This document shows positions 1-64,000 of a stretch of DNA of 64,000 nucleotides, piece by piece. Each line of letters begins with the position of its first letter. The stretch's first letter is position 1. The notes under the pieces are model-generated. The model had not been told where the DNA came from and searched no databases. It saw only the letters and a list, made by a program, of their open reading frames with translations. Origin of the DNA: an uncultured Acidobacteriota bacterium (GTDB taxonomy: Bacteria > Acidobacteriota > Vicinamibacteria > Fen-336); the NCBI GenBank assembly GCA_963720545.1, contig OY970399.1, forward strand, positions 4,000,001-4,064,000, read 5' to 3'. The translations under genes were made by a program, and so were the position numbers.

Positions 1-1414
1 CGTCCTGCTGGTGGACGACGAGGAGGCGATCCGCTCTTCGCTCAGCATGATCTTCGAGTACGCGGACTACCAGTGCATCATGGCCACGAACGGGCCGCAG
101 GCGCTGAAGCTCCTCGAAGTGGAAGACGTGGACCTCGTCATCCTCGACGTCAAGATGGCGCAGATGGACGGCCTCGAGGTGCTGCGCGAGCTGAAGGCGC
201 GCCCCGATGCGCCGCCGGTCATCATTCTTTCCGGCCACGGCAACGTCAAGACCGCGGTGGAAGCGACCAAGCTCGGCGCCTTCGACTTCGTCGAGAAGCC
301 GCCCGATTCCGACCGCCTGCTGCTGGTGGCGCGCAACGCCCTGGAGCAACGCAAGCTGAGCGAGGAGAACCGCCGGCTCAAGCTCAGCTTCGACAACCGC
401 TACCGCATGGTGGGAAAGAGCGCCGCCCTCGACCGTGTGTTCGATTCCATCAAGCGCGCCTCGCCCACCAACGCCACGGTGCTCATCACCGGCGAGAGCG
501 GCGTCGGCAAGGAACTGGTGGCCCGCGCCATCCACCGCAACAGCGCGCGCCGCGACGAGGCGTTCGTCCAGGTCAACTGCGCGGCGATCCCCGAGGAGCT
601 CATCGAGAGCGAGCTGTTCGGCCACGAGAAGGGCTCGTTCACCGGCGCCACCGAGAAACAGATCGGCAAGTTCGAGCTGGCCCACAAGGGCACGATCTTC
701 CTCGACGAGGTGGGCGACATGAGCCTGAAGACGCAGGCCAAGGTGCTGCGCGTCCTGCAGGAAGGCGAGGTCGAGCGCATCGGCTCGCAGCGCACCATCG
801 AGGTGGACGTGCGGGTGATCGCCGCGACCAACAAGGACCTGCAGGAAGCCATCCAGCGCAACGAGTTCCGCGAAGACCTGTTCTTCAGGCTGTCGGTCAT
901 TCCGCTGCGCGTGCCGCCGCTGCGCGAGCGCCCGGAAGACATCGACGCGCTGGTCGCCAACTTCGTGGCGCAGTTCGCGAGCGAGAACAACGTGCGTCCG
1001 CGCAGCTTCAGCAAGGACGCGATGGATGCCCTGCGCCGCCAGCAGTGGCGCGGCAACATCCGCGAGCTGAAGAACACCATCGAACGCCTGCTGATCATGA
1101 GCGAGGGCGACGAGATCCGCCCCGAGCACCTCGCCGGCATCGCGCTGCCGCCGCGCCATGCGCAGCCGCCCCAGGACAATGTCCCCTCCAGGGAGCAGGG
1201 CGCTGCCGTGGCCCCGGCGTCGGACTCAACTTCGCAAAGCGCCACCGGCACCCTCAAGGACTTCAAGGAAACTGCCGAGCGGGCGTTCATCGTGCAGAAG
1301 CTGCGCGAGAACCGCTGGAACATCTCGCAGACCGCCACCGCCATCGATACGCCGCGCTCCAACCTCTACAAGAAGCTCGAGCAGTACGAGATCACAGAGG
1401 AAAAGGACGGCTAG
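1..1414 (+). CDS. Sigma-54-dependent response regulator (NtrC/NtrX family), 5' end truncated by window edge
   Basis: Receiver domain (VLLVDDE...DVKM), AAA+ Walker [15 protein letters not shown] variant of [22 protein letters not shown]-terminal Fis-type HTH. The frame is open to the window start. Confidence 0.93.
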
Positions 1415-1466
1415 AGACGACTGACGTTTTCCTGTTTTATTGTGGGCTTGTCGGAGAAATACCGCC

Positions 1467-1748
1467 ATGGCCAGCAACGGAACGGACACCGAAAACGCCA
1501 TCCGCAACACCATCCTGCTCGCGCACAACCCTGCCGCGAACGAACGCGGTGAGCGCCAGGACCTGGCGGTGCTTCAGTGGGTCGCCCTTGTTTCCGAGAG
1601 GTTCGGAATCTCCCAGGATCACGCGATGACGGTGTATGCCGGGCTCTTCAACGACCGCCTGCTCCAGACCGGCAATGCGCTCGGCTTCTCGGCGCTGACC
1701 GACAAAGGCGCAGCCCACGTCATGAAGTTGCGCGGCGCAAAAAAATAG
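1467..1748 (+). CDS. Hypothetical protein (93 aa), possibly winged-helix-like
   Basis: GGAG at 1453-1456 before ATG 1467; fills the gap between two genes; ends at a terminator hairpin. Confidence 0.55.
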   Translation: MASNGTDTENAIRNTILLAHNPAANERGERQDLAVLQWVALVSERFGISQDHAMTVYAGLFNDRLLQTGNALGFSALTDKGAAHVMKLRGAKK

Positions 1749-1770
1749 CTCCGCAGGAGCGGAGCTATTT
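1739..1770. terminator. Likely bidirectional intrinsic terminator between convergent genes
   Basis: Perfect inverted repeat AAATAGCTCCGC-AGGA-GCGGAGCTATTT (1743-1770) with an A-tract on the left, which is a U-tract on the minus strand. Confidence 0.75.
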
Positions 1771-1794
1771 ACGGTCGCTAGAGGACTGCGCCTT

Positions 1795-3369
1795 CTAGTG
1801 CTTCGAAGGGGATTCGGTCGGGGCCGGAGTCGGCTTGTGCGACGGCGGCGGTGTGGGCTTCTTGGTTGGCGCCGGAGTCGGCCGGCGGCCGGGGGCCGGA
1901 GTCGGCTGTTGGCGGTCCTTGTTGCGCTGATCCGACTGCGCATCGCGGGCACGCTTCTCGGCATCGGCGTCGCGTTGGCGTCGTGCGCGCTCCCGCTCCT
2001 GGTCGGCCTGCTGATCGTGCTGCGGCGGCGGCGTTGGCCGGTCGCGTTGAACGCGGTCGTTCTCCGGTTTCGGTGACGGCGTCGCCGGGCGACGATCGCG
2101 CTCGACACGGTCGCGGGGGTTGTCCGGCTTTGCGGTCGGCTCCGGCGTCTGCGGGCGACGCTCGCGGTTGACACGCTCCGGCTGCTGCGTCGGCTCGGGG
2201 GTCGGCTGGCGCCGGTCGCGCTCGACACGGTCGCGGGGGTTGTCCGGCTTTGCGGTCGGCTCCGGCGTCTGCGGGCGACGCTCGCGGTTGACACGCTCCG
2301 GCTGCTGCGTCGGCGCCGGGGTCGGAGTCTTCTGCACGTTAGGACGCGGGTTGCGTTGTGGCTCCTCGCGAGCGTCGCGGCGCGGCGTTTGCGGCTCCTG
2401 GTCGCGTGCGCGCGGCCGGTCGTTGCCGCCCTGCTGCGCGGCTTCCTTGGCGCTGACCTCGGCCTTGGGCTGCTGCCGGCGCTGCTGTTCGCGTTCCTTG
2501 CGCTGCTCTGCGAGGCGCGGTGGCGGCTGTTCGCCCTTCACCAGGCTGCGGCCCTGGGCCGGCTTCTTGTCGGGCGCGGCCTTGATCTGCGGGCGGAACA
2601 CGGCGACTTCGCCAGCGCGCTGGCCACCGCCGCGCACTTCGTTCACTTGCCGGACGTCGACCGTACGCACGCGAGGCACCTTGCGGCCGACTTCCCGCTC
2701 CACGTTGTTCACCTCGACGCCGCGGTTCACCACGCGGTTGTTGATGACCGTGTAGTTGGTGATGTTGGTGGTGCGGTTGATGATGGTGATGTTCTGCGTC
2801 TGCGGCACCACGCGTTGATAGACGCCGCGGTCGAGGAACGAGCGCGCCGGCACGAAGGAGTAGTCGCGTTCGCCGATGAACGCGTCGATGTCGAGCCCGC
2901 CGATGCTGAGGCCGACCCGAGCGCTCCAGCCGGCACGCGGCGGCAGCGGCGCCCAGCCGATGTAGCCGTCGCCGTGGCGCCACGAAACCCAGGCGGGCGC
3001 CCATTCGTTCCCGGGAACCCAGATCCAGCCGTAGTAAGGATCATCGATCCAGCGGCCGTAGTGATACGCGGCCCAGCCGAAGTCTTCGGCCGAATCCCAA
3101 TACCAGCCGTCGTCGGTCATCACCCACTGTCCGCGGGTGTAAGGACGCCAGCCACGTTCCACGCGCGGTGCGAAGCCCCAGCCGTATTCAGGCATCTCCA
3201 CCCAGTCGCCGTAGGGCGAGAGACTGTTGTAGAAAATGCTCACGTCCACGTCGACTCCCGAATTGCGGTCGGGATAACGCGGCTGGCCGTAGGGCTGTGC
3301 GGTGGCCGGGATAACGAGCCAGCCGAGCGCAATCAGGACAAACGTCAGAATGCGTGAACGCATTCGCAT
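1795..3369 (-). CDS. Exported DUF6600-like Trp/Gly-rich protein with long Pro/Gln/Arg-rich disordered tail
   Basis: Signal peptide; LSPYGDW...WRPY...GWAAYHYGRW...WVPGNEWAPAWVSWR...GWAPLPP; SD GGAGAGG upstream. Confidence 0.8.
   Translation of the reverse strand: MRMRSRILTFVLIALGWLVIPATAQPYGQPRYPDRNSGVDVDVSIFYNSLSPYGDWVEMPEYGWGFAPRVERGWRPYTRGQWVMTDDGWYWDSAEDFGWAAYHYGRWIDDPYYGWIWVPGNEWAPAWVSWRHGDGYIGWAPLPPRAGWSARVGLSIGGLDIDAFIGERDYSFVPARSFLDRGVYQRVVPQTQNITIINRTTNITNYTVINNRVVNRGVEVNNVEREVGRKVPRVRTVDVRQVNEVRGGGQRAGEVAVFRPQIKAAPDKKPAQGRSLVKGEQPPPRLAEQRKEREQQRRQQPKAEVSAKEAAQQGGNDRPRARDQEPQTPRRDAREEPQRNPRPNVQKTPTPAPTQQPERVNRERRPQTPEPTAKPDNPRDRVERDRRQPTPEPTQQPERVNRERRPQTPEPTAKPDNPRDRVERDRRPATPSPKPENDRVQRDRPTPPPQHDQQADQERERARRQRDADAEKRARDAQSDQRNKDRQQPTPAPGRRPTPAPTKKPTPPPSHKPTPAPTESPSKH
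2096..2314. repeat. Tandem direct repeat, period 120 bp, 99 bp identical
   Basis: 2096-2194 is identical to 2216-2314 and encodes a duplicated PTQQPERVNRERRPQTPEPTAKPDNPRDRVERD unit. Confidence 0.95.
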
Positions 3370-3440
3370 GATTCCTCTCCTTCTATAAACCCAACGAATG
3401 GGCTTGGGTGCGCTATAAAGAATGACTCATCCCGGATATG

Positions 3441-3456
3441 TGCAAGGTCTGTGCCT
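3441..3456 (-). promoter_or_regulatory. Sigma-54 (-24/-12) promoter upstream of the DUF6600-like gene
   Basis: Minus strand AGGCACAGACCTTGCA = GG-N10-GC matching TGGCAC-N5-TTGCW, about 70 bp upstream of the start. Confidence 0.65.
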
Positions 3457-3510
3457 CGGTCGGGCGTTCGTCAAAGACGGTAAAAGACCGCGCCTGTTAA
3501 GCTAACGGGC

Positions 3511-3902
3511 GTGGAGCTGGACGGACGATCGCCGCCGGGCCCGTACGGCCGGGGGAGGAAAGTCCGGACTCCAACAGGGCAGTGTGCTGGTTAACGGCCA
3601 GCGAAGGTGACTTCAGGGAAAGTGCCACAGAAAACAAACCGCCAAACCGCGCGGCTCGTAAGGGCAACGCGGCGGTAAGGGTGAAAAGGTGCGGTAAGAG
3701 CGCACCGCCGGCGTGGTGACACGGCGGGCAGGGTAAACCCCACACGGAGCAAGACCGAATAGGGAGGCGCTTGAGGCTGGCCCGGCCGAAGCCTCCGGGT
3801 AGGTTGCTACGATCCCGCGGGCAACCGCGGGGCTAGAGGAATGATCGTCGGCCGCTTCCGAAAGGCAGCGGTCACAGAATCCGGCTTACAGTCCAGCTCC
3901 AC
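3511..3902 (+). ncRNA. rnpB: RNase P RNA (type A)
   Basis: GAGGAAAGTCCGGACTCC, GGAAAGTGCCACAGAAA, GGTAAACCCC, ACAGAATCCGGCTTA; P1 ends GTGGAGCTGGAC/GTCCAGCTCCAC pair; U-tract follows. Confidence 0.97.
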
Positions 3903-3939
3903 ACTTTTTTCCGCTTGCCGAATATCCTGGAGGGTTCTC

Positions 3940-4872
3940 TTGAAGGTTCTCGTCACCGGCGGCGCCGGCTTCATCGGCAGCCACATCGCGGAAGCGCTCG
4001 TGAAGTCGGGTCACAGCGTGCGGGTCATGGACAGCTTCTTCGCCGGTCGCAAGGAGAACCTCGCGCCGGTGAAGCGCGAAGTGGAGATCCTGCGCGGCGA
4101 TTGCGCGGACCCGGCGGCGGCGCGGCGCGCGGTGGCGGGGGTCGAGGTGATCTATCACGAGGCCGCGGTGCCGAGCGTACCGCGTTCGGTGGAAAACCCG
4201 CTCCTCTCCGACCGCAACAACTCGACGGCGACGGTGGTGATGCTGACCGCCGCGCGCGACGCCTCGGTGCGCCGCTTCATCTACGCGGGCTCGTCCTCCG
4301 TCTACGGCGACCAGAAGGGTCACGCCAAGCGCGAAGACATGCGGCCGCAACCGCTCTCGCCATACGCCGTCGGCAAGCACACGGGCGAGCAATACCTGAA
4401 GGTGTTTCACAACCTCTTCGGCATGGAGACGCTGACGCTTCGCTACTTCAACGTGTTCGGACCGCGGCAGGACCCGGGCTCGCCTTACAGCGGGGTCATC
4501 AGCCTGTTCGCCACGGCGCTGCTTAGCGGGCGCACGCCGGTGATTTACGGCGACGGCAAGCAGAGCCGCGACTTTACCTATGTGAAGAACGTCGTCGAGG
4601 GCAACCTGCTGGCGTTGACGGCGCCCGGCCTCAAGGGGCAGAGCGTCAACCTCGCGACCGGCGGCAGCGTCACCCTGCTGCGCCTCCTCAAGGACATGGC
4701 AAAGATCATCGGCGCGCCGGCGAAGGCTGAACATCGGCCCGGACGCGCGGGTGACATCAAGCACAGCCTCGCGGACGTCGCGCTCGCGAAGAAGCTGCTC
4801 GGCTACAAGCCGCGGCACACGTTTGCGGAAGGCCTCGGCGCGACGATCGCGTGGTACCGCGATCGTTCGTAA
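3940..4872 (+). CDS. NAD-dependent epimerase/dehydratase (UDP-hexose/UDP-GlcNAc 4-epimerase-like)
   Basis: TTG start after GGAGG; TGGAGFIG, SSSVYG, YAVGK, LRYFNVFGPRQDP. Confidence 0.9.
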   Translation: MKVLVTGGAGFIGSHIAEALVKSGHSVRVMDSFFAGRKENLAPVKREVEILRGDCADPAAARRAVAGVEVIYHEAAVPSVPRSVENPLLSDRNNSTATVVMLTAARDASVRRFIYAGSSSVYGDQKGHAKREDMRPQPLSPYAVGKHTGEQYLKVFHNLFGMETLTLRYFNVFGPRQDPGSPYSGVISLFATALLSGRTPVIYGDGKQSRDFTYVKNVVEGNLLALTAPGLKGQSVNLATGGSVTLLRLLKDMAKIIGAPAKAEHRPGRAGDIKHSLADVALAKKLLGYKPRHTFAEGLGATIAWYRDRS

Positions 4873-6897
4873 TCAGGGGACGATCTTCGCCAGGCTTTCG
4901 ACGCGCGGCCGGGTGTCGGCCTTGAAGTAGTCGGGCACCGCGCTGGCGAGCGCCGCGGCCGCCGCGGTTTCGCTGGCATAACGCCCGTAGGCGACGCGGA
5001 AGCAGTCGCGGCCGCCGTACACGATCGGCAGCACGAACACCTCGCCGGCGGGCGCGTGCTGCGCTGCGTTCACCGCTGTCTGCGGCGCGCATGCCACCAG
5101 CAATTGGACCGTGTACCCCTCGCGCGGAGTGGCGACAGCAAAGGCGCGGGCCGCGCCGGCGACGTCGCCCTGGCGCAGGAGCTCGGCGGCGGCTGCGCTG
5201 GTCGCAACCACGGACCGCGGTGCCGGGGCCGGCGGAGTGGGCCGCGGCGAAACCGTGGCGCGGGCCGCGGGCGGCGGCGGCGTCGGCAGCGCCTCCGCGG
5301 CCGCGCGCCTCGTCGGAGCGGGCGTTGGCGTCGGCAGCGGCTGGGCGCTTCGCGCCGCGGCTGGCGTCGGTGTCGCTGCCGGCACAACAGCCGCAACAGT
5401 CGGGGCGGGCCGGCCCAGCATCTCGCGCGGAGTTGGCGAGGGCGAAGGCTGCAACGCACTGGCCGCGGGCTCGCGGCTCGAGATGTTGAGCCACAGCCAC
5501 AAGCCTGCGCCGGCGCCGGCCAGGAGCAGCGGCGCGACCAGCAGCCCGGGGATGGACGACCGGCGCGCGTGCGCCGTCTGGATCTTGCGCTGCGGGCGGT
5601 GGAAGGTGGGATGGGGCAGCGACGGCGGTGGCAGTGCGCCGGGCGGCTCGTCCCCCGCGCGGTCCGGCCGCAGTGGGATGTGCCGCTCTTCCGTGACCGC
5701 GTCGAAACGGCTGCGGATCTGCGGCGGCGGTTCCTTCGGCCGCGGTGTCGCGAACGAAGGCGACGCGGACTCGGAGACGTCACTCGCCGCCAGGGCAGGC
5801 GGCTGCGGCTCCGGGTCGGGGTCGAAGCGAATGTCCAGTTCCGGCTCTTTCGCGAGCGGCAGGTCGAGCTGCGGCCGCGCCCGGCTGAGATCGAGCTGCA
5901 GGTCGGCTGTCGACGCGCCCACCGGCGTCTTCACGATGGGAGGCGCCGGGCTGTCGAAGTCGAGCTGCATCGGCGGCGGCGGAAAGATGGTGGTCTTGTC
6001 TTCGGCGGAGACTGGCGCGCTGTGCTCTTGCACCGACGGCTCGGGAAGCATGCTGGCGGGCCGCGCGATGATCGTCTCGTTCGCGGGGTCGATGGCGCCG
6101 ATGGGCTGGGGGGCGCGGCTGGGCGTGAGGCTTTCCGGGGCGTCGCTCAGCAACGTGAACGGGTCGAATGGCTCCGGCGTCGCGTCGAGGCTCGGCCCAT
6201 TGATGTGCTCGGCGAGACCCAGGAGCACGAGCGCGGTTGCGGCGGATTCGGACTCGCGCGTGGGCATCCCGAGGGACGCGCCGACCGAGCCGACCGAACG
6301 AATGCCGTCGAAGGCGCGCGCCAGCGTTGCCACTTCGGCGTCGAGCTCGGAAAGGATCGCATCCCCGCCTTCGCGACGGCGCAGCACCTGCTCGCCCGGT
6401 CCGATGACCATTGGCGTGAGGGCCGTGCCGGCGCCGCGGGCGGCCGCCAGGAACAAGCGCGGGGTCGAAAGGCGCAGGTCCACAGCACCCTTCGGCAGGA
6501 CGCCGTCCTCGAATTCGAAGATGCCGACCGAGTAGCTCAGCAGGTCTGCAAGGATGCGCTCGACCTTGAGCTGCGCCGCCTCGGCGAGCTCCTTCTGCCC
6601 GACGATGCCGCCGTCGGCAAGCACGCGCGCCAACGGCTTTCCGGGACCGACCTTCTGCGACTCGTTTTCCACCTCCTCTTCGGAGATGCGGCCGGTCGCG
6701 ACCAGGATTGCACCCAGCTGGTCACGCGGATCGTTCGAGGAGCCGAACAGGATGCGGCCATTGCGGAAGTAGAGCGCCTTGCGATAGGTCGTGCCCTCGA
6801 CGCGCAACGAACCGGTGGCGCCGTGACGATGGAGGTCGGCCACGAGCCGCGGAAATGAACCTGGAGCTATGGTCCCGCTGGCGGGGAAAGGGTTCAT
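4873..6897 (-). CDS. DUF4388 (PATAN-like) domain membrane protein with Pro-rich linkers and C-terminal SPOR-like domain
   Basis: ATGSLRV...KALYFRNGRILF...LGAILV...GIFEFEDG; one TM (LLVAPLLLAGAGAGLWLWL); C-terminal GYTVQL...FRVAYGRYAS. Confidence 0.7.
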   Translation of the reverse strand: MNPFPASGTIAPGSFPRLVADLHRHGATGSLRVEGTTYRKALYFRNGRILFGSSNDPRDQLGAILVATGRISEEEVENESQKVGPGKPLARVLADGGIVGQKELAEAAQLKVERILADLLSYSVGIFEFEDGVLPKGAVDLRLSTPRLFLAAARGAGTALTPMVIGPGEQVLRRREGGDAILSELDAEVATLARAFDGIRSVGSVGASLGMPTRESESAATALVLLGLAEHINGPSLDATPEPFDPFTLLSDAPESLTPSRAPQPIGAIDPANETIIARPASMLPEPSVQEHSAPVSAEDKTTIFPPPPMQLDFDSPAPPIVKTPVGASTADLQLDLSRARPQLDLPLAKEPELDIRFDPDPEPQPPALAASDVSESASPSFATPRPKEPPPQIRSRFDAVTEERHIPLRPDRAGDEPPGALPPPSLPHPTFHRPQRKIQTAHARRSSIPGLLVAPLLLAGAGAGLWLWLNISSREPAASALQPSPSPTPREMLGRPAPTVAAVVPAATPTPAAARSAQPLPTPTPAPTRRAAAEALPTPPPPAARATVSPRPTPPAPAPRSVVATSAAAAELLRQGDVAGAARAFAVATPREGYTVQLLVACAPQTAVNAAQHAPAGEVFVLPIVYGGRDCFRVAYGRYASETAAAAALASAVPDYFKADTRPRVESLAKIVP

Positions 6898-6954
6898 GGT
6901 TGCGAAATTGTAGCATCGGCCCGCAAGACGTTGAAGAATAAGTCTGTTGCGCCG

Positions 6955-7440
6955 ATGCCCTACCTGGTGGACGGGAACAATGTCTGGGGATCGCTGGGTG
7001 GCCCCGCCGGGGTGCCCGACGGGCGGAGCCATGTGCTGAAACGAGTCGCTGCATTTTGCCGGGAGCGTGGCGCGTCCGCGATCCTCGTGTTCGACGGCGC
7101 GCCCGCGCGCGACGGCCAGCAGGAGCAGCGCTTCGGCGCGGTGACCCTGCGCTTTCCGCTGGCGGGCCAGGACGCCGACACGCTCATCAGGCGCATCGTC
7201 GACGAGGCAGCGGCGCCCGGCGACTTCATCGTGGTCACGTCCGACAAGAGCTTGTACTCGTGGTGCCGCACCCGCGGCGCGCGCGCGATGCAGTCGCACG
7301 AATGGAAGAACCTTGCCCGCGAATCGGCGCGCGGCGCGGGCGGCCGCGAGGGCAGCGGCGGTGCCAGCGACGACGACGAAAAGCCCTCGTCCGAACCGGA
7401 CATCGAGGGCTGGCTCGCGAAGTTCACCGGCCCGCGCTGA
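6955..7440 (+). CDS. NYN/PIN-fold (YacP-like) domain protein
   Basis: YLVDGNNV, LVFDG, DADTLI, VVTSDK motifs. Confidence 0.8.
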   Translation: MPYLVDGNNVWGSLGGPAGVPDGRSHVLKRVAAFCRERGASAILVFDGAPARDGQQEQRFGAVTLRFPLAGQDADTLIRRIVDEAAAPGDFIVVTSDKSLYSWCRTRGARAMQSHEWKNLARESARGAGGREGSGGASDDDEKPSSEPDIEGWLAKFTGPR

Positions 7441-7571
7441 CCGAGGCGCCGCACAAATCGCTCATCACCCGCTCGTGCGGCAAACAGTTCTGTGGCGCAG
7501 GGCACGCGCCGCTGCTGGGCCAGGCCGCGTAAGTGCAGGCAGCTCCGGGATGTGCGACGAACCGGCCAGCG

Positions 7572-7587
7572 CGGCACCACGCTTGCT
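7572..7587 (+). promoter_or_regulatory. Sigma-54 (-24/-12) promoter upstream of comEA-like gene
   Basis: CGGCACCACGCTTGCT = GG-N10-GC, in intergenic DNA about 120 bp before the start. Confidence 0.6.
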
Positions 7588-7707
7588 CTGACGGCATGGG
7601 TCGCGCGCCTGTCGTTCCGATGCGACGGGGAACGTATGGGAGAGACGGTCTCCGGAGACATCGGGACGACGGCGCTTCGACATTTCCAATTCCATTGAGG
7701 AGACTCC

Positions 7708-8031
7708 ATGAACGCAATGCGCCGCATCGCCGCGTCGTGTCTCGCACTCGCCATCGCTGCCGGTCCGGCCTTTGCCGCCGGCGCGCCGAAGGCGCTGCCG
7801 GTGGGCAAGATCAACATCAACACCGCTTCCACCGCCGACTTCCTCCTGCTTCCCGGCGTCGGGCCGAAGCTCGCCGCGCGCATCGTCGCCTATCGCCAGA
7901 AGGCGGGCGGCTTCAAGACGACGCGGCAGCTGATGAACGTCCGCGGCGTGGGCGAGAAGAGCTTCGCCAGGTTGTCGCCGTACCTGACCGCCGGGGAAAA
8001 GCCGGCCGCCGGTATGCTGCCGGTGCGATGA
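7708..8031 (+). CDS. comEA: ComEA-family helix-hairpin-helix DNA-binding protein with signal peptide
   Basis: KININTAS...LPGVGPKLAARIVAYR...LMNVRGVGEK; SD GAGGAG. Confidence 0.88.
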   Translation: MNAMRRIAASCLALAIAAGPAFAAGAPKALPVGKININTASTADFLLLPGVGPKLAARIVAYRQKAGGFKTTRQLMNVRGVGEKSFARLSPYLTAGEKPAAGMLPVR

Positions 8032-8588
8032 TCGCCGCAATCGTCCTGGCCGCCGGCTCCTCCACGCGCTTCGGCTCCGACAAGCGCCTCCACGAGGTCG
8101 GTGGCATGCCCATGGCGCGCCGGGCCGTCACCGCGGCGCTCGCTGCCGGCCTCGAGCCCGTGATCGTGGTGTCGAGGCCCGACGACGCGGCCCTGGCCGC
8201 GGCCCTCGCGGGAACCAGCGCCCGGCTCGTGGCCAATGCCGACCCGTCGCGCGGGTCACGCACCTCGCTCAGCACCGGTCTCGCCGCGGTGCCCGCCACA
8301 AACGGCGGTGCAGTGGTGCTGCTCGCGGACATGCCACTCGTGCTCCCCGGGATGGTCGCGGCGGTCGCAGGCGCCCTGCAAGGTGGCGCCCCCCTGGTCC
8401 TGTCGCGTTATGGCACGGTGCAGGCGCCGCCGACAGGCATCTCCCGGGTGCTTTTTGCAGAACTCGACGGGGAGGGCGACGACGGCGGCCGAACCCTGGT
8501 GGAGCGGCACCGTCAGGAGGCCCTGGTATTGGACTGGCCCGCGGAAGCGCTTCTCGACGTGGACACGCCCGGCGACGCCCCGTCCTGA
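8028..8588 (+). CDS. MocA/MobA-like nucleotidyltransferase
   Basis: IVLAAGSSTRFGSDK, LLADMP, DVDTP; ATGA overlap with comEA. Confidence 0.82.
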   Translation: MIAAIVLAAGSSTRFGSDKRLHEVGGMPMARRAVTAALAAGLEPVIVVSRPDDAALAAALAGTSARLVANADPSRGSRTSLSTGLAAVPATNGGAVVLLADMPLVLPGMVAAVAGALQGGAPLVLSRYGTVQAPPTGISRVLFAELDGEGDDGGRTLVERHRQEALVLDWPAEALLDVDTPGDAPS

Positions 8589-8602
8589 AACGCCGCTCTT
8601 GC

Positions 8603-8632
8603 TTGACTGACTACAGCTAAGTGACTTAATCT
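8603..8632 (+). promoter_or_regulatory. Putative sigma-70 promoter of the rpsA operon
   Basis: TTGACT-18 bp-TAATCT in an AT-rich intergenic region. Confidence 0.45.
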
Positions 8633-8686
8633 TGACGGCTTAGCTCGCAAAAAATCCAAGTCCCCAGGGGGTAGTACCAAACGTAT

Positions 8687-10447
8687 ATGTCGGAAACGCT
8701 CAAAGCCAGTCCTGCGCCTGCAGACGCAGCCGAAGTGTCCGAAAAACCCATGTTCAACGCCGAGGAGTACGAACGCCTCCTCGACATGTACGACGTCAGC
8801 TTCAAGAACTTCGCCGAGGGCGAGGTGGTGCGCGGTGTCGTGCTGCGCGTCGGCTCGGGCGAAGCGATCGTCGACGTGGGCTACAAGTCGGAAGGCATCA
8901 TCTCGCTCGACGAGTTCAAGGACGAGACGGGCCAGGTCACGATCAAGGCAGGCGACATCGTCGAGGTGCTGCTCGAGAAGACCGAGGACCGCGACGGCTA
9001 CATCGTCCTGTCGAAGGAAAAAGCCGAGAAGATGAAGGTCTGGGACGACGTCGAGCGCGCCTATCAGGAGCGCCGCGTGGTCACCGGACGAGTGATCGAA
9101 CGAGTGAAGGGCGGGCTCGCCGTCGACATCGGCGTGCGCGCGTTCCTGCCGGGCAGCCAGGTGGACGTGCGGCCGGTGCGCAACCTCGACGCGCTGAAGG
9201 GGCAGGAGCTCCGCATGCGCGTCATCAAGGTCAACAAGAAGCGCGGCAACATCGTGCTCTCGCGCAAGGCGGTCCTCGAAGAGGAGAACTCCGAACGCAA
9301 GCGCGACACCCTCGAGAACCTCGAGGAGGGCCGCATCGTCGTCGGCTCGGTCAAGAACATCACCGACTACGGCGCCTTCATCGACCTCGGTGGCATCGAC
9401 GGGCTGCTGCACATCACCGACATGTCGTGGGGCCGCATCAACCATCCGAGCGAGGTCCTGAACGTCGGCGACGAGATCAAGGTGCAGATCCTGAAGTTCG
9501 ACCGCGACACCGAGCGCGTCTCGCTCGGCCTGAAGCAGTTGAAGGGCGATCCCTGGAGCACGGCGCCTGCGAAGTACCCGACCGGCAGCCGCGTCAAGGG
9601 CAAGGTCGTTAGCCTCACCGACTACGGCGCCTTCGTCGAGCTCGAAGAGGGCGTCGAGGGCCTGATCCACGTTTCCGAGATGTCCTGGTCGAAGAAGGTG
9701 AAGCATCCGTCCAAGGTGCTCGCCGTCGGCCAGGAGGTCGAGTGCGCGGTGCTCGGCATCGACCAGGAAGCGCACCGCATCAGCCTCGGCCTGAAGCAGA
9801 CCGAGTCGAATCCGTGGGAGCAGCTGGTCGCGAAGTACCCGGTCGGCTCGAAGATCAACGGCAAGGTCAGAAACCTCACCGAGTTCGGCGCGTTCGTCGA
9901 GGTCGAAGAGGGCATCGACGGGCTCATCCACATCTCGGACCTCAGCTGGACCAAGCGCGTCAAGCACCCTTCGGAGCTCCTGAAGAAGGGCGACGTGGTC
10001 GAGGCCATCGTCCTCAACGTGGACGCCGAGAACCAGCGGCTGTCGCTGGGCCTCAAGCAACTCGCCACCGACATCTGGGACGAGTTCTTCGCGCACCACA
10101 AGGTCGGCGACATCGTCCAGGGCAAGATCGCACGCCTCACCAACTTCGGCGCGTTCGTCGAACTGGCGGAGGGCATCGAGGGCCTGGTGCACGTCTCGGA
10201 ACTCGACGAGAAGCGCGTCGACAAGCCCGAGGAGCAGTTCAAGGCCGGCGACACCCACCCCATGAAGATCATCAAGATCCAGGAAGGCGAGAAGAAGATC
10301 GGCCTTTCGATCCGCGCGGTCAAGAGCGACGAGGTCCAGAGCGACTTCGCGACCTACCGCGAGAGCATGGGCGACCATCGATCGACACTCGGCGACGCCT
10401 TCCGCGCCGCAGCGGCGAAGGAGTCGGCCGAAGATCAGGAAGAGTAG
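8687..10447 (+). CDS. rpsA: 30S ribosomal protein S1
   Basis: Six S1 repeats (DVGYKSEG, AFLPGSQVD, YGAFIDLGGIDGLLH, YGAFVELEEGVEGLIHVSEM and so on). Confidence 0.98.
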   Translation: MSETLKASPAPADAAEVSEKPMFNAEEYERLLDMYDVSFKNFAEGEVVRGVVLRVGSGEAIVDVGYKSEGIISLDEFKDETGQVTIKAGDIVEVLLEKTEDRDGYIVLSKEKAEKMKVWDDVERAYQERRVVTGRVIERVKGGLAVDIGVRAFLPGSQVDVRPVRNLDALKGQELRMRVIKVNKKRGNIVLSRKAVLEEENSERKRDTLENLEEGRIVVGSVKNITDYGAFIDLGGIDGLLHITDMSWGRINHPSEVLNVGDEIKVQILKFDRDTERVSLGLKQLKGDPWSTAPAKYPTGSRVKGKVVSLTDYGAFVELEEGVEGLIHVSEMSWSKKVKHPSKVLAVGQEVECAVLGIDQEAHRISLGLKQTESNPWEQLVAKYPVGSKINGKVRNLTEFGAFVEVEEGIDGLIHISDLSWTKRVKHPSELLKKGDVVEAIVLNVDAENQRLSLGLKQLATDIWDEFFAHHKVGDIVQGKIARLTNFGAFVELAEGIEGLVHVSELDEKRVDKPEEQFKAGDTHPMKIIKIQEGEKKIGLSIRAVKSDEVQSDFATYRESMGDHRSTLGDAFRAAAAKESAEDQEE

Positions 10448-10453
10448 CCGCTC

Positions 10454-10780
10454 TTGACGCGAGCCGAGCTCGTCGAAGAGCTGGCCCGTGAGTCCACGCT
10501 GCCTCGCAAGCAGTGCGAGGTGGTGGTGGACGCCGTGTTCGACTCGATCATAGGCGCCCTGCGCGGCGGTGATCGGGTCGAGCTGCGCGGCTTCGGCACT
10601 TTCAGGCTGCGGCGCCGCCGCAGCCGCCGCGGCCGCAACCCCAAGACCGGCGCGCACGTCGTGGTCGAGGCGAAGCGCGTGCCGCACTTCAAGCCCGGCA
10701 AGGAACTGCGCGACCTCGTCAATGTCGATGCCGACGGGGACGCCTCAAGCAGAGAAGGCAAGGGCGAGGACGAAAGCTGA
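10454..10780 (+). CDS. ihfB: Integration host factor beta / HU-family protein
   Basis: RVELRGFGTF, GRNPKTG, VPHFKPGKEL; conserved position after rpsA. Confidence 0.85.
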   Translation: MTRAELVEELARESTLPRKQCEVVVDAVFDSIIGALRGGDRVELRGFGTFRLRRRRSRRGRNPKTGAHVVVEAKRVPHFKPGKELRDLVNVDADGDASSREGKGEDES

Positions 10781-10785
10781 CGGGC

Positions 10786-11268
10786 ATGGAGCGCATCTAT
10801 GCCCCGTGGAGGGCGAAGTACGTGCAAGGCGGCGTCAACGAACCCGGCTGCGTCCTGTGCAAGGCATACGCGGCGCGCGACCAGGAAGAGAGCCTCGTGC
10901 TGCAGACCGGGCGCGAGAATTTCGTGCTCCTCAACCTCTACCCGTACACCTCCGGGCACCTGATGGTGGCGCCCGTGCGCCACGTCGCGAGCCTCACCGA
11001 GGCGACGCCCTCCGAACTGGCCGAGATGATGACGCTGGCCCGCACCGCTGAAGCGGCGCTGCGCGAGACCTACGACGCGCAGGGGTTCAACATCGGCATG
11101 AACCTCGGCAAGGTGGCGGGCGCGGGCGTCGAAGGCCACCTGCACCTGCACGTGGTGCCGCGCTGGGGCGGCGACACCAACTTCATGAGCGCGGTGGGCA
11201 ACACCCGGGTGCTGCCCGAGGACCTGCAGACCACGCGCCGAAAGCTGCTACCGCTGTTCGTGCGATGA
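10786..11268 (+). CDS. HIT-family nucleotide hydrolase
   Basis: CVLC, LNLYPYTSGHLM, HLHLHVVPRW histidine triad. Confidence 0.92.
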   Translation: MERIYAPWRAKYVQGGVNEPGCVLCKAYAARDQEESLVLQTGRENFVLLNLYPYTSGHLMVAPVRHVASLTEATPSELAEMMTLARTAEAALRETYDAQGFNIGMNLGKVAGAGVEGHLHLHVVPRWGGDTNFMSAVGNTRVLPEDLQTTRRKLLPLFVR

Positions 11269-12095
11269 AGTTCGCCAAGGCAACCGGCCTCGGCAACGAT
11301 TTCATCCTGGTCGAGGCTGCGAACGTGCCGCACGATTCGGCGCCGTGGGCGCAGCGGCTCTGCGACCGCCACTTCGGCATCGGCGGCGACGGCATCCTGG
11401 TGTACGCGCCGATCGACGGCGGCGTTTCGATGCGCCTCATCAACCACGACGGCAGCGAAGCCGAGATCTCCGCGAACGGCGTGCGCTGCCTCGCGGCATT
11501 TGCAGTCGCCCGGGGCATCGCTGCGCCGCGCCACGAGGTGGATGCCACCGGGCGGCGAGCGGTCGAGGTGACTGAGGCCTCGGGCAATCGCTACCTGGTG
11601 CGCACCGACCTCGGCGCGCCGCGGCTGCGCAGCGACCAGATCCCGATGGACCTGCCCGAGTCGCCGACGGTCATCGCGCATCCCATCGAAGCCGCAGGCG
11701 AGCGCCTCGCGATCACCGGCGTCAGCTTCGCCAACCCGCACGGCGTCGTGTTCATGGACGAGGTCATCGGCGACGAGCGGCTGCGGCTGCTCGGCCACGC
11801 GCTCGAGCGCCACCCGATCTTCCCGCAGCGCGCCAACATCGAGTTCGTCACCGTGCTCTCCCGCACGCGGCTGCGCATGCGCATCTGGGAGCGCGGCGTC
11901 GGCGTGACGCTCGCGTCGGGCACCGGCTCCGCCGCCTCCGCCACCGCGGCCATCCTGAACGGCCTTTCCGACCGAGAGGTGACGGTCGAGTGCGACGGCG
12001 GCTCGCTGCTGTGCGCCTGGACGGAAGGCGGCCACCTCATCCAGCAGGGCGAGGTGGAACTGCTGTTCGAAGGCGACTGGCTGCCGGTTCTCTAG
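11265..12095 (+). CDS. dapF: Diaminopimelate epimerase (Ser/Ser active-site variant)
   Basis: GLGNDF, CDRHFGIGGDG, NPH, NIEF, WERGVG; both catalytic Cys positions are Ser. Confidence 0.88.
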   Translation: MKFAKATGLGNDFILVEAANVPHDSAPWAQRLCDRHFGIGGDGILVYAPIDGGVSMRLINHDGSEAEISANGVRCLAAFAVARGIAAPRHEVDATGRRAVEVTEASGNRYLVRTDLGAPRLRSDQIPMDLPESPTVIAHPIEAAGERLAITGVSFANPHGVVFMDEVIGDERLRLLGHALERHPIFPQRANIEFVTVLSRTRLRMRIWERGVGVTLASGTGSAASATAAILNGLSDREVTVECDGGSLLCAWTEGGHLIQQGEVELLFEGDWLPVL

Positions 12096-12673
12096 CGAGC
12101 CTTCGTCGGACGCCGTGGCGGCGCGCAGGCGGCCTTCGCCTGGGCGACGGCTTCCTTCACCACCGGGACTTCTTCGTGGACCGACACCAGGTCGGCTTCG
12201 TCGAGGTGGCGCTGCATCGTCTGCGTGAAGTCCTGCGCCTGGTCGAGCAGGCTCTGGCAGTCGTTGGGGGCGGGCACGGTCGGCGCGGGGGTTGCCGCCT
12301 TTGCGGGAAAGCGGCGGGCGAGGATGGCGAGCGCTTCCGACGATTCCTTGACGACAGCCGAGGCTGTCACCTGCAGCTCGCGCTTCGCGGCTTCCGACGC
12401 TTCGAGGGCAGCGCGGGCCTTCTGGGTGGCGTCGAGCGCCGCCGACAGCGCCGGGCGATAGTCGCGAACCTTCACCTTCTCGCGCGCGGTGTCGAGCGCC
12501 GCTTCTGCTTCGTCGACCGCCGCGGCCGCGAACACGTCGGCATCGCCGTCCAGTGCTCGCTGGAATTCCGACTGTGCGATCTCGAGTTCCTTGGTGGGAG
12601 GGCTGTCGCAGCCGGCGGCGACGAAGGCCGAGGCGGCGGTGCACAGGGCGAGGAACGGGTTGCGCCGGATCAA
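12092..12673 (-). CDS. Helical lipoprotein (DUF4398-like)
   Basis: TTG start overlapping the upstream stop; lipobox VAAGC followed by SPPTKELEIAQ; Ala-rich helices. Confidence 0.6.
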   Translation of the reverse strand: MIRRNPFLALCTAASAFVAAGCDSPPTKELEIAQSEFQRALDGDADVFAAAAVDEAEAALDTAREKVKVRDYRPALSAALDATQKARAALEASEAAKRELQVTASAVVKESSEALAILARRFPAKAATPAPTVPAPNDCQSLLDQAQDFTQTMQRHLDEADLVSVHEEVPVVKEAVAQAKAACAPPRRPTKAR

Positions 12674-13134
12674 GCTGTCACCGCGCCTTTCGCACGGTCG
12701 CCACACCACGCCACGAAGAGCGCCGCCAGTAGCATTGCCGCGTCCTGGGCGAGCAGCAGCATGCCCGCGTGGCGGCCGCTTTCGCTCACCGAGAAGCAGC
12801 CGCAGTTGGCGATGTCGATGCCGCGGTAGAGCGCGTGCGAGACGGCGGCGAGGAAGATGACGAGCAGCGCCGCCAGCACCGCGGCGGCTTCGCGGCGCCA
12901 GACGTTCGCGATGAGGCACAGGCCGGCGACGAGTTCCAGCCAGGGCAGCACCACCGCGAAGACGTTGGGAACGAGCGGCGGCAGGGCCGGGCTCGGGCCG
13001 ATCAACTGGTAGTGATAGACGATGCGGGCGAACTCGGCGGGCTTCCAGATCTTGTCCAGGCTCGCATAGACGAAGATTGCGCCCAGCACGGCGCCGACCA
13101 GATAGCGAAACGCCGCGGAACGCAGGAAGTTCAG
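12670..13134 (-). CDS. MauE/DoxX-family membrane protein (start uncertain)
   Basis: LGAIFVYASLDKI, LPWLELVAG, GIDIANCGCF; probable CTG start overlapping the upstream stop. Confidence 0.82.
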   Translation of the reverse strand: MNFLRSAAFRYLVGAVLGAIFVYASLDKIWKPAEFARIVYHYQLIGPSPALPPLVPNVFAVVLPWLELVAGLCLIANVWRREAAAVLAALLVIFLAAVSHALYRGIDIANCGCFSVSESGRHAGMLLLAQDAAMLLAALFVAWCGDRAKGAVTA

Positions 13135-13583
13135 GGCTTTTTCCCGTCGATCGGGTAGCCGGCGTCGGTCCATGCCGGCCAGCCGTCATGCACGACCACC
13201 GCCGGGATGCCGGCGGCCTTCAGCTTGCGTGCGACGTTGTGGCTCGCCTCGCAGCCGAAGCCGCTGCAGTAGACGACGATGTCGAGGCTCGACCGCAGGC
13301 GCTTTTCGGCGGCGGCGAAGGCCGCGTCGTAGGCGTCGTCGGGTACGGAGATGGCGCCGGGGATGCGTTCGAAATCGTAGACGTCGCGCGGCCGTGCGTC
13401 CACGAACAGCGCCCCCTGGTCGAAGCGCTTCTTCGCCTCCTCGACCGCGATGATCTCGTCGCCGGGCTTCACCAGCACGTTGCCCTTCAAGGTCAGGCCC
13501 CGCCCGCTCGCGGCGTTCCAGGTGAGACCCAGGGCGAGCGCGGCGAGCGGCAGGAGCAGGAGGCGTGGGGCGCGCAATTTCAT
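13131..13583 (-). CDS. Membrane-anchored rhodanese-like protein
   Basis: N-terminal TM; FVDAR, RIPGAISVP, VVYCSGFGC, GWPAW. Confidence 0.85.
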   Translation of the reverse strand: MKLRAPRLLLLPLAALALGLTWNAASGRGLTLKGNVLVKPGDEIIAVEEAKKRFDQGALFVDARPRDVYDFERIPGAISVPDDAYDAAFAAAEKRLRSSLDIVVYCSGFGCEASHNVARKLKAAGIPAVVVHDGWPAWTDAGYPIDGKKP

Positions 13584-13676
13584 GAGCGGCAGGATCGAAC
13601 CGTAACACAGCCGCGCGCGGCCCTCAAGAAATGGCGCAAGTCGCCGGATCGTGGTACTTTAGCCGGCCTTAGGCGC

Positions 13677-14432
13677 ATGGCTCCCCTGACCTCCGACGCC
13701 CTCGTCTTGCGCTCGTACCCGCTCCGTGAGCAAAGCCGGATCGTGGTGCTCCTGACCCGTGAAAAGGGCAAGGTTCGCGGTGTCGTACGCGGCGCGCGCG
13801 GCCCCAGGAGCCAAATGGGCGCGGCCCTGGAGCCGCTCTCCGAGGTACGGGTCTCGATCTACGGACGGCAAGGCGCCGAACTCGTCACGCTCGGCGGGCT
13901 GGAGCTTCTCAAGTCGACGTTCGCGGCCGGCAGTCGCGGGCCCGAAGCCGGCATGACGCTTTCCTATATCGCCGACCTCGTCGATGCGTTCAGCGTCGAG
14001 GGCGAAACCGAGGACACGGTCTATCGGCTCGCGCGCACGCTTGCCGACGCGCTGCTGGGCGATACCACGCCCGCGACGCTCGCGCGCTACGCCGAGGCCT
14101 GGATCCTGAAGCTTCATGGCATCTACCCGTCACTCGCGCATTGCGCCACCTGCAGCAGCGCCCTTGCTGGCGGCGAGCTGCGCTATGACGAGCGTGCGCA
14201 CGGCTTCCTTTGCGACAACTGCGGCCGCGCGTCCGGGCCGATGCTCGGGCTCGAGGCGCGGCTTGGCCTGCGCCAGCTGCTCACGACCGCGCCCGCCGAG
14301 TGCGGCGGGATCGACGTTGCCGACCTCGCCGCGATCGAGGCATTCCACCAGAAGCTCATCACGCGCCACCTGGAGCGCGAAGTGCGCTCGTACCGCGTGC
14401 TGCGCGACGTGGCGCGCGAGATGCACCGGTGA
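13677..14432 (+). CDS. recO: DNA repair protein RecO
   Basis: [26 protein letters not shown]; zinc finger CATC...CDNC; upstream of glyQ. Confidence 0.9.
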
Positions 14433-14436
14433 AGCA

Positions 14437-15312
14437 GTGAAGGGCCTGAGCCTGCAGGACCTCATCTTCACGCTCACCACCTTCTGGGCCGAGCGCGGTT
14501 GCCTCATCCAGCAGCCGTGGGATGCCGAAGTCGGCGCCGGCACCATGCACCCGGAGACTTTCTTCCGCGTGCTGCGCTCGACACCATGGAGCGTCGCGTA
14601 CGTGCAGCCGTCGCGGCGTCCCGCCGACGGCCGCTACGGCGAGAACCCGAACCGCCTCTACAAGCATCATCAACTGCAGGTGATCCTCAAGCCGTCGCCG
14701 CCGAGCATCCAGGACGTGTACCTCGACAGCCTCAAGCAGATCGGCATCGATCCGGCGCGCCACGATGTGCGCTTCGAGGAGGACAACTGGGAGTCGCCGA
14801 CGCTCGGCGCGTGGGGCATCGGCTGGCAGGTGCTGCTCGACGGCCAGGAGATCACGCAGTTCACGTATTTCCAGCAGGCGGGCGGCATCGAGCTCGCGCC
14901 GATCTCCGCGGAGATCACGTACGGGCTGGAGCGCATCGCGATGTACCTCCAGGATGTCGAGAGCGTTTACGACCTGCGCTGGTCCAGGGACGTCACGTAC
15001 CGCGAGGTGCGCCACGAAGAGGAGTACCAGCTGTCGCGCTACTCGTTCGAGGACGCGGACGTGGAACTCTTCCGCCAGACCTTCGACAGGGCGCTCGTCG
15101 AAGGAGCCCGCACGCTCGGGCGCGCGGGAGGGCATTCGTACCTGCCGGCCTACGACTGGTGCCTGAAGGCGTCGCACGCCTTCAACGTGCTCGATGCGCG
15201 GGGCGCCATCTCGGTGAGCCAGCGTGCCGCGATGATCCTCTCGATCCGCAAGCTGGCGTGCGCGGTGGCCGCGGCGTACGTGGCGCCGGAACCGGACGCC
15301 GCCCGTGGCTGA
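14437..15312 (+). CDS. glyQ: Glycine-tRNA ligase alpha subunit
   Basis: [52 protein letters not shown]. Confidence 0.97.
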
Positions 15313-17479
15313 GTTCCTGCTCGAGATCGGCTGCGAGGAGATACCCGCGGGCTGGCTTGCCGACCTCGAAAAGCAGTTCGCCGCAGGTGCCTTGAAGGCG
15401 CTGCAGGGTGCCGGCCTCGAACCGGCGGATCTCGTCTCGGCCGCGACGCCGCGTCGGCTCGTCGTCAGCGCGCAGGTCGCGGCTCGACAGCAGGACCGCG
15501 AAACCTCGACGTTCGGCCCGTCGCTCAAGCAGGCGAAAGACGCGGCCGGCAACTGGACGCCGGCGGCGCTCGGCTTCGCCAGGAAGAACGGTGTCGCGCC
15601 CGAGGCGCTGGCGATTGGCCCGAAGGACCCCGCGAAGCCGGGCGAACTGAACCTGCTGTCCGTGCAGAAGGTGCCGGGGCAGGACGCAGCCTCCGTGCTG
15701 CCTGAACTCCTGGCGCCGCTTCTCCGCGGAATCGCCTTTCCCAAGCGCATGAACTGGGACGCGTGGCTCGACGACGGCAAGGGTGCCTTCGCCTTCGGTC
15801 GCCCGATCCGCTGGGTCGTGGCGCTCCTCGGCCGGGCGGTGCTCCCGTTCACGATCTTCGCCACCGTTGACGGCGCCAGGGGCGATGCCTCCGTGAAGAG
15901 CGGGAACGCCACGCGCGGCCATCGTTCGCTCGGGCCGGCCGCGGGGGCCGCGGTCCCGGTCTCGGGTTTTGGCGACCTCGAGGCGAAGCTTGCGCTCAAC
16001 AAGGTGGTGCTGCGCCGTGCTGCGCGCTCGCGGCTCATCCAGGATCAGCTCGCCGCGGCAGTCGGCACAGGCACCATCACGGGGTTCACTCGCATGGCGC
16101 AGGACGAGTGGCCGGATCTCGTCGAGCATCCCGCGGTCGTGTCGGGCGTGGTGCCGGCGGAATTCGCACCGCTGCCGGTCGCGGTGCGCGACACGGTGCT
16201 CGCGCACCACCAGAAGTACGTGCCGTTCACGGATGGCGCGGGCGCGCTGCGCTTTGCCGCGGTCACCAACAACGAGAAGCAGAACGCCGGCGAAATCGTC
16301 CGTGGCATGGAGCGCGTGGTGACAGCGCGGCTGCGCGACGCCGCGTTCTTCTTCGCCGAGGACGGCAAGCACAAACTCGCGGATGCGGCGCAGCGGCTGT
16401 CCGGCGTTACCTTCTTCCACGGGCTCGGCAGCTACGCCGACAAAGCCGAGCGGATGCGGGGGCTGATCGCGGCGATGGCGCAGCTCGGCATGCTCACCGC
16501 GGCTGAGGAACCGCTGGCGCAGCGCGCGGCGCTCCTGGCCAAGGCCGACCTGACGACGCTCATGGTGGGTGAGTTTCCGGAATTGCAGGGCACGATGGGT
16601 GCCTTGTACCTCGCCGCCGAAGGCGCCGACCCGGCCGTCATGCACGCGGTGCGGTGGCACTACGACGGGGTGCCAGGCGAGGCCGAGCCGGGGCAGCCGC
16701 GGGTAACCGCGGCCGTGGCGCTCGCCGACAAGCTCGACACGCTGGCGGCCCATTTTGCAGCCGGTAACATTCCCTCCGGCAGCCGCGACCCCTATGGACT
16801 GCGGCGCGCCGGCCTCGAGGCAGTGCGCGCAGCACTCTTCTCCTGGCCCGACGGCGGCAGGCGGCTCGACCTGCGTGCCCTGTTGAACAAGGCGCTGACC
16901 GGCGCCGCGGCGTTCGCGAAGCGCCCCGCGGCGGAGATCGCGGCGGACCTGGAGGCGTTCCTGCTGGAGCGCCTGCGCTTCGTACTGGCGAACCGCGGCG
17001 CCGAAAACGGACAGTGGTCGGCCGACGAGGTTGAAGCAGTGCTCGGCGCCCGCGAGCCGGATGCGCTTGGCGACCCGCAGGTGAGCCTGCCGCGCCTACT
17101 CGCGCTGCACGCGGTGCGCAGCCGCAACGCCGACGATTTCACCGCGCTCGCCGCGGCGTTCAAGCGCGTCAACAACATCCTGAAGCAGGCCGGCTACGCG
17201 CGTCCGTGGATTTACGAAAAGGCATTCACCGAACCCGCGGAGAAGGCACTGGCAGCCGCGCTCGCGGCGGCAGCCAACAACATCAAGAGCAGCGACGATC
17301 GGGCCGCCAGCCTCGCCATACTGGCCAGCCTGCGGCCGCACGTCGACAGGTTCTTCGATGAGGTGATGGTCATGGCCGACGACCCGGCGGTGCGGCGGGC
17401 GCGCCTGGGACTGCTGGGCGACCTGGTGGAACCGTTCTACCGCGTGGGTGACATTTCGAAACTTGGAGGTCAAGGGTGA
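15305..17479 (+). CDS. glyS: Glycine-tRNA ligase beta subunit
   Basis: [53 protein letters not shown]. Confidence 0.95.
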
Positions 17480-20319
17480 CGCAGTACGTCTATTTCTTCG
17501 GGGCCGGCAAGGCCGATGGCAACAAGGACATGAAGGACCTGCTCGGCGGCAAGGGCGCGGGGCTCGCGGAGATGACGAACGCCGGCCTGCCGGTGCCTCC
17601 CGGGTTTACCGTCGCGACGACCGCCTGCAATCTCTATCAGGAGAAGAAGGGCAACCTGCCGCCCGAGATCGACACGCAGATTGCCTCGGCCCTCGCCAAT
17701 CTCGAGAGGATCATGGGCAAGAAGCTCGGCGACGCCGCCGACCCGCTGCTGGTCTCGGTGCGCAGCGGCGCCAAGTTCTCGATGCCCGGCATGATGGACA
17801 CCATCCTCAACCTCGGTCTCAACGACGCTTCGGTGGAAGGCCTGAAGCGCAAGACCGGCAACGGCCGCTTCGCCAAGGACTCGTACCGGCGCTTCATCCA
17901 GATGTACGGCAACGTGGTGCTGAACATCGACAAGGACGTCTTCGAGCACGAACTGCACGAGGTGAAGAAGAAGAACGGCGTGAAGGCCGATCTCGACCTC
18001 GACGAGAAGGCCTTCGACACGGTGATCGCGCGCTTCAAGCAGGTGGTACAGCGCCAGACCGGCCGGGCGTTTCCGCAGGATCCGAAGCAACAGCTCACCG
18101 GCGCGCGCAACGCCGTGTTCGAGTCGTGGATGAATCCGCGCGCCATCACCTATCGCAAGCTCAATGACATCCCGCACAACCTCGGCACCGCGGTCAACGT
18201 CCAGAGCATGGTGTTCGGCAACATGGGCGACACCTCGGCGACGGGCGTCGGCTTCACCCGCAACCCCTCGACCGGCGCGCGCGAGTTCTACGGCGAGTTC
18301 CTGCAGAACGCGCAGGGCGAGGATGTGGTTGCCGGCATCCGCACGCCGCATCCCATCACCGACCTCGAGAAGGTGATGCCCGCCGCCTACAAGCAGCTGC
18401 GCGAGATCACCGCGCGGCTCGAGGCGCACTACAAGGACGTGCAGGACTTCGAGTTCACGATCGAGGACAACAAGCTCTACATGCTGCAGACGCGCAACGG
18501 CAAGCGCACCGGGATCGCGGCTGTGCACATCGCCGTGGACCTGGTGGACGAGGGCATCCTCACGCCCGCCGAGGCGCTCATGAAGGTGGAGCCGGCCGCC
18601 CTCGACCAGCTGCTGCACCCGGTGTTCGACCCGAAGGAGCGCGCCCGCGTGCCGGTGGTCGCGAGAGGCCTGCCCGCATCGCCCGGCGCCGCCACCGGCG
18701 CAACGGTGTTCACTGCCGACGACGCGGTCGCGTGGGCGGCCAAGGGCAAGCGTGTGGTGCTGGTGCGCATGGAGACGGTGCCCGACGACATCCACGGCAT
18801 GAGCACGGCGCAGGGCATCCTCACCGCCACCGGCGGCATGACTTCGCACGCCGCGGTCGTCGGCCGGCAGATGGGCAAGCCGTGTGTCGTCGGCTGCGGC
18901 GCGCTGCACATCGATGCCAAGCGCAAGACCCTGACGATCGGCAAGCGCGTGGTGCACGAGGGCGACCCGATCGCGATCGACGGCGCCACCGGCGACGTGA
19001 TGCTACAAGAGCTGCGCACCAGCCCCTCCGAAGTGATCCGCGTGGTCGAGGGCAAGCTGAAGCCGGCGGCGTCGACGCTCTACGGCAAGTTCGAGAGGCT
19101 GCTCGGCTGGGCCGACTCGGTGCGCCGGCTCGGCATTCGCGCCAACGCCGACGTGCCCAAGGACGCGAAGACCGCCTTCGCGTTCGGCGCGCGCGGCATC
19201 GGCTTGTGCCGCACCGAGCACATGTTCTTCGCCGAGGGACGGCTGCCGTACGTGGTCGAGATGATCCTTTCGGCGGCGCGCGGCCAGGCGGGCCTCGACG
19301 CGCTCGCTGCCGCGCAGGCGAAGCTCAAGGACAAGGACCAGCAGGGCGCGCACGCCGCGGCCACCCGCAAGGAGATCGCGCAGATCAAGAAGGAGCACGG
19401 CGCCGCCATCGCCGCCTACACTCGCGCCCTCGCCAAACTCCTGCCGATGCAGCGCAAGGACTTTGCAGGGCTGTTCCGCGAGATGCACGGCACCCCGGTC
19501 ACCATCCGCACTCTCGACCCGCCGCTGCACGAGTTCCTGCCGAAGCGCGAGGAGCTGATGGTGGAGCTCGCGACGCTGCGGGCCAAGGGCGAGAAGAAGA
19601 ACGCCCGCAGGATTGCAGCGAAGGAAAAGATGCTGCGCGCGGTCGAGGAACTCCACGAGTTCAACCCGATGCTCGGGCATCGCGGCTGCCGGCTCGGCGT
19701 GACCTACCCCGAGATCACCAAGATGCAGGCGCGCGCCATCTTCGAGGCGGCGGCCCAGGTGGCGAAAGAGGGCACGGCCGTCAAGCCCGAGATCATGATC
19801 CCGCTGGTCGGCCACGTCGAAGAGTTGAAGCGGCAGAAGGCACTGGTGCTGGAGCAGGCGCAGGCGGTGCTCGGCGGCGGCAAGTCGAAGGTCGAGTTCC
19901 TGGTGGGCACCATGATCGAGGTGCCGCGCGGCGCGCTCACCGCCGACGAGATCGCGAAGGAGGCCCAGTTCTTCTCCTTCGGCACCAACGACCTCACGCA
20001 GATGGGCTTCGGCCTGTCGCGCGACGACGCCGGCAAGTTCCTGAAGCACTACATCGACAACGGCATCCTCGAGCGCGACCCGTTCGTCACCATCGACAGC
20101 TCCGGCGTCGGCCAGCTCGTGACGATCGGCGTGCAAAAGGGCCGCGCCGCGGTGCCGGGGCTGAAGATCGGCGTGTGCGGCGAGCACGGCGGCGACCCCT
20201 CGTCCATTCGCTTCTTTCATGAAGCCGGGCTCGACTACGTGTCGTGCTCGCCGTACCGGGTGCCGATCGCCCGGCTGGCGGCGGCCCAGGCGCAGCTCGA
20301 GAAGCCCGTCTCGGACTAG
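17476..20319 (+). CDS. ppdK: Pyruvate, phosphate dikinase
   Basis: LLGGKGAGLAEM, VSVRSGAKFSMPGMMDT, GGMTSHAAVV, GIGLCRTEHMF, FSFGTNDLTQ, GVCGEHGG. Confidence 0.98.
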   Translation: MTQYVYFFGAGKADGNKDMKDLLGGKGAGLAEMTNAGLPVPPGFTVATTACNLYQEKKGNLPPEIDTQIASALANLERIMGKKLGDAADPLLVSVRSGAKFSMPGMMDTILNLGLNDASVEGLKRKTGNGRFAKDSYRRFIQMYGNVVLNIDKDVFEHELHEVKKKNGVKADLDLDEKAFDTVIARFKQVVQRQTGRAFPQDPKQQLTGARNAVFESWMNPRAITYRKLNDIPHNLGTAVNVQSMVFGNMGDTSATGVGFTRNPSTGAREFYGEFLQNAQGEDVVAGIRTPHPITDLEKVMPAAYKQLREITARLEAHYKDVQDFEFTIEDNKLYMLQTRNGKRTGIAAVHIAVDLVDEGILTPAEALMKVEPAALDQLLHPVFDPKERARVPVVARGLPASPGAATGATVFTADDAVAWAAKGKRVVLVRMETVPDDIHGMSTAQGILTATGGMTSHAAVVGRQMGKPCVVGCGALHIDAKRKTLTIGKRVVHEGDPIAIDGATGDVMLQELRTSPSEVIRVVEGKLKPAASTLYGKFERLLGWADSVRRLGIRANADVPKDAKTAFAFGARGIGLCRTEHMFFAEGRLPYVVEMILSAARGQAGLDALAAAQAKLKDKDQQGAHAAATRKEIAQIKKEHGAAIAAYTRALAKLLPMQRKDFAGLFREMHGTPVTIRTLDPPLHEFLPKREELMVELATLRAKGEKKNARRIAAKEKMLRAVEELHEFNPMLGHRGCRLGVTYPEITKMQARAIFEAAAQVAKEGTAVKPEIMIPLVGHVEELKRQKALVLEQAQAVLGGGKSKVEFLVGTMIEVPRGALTADEIAKEAQFFSFGTNDLTQMGFGLSRDDAGKFLKHYIDNGILERDPFVTIDSSGVGQLVTIGVQKGRAAVPGLKIGVCGEHGGDPSSIRFFHEAGLDYVSCSPYRVPIARLAAAQAQLEKPVSD

Positions 20320-21290
20320 TGCCGCTCACGTACTTCCGCCGGCAGGGCGGCCGGACGGAGAAGTTCGACCACTTTCGCCCGGAGTACTTCACGCAGGCCG
20401 GGCCGGACGCGCTGCACTGGATCGACCTCGACGCGCCGACCGACGCCGAGGCGCAGCTGCTGCGCGACCCGTTCGCCTTCCATCCGCTCGCCATCGAGGA
20501 CTGCCTGCTCGAGGTCAACCAGCCGAAGATCGACGACTACGAAACGTACCTGTTCGCGATCGTCCACGGCGTGCGCTTCGACGCGCCGCTCGACACGTTC
20601 GAGACCCGCGAGCTCGACATCTTCCTGGGTCCCAACTACCTGATCACCCATCACGAAGGGCCGATGCGCTCGATCGCGTCGGCGCAGGCGATGTGCGAGA
20701 AGGAGTCGACCCCGCTCCTGCCCAAGGGTGCGCCGTTCCTGCTGCACCAGATCCTCGACCAGCTGTTCGAGCACTACTTTCCGAACCTCGACGCGATCGA
20801 GGAGCAGATCCAGGGTCTGCAGGCACGGGTCTTCAAGAACCCGGTGCCCGCCATCCTCGACCGGGTGTTCACCCTGAAGAACGACGTCCAGCAGCTGCGC
20901 CGGCTGTGCATGCCGCAGCGCGAGATCGTCTTGCGGCTGGCACAGGGCGACTTCAAGGTGATCGACCGGAAGGCGGCGCTCTACTTCCGCGACACCTACG
21001 ACCACCTGACGCAGATCGTCGACTCGTCGTACGCCTTCAACGACATGATCCAGTCGTGCCTCGACGCCTACCTGAGCGTCACCAACAACCGGCTGAACGA
21101 GACCATGAAGCGGCTGACCGTGATCAACGCCATGATCGCGCCGCTCACGGTGCTGACCGGCGTCTACGGGATGAACTTCGACCACCTGCCGGAGCTGCAC
21201 TGGCGGTACGGCTACTACCTGGTGCTGTTCCTGATGGTGCTGATTCCGCTCGGCCTCTACTACTGGTTCAGGCGCAAGGGCTGGATTTGA
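20319..21290 (+). CDS. corA: CorA-family Mg2+/Co2+ transporter
   Basis: HPLAIEDC, PKIDDY, NETMKRLT, YGMNF signature, two C-terminal TMs. Confidence 0.93.
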   Translation: MPLTYFRRQGGRTEKFDHFRPEYFTQAGPDALHWIDLDAPTDAEAQLLRDPFAFHPLAIEDCLLEVNQPKIDDYETYLFAIVHGVRFDAPLDTFETRELDIFLGPNYLITHHEGPMRSIASAQAMCEKESTPLLPKGAPFLLHQILDQLFEHYFPNLDAIEEQIQGLQARVFKNPVPAILDRVFTLKNDVQQLRRLCMPQREIVLRLAQGDFKVIDRKAALYFRDTYDHLTQIVDSSYAFNDMIQSCLDAYLSVTNNRLNETMKRLTVINAMIAPLTVLTGVYGMNFDHLPELHWRYGYYLVLFLMVLIPLGLYYWFRRKGWI

Positions 21291-23065
21291 GCGCCCGCGG
21301 CGTCGCGCGGCTCAGCGACGACCTGGTCAACAAGATCGCCGCCGGCGAGGTGGTCGAGCGCCCGGCGTCGGTGGTGAAGGAGCTGGTGGAGAACGCCCTC
21401 GACGCCGGCGCCGTGCGCGTCAGCGTGACGATCGACGACGGTGGCAAGAAGCTCATCAAGGTCGCGGACGACGGGTCGGGAATGGGGCGCGCCGACGCCG
21501 AGCTCGCGATCGAGCGGCACGCCACCTCGAAGCTCGCGAAGCTCGTGGAGTTGCAGGCGATCGCTACCCACGGCTTCCGCGGCGAGGCGCTGCCCTCGAT
21601 CGCGAGCGTCTCGCAGCTGCTGTTGCGCACCGCCGAGGCGCAGAGCAAAGGCGGCACCGAGATCGACGTGCGCCATGGCCGGCGCGAGCATGTTCGCGAC
21701 GCCGGCCATCCGCGCGGCACCACGGTAGAGGTGCGCGACCTGTTCGGCGCGGTCCCGGCGCGCCGCAAGTTCCTGCGCTCTTCCGCCACCGAGGCGGGCC
21801 ATGTGGCCGAGGCGGTGACGCTGCTGGCGCTGAGCCGGCCCGATGTGGGGTTCTTCCTCGACAGCGCCGGCCGGGAGCTGATCCGTGCCCCTGCGGTCGC
21901 AACGCTGCGCGAACGCGCCTTCCAACTGTTCGGTGCCGATTGGCTTGCAGGCGTCGTGCCGGTCGACTCGGGTCACGACTGGGTTTCGGTGCGCGGCTTC
22001 GTCTCGCGTCCCGACGGGCCCGTGAGCACGCGCGCCCGGCTGCGCATCTTCGTGAACGGCCGGGCGATTCGCGACCGCGGCCTGGCGAAGGCCGTTTCAG
22101 AGGGCTTCCGCGCCGCGGGCGCCGCCGCGCGGCTCGCCGAGGCTGTGTTGTTCGTCGCGGCGCCGCTGCACCTCGTGGACGTGAACGTGCATCCTGCCAA
22201 GGCGGAGGTCCGCTTCTCCGACCCCGGGCTCGTGTGGAAGGCGGTGATGCACGCCGTGCGGGACGGCCTGTCCCAGGGCGTGCGCGGCAACGCCCCGACG
22301 GTGTCGCTCGATGCGGCCGCCGCGCCTGTGGCGCCCGCTGCGGACGGCGACGGCAACTGGCGCGTGCGCGAGGCGGTCGAGGGTTATCTCGCCGCGGCCG
22401 CGACGCCACGGCAGCAGGGGCTTGCCGGCTTCAGCGCGCACGATGCAGTCGCGGATGCTCCGCGGCCAACGACCATTGTGCTCGGCCAGCACCGCGGCAC
22501 CTACATCGTCGCGACCGACGGCGACGAGATCCTCTTTTACGACCAGCACACCTCGCACGAGCGCGTGCGCTTCGAGGCGATCCTCGAGAGCCTCGCCCGT
22601 GGACGGGTGCCGTCGCAGCGGCTGTTGACGCCGCTCGTTGCCCCGGTGGCGCCGGGCCTGCTGCCGCTGCTCGAAGACGGCGAGCACGCCGCCGCGCTCG
22701 CGCAGCTTGGCTACGAGGCGGAACCCTTCGGTGGCGGCTCAGTGCGCATCGGCGCGGTGCCCGAGCTCGTCGCCGGCCGGGATCCGCTGCGGCAGCTGCT
22801 CAACCTGCTCGCCGACTTCCAGGAGCGCGAGCGCTCGGAGTGGCAGGTGAGCGGCCCGCAGCAGAGGCTCGCGGCCACGCTCGCTTGCCATTCGGCCGCC
22901 CGCGCCGGCGAAACGCTGTCGGCTGCGGCCATGCAGGCGATCGTGGACTCGCTGGCGCGCACGGCGCACCCGACCCTGTGCCCGCACGGCCGGCCGACGG
23001 TGGTGCGCGTGCCGGCCCACGAATTGACGCGCTGGTTCGAACGCGTCGGCTGGACGCGCCGTTGA
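21287..23065 (+). CDS. mutL: DNA mismatch repair endonuclease MutL
   Basis: KIAAGEVVERPASVVKELVENALDAGA, GFRGEAL, DVNVHPAK, DQHTSHER, ACH, CPHGRP. Confidence 0.96.
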   Translation: MSARGVARLSDDLVNKIAAGEVVERPASVVKELVENALDAGAVRVSVTIDDGGKKLIKVADDGSGMGRADAELAIERHATSKLAKLVELQAIATHGFRGEALPSIASVSQLLLRTAEAQSKGGTEIDVRHGRREHVRDAGHPRGTTVEVRDLFGAVPARRKFLRSSATEAGHVAEAVTLLALSRPDVGFFLDSAGRELIRAPAVATLRERAFQLFGADWLAGVVPVDSGHDWVSVRGFVSRPDGPVSTRARLRIFVNGRAIRDRGLAKAVSEGFRAAGAAARLAEAVLFVAAPLHLVDVNVHPAKAEVRFSDPGLVWKAVMHAVRDGLSQGVRGNAPTVSLDAAAAPVAPAADGDGNWRVREAVEGYLAAAATPRQQGLAGFSAHDAVADAPRPTTIVLGQHRGTYIVATDGDEILFYDQHTSHERVRFEAILESLARGRVPSQRLLTPLVAPVAPGLLPLLEDGEHAAALAQLGYEAEPFGGGSVRIGAVPELVAGRDPLRQLLNLLADFQERERSEWQVSGPQQRLAATLACHSAARAGETLSAAAMQAIVDSLARTAHPTLCPHGRPTVVRVPAHELTRWFERVGWTRR

Positions 23066-23075
23066 CGCGGCGCCG

Positions 23076-23942
23076 CTACCGGCTGTTGGCGGCCGCGTAC
23101 TCGCGGTAGTCGGCGAGCACCCGCCACGAGATCGGCCCCGGCCGGCCGTCGCCGATGAGCGAGCCGTCAACGCTCACGACCGGCATCACTTCCTTGATGG
23201 AGCTCGTGAGGAAGGCCTCGTCGGCCGAGAGCAGGTCGTCGCTCGAGAGCGGGATCTCGCGCGCGTCGAAGCCGAGGCCTTCGGCCCGCGCCAGCACGAT
23301 CTCCCGCGTGATCCCCGGGAGGATGCCGGCGCTCAGGGGCGGAGTGAGCAGCCGGCCGTCGTTCACCACGAACAGGTTGGAGCTGGCGCCCTCGGCCAGC
23401 TGGCCGGCCGCGTTCAGGAGCAGCGCCTCGAGCGCGCCGCGCGCCTGTGCTTCGCGGATTGCGAGGATGTTGTTGATGAGGTTGCACGCCTTGATCGCCG
23501 GATCGAGCGCCGCGGGCGAGTTGCGGCGGACCGAGACGATGCTCACGGCGGCGCCGTCGTCGTAGCGCTCGGCCGGGATCTCTTCCAGGGTCTTCACGAT
23601 CATCACCACCGTCGGACCTGCGACCCGGTCGAACCGGTACGAGATGTCGCCGGTGCCCCGGCTCACGACGATGCGGATGTGCGCCTCGGCGTTGCCGGCC
23701 GCGCGCAGCACCTGGTCGAGGCGCGCGCTCAGCACCGCGTCGGACTCGGGAATGCCGAACGCGAGCCGCGCCGCGGAGCGGCGCAGCCGCGCCAGGTGCA
23801 GGTCGATGTGGAAGGGACGCCCGCCGTAGGTGCGCAAGGTCTCGTAGACGCCGTCGCCGTATACGAAGCCGTTGTCGAGGACGCTGACCCGGGCATCTGC
23901 GGTGGGTCCGATCCAGTCGTTTACCGCGGAATAGGATCCCAT
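23076..23942 (-). CDS. Class IV PLP aminotransferase (BCAT/D-amino acid/PabC family)
   Basis: GFVYGDGVYETLR, HLARL, EGASSNLF, ILPGITR, ADEAFLTSS. Confidence 0.9.
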   Translation of the reverse strand: MGSYSAVNDWIGPTADARVSVLDNGFVYGDGVYETLRTYGGRPFHIDLHLARLRRSAARLAFGIPESDAVLSARLDQVLRAAGNAEAHIRIVVSRGTGDISYRFDRVAGPTVVMIVKTLEEIPAERYDDGAAVSIVSVRRNSPAALDPAIKACNLINNILAIREAQARGALEALLLNAAGQLAEGASSNLFVVNDGRLLTPPLSAGILPGITREIVLARAEGLGFDAREIPLSSDDLLSADEAFLTSSIKEVMPVVSVDGSLIGDGRPGPISWRVLADYREYAAANSR

Positions 23943-23959
23943 CGGCGAGAATCTAGCCC

Positions 23960-24760
23960 ATGACCCTGTTCCAATCGATCGTCCTTGGCATCCTCCAGGG
24001 GCTGGGGGAGTTCCTGCCGATCAGCAGCTCGGGCCACCTCATCGTGGTGCCGTGGCTCTTGCGCTGGCCAGAGCACAGCCTCGCCTTCGACGTGGCGCTC
24101 CATGGCGGCACGCTGGCCGCGGTGCTGTACGCCTTCGGCGGCGACTGGCTGTGGATGATCGGCGACTTCTTCAAGGGGCTGAGGCGAGCGCAGCCGTTCG
24201 CCGAGCCCGGCGGACGCCTGCTCGGGCTGTTGGCGCTCGCGTCGGTGCCGGCCGCCATTGCCGGCGCGCTGCTCGACGATTGGGCAGAGACCGTGTTCCG
24301 CTCGCCGCTGCTGGTCGCCGGCACCATGGCGGTCCTGGGGGTCATCCTGTTCGTTGCCGACCGCAGCGCCGGCGGCGCGCGCGCCGACCGCGTTTCTCTC
24401 GGGCATGCCCTCCTCATCGGCTGCGCTCAGGCTTTCGCGCTGGTGCCTGGGGTGTCGCGCTCGGGTTCCACGATCAGCGCTGCACTGTTCCTCGGCTATC
24501 GCCGGGACGAGGCGGCGCGCTTCAGCTTCCTGCTCGCGACACCCATCACGCTCGGCGCCCTGCTCAAGAAGCTGCCCGAGGTGATGGGCGCGCCGGGGTG
24601 GGGCATGGCGCTCGCAGGCATGGCGGCCGCGGCGCTCGTGGGCTTTGCCGCGATCCGCTTCCTGCTGGCTTACGTGCGCACCCGCGACTACACGCCGTTC
24701 GTGGTCTACCGCCTGCTGTTCGCCGCGGCGGTGGCGGCCCTCTGGTTCGCACGGCGTTAG
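23960..24760 (+). CDS. uppP: Undecaprenyl-diphosphatase
   Basis: QGLGEFLPISSSGHL, PGVSRSGSTI, AARFSFLL. Confidence 0.95.
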   Translation: MTLFQSIVLGILQGLGEFLPISSSGHLIVVPWLLRWPEHSLAFDVALHGGTLAAVLYAFGGDWLWMIGDFFKGLRRAQPFAEPGGRLLGLLALASVPAAIAGALLDDWAETVFRSPLLVAGTMAVLGVILFVADRSAGGARADRVSLGHALLIGCAQAFALVPGVSRSGSTISAALFLGYRRDEAARFSFLLATPITLGALLKKLPEVMGAPGWGMALAGMAAAALVGFAAIRFLLAYVRTRDYTPFVVYRLLFAAAVAALWFARR

Positions 24761-24776
24761 GCGGTAGATTCCGGAC

Positions 24777-26324
24777 ATGCTCGAGGTCCTCTCCGCCGAC
24801 GAAATGCGCGACGCCGACCGCCGCGCCATCGAAGTTCTCGGGATATCGAGCCTGACGCTGATGGAGAACGCCGGCGCCGCGGCGGCCGCCGTGGTGCGGC
24901 GGCGCTTCGGCGCGCCGCGCATCACCATCCTCTGCGGCAAGGGCAACAACGGCGGCGACGGGCTGGTGGTCGCGCGCCACCTCGCGGACCTGTCGCCGCA
25001 GGTGTTTCTCAGCACCAGCCGCGATGCGCTGTCGAAGGACGCGGCGATCAACGCCGCGCGGCTCGATTCCTGCGGCATCGGCGTCGTCGAAGTGGCGGGC
25101 GCCGAAGAATGGCTGCAGCTGCGCGCGTCGGCGCTCGATTGCGACGTGGTGGTCGATGCGCTGCTCGGCACCGGTTTCCACGGCGCCGTGGACGGGCTGC
25201 TGGGCGCGATGATCGAGGACCTGGGCCGGCGGCGTCCAGAGCGGCCGGCGGTGGTGGCGATCGACATCCCGTCGGGCGTCGCCGACAGCGGCGAGATCGA
25301 CGGTCCGGCGGTGCGCGCCGACATCACCGTAGCCTTCGCGCGCCCCAAGCGCGCGCACGCGTTTCCGCCAGGGTCACGCCAGGTGGGAGAGCTGCTGGTT
25401 GCCGACATCGGCATCCCGGCGCTCGCGTTCCAGACGAGCGGCGAGGCGCTCTTCCTCAGCGAGCCCAAAGACGCGGCCGCCGCGTGGCCGCCGCGCGCCC
25501 GCGACGCCCACAAGGGCGACTTCGGCCACCTGCTGGTCATCGGCGGCTCGTTCGGCAAGACCGGCGCCGCGGTGCTGAGCGCGCTGGGCGCGCTGCGCGC
25601 CGGCGCAGGTCTCGTCACTGTCGCCAGCACGCGCGCGTGCCTCGGCACGATCGCCGTGGGCGCACCGGAGATCATGACCGCGGCACTCAGCGGGGACGAT
25701 GCGCTCGCCGGCGGGCAGGAGGCTGTCGATGCCGCGCTGCAGCTTGCCGACGAGCGCGATGCGCTCGTCATCGGCCCCGGCTGCGGCCGCGATCCCGGAA
25801 CCGCGCGCGTGCTGCAGGAGTTCCTGCGCGCCTCCATGAAGCCGGCGGTCGTGGACGCCGACGCGCTCCATGCGCTCGGCGCCCTCGCAACCGGTATCGG
25901 CGAGCCGCGGCCCTGGATACTGACGCCGCACCCGGGGGAGGCCGGCCGGCTGCTCGGGGCGACGGCCTCGATGGTGATGGCGCGGCGGCTGGTGGCGGTG
26001 CGCGAGATCGCCCGCCGCTCGGGCGCCGTCACCGTGCTGAAGGGCGAGTGCACGCTCGTGGCCGATCCGCAGGGCCGCGTCACGGTCAACCCCACCGGCG
26101 GACCAGCGATGGCGAAGGGCGGAAGTGGCGACGTTCTCGCCGGCGTCGCCGGTGCCTTGCTGGCACGCGGCGCCGACCCCTGGATCGCAGCCACTGCTGC
26201 CGTCTACGCACACGGTGCGGCGGCCGACCGCTGCGCGCGCAGCCGCGGCCAGGAAGGCGTGCTCGCTTCCGAGATCGCTGCTGAGATCGGGCCGGTTGTG
26301 CGCGACTTGTGCGAGCTGCGTTGA
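24777..26324 (+). CDS. nnr: Bifunctional NAD(P)H-hydrate epimerase/dehydratase (NnrE-NnrD)
   Basis: LMENAG, CGKGNNGGDG, DIPSG, HKGDFG, LTPHPGE, GGSGDVLAG. Confidence 0.93.
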   Translation: MLEVLSADEMRDADRRAIEVLGISSLTLMENAGAAAAAVVRRRFGAPRITILCGKGNNGGDGLVVARHLADLSPQVFLSTSRDALSKDAAINAARLDSCGIGVVEVAGAEEWLQLRASALDCDVVVDALLGTGFHGAVDGLLGAMIEDLGRRRPERPAVVAIDIPSGVADSGEIDGPAVRADITVAFARPKRAHAFPPGSRQVGELLVADIGIPALAFQTSGEALFLSEPKDAAAAWPPRARDAHKGDFGHLLVIGGSFGKTGAAVLSALGALRAGAGLVTVASTRACLGTIAVGAPEIMTAALSGDDALAGGQEAVDAALQLADERDALVIGPGCGRDPGTARVLQEFLRASMKPAVVDADALHALGALATGIGEPRPWILTPHPGEAGRLLGATASMVMARRLVAVREIARRSGAVTVLKGECTLVADPQGRVTVNPTGGPAMAKGGSGDVLAGVAGALLARGADPWIAATAAVYAHGAAADRCARSRGQEGVLASEIAAEIGPVVRDLCELR

Positions 26325-26785
26325 GCGTCGAGGCGCGCGCTCCCGTACGCGTCACAGAGCATCTCACGGCCAGCGAAGCCGAGACGGCGCGGCTCGCCGC
26401 CTCGCTCGCGTCTGCCTTTCGCGGCGGCGAGGTGCTGCTGCTGCATGGCGAGCTGGGCGCCGGCAAAACCGCGTTCGTGCGCGGCCTCGCGGTGGGACTG
26501 GGCGCCGACCCGGAAGACGTCGCAAGCCCGACGTTCGTGCTGCTCACGGCCTACAAGGGACGGCTGACGCTGCACCACGCAGACCTCTACCGCCTGCCGC
26601 AGCTCGGTGCCGGCGACGAGGCCGATCTCGGGCTCGAGGAACTGCCGGGCGGGAACGGGGTGCTCGCGGTCGAATGGGCCGAGCGGCTGCGCGCCCCGGC
26701 CTGGCCGGACCCCATCCGCGTGACCCTCGAACACTGCGGCGACAGCGCCCGCCGCATCGTCATCGAATGGCGCGGCGCCGCTTGA
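26321..26785 (+). CDS. tsaE: tRNA threonylcarbamoyladenosine biosynthesis ATPase
   Basis: GELGAGKT, SPTFVL, HADLYRL, VEWAE; follows nnr. Confidence 0.93.
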   Translation: MSVEARAPVRVTEHLTASEAETARLAASLASAFRGGEVLLLHGELGAGKTAFVRGLAVGLGADPEDVASPTFVLLTAYKGRLTLHHADLYRLPQLGAGDEADLGLEELPGGNGVLAVEWAERLRAPAWPDPIRVTLEHCGDSARRIVIEWRGAA

Positions 26786-28239
26786 CGCGGAGGCGCTTGA
26801 GAAGACACGCCGGACTCGCAGCGGCGGCAGCCGCACTCCTCGCGTGCTCGGGCTGCCCGGGCAGCGGCAGGCAGCCGGCCGCGGAACAGAGCGCAAAGGC
26901 ACAGCCGCGCGGCGGCAGCGCCTTCAATGTCCTGCTCATCACCATCGACACCCTGCGCGCCGACCATCTCGGTGCCTACGGCTACGGCCGCGCCACGAGC
27001 CCGGCGATCGACGCCCTGGCCGCACGCGGCACGCTGTTCGAGAACGCTTTCACGCACTGGCCGAAGACCCGCGGCAGCCTCGCGATCATGCTCACCGGCC
27101 GGCGCCCTTCGCAAAACGGCTACAGCAAGAGTCATCCCGGCGTCGCCGGCTTCAACGCCACGATCGCGAGCATCCTGGCCGCGGCCGGCTACGATACAGC
27201 GGCCGTCGTGGACAACCCGAACGTCGCGCGCGAACACGGCTACGCCAAGGGTTTCGCGAACTACACGCAGACCTGGGACGACGCTGCGCTCACCAGCGAG
27301 TGGGCGCGCACCCGCGCCATCACCGACGGCGCGCTGCGCTACCTGCAATCCCCGCGCGAGCGGCCTTTCTTCCTCTGGCTGCACTACGTGAACCCGCATG
27401 CTCCGTACACCCCGCCGTCGCCGTTCAACAGCCGCTTCGCGGATGCGGCCGCCGCCGCCGGTCCGGCGCTGCCGGTGGTCGCGAGTTTCCACGGCGGCAT
27501 CCCGCGCCAGTGGGCACAGCCGGGCCAGAACCGGCTCGGCTACTACGTGGCGCAGTACGACGGCGAAATTGCTGCGGTCGATTCGGAGATCGGCCGGCTG
27601 CTCGCGGCGCTGCACGCTTCGGGCGGCGAGGCGCACACGGTGGTGCTGCTCACGTCCGACCATGGCGAGAGCCTTGGCGAGCACGGCTACTACTTCGACC
27701 ACGGCGAGGACCTGTTCCAGCCCTCGCTGCGCATCCCGCTGATCGTCGCCGGGCCGGGCGTGCCCGCCGCGCAGCGCTCGCAGGCGTTCGTCTCGACGCT
27801 CGACGTCATGCCGACGCTGCTCGACGCGGTCAAGGTGTCGTATCCGCCCGAACTCGGCGGGCAGAGTGCGCTGCCGTGGGTCGCGAGCCTGGCCGGTGCG
27901 CGCACCCGGCTCTTCGCCGGCAACGACCGCAACCTGAGCGCCACCTGGACCGCCGCGCACAAGCTGGTCCTGACTCCCGGCGACGCACGCCCGGCGTTTG
28001 CCCTCTACGACCTCGTGCGCGACCCCGCAGAAGGGCGCGACCTTGCGAGTTCGCGCAACCCGGGCACCGCCGGGACCCTGCGCGCCGAACGCCGCGAGCT
28101 CGAGCTGTTCCTCGAGCGCACGGGCCGCGAGTGGAGCCGCACGCGGCCGCAGCTGGGTGCGAAGAGCAACGTCAAGCTGGGCCCCGAAGCCTGCGAAAAG
28201 CTGCGCGCGCTCGGCTACGTCGTTGCCGAGTGTGAGTGA
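26782..28239 (+). CDS. Sulfatase-like hydrolase/transferase (alkaline phosphatase superfamily), probable lipoprotein
   Basis: NVLLITIDTLRADHL, PFFLWLHY, YDGEI, SDHGE, C-terminal LRALGYV; N-terminal LLAC. Confidence 0.85.
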   Translation: MTRRRLRRHAGLAAAAAALLACSGCPGSGRQPAAEQSAKAQPRGGSAFNVLLITIDTLRADHLGAYGYGRATSPAIDALAARGTLFENAFTHWPKTRGSLAIMLTGRRPSQNGYSKSHPGVAGFNATIASILAAAGYDTAAVVDNPNVAREHGYAKGFANYTQTWDDAALTSEWARTRAITDGALRYLQSPRERPFFLWLHYVNPHAPYTPPSPFNSRFADAAAAAGPALPVVASFHGGIPRQWAQPGQNRLGYYVAQYDGEIAAVDSEIGRLLAALHASGGEAHTVVLLTSDHGESLGEHGYYFDHGEDLFQPSLRIPLIVAGPGVPAAQRSQAFVSTLDVMPTLLDAVKVSYPPELGGQSALPWVASLAGARTRLFAGNDRNLSATWTAAHKLVLTPGDARPAFALYDLVRDPAEGRDLASSRNPGTAGTLRAERRELELFLERTGREWSRTRPQLGAKSNVKLGPEACEKLRALGYVVAECE

Positions 28240-28245
28240 CCGGGG

Positions 28246-29826
28246 CTACTTCACGCCCATGCAGGTGGCACAGACGTCGAGCAGCGTGCCCGCCAGCATG
28301 TCCTGGCGCCGCTCCTTGAGCACGTCGCTCTTCCATACGCGCTCGAGCGACTGGGCGAAGACGTTCGCGGTCTTGGTGCGCCCCTCGTAGTCGGTGCAGC
28401 AGGTCGTGACGTCGCCGTTCCACTGCACCACCAGCTGGTCGTAGGGCGCCGGGCAGTACGTGTCCTTCACCTCGTGAACCTCGTGCGCGCCCACCACGTT
28501 GCCCCACGAGTGGCAGCGCTTCCACACCAGGTGCACGCCGTCGAGCAGCGTGTAGCGGCTGCCGTTCTCGTCGGTGTCGAGGAATGAAGCACCGCGGATC
28601 CTGTCCCAGTCGTGTTGGCGCGGCGCTAGGCCGTAGCGCTTCTCGAGCTGCTGGCAGAACAGGATCCAGTCGGTGACGAAGTGCAGCGCCTGCTGGTCCT
28701 CGCTCACGATCTGGTAGCCGTCGAAGTGCTTGGTGTTCATGATGTCGATCTCGATGTTGGTGCGGCCGCCCAGCGCCACCTTGCGCTCGACGGCGAGGCG
28801 CACCTTGTCGCGATAGTCGTCGAACGCGATCTTCGGCGCCTTGCGGGTCTTGAACGAGGTGTCGTCCGGCGTCTGGTACGAAAGGATCATGTTGGTGAGG
28901 CCGGCCTGGTAGAGCGCGTCCACCCGCTCCTGGGTGATCAGGCCACAGTTGGTGTTGAGCTCGATCGGCACGCCCTGGCTCTCGGCGCGCGCCACGATCT
29001 CGGGCAGGTCGGGGTGCAGCATCGGCTCGCCCATCTGGTGGAGCTTCACCGGATAGATGGGCCCGAGCCAGCCGCGCTTCTGCGCGACCTCATCGATCAG
29101 GCGGAACACCTTCTGCTTCTTCATGAAGCCGCGCCGCCGGCCCATGATTTCGTCGGGGCACCAGGTGCACTTGAAGTTGCAGGCGTTGGTGATCTCGATG
29201 AACAGGTAGTTGATGGGGTAGAAGCGACCCGGCAGCTTCTTCAGCTCGGGGAGTGGCGCCGTCGCGGGAAACACCGCAAGGTCGGGATGCGGACCGGTGC
29301 CCGCGCGCAGCGACGCAACCAGCAGCTCCTGCCGGAACTCGAGGCGGAACGAGGCGCCGAGGTTCTGGGTGCGCGCGGCGTCGAAGTCGCGCAGCAGGAA
29401 GAGCGCCTTGCGAAACATCCGCAGCCCGGTGGCGTCGGGGTTGTAGAGCTGTTCGGCGCTCTTGTAGAGCCCGCCGAATTCCGCGCTCAGGTCCTGCGAG
29501 GCGTACTGCAGGCGGAATTCGCCGAAGCGCGCGCCAAAGTATTCGACCTCGACCCACAAGCCGCCGCCGCCCTGGTTTTCGAAGGCGCGCGCCAGCGCTT
29601 CGGCCGGCAGCACGAAGTAGACGTAGTGTGACTTGTCGTCGGGACCGAGGCATTGCCGGCCTTGGACCGCCGTCACTTGCCAGCAGCCGTCGCCGCCGCT
29701 CGGCACCGCGATGTCGCCTTGCGGCCCCTGCGGACCAACGGTGATGCTGAAGGCGCGCGGTGCCTGAGGCTCCACCAGCCGGCCGAGGGATCGCCGCAAA
29801 GCGCCAAGCGACAGGCGGCCGCTCAC
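28246..29826 (-). CDS. Radical SAM protein with SPASM/twitch domain and about 200 aa N-terminal extra domain
   Basis: EITNACNFKCTWC, MGEPMLHP, CPAPY...NGDVTTCC...CATC; GTG start overlaps the upstream stop. Confidence 0.88.
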   Translation of the reverse strand: MSGRLSLGALRRSLGRLVEPQAPRAFSITVGPQGPQGDIAVPSGGDGCWQVTAVQGRQCLGPDDKSHYVYFVLPAEALARAFENQGGGGLWVEVEYFGARFGEFRLQYASQDLSAEFGGLYKSAEQLYNPDATGLRMFRKALFLLRDFDAARTQNLGASFRLEFRQELLVASLRAGTGPHPDLAVFPATAPLPELKKLPGRFYPINYLFIEITNACNFKCTWCPDEIMGRRRGFMKKQKVFRLIDEVAQKRGWLGPIYPVKLHQMGEPMLHPDLPEIVARAESQGVPIELNTNCGLITQERVDALYQAGLTNMILSYQTPDDTSFKTRKAPKIAFDDYRDKVRLAVERKVALGGRTNIEIDIMNTKHFDGYQIVSEDQQALHFVTDWILFCQQLEKRYGLAPRQHDWDRIRGASFLDTDENGSRYTLLDGVHLVWKRCHSWGNVVGAHEVHEVKDTYCPAPYDQLVVQWNGDVTTCCTDYEGRTKTANVFAQSLERVWKSDVLKERRQDMLAGTLLDVCATCMGVK

Positions 29827-30785
29827 CAGCCCACCTCGGCGCCGACGCGCAGCGACGACGCGATGATGTCGCACCAACGGTCCATGCGGCTCCACTGCTC
29901 CTCTTCGGCCTCGCAGGTGAGGGAGTATCCCTTGCCCGCGGCCACTCGATAGTACCGCTTGATCCGCGATTCGGAGACTTGTGTTTCAGTGCGCATCAGG
30001 TCGGCCCAGCCGCCATTCCAGGCGGTGTGCGACAGGACCGGAAACGAGTCGCCGAGGGAGGCGCGCACCGAGTTGTAATACGCCTCGAGACTGCCGTCGC
30101 CTGGGCCTGGCTGAACGGCCAGGGTCAGGGAGGCGTGGCCGGTGTTGCCTTTCGCGTCGGCTGCGATCGCCGGGCTCTGCCACTGGCCGAGATAGCTGTC
30201 GCCGCGCGACAGGGTGCGCTGGCTGCGCCAGGAAGGCGGCACCCGCAGCGCGAAGGCAAAGGCGGCGTTCTTCACCTCCGGGTAAAGGACCGCGCGCTCC
30301 AGGGTGACGCTCGCGGCCATCGCTTCGAGCGTCGTGCGGTGGGTGTCGAAGGCGGCGCCAAGGCCCTGCGCATGGAAGCCGAAGATCCCGGGCGCCGGGC
30401 CATCGCCTGCGGACGCCGCGAGCAGCAGCAGGTGGCGGGTTCCGCCGGCCGTCTCGAAGCGGTAGCTGCGGCCGCGCAAACCCGGACGCTCGTCGCCGCG
30501 CGCGTCGAGCCCCGTGCCGCCGGCGCCGAAGGTCCGCGCGTACGCGTCGAGATCGGACGTGGGCGGCGCCACCAGCAACGTTGCCGAAACGGAAGCGGCA
30601 CCGGCACCGGCGTCGTCCGCGGCCGGCGTGAAAGTGCGGAACCAGACGCCGTCCTTCTCCTGCTGCTGCGAACGCCAGCCCGCCGGATACTGCATGCTCA
30701 ATGCGTGCGCGTTGCTGAAGTAGGTGATCATGGGCACGGCACCGCCGCCGCAGGCCGCGAAGGCGCAGAGGGCGGCGCCCAGCAC
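29823..30785 (-). CDS. Putative lipoprotein with two PsbP-like repeats (start uncertain)
   Basis: Lipobox FAAC; repeated segments SMQYPAGW / ALRVPPSW and ASVTL / SSLRV. Confidence 0.55.
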   Translation of the reverse strand: MLGAALCAFAACGGGAVPMITYFSNAHALSMQYPAGWRSQQQEKDGVWFRTFTPAADDAGAGAASVSATLLVAPPTSDLDAYARTFGAGGTGLDARGDERPGLRGRSYRFETAGGTRHLLLLAASAGDGPAPGIFGFHAQGLGAAFDTHRTTLEAMAASVTLERAVLYPEVKNAAFAFALRVPPSWRSQRTLSRGDSYLGQWQSPAIAADAKGNTGHASLTLAVQPGPGDGSLEAYYNSVRASLGDSFPVLSHTAWNGGWADLMRTETQVSESRIKRYYRVAAGKGYSLTCEAEEEQWSRMDRWCDIIASSLRVGAEVGW

Positions 30786-30804
30786 CAGCGCCGCAGCGAA
30801 GCGG

Positions 30805-32268
30805 CTACTCGAGCCGGTAATTGGGCGCTTCCTTGGTGATGATGACGTCGTGCACGTGGCTCTCCTTGAGCCCGGCCGACGAAATGCGGATGAAGCGGGC
30901 TTTCTCGCGCAGCTCTTTCATGGTGGCCGTGCCGCAGTAGCCCATGCCGGCACGGATGCCGCCGACGAGCTGTTGCACCATGCCCGAGAGCGGGCCCTTG
31001 TGCGGCACCATGCCCTCGATGCCTTCGGGCACCAGCTTGCCGGCGCTGCCCTCGAACTCCTGGAAGTAGCGGTCCTTCGAGCCTTCCTTCATCGCGCCGA
31101 TGCTGCCCATGCCGCGGTAGCTCTTGAACGAACGGCCCTGGCGCAGGATCAATTCGCCCGGGCTCTCATCGGTGCCGGCGAACAGCGACCCGATCATCAC
31201 CGACGACGCGCCGGCGGCCAGCGCCTTCACCACGTCGCCCGAAAACTTTATGCCGCCGTCGGCAATCACAGGAACGTCGCCCTTGGCGCAGGCGCGCGCC
31301 GCTTCGGCAACCGCGGTGATCTGCGGCATGCCGGCTCCGGAGACGACCCGCGTCGTGCAGATGGAGCCCGGGCCCATGCCGACCTTCACGGCAGAGACGC
31401 CCGCCGACACCAGCTCGGCGGCGCCTGCGAACGTGCCGACGTTGCCGGCGATGAGGTCGAGATCGGGGAAGCGCTTGCGGATGGCGGCGACCGTCTCGAG
31501 CACCTTGGTGGTGTGGCCGTGCGCCGTGTCCACCGCGATCACGTCGATCTTGGCGTCGACCAGCGCAGCCGTGCGGTCGAGGAAGTCGGCCGAGACGCCC
31601 ACCGCGGCGCCGACCCGCAGCCGGCCCAGGTCGTCCTTGCACGCGTTCGGGTACTTGATCTGCTTCTGGATGTCCTTGACCGTGATCAGGCCCTTGAGGT
31701 TGCCCTTTTTGTCCACCACCAGCAGCTTTTCCACCTTGTGGCGCTGCAGGATCTTCTTCGCCTGCTCGAGCGTGGTGCCGACCGGGACCGTGATGAGGTT
31801 GTCCTTCGTCATCAGGTCCGAAACCTTGAGCTGAGTGCGGGTCTCGAAGCGCACGTCGCGGTTCGTCAGGATGCCGACGAGCCTGGTGCCGTTCGTGACC
31901 GGCACGCCGCTGATGCGGTAGTTCGTCATCATCGCGAGCGCGTCGGCGACACGCGCGTCGGGGGAGATCGTGACCGGGTCGACGATCATCCCCGACTCGG
32001 AGCGCTTCACCTTGTCGACCTCGGCGGCCTGCGCCTCGACGGTCATGTTCTTGTGGATGAAGCCGATGCCGCCTTCCTGGGCGAGGGCGATGGCGAGCGG
32101 CGCCTCGCACACCGTATCCATTGCGGCGGCGACGATGGGGATGCTGAGCGTGATGCGCTTCGTCAGGCGGGTGGCGACGTCGACCTCGGACGGAAGGACT
32201 TCGGAACGCTGGGGTACCAGGAGGACGTCGTCGAAGGTGAGGGCCTCGGGAAGGTCCTTCTCAAGCAT
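30805..32268 (-). CDS. guaB: IMP dehydrogenase
   Basis: [13 protein letters not shown] pair, [29 protein letters not shown]. Confidence 0.98.
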
Positions 32269-32274
32269 TCGTGG

Positions 32275-35445
<3,171 letters not shown>

Positions 35446-35568
35446 GGCCTCCGAAGGCCGCCGCGGATGGAAAAAGGCTTACGTCTTTGTGTCGGGCTTG
35501 GAACGACAGATTAACAGACGCGCGCAGGCCGGGCTAACGCCGGCGCTGGTGCGGAGGGCGGCTTTGCG

Positions 35569-36453
35569 CTAACCCAGCGAGCGGCTGTGCTCGATGATGT
35601 AGTTCATCGGGTTCCTGGCCTGGTCGCGCACCCAGACCTCGTAGTGCAGGTGCGGACCGGTGGAGCGCCCGGTGTTGCCCACGTAGCCGATGGTGTCGCC
35701 GCGATTCACCTTCTGGCCGGCCCGCACCGCGATGCTGCTGAGGTGGCCGTATTGGGTGACCGTGCCGTAGCCGTGGTTGATGACGATGGCGTTGCCGTAC
35801 GCGGCCTTGGGCCCGGTGAAGATCACCGTGCCGTCGGCCGGCGCCGTGATGGGCGTGCCCGTCTGGGTCGCGATGTCGATGCCGGGATGGAAGTCGGGCT
35901 GGCCGGTGAAGGGATCGAGGCGGTTGCCGAACGAGGTGGACAGGTAACCGCGCACCGGCCAGGTGCTCGGCGTCGACGCCAGCATGATCTTCTGGTCGGT
36001 GAGGAAGGTCTCGAGACGGGCCGAGCGCCGCTTGAGGTCGCTGACTTCCTGGTCTATGCCCTGGATGTAGCTCTTCAGGTCGGGCGCCAGCGAGTCGTGG
36101 GAAGTGGCGCCGCCGACGCCCGCGGGCGCGTTCTGCTCCACCTCGACCCCGGCCATGACGCCCAGCTTGGTGACCGTCGTCTGCAACTGCGAGAGCTGCG
36201 CCTTCAGTCCTTCGGTGAGTTTCTGGTACTCACTGGTGCGCGTCGCGAGGCTCTGGTTCTCGGCGCGCAGCTGTCGCATCTCGCGGGCCTGGAAATTCAT
36301 GTAGACGTAGTGCGCGAACAGGCCGAAGAGGACCGCGCCGCAAACGCCGCCGAGGAGGCGCGCGCGCCGGACCAGGCCCACTGGAATCTGGAACTTGCGA
36401 AATTGAGCCTTGGCGTGCGGAACGACGATGAGGGTATAGAACTCGTTTGCCAT
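35569..36453 (-). CDS. M23-family metallopeptidase with N-terminal TM and coiled coil
   Basis: HPGIDI, YGHL, GNTGRSTGPHLHYEV. Confidence 0.92.
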   Translation of the reverse strand: MANEFYTLIVVPHAKAQFRKFQIPVGLVRRARLLGGVCGAVLFGLFAHYVYMNFQAREMRQLRAENQSLATRTSEYQKLTEGLKAQLSQLQTTVTKLGVMAGVEVEQNAPAGVGGATSHDSLAPDLKSYIQGIDQEVSDLKRRSARLETFLTDQKIMLASTPSTWPVRGYLSTSFGNRLDPFTGQPDFHPGIDIATQTGTPITAPADGTVIFTGPKAAYGNAIVINHGYGTVTQYGHLSSIAVRAGQKVNRGDTIGYVGNTGRSTGPHLHYEVWVRDQARNPMNYIIEHSRSLG

Positions 36454-36509
36454 GGTCCCCTTTGCGACGCAGCGCGAAACTTCTGTGGCGGCCCATGGCC
36501 CACCGCGCC

Positions 36510-38114
36510 CTACGCCTGTAAATTCTTGAAAGGGAAGGCTACCACGCTGATTTTTGGCGGGTCAACCACGTTGTTGTCAAAACGATATGTATCACACTTG
36601 CCCACTGTGTCTTCGGGGCCACAGCGAAACTGAAGCGCTTCGAGGATGTGTTCGCCGAGCACCGCGTCCGAACCCGCGAGGTCGGCGATGGTGAGCGCGA
36701 CGCGCAGCATTCGGTCGTGGGCGCGGGCCGACAGGTCGTGCTTGCCAACTGCACGGTCGCGCACGCCACGCGCTTCGGCAGAGAGAAACGAGGGCGCGCG
36801 CAAGAGCTCGCCTTCCACACGCGCGTTCACCGAGGTGCCGCGCACCTCGGCGCGCGCCGCCTGGCGCAGCCGCGCCTCCTGGACGCGGCTTGCAACCGAA
36901 CCGGTCGCCTCGCCGCGCGGTCCGCACAGCTCGTCGTGGGACACCGCGCGCATCTCGGCCCAGAGGTCGATGCGGTCGAGGAGGGGACCCGAGAGCCGGC
37001 GCGCGTAACCGTTGACCTCCTTCGGCGTGCAGCTGCAGCCCTGGCCGTCGCTGCCGCGCAGCCCGCACGGACAGGGGTTCATCGCACCGACGAGCTGGAA
37101 GCTCGCCGGCAAGGTGAGCCGCCCGCGCACCCTGGAGATGGTGACGAAGCCGTCTTCCATGGGCTGGCGCAGGCTCTCGAGCGCACGCCTGCCGAACTCG
37201 GGCATCTCGTCGAGGAACAGCACGCCGTTGTGCGCGAGGCTCACCTCGCCGGGCCGCGGCAGCGAACCGCCGCCGACCAGCGACATTTCGCTGGCCGTGT
37301 GGTGCGGGCTGCGAAACGGCCGCGCTTCGAGCACGCCGCTCATGGGAATGCCGCCCGCCGAATGGATGGCAGTGGCTTCGACCGCTTCGTCTTCGCTGAG
37401 GCGCGGCAGGATCCCCGGCAGGCGCCGCGCGAGCATCGACTTGCCGGTGCCGGGAGGGCCGGTGAGCAGGATGTTGTGCCCGCCGGCGGCGGCGATCTCG
37501 ATGGCGCGCCGCGCGAGCGCCTGGCCGCGCACGTCGGCAAGGTCGGCCGGCGCGGCGATCGTCCGTGGCAGCCGGGCCACCGGCGGGGGATCGGGTCGCG
37601 GCGAAGCGGCGACCCAGTCGGCGGCGGCAAGCAGCGAACCCGCCGCGAACACGCGCGCCGACGACACGATGGCGGCCTCGCCGGCATTGGCAACCGGCAC
37701 CACGACGTCGCGAATGCCGGCGGCACGCGCGGCCAGCACCATAGGCAGCACTGCGGGCACCGGCCGCAGCTCACCGTCGAGCCCGAGTTCGCCGACGAGC
37801 AGGACGTCGGCGAGGTTCGCGAGCGGCAGCGTGCCGTCGGCACTGAGCAGCCCCAGCGCTATCGCGAGGTCGAACGACGAACCGACCTTGCGCAGGTCGG
37901 CGGGCGCGAGGCTGACGGTGATGCGGCGGTCCCAGCGAAACGGCAGCCCGCAGTTGCGGATGGCGGTGCGGATGCGCCCGGCGCTCTCGCGCACCGACGA
38001 ATCGGGAAGCCCGATGACGGTGAGCTGCGGAAAGCCGGTGGCGGTGTCGGCCTCGACGCGCACGATGCGCGCCTCGACACCGACGAGCGCCGCGGTGAGC
38101 GAAACAGCCAGCAT
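36510..38114 (-). CDS. comM: ComM/YifB Mg-chelatase-like AAA+ ATPase
   Basis: IGLPDSSVRES, GPPGTGKS, PFRSPHH, PGEVSLAHNGVLFLDE, AMNPCPCG, SGPLLDRID. Confidence 0.93.
   Translation of the reverse strand: MLAVSLTAALVGVEARIVRVEADTATGFPQLTVIGLPDSSVRESAGRIRTAIRNCGLPFRWDRRITVSLAPADLRKVGSSFDLAIALGLLSADGTLPLANLADVLLVGELGLDGELRPVPAVLPMVLAARAAGIRDVVVPVANAGEAAIVSSARVFAAGSLLAAADWVAASPRPDPPPVARLPRTIAAPADLADVRGQALARRAIEIAAAGGHNILLTGPPGTGKSMLARRLPGILPRLSEDEAVEATAIHSAGGIPMSGVLEARPFRSPHHTASEMSLVGGGSLPRPGEVSLAHNGVLFLDEMPEFGRRALESLRQPMEDGFVTISRVRGRLTLPASFQLVGAMNPCPCGLRGSDGQGCSCTPKEVNGYARRLSGPLLDRIDLWAEMRAVSHDELCGPRGEATGSVASRVQEARLRQAARAEVRGTSVNARVEGELLRAPSFLSAEARGVRDRAVGKHDLSARAHDRMLRVALTIADLAGSDAVLGEHILEALQFRCGPEDTVGKCDTYRFDNNVVDPPKISVVAFPFKNLQA
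36536..36565 (-). promoter_or_regulatory. Putative sigma-70 promoter for M23-secA-guaB, embedded in the comM 3' end
   Basis: Minus strand TTGACC-18 bp-TAGCCT with extended TGn, in a locally AT-rich patch. Confidence 0.4.
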
Positions 38115-38214
38115 GAGGTTCTCCCCCCGGGAACGAGACAAGACGTGAGCCGGGGGAGAGCCGGCCGCGAGAGTGCAGTGTGCCCCAGCCCGCAGCCGGG
38201 CGAGGTCCGAAAGG

Positions 38215-39864
38215 CTAGCGGGGGTAGATGGTGAGGAGCGTTCCCGCTGCGATGCGGGTGCCCTTGATGTTGTTCCAGTCCTTGATGCGGGCGACGCTGG
38301 TGCCGTACTGCGAGGCGATGCTCGTGAGCGTGTCGCCAGGCTTGATGCGGTAGCGGACCGCGCGGCCCTCGTCCGAAGCATTCGCCGCCGAAGCAGACGC
38401 GGTCGAGGTACGGCGCGAAGTGGGCACCGCGCGCGCCACGCGGGTGGTGCCGGGAATGACGAGGTCGGTGCCGGCGCGCAGGCGCGTGCGGCTCGAGATG
38501 CCGTTGGCGGCCGCCAGCTCGCGCGTCGAGGTGCCGTAGCGGCGCGCGATGCTTGCGAGCGTCTGGCCGCGGGTCACCTCGTGGGTGCGCAGCTGCACGC
38601 GCCGGTGGCTGGGCGCCGAGGCGATGCAGTCGCCGACGGCGGAAGTGGTGCCCGCCGGCACGCGCACGTCGTAGGTGCGGCTGGACGGCGTCAGCATCCG
38701 GCGCAGTTCCGGGTTGAGCCCGCGCACCGTGTCGAGGTCGCTGTCGGCGCAGTCGGCGATGAAGCGCAGCTCGTACGAGCCGTCCACCGACACCGTCTCG
38801 AAAGCCGGCAGCGGCTGCGGTTCGAAGTTGAAGCCGTAGCGCTCGGGCGACTTGCCGATGAGGATGGCGGCCTGGATGAGCGGCACGTAGTTGCGGGTCT
38901 CGGAACGCAGCGCACGGCCGCTGGTAAGCGACCAGTAGTCGCTGGTGCCGGTCTTCGCCATTGCCCGCAGCACGCGGCCCTCACCGGCGTTGTAGCCCGC
39001 GAGCGCCAGGTTCCAGTCGCCGAAGATGCCGTAGAGAGTCTTCAGGTACTTCGCCGCCGCCTCGGTCGCCTTGAACGGGTCGCTGCGCTCGTCCACCCAG
39101 TAGTCCTGCTTCAGGCCGTACATCCGCCCGGTGCCGGCGATGAACTGCCAGACGCCCTTCGCCTTGGCGCGCGACAGGGCGCTCGGGTGGAAGGCGCTCT
39201 CGACGAGCGCCACGTACGCGAGGTCCTGCGGAATGCCGTTCTCCCGGAACACCGACTGGATGTGCGGGATGTAGGGTGCGCCGCGGGTGAGGGCGGCCTG
39301 CATCCACTCCTTGAGCCGTCCCTGGTAAAGGCCGATGCTGGCGTAGACGCGCTCGTTGAGCTGCACGGGGAAGTCTGAGGGGGTATCGGCCAGTTCATCC
39401 TGGGCCGCACGGCGCGTCGCCTCGTCGGTGCCGCCCTCGGGCAGGGGCATCTGGCCCACTTCGTCGATGGCGGCCGGCTCGGTGCCCTCTTCCTGGGCGC
39501 TGTCGTTGTCGGCCACGGCCACTTCCTGCTCGTGGATGGCCTCGACGGTGCGGCGGAACGATTCGGCGAGGCGCTGGTCGCTGAGGGCGCCGCCGGGGAA
39601 GGCGAGATAAAGGTCGGTCGCAGCGTCGAACTCGGACCGGGCCTCTTCCATCTGGCCCTCTTTCGACAGGTCCATGCCGTTCGCGAGGTGGCGGTCGGCC
39701 TCCGCGATGAGGGCTTCGATGCGGCTGGCGGCGGCGACGGCGGGCGCGGGCGCCTTGGGCGCGGTGGGGCTCGTCCTGGCGAGCTTTTGCGACCCCCCGC
39801 AGCCGGCCAGGAGAATCGCGACGGCTACTGCGGTTCCCCTTACCGCCATCTTGTTCATTTGCAT
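38215..39864 (-). CDS. MltD-like lytic transglycosylase lipoprotein with LysM domains
   Basis: Lipobox LAGC; LVESAF, AKGVWQFI, ALAGYNAGEG, ETRNYVP; C-terminal LysM repeats. Confidence 0.92.
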   Translation of the reverse strand: MQMNKMAVRGTAVAVAILLAGCGGSQKLARTSPTAPKAPAPAVAAASRIEALIAEADRHLANGMDLSKEGQMEEARSEFDAATDLYLAFPGGALSDQRLAESFRRTVEAIHEQEVAVADNDSAQEEGTEPAAIDEVGQMPLPEGGTDEATRRAAQDELADTPSDFPVQLNERVYASIGLYQGRLKEWMQAALTRGAPYIPHIQSVFRENGIPQDLAYVALVESAFHPSALSRAKAKGVWQFIAGTGRMYGLKQDYWVDERSDPFKATEAAAKYLKTLYGIFGDWNLALAGYNAGEGRVLRAMAKTGTSDYWSLTSGRALRSETRNYVPLIQAAILIGKSPERYGFNFEPQPLPAFETVSVDGSYELRFIADCADSDLDTVRGLNPELRRMLTPSSRTYDVRVPAGTTSAVGDCIASAPSHRRVQLRTHEVTRGQTLASIARRYGTSTRELAAANGISSRTRLRAGTDLVIPGTTRVARAVPTSRRTSTASASAANASDEGRAVRYRIKPGDTLTSIASQYGTSVARIKDWNNIKGTRIAAGTLLTIYPR

Positions 39865-39913
39865 GTAGTTACGCCCTCCGCTGCAACGAATGGTGAACTA
39901 TATCACAGCGAAA

Positions 39914-41488
39914 TCACCCCAAATCCACCCCTTTTTCGTCAAACAACACACGCTTGCCGGAAGCGGCGTCGCGTGCTGCCGGGGTGATGATGGCTCTCGA
40001 CCCTACATGCAGGGTGCGGCCAGCCCGAAGTGCCTGGCGCACATCGTCTTCGCTGACGAAATCGAGGAGCGGCCGGGCGGGGGGCGGGGCGGGAGGGGCC
40101 TTGGCTGTCGTGGCGCCGCCGCCCGCGCCCTGGTCACGGTCCTTGGCAAAGGCCAGGCGCTTCACGTTCAGGAGATGCAACGGCGTGATGTTGTCCGAGG
40201 TGATGTTGCCGGCGTGGGCGCCGCAGCCGAGGCTCATGGCCGGCGGCAGCGCGGTGGTGTAACCCGTCGCGCCCATGGAGGTCTGGGTGTTGGCGACGAT
40301 GCGCGACGCCGGCATGGCGGCCGCGAAGTCGCGGGCGATGGCCGGATCGCTGCAATGAATGCCGCTGGTGTGGCCGGTGCCGCCGAAGCGCAGCAGCTGG
40401 ACGCAGCGCTCGACTCCTTCGCGCCAGTCGCGTACCACGTAGAAAGCGAGCACCGGGCAGAGCTTCTCGATCGAGAGCGGGTGGTCGCGGCCGACGCCCT
40501 GGAGGCGGGCCACGAGCAGGCGCGTGCCGGCAGACACCTCGATTCCGGCGCGGGCGGCGATGAAGGCTGCCGGCTTGCCGACGATTTCCGGGTTGGCGAG
40601 GCGCTGGGCGGTCACCACCACGCGCGCGACGGCCGCCGCTTCCTGCTCGTTCAGGATATGGGCGCCGCAGCGGCGCAGCTCGGCGAGCGCCTGTTCGGCT
40701 ACCGCCTGGTCGCAGACGAGCGCCTGCTCCGAAGAGCACAGCGTGCCGTAGTCGAAGGTCTTGCCGGCGACGACCTGCGCAACCGCCGCGGCCGTGTCGG
40801 CGGAGCGGTCGAGGTAGACGGGCACGTTGCCCGGACCAACGCCATACGCCGGCCGGCCCGAGGAATAGGCCGCGCGCACCAGGCCGGTGCCGCCGGTCGC
40901 CAGGATGACCCCGGTGAGCCGCGACTTCATCAGCTCCTGCGTGCCCTCGAGGCTCACCGTGTCCATGCAGACGAGCCCACCTTCCGGCAGGCCGGCGCGG
41001 GTGCCGGCTTCGGCCATGATCCGCACCGTTTCCATCACGCAACGGGTTGCCGAAGGATGCGGGCTCATCACCAGCGAGTCGCCGGCCTTCACGGCGATGA
41101 GCGCCTTGTAGATGGCGGTCGAGGTGGGGTTGGTGCACGGCACGATCGCGGCCACGACGCCCATCGGCTCCGCGATCTCGACGATGCGGTTTTCCTGGTC
41201 CTCGCGCAGGATGCCCACGGTGCGCATCGGCTTGATGTAGTCGTGGACAGTGACCGCCGCGAAGCGGTTCTTGACGGTCTTGTCGGCGACGTTGCCGAAG
41301 GTGCTCTCCTCCTGCGCCAGGCGCGCGAGCGGCTCGGCATGGGGCGCCACCGCCTCGGCCATGGCGGCTACGATCGCGTCGATCCGCTCCTGCGAAAAAG
41401 CGGCCATCAGGCGCTGCGCGGCATGCGCGCCGGCGACCAGGACGCGCGCCTGCTGGACCGAGCGAAGGTCCTGATCGTTCAAGGACAT
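39914..41488 (-). CDS. CoA-acylating aldehyde dehydrogenase (EutE/PduP/AdhE-N-like)
   Basis: [49 protein letters not shown]. Confidence 0.9.
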
Positions 41489-41580
41489 AAGCGGGAGTGA
41501 GGGACTATAACATCGCCCCCAATGTTAAGATTCCAAAGGTTTCTCGCGTTATTCTTTTCAATCAATTGAGAGGTAAGTCG

Positions 41581-42612
41581 ATGAAGGTTGGTCGCAGGTT
41601 CGCCGCACCGCTCGCCGTTTCAGCCCTCGCCCTGGCCGCCGCGGGCTGTGGCAAAGGCTGCAGCCGTGCGAAGGAAGTCAACGACCTTTCGGTCAGCGTC
41701 ACCGCCAACCGGCCGCAGGTGCCGATCGAAAGCGCCCTCGAAGTCACCTACACGTGGACCACAGGTCCCGCGTTCAAGAAGCTCGACAAGGACTATCGGG
41801 CGCTCGTGCACTTCAACGACCCGAAGGGCAACCTGTTGTTCGCTGCCGACCACTTGCCGAACCCCACGACGAAGGATTGGGAACCGGGCAAGACCTACAG
41901 CTACACGCGCACCGTGTTCGTGCCGACCTTCCCCTACATCGGGCCGGTCGACATCCGCCTCGGCCTCTATCCCGAAGGCAAGGGCGAGCGCGTCGCTCTG
42001 CAGGGGGAGGACGTCGGCCTGCGTGAATACAAGGCCGGGCGCCTCGAGTTCCTCGACCGCACCAAGAACATCTTCCTCGTCTACAAGGACGGCTGGCACA
42101 GCCCCGAGACCTCGCCCGACAACCCGAGCCTGGAGCGCACCTGGACCGAGAAGGATGCGCTCGTCTCGATGAAGAACCCGAAGAAGGACATCGTCATCTA
42201 CATCGAGGCCGACACCAACACCAAGGCGTTCACCAAACCGCCGACGCTGACGGTCTCGGTCAACAACAAGTTCGGCGCGATCATCCCGGTGGAGAACTCC
42301 GAGGTGTTCCTGAAGAAGGTGCGCGTCAAGGGCGAAGACCTCGGCACCGACGAGTGGGTGGACCTGCGGCTCACCATGAGCGAGGGCTTCGTGCCCAAGG
42401 CGCTCGGCTACAACAGCGACGACCGCGAACTGGGCCTGCTGGTCTATCACCTGCACGTGGCCGAGGCCGACAAGCTCGGCGACCTGGCGAACCTCGGCGT
42501 GCTCGAAGCGGGCCCGGTCACCATCGCGCCGCGCGTGGCGCCGGCAGCCGCCGCCGCGGCGGCCACGCCGCCCATGGCCATGGCCATGAAGGCGAAGCCG
42601 AAGACCAACTAG
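41581..42612 (+). CDS. Hypothetical lipoprotein, beta-rich
   Basis: SD GAGAGG; lipobox AAGC; strong coding-like codon usage; DDRELG motif. Confidence 0.7.
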   Translation: MKVGRRFAAPLAVSALALAAAGCGKGCSRAKEVNDLSVSVTANRPQVPIESALEVTYTWTTGPAFKKLDKDYRALVHFNDPKGNLLFAADHLPNPTTKDWEPGKTYSYTRTVFVPTFPYIGPVDIRLGLYPEGKGERVALQGEDVGLREYKAGRLEFLDRTKNIFLVYKDGWHSPETSPDNPSLERTWTEKDALVSMKNPKKDIVIYIEADTNTKAFTKPPTLTVSVNNKFGAIIPVENSEVFLKKVRVKGEDLGTDEWVDLRLTMSEGFVPKALGYNSDDRELGLLVYHLHVAEADKLGDLANLGVLEAGPVTIAPRVAPAAAAAAATPPMAMAMKAKPKTN

Positions 42613-43652
42613 CCTTTAGCCTTCAGCTCCAGGACCGCGTGCAGCACCACGCGGTCCGTGCGTTTGCCGGCCGGCAGCCGCACCTCGATGCCGGTAGGCG
42701 AAGTCACGGGGCCCGCGGGCCCGTCGATGACGATCGAAAGACGCAGGCCCGCCCCCGCAACCAGCAGCGCCTGCGGCACGTCGATCACCGCGCGGCGCCG
42801 GACCTCGAGCCGGCCGTCGTCGCCGCTGTTCGCGAGTGCCTCGTCGAGGCGCGCTTCGGCGCGGATCGACAGCGGCGCCGTCGTCATCATGGCAACGCCG
42901 AGCGCGGCGGCGCGCATCGCTTCCAACTCCCGGTTCACGTCGAGCTGGGTGCGGGTCGTGACCGGCTTCAGCGTCGTGCTGCTCTCGCTGGCCTCGGCGA
43001 ACTCCAGCGGCGCGGCGCCAGCCGGGATCGGGATCGTGGGCGGCGGCAGGTCGTCGTCCGGGGCCGCCATCTTCTCGTGGATCTTCTGCAGCGCCAGCTT
43101 GGAGATCGCCTTCAGCGTCTCGAAGACGCCGAGCCCATGGAGCGCCGCCGCCTCGAAGTAGCTGCGGCCCGAGCGGTTCAGGGTCTCCTGCAGGTTCTCG
43201 ATCGGCACCGTCGTCCGCAGGTCGCGCTTGTTGTACTGGAACACCAGCGGCACCGAGTCGAGCGTCATGCCCATCTCGCGCAGGTTGTCCTCGAGGCTGC
43301 GCAGCGATTCGACGTTCGCGTCGCGCGCGGCCTCCTGCGAGTCGGCGACGAACACGATGCCGTCCACCCCGCGCAGCACCAGCTTGCGGGTGGCGTTGTA
43401 GAACACCTGGCCGGGCACCGTGTAGAGCTGGATGCGCACCCGCATGCCGCCGATGTTGCCCACCTCGAGCGGCAGCAGGTCGAAAAACAGCGTTCGGTCG
43501 GTGTCGGTCTCGAGGCTCACCATCTCGCCGCGCGACACCTGCGCCGTCTTCTTGTGGATGTGGAGGAGGTTGGTGGTCTTGCCGCAGAGCCCGGGACCGT
43601 AGTACACGATCTTGGCGGACGCCTGCATCGTCGTGTAATTGAAGAACACCAT
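42609..43652 (-). CDS. MglA-family small GTPase with C-terminal extension
   Basis: KIVYYGPGLCGKTTNL, DRTLFFD, LYTVPGQVFY, VADSQ, QYNKRDL. Confidence 0.9.
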   Translation of the reverse strand: MVFFNYTTMQASAKIVYYGPGLCGKTTNLLHIHKKTAQVSRGEMVSLETDTDRTLFFDLLPLEVGNIGGMRVRIQLYTVPGQVFYNATRKLVLRGVDGIVFVADSQEAARDANVESLRSLEDNLREMGMTLDSVPLVFQYNKRDLRTTVPIENLQETLNRSGRSYFEAAALHGLGVFETLKAISKLALQKIHEKMAAPDDDLPPPTIPIPAGAAPLEFAEASESSTTLKPVTTRTQLDVNRELEAMRAAALGVAMMTTAPLSIRAEARLDEALANSGDDGRLEVRRRAVIDVPQALLVAGAGLRLSIVIDGPAGPVTSPTGIEVRLPAGKRTDRVVLHAVLELKAKG

Positions 43653-43726
43653 TTGGGTTGTAGGCGGAGTGTAGCGCGGCTGCTCGCGCTTTGGCGAAGG
43701 CGGTGTGAGCCGCGTTATGCGGCGGT

Positions 43727-44209
43727 CTAGAAGCTGACGCCGGCGCCGATCGAGAAGCGGCCGTCGAGCTTGATCGGCGGGTTGCCCGAGAGGCTCAGCC
43801 GCCGGTACTCCGCCTTCAGCACCAGGATGCTCGCGGTCTTCACCTTGACGCCGCCGAACACCGCGGTGAGGAAGCCGTTGTCGGTGATGCCGCCCGGCAC
43901 GCTCTGGCGGAAGACGCCGGCGCCCGCGCCGGCGTAGGGCTGGATCATGCCGGTGGGCGGCGCCACCACGGCGCTCGCGGTGAAGGCGGTCATGGCGGTG
44001 TCGAGCGACTCGCCGCTGACGCGCGAGGCCTCGCCCTCGAAGCTCACCACCGGCACCAGGCTCGAGGTGAGCGCGACGCCGTAGGCGCGGCCCCAGTTCT
44101 CGCCGGGACGCGGCGCGCCGACGAACACGGTCAGGTCGCCCGCGGTCGTGTCCTGGATGTAGCCGAGGCATAAGGCCGCGGTCAGGATCGCGATTGCTCC
44201 CTTGCGCAT
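43727..44209 (-). CDS. Outer-membrane beta-barrel protein
   Basis: Signal peptide, PYAGAGAG, amphipathic strands, C-terminal Phe (GVSF). Confidence 0.75.
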   Translation of the reverse strand: MRKGAIAILTAALCLGYIQDTTAGDLTVFVGAPRPGENWGRAYGVALTSSLVPVVSFEGEASRVSGESLDTAMTAFTASAVVAPPTGMIQPYAGAGAGVFRQSVPGGITDNGFLTAVFGGVKVKTASILVLKAEYRRLSLSGNPPIKLDGRFSIGAGVSF

Positions 44210-44230
44210 GTCTTCGAACCTACACCAGTC

Positions 44231-44470
44231 CTAGTCGATGGCGACGCGGCGGCCGCTGCGCTTTGTGCGCGCCGCCGCTCGCGGCGTTCGGCCGGCTTCC
44301 GCCTGGGCCGCTCGTTCCATCCGTTCCAGCTGCCAGCGGCACATCATGACGATGCCTTCGAGCACCTGCTTGCGCAGCGCCTGCAGCTTGTCCCTGTCGA
44401 TGCCGGCATCTTCGAGCAGCTCCGACAGGACGCAGCACGCCTTGGTGCTGTTGCCTCGCCTCGCAGCCAT
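44231..44470 (-). CDS. Small helical hypothetical protein (79 aa)
   Basis: ATG overlaps the upstream ATPase stop (TGATG); SD GGAGG; amphipathic helix. Confidence 0.7.
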   Translation of the reverse strand: MAARRGNSTKACCVLSELLEDAGIDRDKLQALRKQVLEGIVMMCRWQLERMERAAQAEAGRTPRAAARTKRSGRRVAID

Positions 44471-45648
44471 CAAGCCTCCTTGCCCCCGAACCGCACTCTG
44501 AGCACCTGGTCGACGAGCGCCGCGCTCGTCACCGTGCGGCCCGCGATCGAGCGGGGCAGGGTCACGTGGCGGCGCTGGTTGTCCACCTGCACCACCAGGT
44601 CGTCGGCCTTGGTGAACACGCTGAGCCGGTCTTTCTGCGCGAACGGCAGATGGATTGCCATCACGTAGGTGCCGCGCTCCTTCCTGATCTCGATTGGCCG
44701 GCCCTTGAAGAAAGATTGCGACGGGTCGCGCTTGCCGAACACGGCCTTCGCCATCTCGTCGAGGTTCGCAACGCCGACCATCTCGCGATCGAAGAGGCGC
44801 GACTCGAAGAACGGCACCGGCTCGAACGACTCGCGCGCCTCGCTGAGGTAGCCCTTCTGGATGTCGAACCAGCGGTCGAAGTAGGGCGAGCGCGCCTCCT
44901 CCGGCAGGATGCGGTTCGCGACCACGGCGTCGACCGGAAAGCCGAACAGGCTGAGGTAGGTGTAGAGGCGCTGCGATTCCTTGATGACCATGCCCTCGGG
45001 GTTGAGGACGATGCGGATCGAGCTCGTCTCGGGATCCTGCAGCATCGGCCCCATGCCCTCGAGCTGCTGGTAGAGCGCCGCCACCGCGCCGAACACGTCG
45101 TCGGTGGGGATCGGCATGTCGGTCATGCGCTGCGCCACTGGCCGCACCGAGCGCACCACCGTGCGCTGGATGGGGAAGATGCGCGTGAAATAGAAGTTGA
45201 GGATGTCGGGGACGCCGAGCAGGCGGATGGTTTCGCCGGTGGGCGCGCAGTCGACGATGATGACGTCGTAGCGGCCGCTGGTCGCGAAGGCGCGTACCCG
45301 CAGCAGGCTGAACAGCTCCTCCATCCCCGGCAGGATCGCCATCTCCTCGGCGACCGCGTCGGCGATGCCGCGGAAGGTCATGAAGCGGGTGAGCCACTCG
45401 TGGATGGTGCCCCAGCGCTTCGCCAGCTCCTCGTTGACGTCGATCTCGACCGCGTCGAGCCGCTCCTCGACTTTCACCGGTTCGGCGCCGAGCGCCACGC
45501 CGAGGGCGTCGGCCAGGCTGTGGGCCGCATCGGTCGAGACCACGAGGGTGCGGTGGCCGAGACGCGCGGAGCGCACGGCGGTGGCGGCCGACAAGGTGGT
45601 CTTGCCGACGCCGCCCTTGCCGGAATAGAGGATGACCCTCATCGTCAT
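44470..45648 (-). CDS. ArsA/Get3-family ATPase with C-terminal HSP20/alpha-crystallin-like domain
   Basis: GKGGVGKTT, STDAAHSL, PGMEE, DCAPTGET, LNPE, ANR; beta-rich tail YVMAIHLPF...DDLVVQV...RRHVTLP. Confidence 0.88.
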   Translation of the reverse strand: MTMRVILYSGKGGVGKTTLSAATAVRSARLGHRTLVVSTDAAHSLADALGVALGAEPVKVEERLDAVEIDVNEELAKRWGTIHEWLTRFMTFRGIADAVAEEMAILPGMEELFSLLRVRAFATSGRYDVIIVDCAPTGETIRLLGVPDILNFYFTRIFPIQRTVVRSVRPVAQRMTDMPIPTDDVFGAVAALYQQLEGMGPMLQDPETSSIRIVLNPEGMVIKESQRLYTYLSLFGFPVDAVVANRILPEEARSPYFDRWFDIQKGYLSEARESFEPVPFFESRLFDREMVGVANLDEMAKAVFGKRDPSQSFFKGRPIEIRKERGTYVMAIHLPFAQKDRLSVFTKADDLVVQVDNQRRHVTLPRSIAGRTVTSAALVDQVLRVRFGGKEA

Positions 45649-46775
45649 CGTCGGCGCTCCGCCGGGAACATCTCGCGCGCCAGTGCGTCGAGCCCGCGCA
45701 GGTCGTGGATGTCGGTGTCGCCTTCCGCCACCGCCACCACCCGGCCGCCGCCCTCGGCCGACAGACGCGCGAGCGTCTTGCGGGCGCCCTTTGCGAGCGC
45801 CTGTTCGTCGCGGAAGGCAGCGGCGAGCCGCGCGCGCAGGTCTGTGGGGAGAACCGCGGCCGCCGTGCCCCGGCCGCGCGCGGCGCCGCTCGCGGGGTCC
45901 TGGTGGACGCGGTTGGCGACGAACGTCACGAAGGGCATCTTTTTTTCCCGCAGGCGCTCGTGAAAGTAGAGCGCCTCCATGAGCGCCGCCGGCGAGGGGC
46001 CGCAAACCACCACGAACCCCGACTGCGGGTCGCGCAGCAGCGCGAACACGCGCGCGGCTCTTTCCTTGAATCCATCGTACATGCCCTCGAACGCCAGGAA
46101 GAACTCGGACAGCTCCTGCAGGAAGGCGAGGCCGATGGCACGGTCGGCGAGCCGCAGCGCCATGGCTCCGGTGCGCGTCGCCACCTTGAAGGTGAGCTTG
46201 CCGGCGACGAAGTAGGGGCGCAGGAAGAAGCGCAGGATGCCGGTATCGAGGAACGACAGCATGCGGTCGGGCGCCTCGAGGAAGTCGAGCGCATGCCGCG
46301 TCGGCGGCGTGTCGAGCACGATCAGGTCGAAGCGCTTCTCGGCGCGCAGGGCGAGGAGCCGTTCCATGGCCATGTACTCCTGGCTGCCGCCGAGCGCCGA
46401 GGACACCTCGACGTAGAAACGGTTCCGCAGGATGCGGTCGCGCGCCGCGGCATCGGGTGCGTGGCGCGAGACCACCTCGTCGAAAGTCCGGCGGGTGTCG
46501 AGCGCCATCGCATGGAGCGATCCCTTCGCGCCGAAGCCGCCGAGGTCGAGGCGCCGGGGCGCACCCTCGAGCCGGTCGAGGCCGAGGCTCGTCGCGAGTC
46601 GCCGCGACGGGTCGATGGTGCAGACGAGCACCGTGCGCCCCAGGCGAGCCGCCTGCAGCGCGAGCGAAGCGGCTAGTGTGGTCTTGCCGACGCCGCCGGC
46701 GCCGCACACGACGAGCACCTTGCGCGCGTCGAGCGCAGCGGCCAGCGCGGTGCGCCCGGAACCGGTGCCGCTCAC
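45645..46775 (-). CDS. ArsA/Get3-family ATPase (Rv3680/BagB-like)
   Basis: CGAGGVGKTT, TIDPSRRLA, GSQEYMAMERL, DTPPTRHALDFL. Confidence 0.85.
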   Translation of the reverse strand: MSGTGSGRTALAAALDARKVLVVCGAGGVGKTTLAASLALQAARLGRTVLVCTIDPSRRLATSLGLDRLEGAPRRLDLGGFGAKGSLHAMALDTRRTFDEVVSRHAPDAAARDRILRNRFYVEVSSALGGSQEYMAMERLLALRAEKRFDLIVLDTPPTRHALDFLEAPDRMLSFLDTGILRFFLRPYFVAGKLTFKVATRTGAMALRLADRAIGLAFLQELSEFFLAFEGMYDGFKERAARVFALLRDPQSGFVVVCGPSPAALMEALYFHERLREKKMPFVTFVANRVHQDPASGAARGRGTAAAVLPTDLRARLAAAFRDEQALAKGARKTLARLSAEGGGRVVAVAEGDTDIHDLRGLDALAREMFPAERRR

Positions 46776-47704
46776 AGCCCGCCCTGTTCCGACAAGCGGT
46801 CGGCGAGCGCCTCGAGCTGCGCGCGTCGCGACGGCATCTCATAGAGGTAGGGCAGGCGCAGGACGTCGTCGAAGGCGGCGCGCAGCCGCTTGTCGTAGAA
46901 CTGCGTGAGGCGCCGCCGCCTGATGTTGTGGCGGGCGGCGCGCAAGGCGCCTCGAAGGGGCACGCCGGGAGCGACGCTGCCACCAGCGCCGGCGGCGAAC
47001 AGCGCCAGCACTTCCTTTTCCTGGGCGGCCGTGAAGCGCCGCTCGTGGCAGGCGTTGAGGAACAGGCCCGCCGTTTCGATCCGCAGGTCCGCCGAGAGGT
47101 CGCGCGCGAGCTGCACCGCTTCCACCGCCGCCATCTCTTCGGGGATCGCGACCAGGGCTGTTGCGGTCCGCTTGCGGTCGCGCAGCAGCTCCAGGATGCG
47201 GCGCGCATTGCTGCCGATGGGGCCGAGGGGCGCCACGCGCAGCGCGGCCTGCGGCGCCTTCAGCAGGTACAGACCATGGCCGGTGGCCGGCGCATCGAGC
47301 ACGACGAGGTCGTAGCGCGGCTGCAGCGTCATGATCTTGCCGAGCGTCATCAGGTCGTCGAGGCCGGGGGCCGCGGCGAAGAAGCGCCGGTAGATCGGGC
47401 TGGCCAGGATGCGCCGCGAGAACATCGAGAACTTCACCACGTGGCGCACGTAATCGTCGAGCGCCTCTTCGGGATCGATGTTCATTGCGAAGATCGACGG
47501 CGCCACCTCGATTTCGCGGTGTCCGACGGGCGGCGCGTCGAAGTAACGCGCCAGCTCCACGGGCGCGTCGACCTCGGCGAGCAGCGTGCGCTTGCCGCGG
47601 CGCGCGGCGAGCACCCCGAGGAGGCTCGCCACCAGGCTCTTGCCGACTCCGCCCTTGCCGGTGAGGATGACGAGTCGCTTCTCGAGCAGGGCGTCAAGGT
47701 TCAC
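46772..47704 (-). CDS. ArsA/Get3-family ATPase (Rv3679/BagA-like)
   Basis: TGKGGVGKS, APGLDDLMTLGKI, DAPATGH, PEEMA. Confidence 0.85.
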   Translation of the reverse strand: MNLDALLEKRLVILTGKGGVGKSLVASLLGVLAARRGKRTLLAEVDAPVELARYFDAPPVGHREIEVAPSIFAMNIDPEEALDDYVRHVVKFSMFSRRILASPIYRRFFAAAPGLDDLMTLGKIMTLQPRYDLVVLDAPATGHGLYLLKAPQAALRVAPLGPIGSNARRILELLRDRKRTATALVAIPEEMAAVEAVQLARDLSADLRIETAGLFLNACHERRFTAAQEKEVLALFAAGAGGSVAPGVPLRGALRAARHNIRRRRLTQFYDKRLRAAFDDVLRLPYLYEMPSRRAQLEALADRLSEQGGL

Positions 47705-47730
47705 GGACGGAAAGGATAACGTGTGGGCTC

Positions 47731-49119
47731 ATGCGCCGGGGCTCGCCGTCTTCCTCGTGGGTCCTTCTCACCGTCGCCCTGCTCGGCCTCGGGGTGCGCA
47801 TCGTCGGCCTGGACGCCTGGGGCACCTTCGACACCGAGGTGCAGAAGGCGTGGTCGGTGCGTGCGGCGCAGGGACTCGCCGACATCTACGGCCCCTCGGA
47901 TCGCGACCTGGCCGCGTACGCGAGCACGCACGGCGGGGCATGGGCGCTCGTGAGCGGCGCAGCGCGCTTCCCGCGCACCGAGTTCCTGTGGGGCGAGGCG
48001 CGCTACTTTGTGGACTATCCGCCGGGCAGCATCGTGGTGCTGGCGCTCGAGGGCAAGGCATACCGGCTGCTGCGCCCGGAGATGCCGAACAAGGCGCTCT
48101 TCAACACGGTCATCAACATCGGGCCCCTGCTCGCGAGCCTGCTGATCGCCTGGCTGCTCTGGCTCAGCGTGCCGCCCGGTAACGGACAACGCGGAATCGA
48201 AACGGCGCGCGCCGCCGGCTACTGGCTGAACCCGGCCGCGATATTCGCGGCGCCGTTCCTCGGCTACCCCGACCCGATCTTCTCGGTGTTCGGCGTCGGC
48301 GCGGTCCTGGCATTGGCGCGCGGCGCGCTTCCGCTGGCGGCGGCGCTCGGGGTGGCCGCGACTCTCATCAAGCCGCAAGGCGTGCTGCTGGCGCCCGTGA
48401 TCTTCGGCCTGCTGGCGCGCCGGGGCTCGGCAGCGGCCTGGTGGCGCTCCCTGGCCGCTGGCGCCGCGACTGCAACTGTGGTGCTCTCGCCGTGGTGGCT
48501 CAGCGGCCACTTGTTCTCGGCGCTCGACGGCTTCCGCCGCCCCTTCGGGCAGGGCACGCTGGCACCCCTCGGCCTCAACGTCTGGTGGGCGGCGGGCTAC
48601 GTGGCCGACCGGCTGGCCGGCGACACTTCGGGCCTCGCGCGCATCTGGACGATCGACGCGTTCACGCAGGCGAGCGGCGTCGATCCGCGCATCGTCGCCA
48701 GGATCGCGCTCGTCGGCGCGTCGCTCGTGATGTTTCTTTGGAGCTATCGCCGCCGTCTCGAAGGCGAGGGTGCCCTGGCCCTGGCGGTTATCGTCATGGT
48801 GCACACCTACGCGCTCCTCTCGACGAGCGTCCACGAAAACCACACGTTCCTCGCCGTGGCGTTGGCGCCGCTCCTCTTATTCTCGGTGCCGTGGGCGCGC
48901 ACCGTGCTTGCCGCAACCTCGGCATTCCTCGGCCTCAGTCTGTTCTTCGCCGCCGGCCTCGGCCGTCGGGTGACGCACTTGCGCAGGATCGAGGACCTGC
49001 GCTTCCAGGCCGGCTTCGACCCCACAGTGGTCACCGCGCTGCTGCACGTGGCGCTCGTTGCCTTCCTGTGGCTGCTGTTGGCGCGGGTCAGCGCCGGGCG
49101 CGGTGGCGCCGAGCGTTAA
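47731..49119 (+). CDS. Polytopic membrane protein, GT-C-fold glycosyltransferase-like
   Basis: About 10 TMs; VDYPP, LNPA, IKPQG and VHENH motifs typical of lipid-linked-sugar transferases. Confidence 0.6.
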   Translation: MRRGSPSSSWVLLTVALLGLGVRIVGLDAWGTFDTEVQKAWSVRAAQGLADIYGPSDRDLAAYASTHGGAWALVSGAARFPRTEFLWGEARYFVDYPPGSIVVLALEGKAYRLLRPEMPNKALFNTVINIGPLLASLLIAWLLWLSVPPGNGQRGIETARAAGYWLNPAAIFAAPFLGYPDPIFSVFGVGAVLALARGALPLAAALGVAATLIKPQGVLLAPVIFGLLARRGSAAAWWRSLAAGAATATVVLSPWWLSGHLFSALDGFRRPFGQGTLAPLGLNVWWAAGYVADRLAGDTSGLARIWTIDAFTQASGVDPRIVARIALVGASLVMFLWSYRRRLEGEGALALAVIVMVHTYALLSTSVHENHTFLAVALAPLLLFSVPWARTVLAATSAFLGLSLFFAAGLGRRVTHLRRIEDLRFQAGFDPTVVTALLHVALVAFLWLLLARVSAGRGGAER

Positions 49120-49132
49120 CATCCGGAGATCC

Positions 49133-51019
49133 ATGGCAGCGAAGCACTTCCCGCCGCAGCGCTACATTGCGCGTGTCGATGCCATCACCGGCGAAGAGCT
49201 GGGCGGCGCGATCGATCCGGAAGAGCTGCTGGTGCACGCGCACCGCGACCGCCATCCGGTCGAGATCGGCATGCAGTTTGCGGCCAGCCGCCTCATCGAC
49301 ATGACGCGCAACGAGGTTCTCGTGCGCCAGGGGATGCGGCTCATGAACGAGGTGGGTGAGGCGCTCGCCGGCGGCATCGGCTTCGCCACCGGCAGCCCTG
49401 CCTTCGAGCGCCGTGCGCGCCGCATCCTCGGCGTCGTGCAGCGCGAGCACTACTTCCGGTTCCGCGAGCCCACGCATCACTCCGAGCGCGAGGTCCGCGA
49501 ACGGCTCGCGGAGCTGCGTCGGGGAGCGGCCGCGGCACTCAAGCGGCGCGGCCGCAACCCGCGCCTGCAGGTGCTGCTCACCGGCGCCACCGGCTTCGTC
49601 GGCAAGGAGATAGTGAAGCAGGCGGCGGCCGACCCGCGCATCGAGCGGGTGATCGCAGTGGTGCGGACGGAAACCCTGCGCGACCCCAGGACCAGGACGG
49701 TGGTGAAGGTGATCGGGGCCGGGGAGCGCGGCGCCCTGCTGTTGCGGCGGCTGGGCATCGACGCGCGCGCCGCGCGGCGGTTCGAGTTCGTCGCCGGCGA
49801 CATCGAGAAACCCGGCTTCGGCCTGCCGCGCACGACGCTCGCGCGCCTGCGCAGGAGCCTCACGCACGTCGTGCACTGCGCGGCGAGCGTCGCCTTCGAC
49901 GCTCCATACGACGCGTCGTTCCGCGCCAACGTGCTTGGCTCCCTGAACGCGCTGCGGTTTTCGCGCTCGGTGCAGGACACACCCGGCTCGGCGTTCGTCC
50001 ACCACGTCGCGATCGAGACGTCCTACATCCACGGGCGGCGCAAGAGTTCGATGGCCGCCGAGAGCGCGCTGGCGTTTCCGCGGCACTTCTACAACAACTT
50101 CTACGAGCTGACGAAGGCGCTCGCGTCGATCGAGACCGACCGCGCGATGATCGAGGGACTGCGCGTGGCGCAGCTGCTGCCGTCGATAGTCATCGGCGAT
50201 GCCCATACCGGCAACAACCGCGGCGACACCAAGGTGGTGAACGCCCCGATCAACGCCTTTGGCCGGATCAAGGAGATGGTCGATGCCGCCGCCGCGGGCG
50301 GTGGTGCCGCGGAGCGCCTGCGTACGGCGCTCGTGGCGCTCGTCGCCAACTCGTTTCCCGGCGACCCATCGGCAGAACTCAACCTGGTGCCGGTGGACCG
50401 GGTGGTGGCCGGCATCCTGGCGGCGGTGCACCGCCCGGAGGCGATCGGGCGTCGCATCCACCTCGCCACCGACAACCGCATCCGCTCGGCGGACATCGTG
50501 CGCATCGCGCGTGCCGAGCTGGGCGTCAACACGCGGCTCGCCGATCCGACGCTCTACCGCAACCTGACGCTGCCGGTGGTGAAGGCGATCCTGCTGCGCA
50601 TGGACCAGCCGAAGCTCGCGAACGCGCTCGAGAAGCTCGGTACCATCTTCGGCGGCTACAACGAGTGGGGCCAGCCGGTGCACGAAGTGGGCAACGACGT
50701 GCGCATCCTCGGACTCGGCATCCACCGGCCCGACACGCAGGCGGCGTTTCGCATGCTGTGCCGTCACAACCGCTACGTGCAGGAGTACGGCAAGGTCAAG
50801 GATCCGGACGAGATCGCGCGCCGCGAGGCGCTGTGGGCCGCTTTCGTGGACCACGTCGAGCATCGCAGCGGCCGCGAGGCGGGCTTCATGCCGGCACCCG
50901 AGTTCGCGCGCATGCTCGCGGCCGAGATCGACCTCCGCACGTTCACGGCCGCCGCAACGGAAAGGGCGGGACGGTCAAAGCGCGGGCCACAGGCGCGGCC
51001 GCGGCAGCGTTCGGCATGA
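49133..51019 (+). CDS. Extended SDR, fatty acyl-CoA reductase/thioester reductase-like, with N-terminal extension
   Basis: LLTGATGFVGK, VAGDI, VVHCAASVAF, NVLG, YELTK, PSIVIGD, LNLVPVD; SD GGAG. Confidence 0.75.
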   Translation: MAAKHFPPQRYIARVDAITGEELGGAIDPEELLVHAHRDRHPVEIGMQFAASRLIDMTRNEVLVRQGMRLMNEVGEALAGGIGFATGSPAFERRARRILGVVQREHYFRFREPTHHSEREVRERLAELRRGAAAALKRRGRNPRLQVLLTGATGFVGKEIVKQAAADPRIERVIAVVRTETLRDPRTRTVVKVIGAGERGALLLRRLGIDARAARRFEFVAGDIEKPGFGLPRTTLARLRRSLTHVVHCAASVAFDAPYDASFRANVLGSLNALRFSRSVQDTPGSAFVHHVAIETSYIHGRRKSSMAAESALAFPRHFYNNFYELTKALASIETDRAMIEGLRVAQLLPSIVIGDAHTGNNRGDTKVVNAPINAFGRIKEMVDAAAAGGGAAERLRTALVALVANSFPGDPSAELNLVPVDRVVAGILAAVHRPEAIGRRIHLATDNRIRSADIVRIARAELGVNTRLADPTLYRNLTLPVVKAILLRMDQPKLANALEKLGTIFGGYNEWGQPVHEVGNDVRILGLGIHRPDTQAAFRMLCRHNRYVQEYGKVKDPDEIARREALWAAFVDHVEHRSGREAGFMPAPEFARMLAAEIDLRTFTAAATERAGRSKRGPQARPRQRSA

Positions 51020-52017
51020 CCGCGGCACGCAATCGCACTCGTAGAGTCGCGGTGTTGGGAAGCGCCTCGTTCCTCGGCGCCCGCGTGCTGAGGCGGCTGG
51101 CGCGCGAAGCGCGGGATGAGGTGCTGGCGATCGACATCGCGGCGCCGCCGGCGGCGCTCGACGATGTCCGTCACTGCCGCCTCGACCTGACCCGGCCCGA
51201 CGCCGGCCACGACCTGTTGGCGCTGCTGCGCGACGAGGACGTCGGCACCTTGCTCCATTTCGCGTTCTTCACCAACCCGCGCCGCGACACGGCGTACTCG
51301 CACGAACTCGAGTCGATCGGTACGCTCTCGGTGTTCGCAGCGGCGGCCGCCGCCGGCGTCGAGCACGTGGTGATGCGCTCGTTCACCGCGGTCTACGGCG
51401 CGCGCGGCCAGAACCCGAACTTCCTCACCGAGGAGCGAGCCCTGGCGGCGGCGTCCGATTTTGCCTGGCTCCGCGACAAGCTCGAGGCGGAGCAGCACGC
51501 GGCCGCCTGCGCGCGCCGCTACCCGAAGCTGAACGTGACGGTGCTGCGCTTCGCGCCGCTCTTCGGCCCCGGGGTGCAGACCTTCTACACCGGCGTCTTC
51601 GACAAGCGGGTGGTGCCGATCGTCATGGGGTACGACCCGCTGCTGCAGCTGCTGCATCCCGAGGATGCCGAAGGCGCGGTCACGGCCGCGCTCACGCACC
51701 GCCCGCGCGGCGCCGTCAACGTGGTGCCGAGCCGCGCGCTGCCGCTCCTGACGGCGCTACTGCTGGCCGAGAAGGTGCCGCTGCCGGTGCCGCACGGCAT
51801 CGCCTATGCAGGCGCCGACCTCCTGTGGAGCGCGGGCCTGGCCGCCGCGCCTGGCGGTTTCGTCGACTACGCGCGCTTCCTGTTCGTGGCCGACGGCGCG
51901 CGGGCCGCGCGAGAGATGGGGTTCACCGCGCGCCACACGAGCCGCGCGGCGCTCGAGTCGTACCTCGGCTATCGCCATCCCACGCGGCCAGCGCGGCTGC
52001 GCGAGGTCGAGGCATGA
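51016..52017 (+). CDS. NAD-dependent epimerase/dehydratase-like protein (Rv0501-like)
   Basis: VLGSASFLG, SFTAVYGA, LRFAPLFGP, GYDPLLQLLH; paired with the acyltransferase. Confidence 0.75.
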   Translation: MTAARNRTRRVAVLGSASFLGARVLRRLAREARDEVLAIDIAAPPAALDDVRHCRLDLTRPDAGHDLLALLRDEDVGTLLHFAFFTNPRRDTAYSHELESIGTLSVFAAAAAAGVEHVVMRSFTAVYGARGQNPNFLTEERALAAASDFAWLRDKLEAEQHAAACARRYPKLNVTVLRFAPLFGPGVQTFYTGVFDKRVVPIVMGYDPLLQLLHPEDAEGAVTAALTHRPRGAVNVVPSRALPLLTALLLAEKVPLPVPHGIAYAGADLLWSAGLAAAPGGFVDYARFLFVADGARAAREMGFTARHTSRAALESYLGYRHPTRPARLREVEA

Positions 52018-53042
52018 GCCGCGCAAGCCGGGCCAAGGTCGTTCCGATTCGGCCTGTGGGCGGCCGGCGTGCACGCGCCCTGCGGTCGCCAGCGCACGAC
52101 GACGAGGCGGAGGCGCTGCGCTCGCGGCTCCGTGGCCTGGAGCGCGAGTTCGCCCGCGACGGCCTGTTCGTGCGGCTGGCGCGGCTCGTCGAGAAGGGCT
52201 CGGCGGCGAGCAGCTGGGAGAAGCTCGCCCGCGGGCTGTCGGCGGCGTACTTCACCTGGCATTCGGAGACGGTGGACGACTTCGGCTACGACGAGAAGTT
52301 CGCCGCTTCGGTGCGTCCGATGCTCGAGTTCCTCTACAACGTGTGGTGGCGGGTCGAGGCCACGGGCGTCGCGAACGTCCCGGCCACTGGCCCGGCGCTG
52401 GTCGTTGCCAATCACTCCGGGGTGCTTCCGTACGACGGCCTGATGATGCACCTCGCGATCCGCCAGCAGCATCCCGCGCGCCGCGAATGCCGCCTGCTGG
52501 CGCTCGACATGTTCGCGCTCCTGCCGTTCCTCGCGCCCTTGCTGCAGCAACTGGGCGCGGTGCGCGCGAGCCAGGAGAACGGCGAGCGCCTGCTGCGCGG
52601 CGGCGAGCTCGTCGGCGTGTTCCCCGAAGGCGTCAAGGGTGTCGGCAAGCCGTTCCGCCGCCGCTACCAGCTGGCGCGCTTCGGTCGCGGCGGCTTCGTG
52701 CGCCTCGCGCTGCGCACCGGCGCGCCGCTCGTGCCCTGCGCGATCGTCGGCGCGGAGGAAATCCACCCGATGATCGGCGACATCAGCTTCGTCGGCCGGC
52801 CGCTGGGCCTGCCGTTCGTGCCGGTGACGCCGACCTTTCCGCTGCTCGGCCCGCTCGGCCTGGTGCCGCTGCCGTCGAAGTGGTCGATCGACTTCGCCGA
52901 CCCGATCGCCACCGACGGCTACGGGGCGGACGCCGCCGACGACCCGATCCTCGTCAACCGCCTCTCCGAAACCGTGCGCGCGACCATCCAGGAAATGATC
53001 GACGGCCGGCTCGCGCGTCGCCGCTCCGTCTGGTTCGGCTGA
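52014..53042 (+). CDS. Lysophospholipid/acylglycerol acyltransferase (Rv0502-like)
   Basis: VDDFGYD, NHSGVLPYDG, VFPEG, RFGRGGFV, GAEE, PLPSKW. Confidence 0.85.
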   Translation: MSRASRAKVVPIRPVGGRRARALRSPAHDDEAEALRSRLRGLEREFARDGLFVRLARLVEKGSAASSWEKLARGLSAAYFTWHSETVDDFGYDEKFAASVRPMLEFLYNVWWRVEATGVANVPATGPALVVANHSGVLPYDGLMMHLAIRQQHPARRECRLLALDMFALLPFLAPLLQQLGAVRASQENGERLLRGGELVGVFPEGVKGVGKPFRRRYQLARFGRGGFVRLALRTGAPLVPCAIVGAEEIHPMIGDISFVGRPLGLPFVPVTPTFPLLGPLGLVPLPSKWSIDFADPIATDGYGADAADDPILVNRLSETVRATIQEMIDGRLARRRSVWFG

Positions 53043-53048
53043 GGGCCG

Positions 53049-54233
53049 TTAGCGCGGGCCGAGCCGCGTCTCGAGGGTGCGCAGGGCGCCGGCGAGTTGG
53101 CGGGCCACGGCGGAGTGGTGCGTTGGCGCAGGGGCCGAGCGGCGCGCCGCCGCCTTGTTGCGCAGCTTGATGCCGTGGCGGCCCAGCATGCGCGCGAATG
53201 CCAGCCGGCCGGTGCCGCGGAACGCCGCCATCGCCGAGCGATAGCCGTACTGCGCCACCGTGCGCCGCGCCGCGACGCGCATGATGTTGTGGGCGAACAT
53301 GCGCATGTCTTCGCGCCGCGGCTCGATCAGCAGGATGTCCACCTCGGGATGCTCGAGGCGGTAGCGCTCGAGGCCGTATTGCATGCGGCCGTGGAGCGAG
53401 ATGCGCAGCACCTGGTCGAGGACGTAGGTGATGCCCTTGTGGCTCAGCGGACCGCCGAGCAGCGGCCGGCGCGCGTCGTTGCGGATCGGCACGATCGGGT
53501 TGATGCAGATGACCAGGTCGGCGCCGTGGCCGATCGCGAGGTTGACGTGCGCGGTCTTGCGCACACCGCCGTCGACGTACTCGCGGCCGCCAATGCGCAC
53601 CGGACGGTACAGACCCGGCAGCGCCGTCGAGGCCTGCACCGCCTTGGAAATGGGCACGTCGCGCCGGCCGCGGTCGCCGAAGGCCACCGCCTCGCCGCTG
53701 TCGAGGTCGACCGCGACCAGGAACAGCTGGCGCGCCAGTTGCGAGAAGCGGTCGGTGCCGGCCCGTTCGCGAAAGGTGGTCGCCAGGAAATCGGCGATGC
53801 CGGAGTTGTCGAGCAGGCCCGACGGCAGCAGCTCGAAGAACGGCATCAGCAGGTCGTAGGCGCTCTCGCCCTCGCCGCGCATGAGGCGTGCGAGCGTTGC
53901 GCGCAGCAGGGCGGGGGCGCGTGCCGAGCGCCGGGCGATTTCCCGCGTGCCGAGGCGGAAGAGCGGGCTGCCGAGGGCGCCGAACAGCGGGCTGCTGTCC
54001 TCCAGGAGCTCGTGATACAGGTCGCCAGGCGGGATGCCGTTCGCGAGCAGCGAGGTGACGAACGCCCCGCCGCTGACACCAACGTACATGTCGAAGTCGA
54101 GGACACTGCGGTCGAGCAGGTCCTCGAGCGCCCGCAGCACACCGATCTCGTAGACGGCGCCGGTGACGCCGCCGCCCGCACAGACGAGGGCGACCTTGGT
54201 GGGGCGGCTTGGGCGGCTGCGGCGAACGCCCAG
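53049..54233 (-). CDS. Patatin-like phospholipase/esterase (probable CTG start)
   Basis: Frame extends upstream of the listed ORF to KVALVCAGGGVTGAVYEIG; GVSGG nucleophile elbow; YVDGG. Confidence 0.85.
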   Translation of the reverse strand: MGVRRSRPSRPTKVALVCAGGGVTGAVYEIGVLRALEDLLDRSVLDFDMYVGVSGGAFVTSLLANGIPPGDLYHELLEDSSPLFGALGSPLFRLGTREIARRSARAPALLRATLARLMRGEGESAYDLLMPFFELLPSGLLDNSGIADFLATTFRERAGTDRFSQLARQLFLVAVDLDSGEAVAFGDRGRRDVPISKAVQASTALPGLYRPVRIGGREYVDGGVRKTAHVNLAIGHGADLVICINPIVPIRNDARRPLLGGPLSHKGITYVLDQVLRISLHGRMQYGLERYRLEHPEVDILLIEPRREDMRMFAHNIMRVAARRTVAQYGYRSAMAAFRGTGRLAFARMLGRHGIKLRNKAAARRSAPAPTHHSAVARQLAGALRTLETRLGPR

Positions 54234-54237
54234 GAGG

Positions 54238-54666
54238 CTACCGCCGTGTCTTCTTCTGCGCGCCGATGCGGCGCGAGAGCTCGTCGACCTTGCGGGTCAG
54301 CGTCGCGATCTCGCGGCGGCTCGGGATGTTGAGCGCCGCGAGCGTGCGCCTGGCGGTCTCCTCGGCCACGCGCGACACAGTCTTGCGTTCCTTCTCGACG
54401 CGCTCCTGGATGAGAGTGAGGCCGGCGTCGATGCGCTTCAGGGCGCTGCGCCGCTCGGCGATCACGGCGCGGCCGATCGAGGCGATGGCCTTGCGCGCGT
54501 CCACGTGCGAGAGGTTGCTGCGCAGCTGGTGGATGGCGCCCTCAGCCGTGTGCACCGCGGCACGCGCGGCATTTTTCGCGGTGCGGGTGGCCGACTCGAG
54601 CCGAGACGGGGCGGCCTTGCTCTGCGACGATGCTTGCTTCCGTGCGGACTTCCTGCGTGCTGCCAT
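54238..54666 (-). CDS. Phasin-family (PhaI/PhaF-like) granule-associated protein
   Basis: Ala/Arg-rich helices ending in LNIPSRREIATLTRKVDELS; SD AAGGAG. Confidence 0.72.
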   Translation of the reverse strand: MAARRKSARKQASSQSKAAPSRLESATRTAKNAARAAVHTAEGAIHQLRSNLSHVDARKAIASIGRAVIAERRSALKRIDAGLTLIQERVEKERKTVSRVAEETARRTLAALNIPSRREIATLTRKVDELSRRIGAQKKTRR

Positions 54667-54688
54667 GACGTTTCTCCTTTTTCCTTCC

Positions 54689-55318
54689 TTACTTCGGGTG
54701 CGATTGCTTCTTGCGTGGAACGCGCTTCCTGCCGCGCCGCGCCTTTGCGGCTGGCAGGCTGGTTTCGAGCGTGGCGAGGCGCTCCTTGAGGGTGGTGAGC
54801 GACGGCATCACACCGAACTCCTTTTCGCTCGAGGCGACGAGTTCGCCGAGCCGGCGCTCGACCGAGTGCTGCGCGTCGTGCACTGCGCGGCCGGCCGCGG
54901 CAACGATCGCGACGCGCAATGCCGCCGCGTCCTCCAGGCCGAGGCGGCCGCGGGTGATGAGGTCGCCCGCGATGCGCTCGGCCTCGCGGCCCACGCGGGC
55001 GGCGGCGTCGGGCAGCGCCGGCAGCGCCTCGGCACGGCCGGCGGAAGCCAGCGCCAGTGTGATGATGCGCTGCAGGATGCGCTTCGGCAGGGTGTTGGTG
55101 CGGCGCTTGAGGGTCTCGACGAGCGCCGCGCCCAGCACCTGCGAGCTGATGTCGCGGCCGCTGCTGCTGCGCTCGCGGATCGTGAGGTCGGCGCCGCGCG
55201 CCGCCAGCTCGCTGAGCGCCTCGAGGGTGACGTAGCGGCGCTCGTGCAGGTCGTAGAGCTTGCGGTTCGCGTAGCGGACCACGATGCGCTCGGCCGGGAT
55301 GCTGCCCTTGCGCGGCAT
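54689..55318 (-). CDS. PhaR-like PHA-accumulation regulator DNA-binding domain fused to helical phasin-like region
   Basis: VRYANRKLYDLHERRYVTL...GRDISSQVL (PHB_acc_N signature). Confidence 0.8.
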   Translation of the reverse strand: MPRKGSIPAERIVVRYANRKLYDLHERRYVTLEALSELAARGADLTIRERSSSGRDISSQVLGAALVETLKRRTNTLPKRILQRIITLALASAGRAEALPALPDAAARVGREAERIAGDLITRGRLGLEDAAALRVAIVAAAGRAVHDAQHSVERRLGELVASSEKEFGVMPSLTTLKERLATLETSLPAAKARRGRKRVPRKKQSHPK

Positions 55319-55324
55319 GGATCG

Positions 55325-55376
55325 ACCATAACGCACTGCGTCATAGTTGTCAAGAGCGAATGACGCGGCGCGTTAC
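55325..55376 (-). promoter_or_regulatory. Sigma-70 promoter with two palindromic operator-like sites
   Basis: TTGACA (55353-55348)-17 bp-TATGGT (55330-55325); ATGACGC-N3-GCGTTA at 55328-55344 (-) and 55360-55376 (+). Confidence 0.7.
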
Positions 55377-55397
55377 AGGAAGCAAGCGCCTGGGGCG

Positions 55398-55610
55398 TCA
55401 GCGCGGGTTGGGTTCGATCGTCAGCGGTGCGCGCTGGCGGCGGTGATGCTCGAGGCGCACGAACACCACGCCGAGGACGAGCCCCAGGCAGAGCGAGGCC
55501 AACACGACGAATCCGGCGAGCTTCAGCGAGCCGAGCACCACCGACACCAGGTCGAAGGTCGGCTTCGGCACCACGACCCAGAGGATGGTGGGCGGGGGAG
55601 ACGGCGCCAT
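55398..55610 (-). CDS. Small membrane protein (70 aa)
   Basis: Long hydrophobic segment; fills the intergenic gap; extended -10 TGCTAGGCT 7 nt before ATG. Confidence 0.55.
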   Translation of the reverse strand: MAPSPPPTILWVVVPKPTFDLVSVVLGSLKLAGFVVLASLCLGLVLGVVFVRLEHHRRQRAPLTIEPNPR

Positions 55611-55637
55611 GCCGTTGAGCCTAGCAGCGCCCCCGGT

Positions 55638-57914
55638 TCAGCGCTTGGCGCGGGCGCGCGCCGTGGGCTGCCGGCGATTGCCGGTATCGGCCACGGCGGT
55701 GCCGGCCGGCAGGCTGTCGAGGTACGCGCGCACGCCGCCGACCAGGCTCTGGGCAATGGTGTCGCGGTAGCCGTCCTTCTTCAGGAGCGACTCCTCTTCG
55801 GGGTGGCTCACGAACGCGATCTCGGACAGCACGCTCGGCATGGTGGCGCCGATCAGCACGTAGAAGGGCGCCGTGTGCACGCCGCGGTCGGGGATCTCCG
55901 GGTTCATCGAGCGCACGTTCTCCACCATCGATTCCTGCACCGCTGAGGCGAAGTCGCGGCTCTCGGGAATCTTGCTGTTGAGCATGATGGTCTTCACCAG
56001 GCCCTGCAGGTCCTTCATGGTGCCCGACGACACCGCGTTCTCGCGCGCCGCCACCGATTCCGCGTGCGGCGTGCCGGCGAAGTTCAGGTAGTAGGTCTCG
56101 ATGCCGCGCGCCTTGCGGCTGCGGCTGCTGTTGGCGTGGATCGAGAGGAACAGGTCGGCGCCCTTGGCGTTGGCGATGGCGGTGCGCTCCTCGAGCGGGA
56201 TGAACACGTCGCTGTCGCGGGTCATGACCACCTCGACGCCCAGCTCGTTGCGCAGCATCTGCGCCACGCGCAGCGCCACGTCGAGCACCAGGTCCTTCTC
56301 CTGCAGGCCGCCATGGCCGATGGTGCCCGGGTCGTGGCCGCCGTGGCCGGCATCGATGACGATCTTGCGCGCCTTGAGGCCGAGCTGCCGGGCGAGGCTG
56401 TAGGAGCCGCTGCGGTTCGTCTGCGGCGGTGCCGACGGCATGGCGCGCACCACGACCGGAGCGGGCGTCGCTGCGGGCGTCGGTTCGGGCTTCGTTTCAG
56501 GCTTCGCTTCGGCTTTGGCTTCGGTCTTCGCCTCCGGTTCGACCTTCTTGATGCGCACCGGGTTCTTGCGCCGGTCGGGGACGCCGCTCGGCGTGGCCGA
56601 CGCGATCACCGAAGGCAGGGGTGCCAGCACCACGGCGGACGCCACCGGGGGAGCAGTGAGCACCGGCGCCGTGACGGCGCTCTCTTCGGGAGCCTTCGCC
56701 TTGTGCTGGTCTTCGGAGGTCATCACCGTCTCGCTGGCGGCTGCGGCGTCGGCTTCTTTTAGCGCGCCCGCCGGGGCCGCCGCGGCCTGGTCGATGGCGG
56801 AGTCGATGCCGCGCGGCACGTGTGGCGGCGGGGTGATGCCGGCAGGGTTCGTCACCGCTGCTGTTTGCACGGGCTCCTCAGGAGCTTCGGCAACAGCAGG
56901 CGCCGCTGCAGGCGGTGCTGTGCCCGGCAGCGGCGACGAAGCAGGCGCGGCTGCGGCGCTCGCAACGGCGGGTTCCGGGCCCTGCGCGTCGATCACGAGC
57001 CGCAGCGGATTCTGCAGGTAGAAGACCGAGTAGGTGCGCAGGTCGGCGAAGTCGAGCACCAGGTCCACGTCGTTGCCGGTGCGCGGCACCAGCTGCGCGC
57101 CGCGCAGCAGGCCGTCGTCGCGGTGCACGACCTTGTCGGCGAGGTTCGGGTGCAGGCGCGCGTTCGCGAGGCCCACCACCAGGCGGTTCGCGTCGTCGCC
57201 GCCGCGAGCGTGGTGCAGCTCCACCGTCTTGTCGAGGTCGAGGACCACGCGCACCGAGTTGTCGCCGCCCCACTGGCGCAGGTCGAAGACTTCCGAGGTG
57301 CCTGGCGGGGGAGGCGCCGGCAGGCTCGCCACTTTTTCGGGCGCGCGCTTCTTCATCCCCTCGCGCAGGTCGGCGGCGTGCGTGCCGCGCGGATAAGCGG
57401 CGAGATACGCGCGGGCCGCTTCGCTCGTCTTGTCCTTGCCGGCACCCGAAGTGTCGCGGCTCAGTTCGTAGACCGCGTAGAGCGCCGGGTCGCCGAGCTT
57501 GCTGGCCGGGTACTCGGACACGATCCAGCGGTACGACTTGACCGCCTCGGCGCGGTAGCGGGCGCTCGCGAACCGCTCGCCCATCTCGCGGTACAGGTTG
57601 CCCATGTTGAGGAGCGCGTCGTCGCACAGCGCACTCTTCGGATAGCGGTCCACGACCCTGCGGAAGCGCAGCGCCGCGGCCTCCCAGTTGGCGCGATTCT
57701 TCTGCCGTGACGTGCTCTTCCTGAGCGCCGCGGAGTACACGCGCGCCTGGTCGTAGAGCGCGCTGTCGGGCCTGGCGGTGGCGGCCACGGAAGCCGCAGG
57801 CTTGCGCGCCGCCGGCTTGCGGCTGCGCTTGCGCGCGGCTTCGGCGGGGACGCAGAGTATCGCGACCAGCGCGGCCGCAGCCACCAGGCGCAGCGCCGCC
57901 TTCACTTGGGCCAT
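55638..57914 (-). CDS. N-acetylmuramoyl-L-alanine amidase (TPR-AMIN-linker-Amidase_3)
   Basis: Signal peptide; TPR-like YPKS/YPAS repeats; RVVLDL/RLVID AMIN; IDAGHGGHDPG, EKD, SIHAN, LSEIAF. Start is 57914 ATG or 57905 GTG. Confidence 0.9.
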   Translation of the reverse strand: MAQVKAALRLVAAAALVAILCVPAEAARKRSRKPAARKPAASVAATARPDSALYDQARVYSAALRKSTSRQKNRANWEAAALRFRRVVDRYPKSALCDDALLNMGNLYREMGERFASARYRAEAVKSYRWIVSEYPASKLGDPALYAVYELSRDTSGAGKDKTSEAARAYLAAYPRGTHAADLREGMKKRAPEKVASLPAPPPPGTSEVFDLRQWGGDNSVRVVLDLDKTVELHHARGGDDANRLVVGLANARLHPNLADKVVHRDDGLLRGAQLVPRTGNDVDLVLDFADLRTYSVFYLQNPLRLVIDAQGPEPAVASAAAAPASSPLPGTAPPAAAPAVAEAPEEPVQTAAVTNPAGITPPPHVPRGIDSAIDQAAAAPAGALKEADAAAASETVMTSEDQHKAKAPEESAVTAPVLTAPPVASAVVLAPLPSVIASATPSGVPDRRKNPVRIKKVEPEAKTEAKAEAKPETKPEPTPAATPAPVVVRAMPSAPPQTNRSGSYSLARQLGLKARKIVIDAGHGGHDPGTIGHGGLQEKDLVLDVALRVAQMLRNELGVEVVMTRDSDVFIPLEERTAIANAKGADLFLSIHANSSRSRKARGIETYYLNFAGTPHAESVAARENAVSSGTMKDLQGLVKTIMLNSKIPESRDFASAVQESMVENVRSMNPEIPDRGVHTAPFYVLIGATMPSVLSEIAFVSHPEEESLLKKDGYRDTIAQSLVGGVRAYLDSLPAGTAVADTGNRRQPTARARAKR

Positions 57915-60277
57915 GCGTCCACCGTCTCGTAGTAATCGGCCGCCACCAGGATCTCGCGCGCCTTCGAACCATCGGCCGGGCCGATGATGCCGTCGCGCTC
58001 CATGATGTCGACCAGCCGGCCGGCGCGGGAGAAGCCGATGCGGAAGCGCCGCTGCAGCATGCTGGTCGAGGCCTGGCCGGAGGTCACCACGAAGCGCACC
58101 GCCTCGTCGAACAGCTCGTCCTTGTCGTCGTTGGCCGCGGCGCGTTCGGCGGCCGCCTGCTCGGTCTTGCCGACGGTGTCGTCGTAGGAGGGCTTGCCCA
58201 TGCCGCGCAGGCACTGCGTCAGCCGCGCGATCTCCACCTCGGTGACGAAGGCGCCGTGTATGCGCATCAGGCGCGCGCTGCCCGGCGGCAGGAACAGCAT
58301 GTCGCCGCGACCCAGCAGGCGCTCGGCGCCGATCGAGTCGAGGATGGTGCGGCTGTCCACCCGCGCCGCGACGCGGAACGAGATGCGCGACGGGAAGTTC
58401 GCCTTGATGAGGCCGGTGATGACGTCGACCGACGGCCGCTGGGTGGCGAGGATCAGGTGGATGCCCACCGCGCGCGCCATCTGCGCGAGCCGCGTGATCG
58501 ACTCCTCCACCTCGCGCGCCGAGACCATCATCAGGTCGGCGAGCTCGTCGATGATGATGACGATGTAGTGCAGGGGCTTCAGGTCCTCGGAGCCGCTCTG
58601 CGCCTGCTCGTTGCGGACGATGTTGTTGAACTGGTCGATGTTGCGCACGCCTTCGCCGGCCAGCATGCGGATGCGCTTTTCCATCTCCGTCACCGCCCAC
58701 TTGAGGACGTTGGCGGCGACCTTGGGATCGGTGACGACCGGGGTCAGCAGGTGCGGGATGTCCTCGTAGACGCCGAGCTCCAGCCGCTTGGGGTCGATGA
58801 GGATCAGGCGGCACTCGTCGGGCGTGCACTTGAACAGGATGCTCGCGATCATGCAGTTGAGGCCGACGCTCTTGCCGGTGCCGGTGGAGCCGGCGATCAA
58901 CAGGTGCGGCATCGCGGCGAGGTCGGAAACGCAGGTTTCGCCGCCGACCGTCTTGCCGAGTGCCAGCGTCAGGCGTCCCGGCGACTTGCGGAAGGCGTCC
59001 GACTCGAGGATCTCGCGCAGCGAGATGATCTCGCGGGTCTCGTTGGGGATCTCGACGCCCACGGTGCCGCGGCCGCTCATGCGGTCGATGCGCAGCGCCT
59101 CGGCTTCGAGCGCCAGCGACAGGTCGTCCGCGAGGCCGACGATCTTCGAATACTTGACGCCGGCGTCGGGCTTGAACTCGTAGGTGGTGACGACCGGACC
59201 GGGGTGGATCTCGACAACGCTGCCGTGCACGTCGAACTCGGCGCTCTTGCTTTCGAGCGTGCGGGCGCGTTCGAACAGGCGGTCCTTGTCCATCCTGCCT
59301 TCGGAGACGATCGCGTCGAGGAGCGACGTGGGCGGCAGCGGGCCGTCGGCGGCGATGCCGCCCGCCACCTCGCCGCGCGCGCGCCGCTTCGGCTTCGGCG
59401 CCTCGGGTTCGGCCTCCGCCGCGAAATCACGATCGGGCCGGGCGCGCGGTTGCGGGGCGGGCGGCGCCGGGGACGTCGGCGCAAGTAGCGCGCTGGCGCG
59501 GATGCGTGGCTGGGCCGGCGCGGGCTTCGGCGCTTCCGCCTCGGCCGCGACCAGGTCTTCGTCGAGCACCGCCGCCGCCGGCTGGGCGCGGCCGCGCGGG
59601 TTCTCGGCGGGTGCCTCTTCCTGGCGCCGCAGCGTGTGCTTGCGGACCACGTCCTGGCGCAGGTTCTCCTTGCGGCGCGTCTCGCGGTAGTGCGCCCACG
59701 CGGTCATGAGGGCGCGCACCCGGCCCTGCACGAGCGCCCACGCGCCGCGCAGGAAAGCCGCGAACGAGAACTGGGTGGTGAGGATCACCGAGACGATCAG
59801 CAAGGTGAGCACGATGATGTAGGCGCCGGGGCGGTTGAAGCGTTCGGTGAGCCAGTCGGAAAGCAGCTGCCCGGTGGCGCCGCCGGCACGGACGTTGTCG
59901 GCCTCGAAGGAGACGGTGCCGATGGCGAGGGTGAGGAACGCCGTCAGCATGAGCATCAGGAGCCCAAGGCCGGCCGCCTTCGTATAAGGCGCCTCGACCG
60001 GCCGGCACCAGAAGAGCTTCCAGCCCCAGACCGCGAACACCACCGGGAGCACCATCGCGGCGAGGCCGAAGAGCTGCGGGATCAGGAGCTCGGCGATGAA
60101 GGCGCCGGTGGGTCCGATCCAGTTGCGCGCGTGGCCGCCCGCGCCGGCCTTGAAAAAAGGCGCCGGATCGGCCGGGTTGTAACTCGCCAGGCTGATGAGG
60201 AGAAGAACCGAGACGGCCAGGGTGAAAAGGCCCAGGAACTCGGAGAACCGCTGCTGCGTTTTGTCGGCCGTTGCCAT
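57902..60277 (-). CDS. ftsK: DNA translocase FtsK
   Basis: N-terminal TMs, GPVVT, PHLLIAGSTGTGKS, IDELADLMM, ATQRPSVD, gamma domain STSMLQRR. Confidence 0.97.
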   Translation of the reverse strand: MATADKTQQRFSEFLGLFTLAVSVLLLISLASYNPADPAPFFKAGAGGHARNWIGPTGAFIAELLIPQLFGLAAMVLPVVFAVWGWKLFWCRPVEAPYTKAAGLGLLMLMLTAFLTLAIGTVSFEADNVRAGGATGQLLSDWLTERFNRPGAYIIVLTLLIVSVILTTQFSFAAFLRGAWALVQGRVRALMTAWAHYRETRRKENLRQDVVRKHTLRRQEEAPAENPRGRAQPAAAVLDEDLVAAEAEAPKPAPAQPRIRASALLAPTSPAPPAPQPRARPDRDFAAEAEPEAPKPKRRARGEVAGGIAADGPLPPTSLLDAIVSEGRMDKDRLFERARTLESKSAEFDVHGSVVEIHPGPVVTTYEFKPDAGVKYSKIVGLADDLSLALEAEALRIDRMSGRGTVGVEIPNETREIISLREILESDAFRKSPGRLTLALGKTVGGETCVSDLAAMPHLLIAGSTGTGKSVGLNCMIASILFKCTPDECRLILIDPKRLELGVYEDIPHLLTPVVTDPKVAANVLKWAVTEMEKRIRMLAGEGVRNIDQFNNIVRNEQAQSGSEDLKPLHYIVIIIDELADLMMVSAREVEESITRLAQMARAVGIHLILATQRPSVDVITGLIKANFPSRISFRVAARVDSRTILDSIGAERLLGRGDMLFLPPGSARLMRIHGAFVTEVEIARLTQCLRGMGKPSYDDTVGKTEQAAAERAAANDDKDELFDEAVRFVVTSGQASTSMLQRRFRIGFSRAGRLVDIMERDGIIGPADGSKAREILVAADYYETVDAWPK

Positions 60278-60306
60278 TCGTGCTTTTCGGCCCAAACCCA
60301 AGCCGA

Positions 60307-61071
60307 TCAGTTGGTTAATGTAGCACGAAGGCTTTCGTACAAAGTGAGGAATTCCACAACTGATAGCGTTTCCGGGCGCCGCGCACCCTCGATATCGAGT
60401 AACTTCAAGTGTTCCTTGAGGTTAGGCCAAATCGGAGCCAGATTGTTCCAGAGCGTTTTTCTGCGGTGGACGAACGCCTTTTCCACGAATCCCCGGAAGG
60501 CTTCCAGGTCGATTGTCGGCGCCGGCCGCTTGAACGCGAGGCGCACTACCGCCGACTCCACCTCGGGGGGTGGATCGAACGCCTGCGGGCCGAGCCGCAT
60601 CGGCACCGAGACGTCGGCGACGAGTTGGGCGACGACCGACAGGATGCCGTAGCTTTTCAGCCCCGGGGGAGAGGCGACCCGCTCGGCCACTTCGAGCTGC
60701 ACCATGACGTGCGCGTCGCGCGCGTGCGCGTGCAGCGCCAGGATGCGCCGCAGCAGAGGGCTGCCGATGTAGTAGGGAAGGTTGCCGGCGATGCGGCCTC
60801 CCGGCGGGAGCAGCGCCTGCAGGTCCACTTCGAGGGCGTCGCCCGAGGTCACCGCAAGGTTCGCGGGTCCGCGCATGCGCAGCACGTCCGCGAGACGCTC
60901 GTCGAGTTCGACCGCGCTCACGGTGCGCGAGCGCCCGGCGAGCGGCAGGGTGAGAGCGCCGCGGCCGGGACCGATCTCGAGGAAATCGTCCTGCGGCTGC
61001 GGGTCGATGACGCGCAGCAGTTCGCTGACGCCGTTGCTGCGGAGGAAGTGCTGGCCAAGGCGCCGCCGCAT
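60307..61071 (-). CDS. rsmA: 16S rRNA dimethyladenosine transferase
   Basis: LGQHFL, EIGPGRGALT, GNLPY, VQLEVA, PPPEVES, RRKTL. Confidence 0.93.
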   Translation of the reverse strand: MRRRLGQHFLRSNGVSELLRVIDPQPQDDFLEIGPGRGALTLPLAGRSRTVSAVELDERLADVLRMRGPANLAVTSGDALEVDLQALLPPGGRIAGNLPYYIGSPLLRRILALHAHARDAHVMVQLEVAERVASPPGLKSYGILSVVAQLVADVSVPMRLGPQAFDPPPEVESAVVRLAFKRPAPTIDLEAFRGFVEKAFVHRRKTLWNNLAPIWPNLKEHLKLLDIEGARRPETLSVVEFLTLYESLRATLTN

Positions 61072-61122
61072 GGATCGTGGCTCGATCATACCGGCCCGGA
61101 TCTGTTACCGTTCAGCGGCTTA

Positions 61123-62577
61123 ATGAACTCCCTGCATGTCGCGCTGGTTTCAGCCGAAGTCACACCCTTCGTGAAGACCGGCGGCCTCGGCGACATCGCC
61201 GGCGCGCTGCCGCGTGCGCTCGCGAAGCTGGGCCACCGCACCACGGTGTTCGTGCCCCGCTACCGCAGCGTCAAGCCGCCCGAAGGCGAGTGGGACGGCT
61301 CAACCCACGTGCGCGTCGACGCGGTCGATCGCATTGCCGGCTACTACCGCTGCCGCACGTCGCCGTCGGTCGATACCGTCTTCATCGAGCATGCGCCCTT
61401 CTACGACCGCGGCGGCGGGCCGTACGGCGATGCGCTGGGCGCCTTCGACGACAACCATTTGCGGTTTGCGTTCCTGTCGCGCGCGGCGATCGAGTACTTC
61501 CGCATGCGCGGCGAGCGCCCGAGCGTCTTCCACGCGAACGACTGGCACACCGGCCTGCTGCCCGTCTACCTGAAGGCGATGTACTGGAGCGACCCGCTGC
61601 TCGCGCGCATGCCGAGCGTCTACTCCATCCACAACCTCGCCTACCAGGGCAACTTCGCGAAGAGCGTGCTCGACACGCTCGGCTTCCCCCGCCACCTCGG
61701 CGACGGGCCCGCGCTCGAGTTCGACACCGGTGTCAGCTACATGAAGGGCGGCATCCTGTTCGCCGAAGCGGTCAATACCGTGTCGCCGCACTACGCCGAC
61801 GAAGTGCGCACGCCCGAGCTGGGGCTGCGCTTCGACCAGATCCTGCGCTCGCGCGGCGCCGACTTCAGCGGCATCCTGAACGGCGTCGACTACGACGAAT
61901 GGGACCCGCGCAACGACCGCATGATCGCGCACCGCTTCGCCGCCGACGACCTGAGCGGCAAGGCGGCCTGCAAGGCCGACCTGCTGCGCGCCTATGGCCT
62001 GCCCGAGTTTCCCGACCTGCCGCTCGTCGGCATCACCTCGCGGCTGGTCGCGCAGAAGGGCATCGACCTCGTCACCTCGGCCTGGGGCGACTTCCTGCGC
62101 CGGCCGATCCGGCTGGTGATGCTCGGCGAGGGTGAGAGCGCGGTGCAGGACGGCTTCCACCGCATGCGCGCCGCGGCGCCCGACCGGGTCGGCGTGCGCA
62201 TCGGCTACGATGCGCGGCTCGCGCACCAGATCGAGGCCGGCGCCGACATGTTCCTGGTGCCGTCGCGCTTCGAGCCGTGCGGCCTGACGCAGATGTACAG
62301 CCTGCGCTACGGCACGGCGCCCATCGTGCGCTCCACCGGCGGCCTCGTCGACACCGTCTCGCATCACACGCCGGGCTCGGACAGCGGCACCGGCTTTCGC
62401 TTCAACGACGCCGACAGCACTGCACTCCTGTGGGCCCTCGACCAGGCGCTCTCGAGTTACGTGCGCAAGGACGAATGGCAGGCCCTGCAGCGGCGCGGCA
62501 TGGCGATGGATTTTTCGTGGGACCGTTCCGCGGCGCAGTACGTCGATCTTTACCAGGACGCCGCGCTCCGCGCCTAG
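61123..62577 (+). CDS. glgA: Glycogen synthase
   Basis: KTGGLGD, HANDWHTG, IHNLAYQG, GILNGVD, QKG, PSRFEPCGLTQ. Confidence 0.95.
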   Translation: MNSLHVALVSAEVTPFVKTGGLGDIAGALPRALAKLGHRTTVFVPRYRSVKPPEGEWDGSTHVRVDAVDRIAGYYRCRTSPSVDTVFIEHAPFYDRGGGPYGDALGAFDDNHLRFAFLSRAAIEYFRMRGERPSVFHANDWHTGLLPVYLKAMYWSDPLLARMPSVYSIHNLAYQGNFAKSVLDTLGFPRHLGDGPALEFDTGVSYMKGGILFAEAVNTVSPHYADEVRTPELGLRFDQILRSRGADFSGILNGVDYDEWDPRNDRMIAHRFAADDLSGKAACKADLLRAYGLPEFPDLPLVGITSRLVAQKGIDLVTSAWGDFLRRPIRLVMLGEGESAVQDGFHRMRAAAPDRVGVRIGYDARLAHQIEAGADMFLVPSRFEPCGLTQMYSLRYGTAPIVRSTGGLVDTVSHHTPGSDSGTGFRFNDADSTALLWALDQALSSYVRKDEWQALQRRGMAMDFSWDRSAAQYVDLYQDAALRA

Positions 62578-63719
62578 TCGATCTCCATCAATTGGTCCGA
62601 GGCGGGCCGCCGCGGCGGCTTCGAACGAGCCGGCGCCGTGCGTGGCGCGGGTGCAATGGGAATCGCTGCCGCCGCGGTGCCGCCGAGCTGCGCGAACGCG
62701 TCCGCCAGGTCCTGCGTCGTTGCGTCGACGCCGCGCGCGTGCAGCCGCACCCAGTGGCCGATGAGCGGATCCACGAACACGTAGCGCTTGCGCACCATCG
62801 CGAGCGCGTCCACCTGCACCAGCCACTGCAGGTACTCGCGCAGCGCTCCGGGCGTGCGCCCGAGCGCCTTGCACAAGGAAGTGAGGTTCTGTCCCGGCTC
62901 TTCCGCCACCGCCTGCAGCACCGCCTTGCAGATGCCGTAGCCGCGGCTGCGCAGCAGCAGGGCCTCGTGCGTGTGCCGGCACAGCGACTCGATGCGGCCG
63001 CCGCCGGCCATCGCCTCCAGCCAGGCGGCCCGCAGCTCCGGCGCGCCTGCATCGAGGAGCGCGTCGAGATAGCGCGGCATGCCCGCGCTCACCGCATGCA
63101 CCGCGGCGCCGTCCCACCGGGCACCGCTGGCGCGCACAGCCTGCGCGGTCTCCGCGGCATCGAGGGGCCGCGCGAGCATCGCCTCGAGGCCGAAGACCTT
63201 GCGCGCAACTGTCGGGTAGGAGGTTGCGAGCACCGTGCCGCCGTTGCGGGCGCGCATCGCCTTCACGAACGGCGAGGCGACGCCGCGCAGGTCCTTGAAG
63301 TAGTCGAGCGAGCGGATTTCGGTGAACTCGTCGAAGAGCAGCGCCACCGGCGGCTTTCCCGAGGCGCCGAGCTGCGACCACAACTCGAGGAGCTTGCCCA
63401 CCGCCTTCGCCACCTGGCGGCGGTCGGCCGAGCCCGCGAGGCGCCTGATCTCGGTGGCGAGCGGCAATGCGGGCGCGGCGGCCGCTGCGGGAATGACGTC
63501 GAGGGCGATGCGCAGGAAGCGCTCCGGCGACGAGGCGGCGCCCATCAGGTCGAGCCGCACGACCGTGACGCCCTCGCGCTGCAGCGTCTTCTGCAGCCGG
63601 CGCAGCAGCGTCGTCTTGCCGGCGCCCGGCGGCCCGGCGAGCACCATCGGCGCCTCGCCGCGCGCGCCTTCGAGCAACGCCTGCTCGAGGTCGTCGCGGC
63701 GGAAGTCGACGCGCGCCAT
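62574..63719 (-). CDS. P-loop ATPase with C-terminal winged helix (archaeal-type/STAND-like)
   Basis: GPPGAGKTT, LLFDEF, GMPRYL, HTH (LTSLCKALGRTPGALREYL), YVFVDP. Confidence 0.7.
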   Translation of the reverse strand: MARVDFRRDDLEQALLEGARGEAPMVLAGPPGAGKTTLLRRLQKTLQREGVTVVRLDLMGAASSPERFLRIALDVIPAAAAAPALPLATEIRRLAGSADRRQVAKAVGKLLELWSQLGASGKPPVALLFDEFTEIRSLDYFKDLRGVASPFVKAMRARNGGTVLATSYPTVARKVFGLEAMLARPLDAAETAQAVRASGARWDGAAVHAVSAGMPRYLDALLDAGAPELRAAWLEAMAGGGRIESLCRHTHEALLLRSRGYGICKAVLQAVAEEPGQNLTSLCKALGRTPGALREYLQWLVQVDALAMVRKRYVFVDPLIGHWVRLHARGVDATTQDLADAFAQLGGTAAAAIPIAPAPRTAPARSKPPRRPASDQLMEID

Positions 63720-64000
63720 CAGGGTGCGAGCATCGGGATCGAGACGCCGCGTTCGCGGGCCACCTCGATGGCGCGCTCGTAGCCGGCATCGGCATGGCGC
63801 GCCACTCCCATGCCCGGGTCGCTCGTCAGCACGCGCTGCAGCCGGCGCGCCGCCTCCTCGGTGCCGTCAGCGACGATCACCATGCCGGCGTGGATCGAGT
63901 AGCCCATGCCGACGCCGCCGCCGTGGTGCACCGATACCCAGGTCGCGCCGCCCACCGCGTTGATGAGCGCGTTCAGGATGGGCCAGTCGGCGACCGCGTC
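63719..64000 (-). CDS. hutU: Urocanate hydratase, C-terminal part (truncated by window edge)
   Basis: [44 protein letters not shown]. Confidence 0.95.

Follow-up and report, generated by a model that had tools for sequence, protein, structure and literature searches.

What would a genome without a PHA synthase do with a phasin, a PhaR-like regulator and a patatin, encoded in one block with acyl-lipid enzymes and three Get3-like ATPases? The answer we favor, with a probability of roughly 0.5, is that the two conserved modules making up most of this block serve a single neutral-lipid inclusion that is not a PHA granule.

Layout of the locus

The window analyzed is a stretch of 64,000 nucleotides from the single-contig genome (94.8% complete) of a soil Acidobacterium. 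The first-pass annotation's description of 11 contiguous genes in three units is borne out: all 11 are real, contiguous open reading frames, spaced by -4 to +26 bp within the units. Public contigs bridge three junctions (BagA with the GT-C-like gene, the latter with the reductase-like SDR, and that SDR with the gene initially called an epimerase), and the order is therefore not a mis-assembly; of the runs concerned, X1 may be the source sample, while X5 and X6 come from other studies. The block consists of two conserved modules and one passenger. Module A (BagA–BagB–Get3/HSP20–small protein) is kept in 38/38 loci. The first half of module B encodes a reductase, an atypical SDR and an acyltransferase, with a second phasin gene after the reductase that was lost in this genome; the second half (patatin–phasin–PhaR-like) faces the reductase operon and carries a conserved double operator. 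As had been claimed, there is no ars operon in the window.

The passenger, a GT-C-like membrane protein (47731-49119, + strand), has seven TM-like segments and no Pfam match; among 120 listed homologues, four are named Gpi18-like mannosyltransferase and one carries PF09594. Its gene is patchy (8/60 relatives, among them G011, which has neither module), occurs in 0/37 SDR regions of relatives, and in G019 has a copy that precedes the SDR by about 11 kb. It occupies a variable gap between the modules and is outside the system, contrary to the initial assignment, and because it is a passenger the glycolipid product once proposed loses its basis and was rejected with it.

Module B: predicted synthesis, coat and control of a lipid body

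The reductase-like protein is an extended SDR of the thioester/fatty-acyl reductase type (49133-51019, + strand; PF07993, 111.5 bits) with conserved N- and C-terminal extensions. It has the Gly-rich loop (TGATGFVG) and YxxxK motif (YELTK) of NAD_binding_4 proteins, Y324 and K328 being invariant in 45 rows. In a fold search NRPS R domains came first and the rice FAR (7eoz) ranked eighth. In one locus (L118) a homologue is the direct neighbor of a WS/DGAT gene, which we count in favor of a storage role; the top rank of the R domains, and reductases found without module genes in seven Thermoanaerobaculia-type loci and in L077, count against it.

The next gene (51016-52017, + strand; PF01370) had been called an epimerase, which it probably is not, as Trp (W151) replaces the catalytic Tyr in 41/44 rows and Tyr is present in one. 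In three loci (L187, L197, L203) it is fused to the acyltransferase, and it is likely to be a partner subunit of that enzyme. The PlsC-fold acyltransferase itself (52014-53042, + strand; PF01553, 64.9 bits) differs from PlsC in having an H-x6-D dyad (H134/D141, invariant in 36 rows) rather than HX4D, and in scoring 30.5 against the TIGR00530 cut-off of 102.95. Its match to PF03982 (DGAT2/DAGAT) is marginal (22.7 against a cut-off of 22) and covers only 93 of 297 positions. The sequence alone found no match in the PDB, and the predicted model matches PlsC (5kym); that the nearest solved fold is a phospholipid enzyme counts against a storage role. We nevertheless consider it a likely candidate for a neutral-lipid synthase acting in place of WS/DGAT.

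In 36/37 relatives the reductase–SDR–acyltransferase operon contains a second phasin-like gene, and in 25/37 the patatin–phasin–phaR unit faces this operon. Searches of the source genome by tblastn and HMM detected no second phasin elsewhere, scoring only the known one. The hydrophobic moment of a relative's second phasin is weakly above shuffles (z 1.8).

The patatin-like lipase (53049-54233, - strand; PF01734, 97 bits) has complete motifs, namely the Gly-rich loop GGGVTG, GVSGG (GxSxG) and DGG. No ATG, GTG or TTG lies upstream of that loop; the start is probably a CTG at 54233, at the same position as the start in relatives, and public contigs show no frameshift. The phasin (54238-54666, - strand) exceeds the PF05597 cut-off (32.6 against 28.8 bits) and has a helical hydrophobic moment above shuffles (z 2.8). 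The PhaR-like protein (54689-55318, - strand; PF07879, 44.7 bits) combines a PHB_acc_N DNA-binding domain with phasin-like C-terminal helices: its TIGR01848 match (45.8, below the cut-off of 109.45) is confined to the N-terminal domain, and its C-terminal half aligns with the phasin profile (probability 66%, E 5.6e-5). The hydrophobic moment of the PhaR-like protein is weakly above shuffles (z 2.1).

Six nucleotides before the phaR ATG lies a sigma70-like promoter, TTGACA-17-TATGGT (55325-55353, - strand), conserved in relatives (one seen against 0.3 expected in shuffles), and the transcript is likely a leaderless mRNA. A predicted palindromic operator, T(A/G)ACGC-N3-GCGT(C/T)A, sits between -35 and -10 (55329-55343), and a second lies just upstream of -35 (55361-55375). 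The first is the top-scoring site genome-wide and occurs in 26/26 phaR promoters; the second is the next-best site in the genome, and two sites are present in 24/26 phaR promoters. Whole-genome site scoring found the double operator at phaR only. Conserved palindromes over its own promoter suggest that the PhaR-like protein is an autoregulator. Neither module A nor the reductase operon has such an operator upstream, which we count against a joint system.

Module A: a BagA/BagB pair with a Get3/HSP20 protein

Module A begins with a BagA-like ATPase (46772-47704, - strand; PF02374) and a BagB-like ATPase (45645-46775, - strand; PF02374). The best NCBIfam model of each is its own, with scores below the cut-offs (NF053622, 105 bits against 400; NF053621, 330.5 bits against an equivalog cut-off of 521), and both fall under the TIGR00345 cut-off (TRC40/GET3/ArsA). 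The BagB family profile matches PDB 6bs3_B over its full length (E 1e-107), and in L186 the two genes are fused. The third ATPase (44470-45648, - strand; PF02374, 300.6 bits) carries a C-terminal alpha-crystallin (HSP20) domain (PF17886), passes TIGR00345 (252 against 135) and has an intact P-loop and switch I. Arsenic resistance was rejected, since all three have a single ArsA domain and score 48-76 bits against the arsenical ArsA cut-off of 650 (TIGR04291), the Get3/HSP20 protein reaching 76.

The last gene (44231-44470, - strand) encodes a conserved 79-aa protein without a Pfam or NCBIfam match, and closes the module in 38/38 loci. It has a Cys-Cys pair (invariant, 16/16), two helices and a C-terminal V/I-x-V/I motif (15/16), and we infer that it is a partner of the adjoining HSP20 domain. 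It was rejected as a phasin (hhalign probability 0.9); its hydrophobic moment is weakly above shuffles (z 1.1).

Linkage of the modules and proposed mechanism

The 11-gene order, whose conservation the first-pass annotation had set as a test of its own reading, was found in 0/37 relatives. Direct adjacency of modules A and B is likewise seen here only (0/37), with the two lying 14–397 kb apart in seven relatives, and this counts against a joint system. Despite the separation, the modules look linked. One 97% complete genome (G018) has lost both at two separate sites with the flanks kept: the site between an OMP gene and a GT2 gene lacks module A, and the one between another GT2 gene and the amidase operon lacks module B. 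Its congener G031 retains BagB, reductase and phaR. Counting against linkage, a 99% complete genome (G014) has module A and the synthesis operon and no PhaR domain.

In a sample of 201 Acidobacteriota genomes, in which kin are not independent, a PhaR domain is present in 18/19 BagB genomes (3.2 expected) and lies within 10 kb of BagB in 13 of the 19, from nine families; in 11/18 other genomes of the phylum no more than about 1 kb separates BagB from phaR. BagAB adjoins a phasin gene in three architectures (the L199/L201, L186 and L216/L241 types). L201 brings together BagAB, phaR, phasin, patatin, ACBP, PHA_gran_rgn, WS/DGAT and an ABC1 kinase, and in L186 the fused BagAB stands back to back with phasin–SDR–acyltransferase and patatin–phasin–phaR. 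The proposed co-occurrence thus holds for BagAB, repeatedly beside phaR–phasin–patatin across the phylum, and fails for the full gene order, which was seen in this genome only.

The PhaR domain also tracks WS/DGAT, being present in 19/19 WS/DGAT genomes of the phylum sample and within 10 kb in nine. Among BagB genomes eight have WS/DGAT, six a close orthologue of our acyltransferase, none both and 5/19 neither. We count the mutual exclusion in favor of a replacement of WS/DGAT by the acyltransferase; it rests on three against five families, and 8/55 genomes of the order carry WS/DGAT, which, like the 5/19 with neither, counts against it.

Based on this analysis we can present a rough proposal. 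A neutral lipid, be it wax ester, triacylglycerol or the ether form of the latter, would come from the reductase together with the acyltransferase and the SDR that accompanies it; the phasin would coat this lipid and the patatin mobilize it. Acting at its two operators, the PhaR-like protein would keep the phasin–patatin operon to which it belongs repressed, and droplets would lift the repression by titrating the protein away. For the BagA/BagB pair, the likely role is that of a chaperone for the amphipathic coat proteins. Storage of a neutral lipid made by module B, whichever the product, is probable, and that the ATPases serve the lipid body is only somewhat less so; that phasins are the clients of the ATPases is a more tentative suggestion. 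The original idea of a non-PHA inclusion survives, without its glycolipid option, given the missing PhaC, the operon's own phasin and the association of the PhaR domain with WS/DGAT.

Alternative explanations

Module B might build a neutral-lipid body while the ATPase operon encodes general-purpose chaperones and is a neighbor by history, the modules having been inherited or transferred together and brought close here by loss of intervening DNA. The 0/37 adjacency and the lack of a common operator would fit this, as would the OMP gene that accompanies module A in 25/26 f1/f2 loci and the 32/38 long metagenomic BagB loci without a PhaR domain nearby, which count against our reading (eight of 20 listed metagenomic loci adjoin whiB/PBP genes). 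PMC6593721 also favors general chaperoning for bacterial Get3 homologues. However, the clean loss of both modules from G018, the closeness of BagB to phaR in other genomes of the phylum and the three architectures that retain BagAB beside a phasin gene argue otherwise, and we consider this explanation unlikely. Membership of the Get3/HSP20 and small-protein genes, which the initial annotation had assumed, is upheld in that they are tied to BagAB, and weakened in that outside the order they appear at one of 12 distant BagB loci.

Alternatively, the enzymes could remodel membrane lipids through acyl transfer, ether or alkyl lipids and patatin turnover, with the phasin-like proteins binding membrane patches or small lipid pools and no storage body formed. 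The PlsC fold would suit such a role, and the reductase could feed ether lipids; PMC4048283 describes a fatty alcohol lipid with an ether linkage in M. xanthus. The source genome also has no WS/DGAT by a search (PF03007) that was positive in 2/4 other genomes. Queries from relatives found no FcrA/HMGR-like, ACBP, PHA_gran_rgn or SRPBCC gene in this genome, and no ABC1-type homologue beyond two weak profile matches (E 1e-6 and 4e-5). Against remodeling, the phaR–phasin–patatin cassette adjoins WS/DGAT in other Acidobacteriota classes, complete genomes can lose a whole module (G018, G011), and a self-repressing PhaR layout would best suit a growing hydrophobic surface. We regard membrane remodeling as decidedly unlikely.

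It is quite improbable that the ATPases serve the lipid body by carrying or solubilizing lipids and not by chaperoning proteins. According to PMC10248533, which also allows for non-specific carry-over, a ligand the size of a phospholipid occupies a hydrophobic chamber of purified plant Get3d, and SRPBCC/START and ACBP carriers occur near BagAB in L187 and L201; yet the recurring neighbors are phasin and phaR genes, which encode amphipathic proteins.

A polyester granule from an unrecognized or unassembled PHA synthase is barely credible: the phasin and PHB_acc_N families were defined on PHA granules, a relative's second phasin comes near the PhaE cut-off (25 against 25.7 bits) and the genome is 94.8% complete, but two models (PF07167 and TIGR01836, with Caulobacter as positive control) and tblastn with relatives' PhaC found no synthase in the source genome, so that no PhaC accounts for the phasin and PhaR; PhaC is present in 2/61 genomes (60 relatives and the source; one, G011, without both modules), in 1/46 PhaR-domain genomes of the order and in 0/19 BagB genomes of the phylum sample.

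Relation to known systems

In PHA granules, PhaR and phasin form an autoregulatory circuit (PF07879, PF05597). The locus resembles it in its PHB_acc_N repressor, in the phasin of the same operon and in palindromic operators overlapping the promoter, and departs from it in lacking PhaC, in a regulator that ends in a phasin-like tail and scores under the PhaR cut-off, in the operator sequence given above and in the coupling to a patatin and acyl-lipid enzymes. Since 27/34 PhaR-domain genomes in the phylum sample are without PhaC, a phasin or PhaR annotation does not imply PHA.

The FAR and WS/DGAT clusters described in the available portions of PMC10351704 and PMC11948995 share the logic of a reductase with an acyltransferase; here, WS/DGAT and FcrA are replaced by a PlsC-fold H-x6-D enzyme and an atypical SDR. 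Those portions mention neither ArsA nor patatin, and the former mentions once a phasin adjoining WS/DGAT. Acyltransferases other than WS/DGAT that make neutral lipids are known in DIESL/TMEM68 (PMC10482677) and cyanobacterial Slr2103 (PMC12223511); DIESL is described there as having a fold like that of the bacterial acylglycerol-phosphate acyltransferase and as producing TAG inclusions in E. coli (PMC10482677). The dyad spacing differs (H-x6-D here, H130/D136 as described for that precedent).

Module A resembles mycobacterial BagA/BagB (Rv3679/Rv3680; PDB 6bs3) as a tandem pair with a full-length match to 6bs3_B and the same altered BagB P-loop. It differs in scoring below the equivalog cut-offs and in the Get3-HSP20 and small-protein genes that follow, and its loci adjoin phasin/phaR, whereas actinobacterial-type BagAB loci adjoin whiB/PBP genes. 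The mycobacterial BagAB phenotype reported in PMC10597346, glycerol/NO toxicity, counts against a lipid-body role. Bacterial Get3 proteins with an alpha-crystallin domain (group 6, PMC6593721; Get3d, PMC10248533) share the domain combination; the protein here differs in its intact nucleotide site, in a NosAFP score under the cut-off and in sharing its operon with BagAB and the small partner.

What Get3 homologues do in bacteria is 'currently unclear' according to PMC6593721. The recurrence of BagAB next to coat genes across the phylum suggests a job for this family, and gene context directs the search for it to phasins and lipid bodies. Our literature search found no relevant paper on Get3/ArsA combined with phasin (and patatin); it did not cover subscription journals, and absence from print is not established. 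Neutral-lipid storage in Acidobacteriota, abundant in soil, is called unexplored in PMC10351704.

A bolder extension, which we think rather doubtful as a whole, is a third bacterial route to droplets, in which an H-x6-D PlsC-fold acyltransferase and its SDR would make wax ester or TAG without WS/DGAT, PHA-type phasins and a PhaR–phasin hybrid would form the coat and gauge of the droplet, and the BagAB Get3-like heterodimer would act as an ATP-driven loader of amphipathic coat proteins onto the monolayer. If true, bacterial Get3 proteins would have a client of their own to target, and the TAG that myxobacteria make independently of DGAT would have a candidate enzyme; in Myxococcus xanthus TAG persists after deletion of the sole DGAT, as stated in PMC4048283. 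The acyltransferase's nearest Atlas clusters are from Myxococcota and Actinomycetota, the nearest one being commonest in Myxococcota.

Two conserved modules

The eleven genes at 44231..55376 are all present and closely packed in our ORF calls on the window, as the first-pass annotation had them, and public contigs span the junctions BagA|GT-C, GT-C|SDR and SDR|epimerase as well as the patatin start without gaps. Comparison with relatives shows that the block is two modules, not one. Module A (44231-47704, minus strand) comprises BagA, BagB, the Get3/HSP20 protein and a small protein; module B comprises a reductase-like SDR (49133-51019), an atypical SDR annotated as an epimerase (51016-52017) and an acyltransferase (52014-53042), facing the minus-strand patatin–phasin–phaR genes (53049-55318).

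Of 55 relatives of the order, 50 have a close orthologue of the reductase-like SDR (two of them as contig-end pieces only), and 5 genomes of other orders gave weak matches only. We compared 37 orthologous SDR regions, picked for long contigs and with 3 paralogous regions excluded from the counts. The SDR is followed by a second phasin-like gene, gone from the window genome, in 36 of these, and then by the atypical SDR and acyltransferase in 35; a complete patatin–phasin–phaR operon faces the SDR operon in 25, most misses being contig ends. None of the 37 regions, 28 of them with at least 5 kb upstream, contains an ATPase gene, so the eleven genes are not conserved as one synteny block. BagB was found in 49 of 55 relatives, and the order BagA–BagB–Get3/HSP20–small protein is kept in all 38 BagB loci fetched, with two loci of a different ArsA paralogue excluded from that count.

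Both modules share a contig in seven genomes, always in the window's back-to-back orientation, at distances of 14, 14, 30, 44, 337, 369 and 397 kb. The window is the compact extreme of this spacing, with the GT-C-like gene (47731-49119, plus strand) alone remaining between; that gene occurs in 8 of 60 relatives, among them G011, a genome that has neither module. A DnaE2-like second DNA polymerase III alpha gene often lies within the variable gap (L046:12363-15416 and 25 other loci). Some relatives carry an additional, phasin-less SDR–atypical SDR–acyltransferase copy, its SDR at about 53-59% identity (loci L064, L065, L066 and L119).

Joint loss and missing synthases

Three relatives (G005, G011 and G018) lack the SDR, BagB, Get3/HSP20, acyltransferase and phaR, with flanking genes retained. 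G018 (97% complete) is a clean case of double module loss: module A is excised between the OMP gene and a GT2 gene; on a separate contig, module B is cut out between another GT2 gene and the amidase–ftsK unit, and the flanks are kept at both sites. G014 (99%) is a counter-example to linkage for the coat operon, as it has no PhaR domain despite keeping the ATPase genes, the second phasin and the synthesis operon. Both modules, along with the PhaR domain, are lost in G011 (L164, contig C11), one of just two PhaC-bearing relatives.

The window genome is a single contig of 4.09 Mb, 94.8% complete. We found no PhaC in it with PF07167 or TIGR01836 (a control gave matches), tblastn using two PhaC sequences taken from relatives gave none either, and no WS/DGAT turned up in a search that was positive in 2 of 4 other genomes; the first-pass annotation had noted the lack of both for the window itself. 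Each part of the block is a member of, or resembles, a known family, and the literature searched, with most subscription journals outside it, gave no match for the combination.

Association with lipid-body genes

Among 201 evenly drawn Acidobacteriota genomes, each at least 90% complete, BagB occurs in 19, PF07879 (the PhaR domain) over cut-off in 34, a PhaC-like protein in 8, WS/DGAT in 19 and a close acyltransferase orthologue in 6. BagB and PF07879 occur together in 18 genomes against 3.2 expected, although such co-occurrence and neighbour counts are not independent events. In this sample BagB never overlaps with PhaC and is present in all six acyltransferase genomes, PF07879 is present in all 19 WS/DGAT genomes, and no genome has both the acyltransferase orthologue and WS/DGAT. 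BagB and phaR lie within 10 kb in 13 of the 19 BagB genomes, from 9 families, and phaR and WS/DGAT in 9 of 19. When 12 distant BagB loci were read gene by gene, phaR or a phasin adjoined BagB in eight (one across a contig break), SRPBCC, ABC1 and fused SDR–acyltransferase genes lay nearby in one (G231), and three had no such neighbour.

L187:4073-18623 groups BagAB with two SRPBCC genes, an ABC1 kinase, a fused SDR–acyltransferase, an FAD oxidoreductase and genes of HMGR/FcrA-like and halogenase-like type; L195, L197 and L203 hold related clusters that lack BagAB. L201:8369-19723, with BagAB, phaR, phasin, patatin, ACBP, PHA_gran_rgn, ParA, WS/DGAT, ABC1 kinase and HMGR/FcrA-like reductase, is a candidate for a very complete wax-ester body locus.

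Outside the phylum, a PhaR domain occurs in 6 of the 38 metagenomic BagB loci of at least 5 kb among the best 80 of 341. Four of the loci (L216, L219, L241 and L259) pair BagAB, in back-to-back orientation, with a gene homologous to the second phasin (E 3e-14 to 6e-6); phaR is close and, in the three read gene by gene, a ParA gene lies in between. This similarity to phasin links the arrangement to granules, but weakly, its PF05597 score being just below cut-off. BagAB is not obligately a lipid-body factor, since 8 of 20 metagenomic loci inspected have whiB/PBP-type surroundings and no lipid-body gene.

Most likely, module B builds and hydrolyses a neutral-lipid droplet that BagAB services; the gene-context case is good, and we infer every functional step. 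Module B would synthesize, coat, gauge and later hydrolyse the droplet; in the simplest case BagAB would do its part by keeping hold of the amphipathic helices of phasins. Get3/HSP20 and the small protein next to it are an add-on that was met mostly within this order; the C-terminal V/I-x-V/I motif of the small protein recalls alpha-crystallin ligands.

Candidate lipid enzymes

In the reductase-like SDR (628 aa) both the NAD(P)-binding loop and YxxxK are intact. Its predicted model (pLDDT 80.6) matches terminal thioester-reductase domains first, with plant FAR at rank 8, and its N-terminal 140 or so residues found no match in a sequence search of solved structures. A 50%-identical homologue on a Burkholderiales contig (L118) lies immediately upstream of a WS/DGAT gene, which favours reading the SDR as a fatty-acyl reductase; homologues without module neighbours occur in seven Thermoanaerobaculia-type loci and L077. 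The ‘epimerase’ carries W at the position of the catalytic Y in 41 of 44 sequences, and three distant loci encode it as a fusion with the acyltransferase; we therefore read it as a probable partner subunit of that enzyme. The patatin retains its catalytic triad motifs.

The acyltransferase has a PlsC fold, an invariant H-x6-D dyad and a marginal DAGAT score. Mycobacterial Rv0502 may be a member of its family. One source names Rv0502 as a conserved PlsC homologue and gives HX4D as the motif used by glycerolipid acyltransferases (PMC10593935), in contrast to the H-x6-D of the window enzyme. DIESL, a TAG synthase on a similar fold, likewise differs, its dyad being His130/Asp136 (PMC10482677).

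Predicted regulation of phaR

A near-consensus promoter precedes phaR. In 24 of 26 phaR promoters a 15-bp palindrome sits on either side of the -35 box (a single site in the other two), a presence that holds by construction because the motif was derived from them. With a matrix built without the window's own sites, the two window palindromes are the top two sites genome-wide. The phaR genes of G208 and G152, genomes of another family, have the motif as well. The C-terminal half of the PhaR-like regulator is similar to phasin (probability 66%). The PhaR feedback loop of PHA producers has such a promoter/operator layout, retained here in a genome where no PHA synthase was found. At the bagA, SDR and phaR starts (47704-47731, 49113-49133 and 55318-55330, and in relatives), a -10-like hexamer often precedes the start codon by 6-10 nt and a ribosome-binding site is lacking; their transcripts are likely leaderless, and a separate promoter seems to serve the SDR.

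Neighbouring genes

A conserved 70-aa membrane protein without a Pfam match (55398-55610) separates the phaR promoter from the amidase gene and stays in place where module B has been lost. In most family-level relatives module A is directly followed downstream by two genes, one for a long MglA/Ras-like GTPase and one for an outer-membrane beta-barrel protein (42609-44209 in the window); the GTPase is shortened to 91 aa in G018, where module A is lost, and two further long ones lie at 1.80 and 1.67 Mb on contig C1. A conserved 343-aa protein without a Pfam match (41581-42612; clustered in 33 loci) adjoins module A in most relatives and is retained in genomes without it. An aldehyde dehydrogenase (PF00171) occupies 39914-41488; in six related loci (e.g. 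L136:17359-17670) it stands beside a 103-aa gene, absent from the window, which we take to resemble a microcompartment shell protein. Further away are a sulfatase opposite a radical SAM/SPASM gene and a lipoprotein-like gene (26797-30785), and a DUF6600 protein with a long low-complexity tail (1795-3363).
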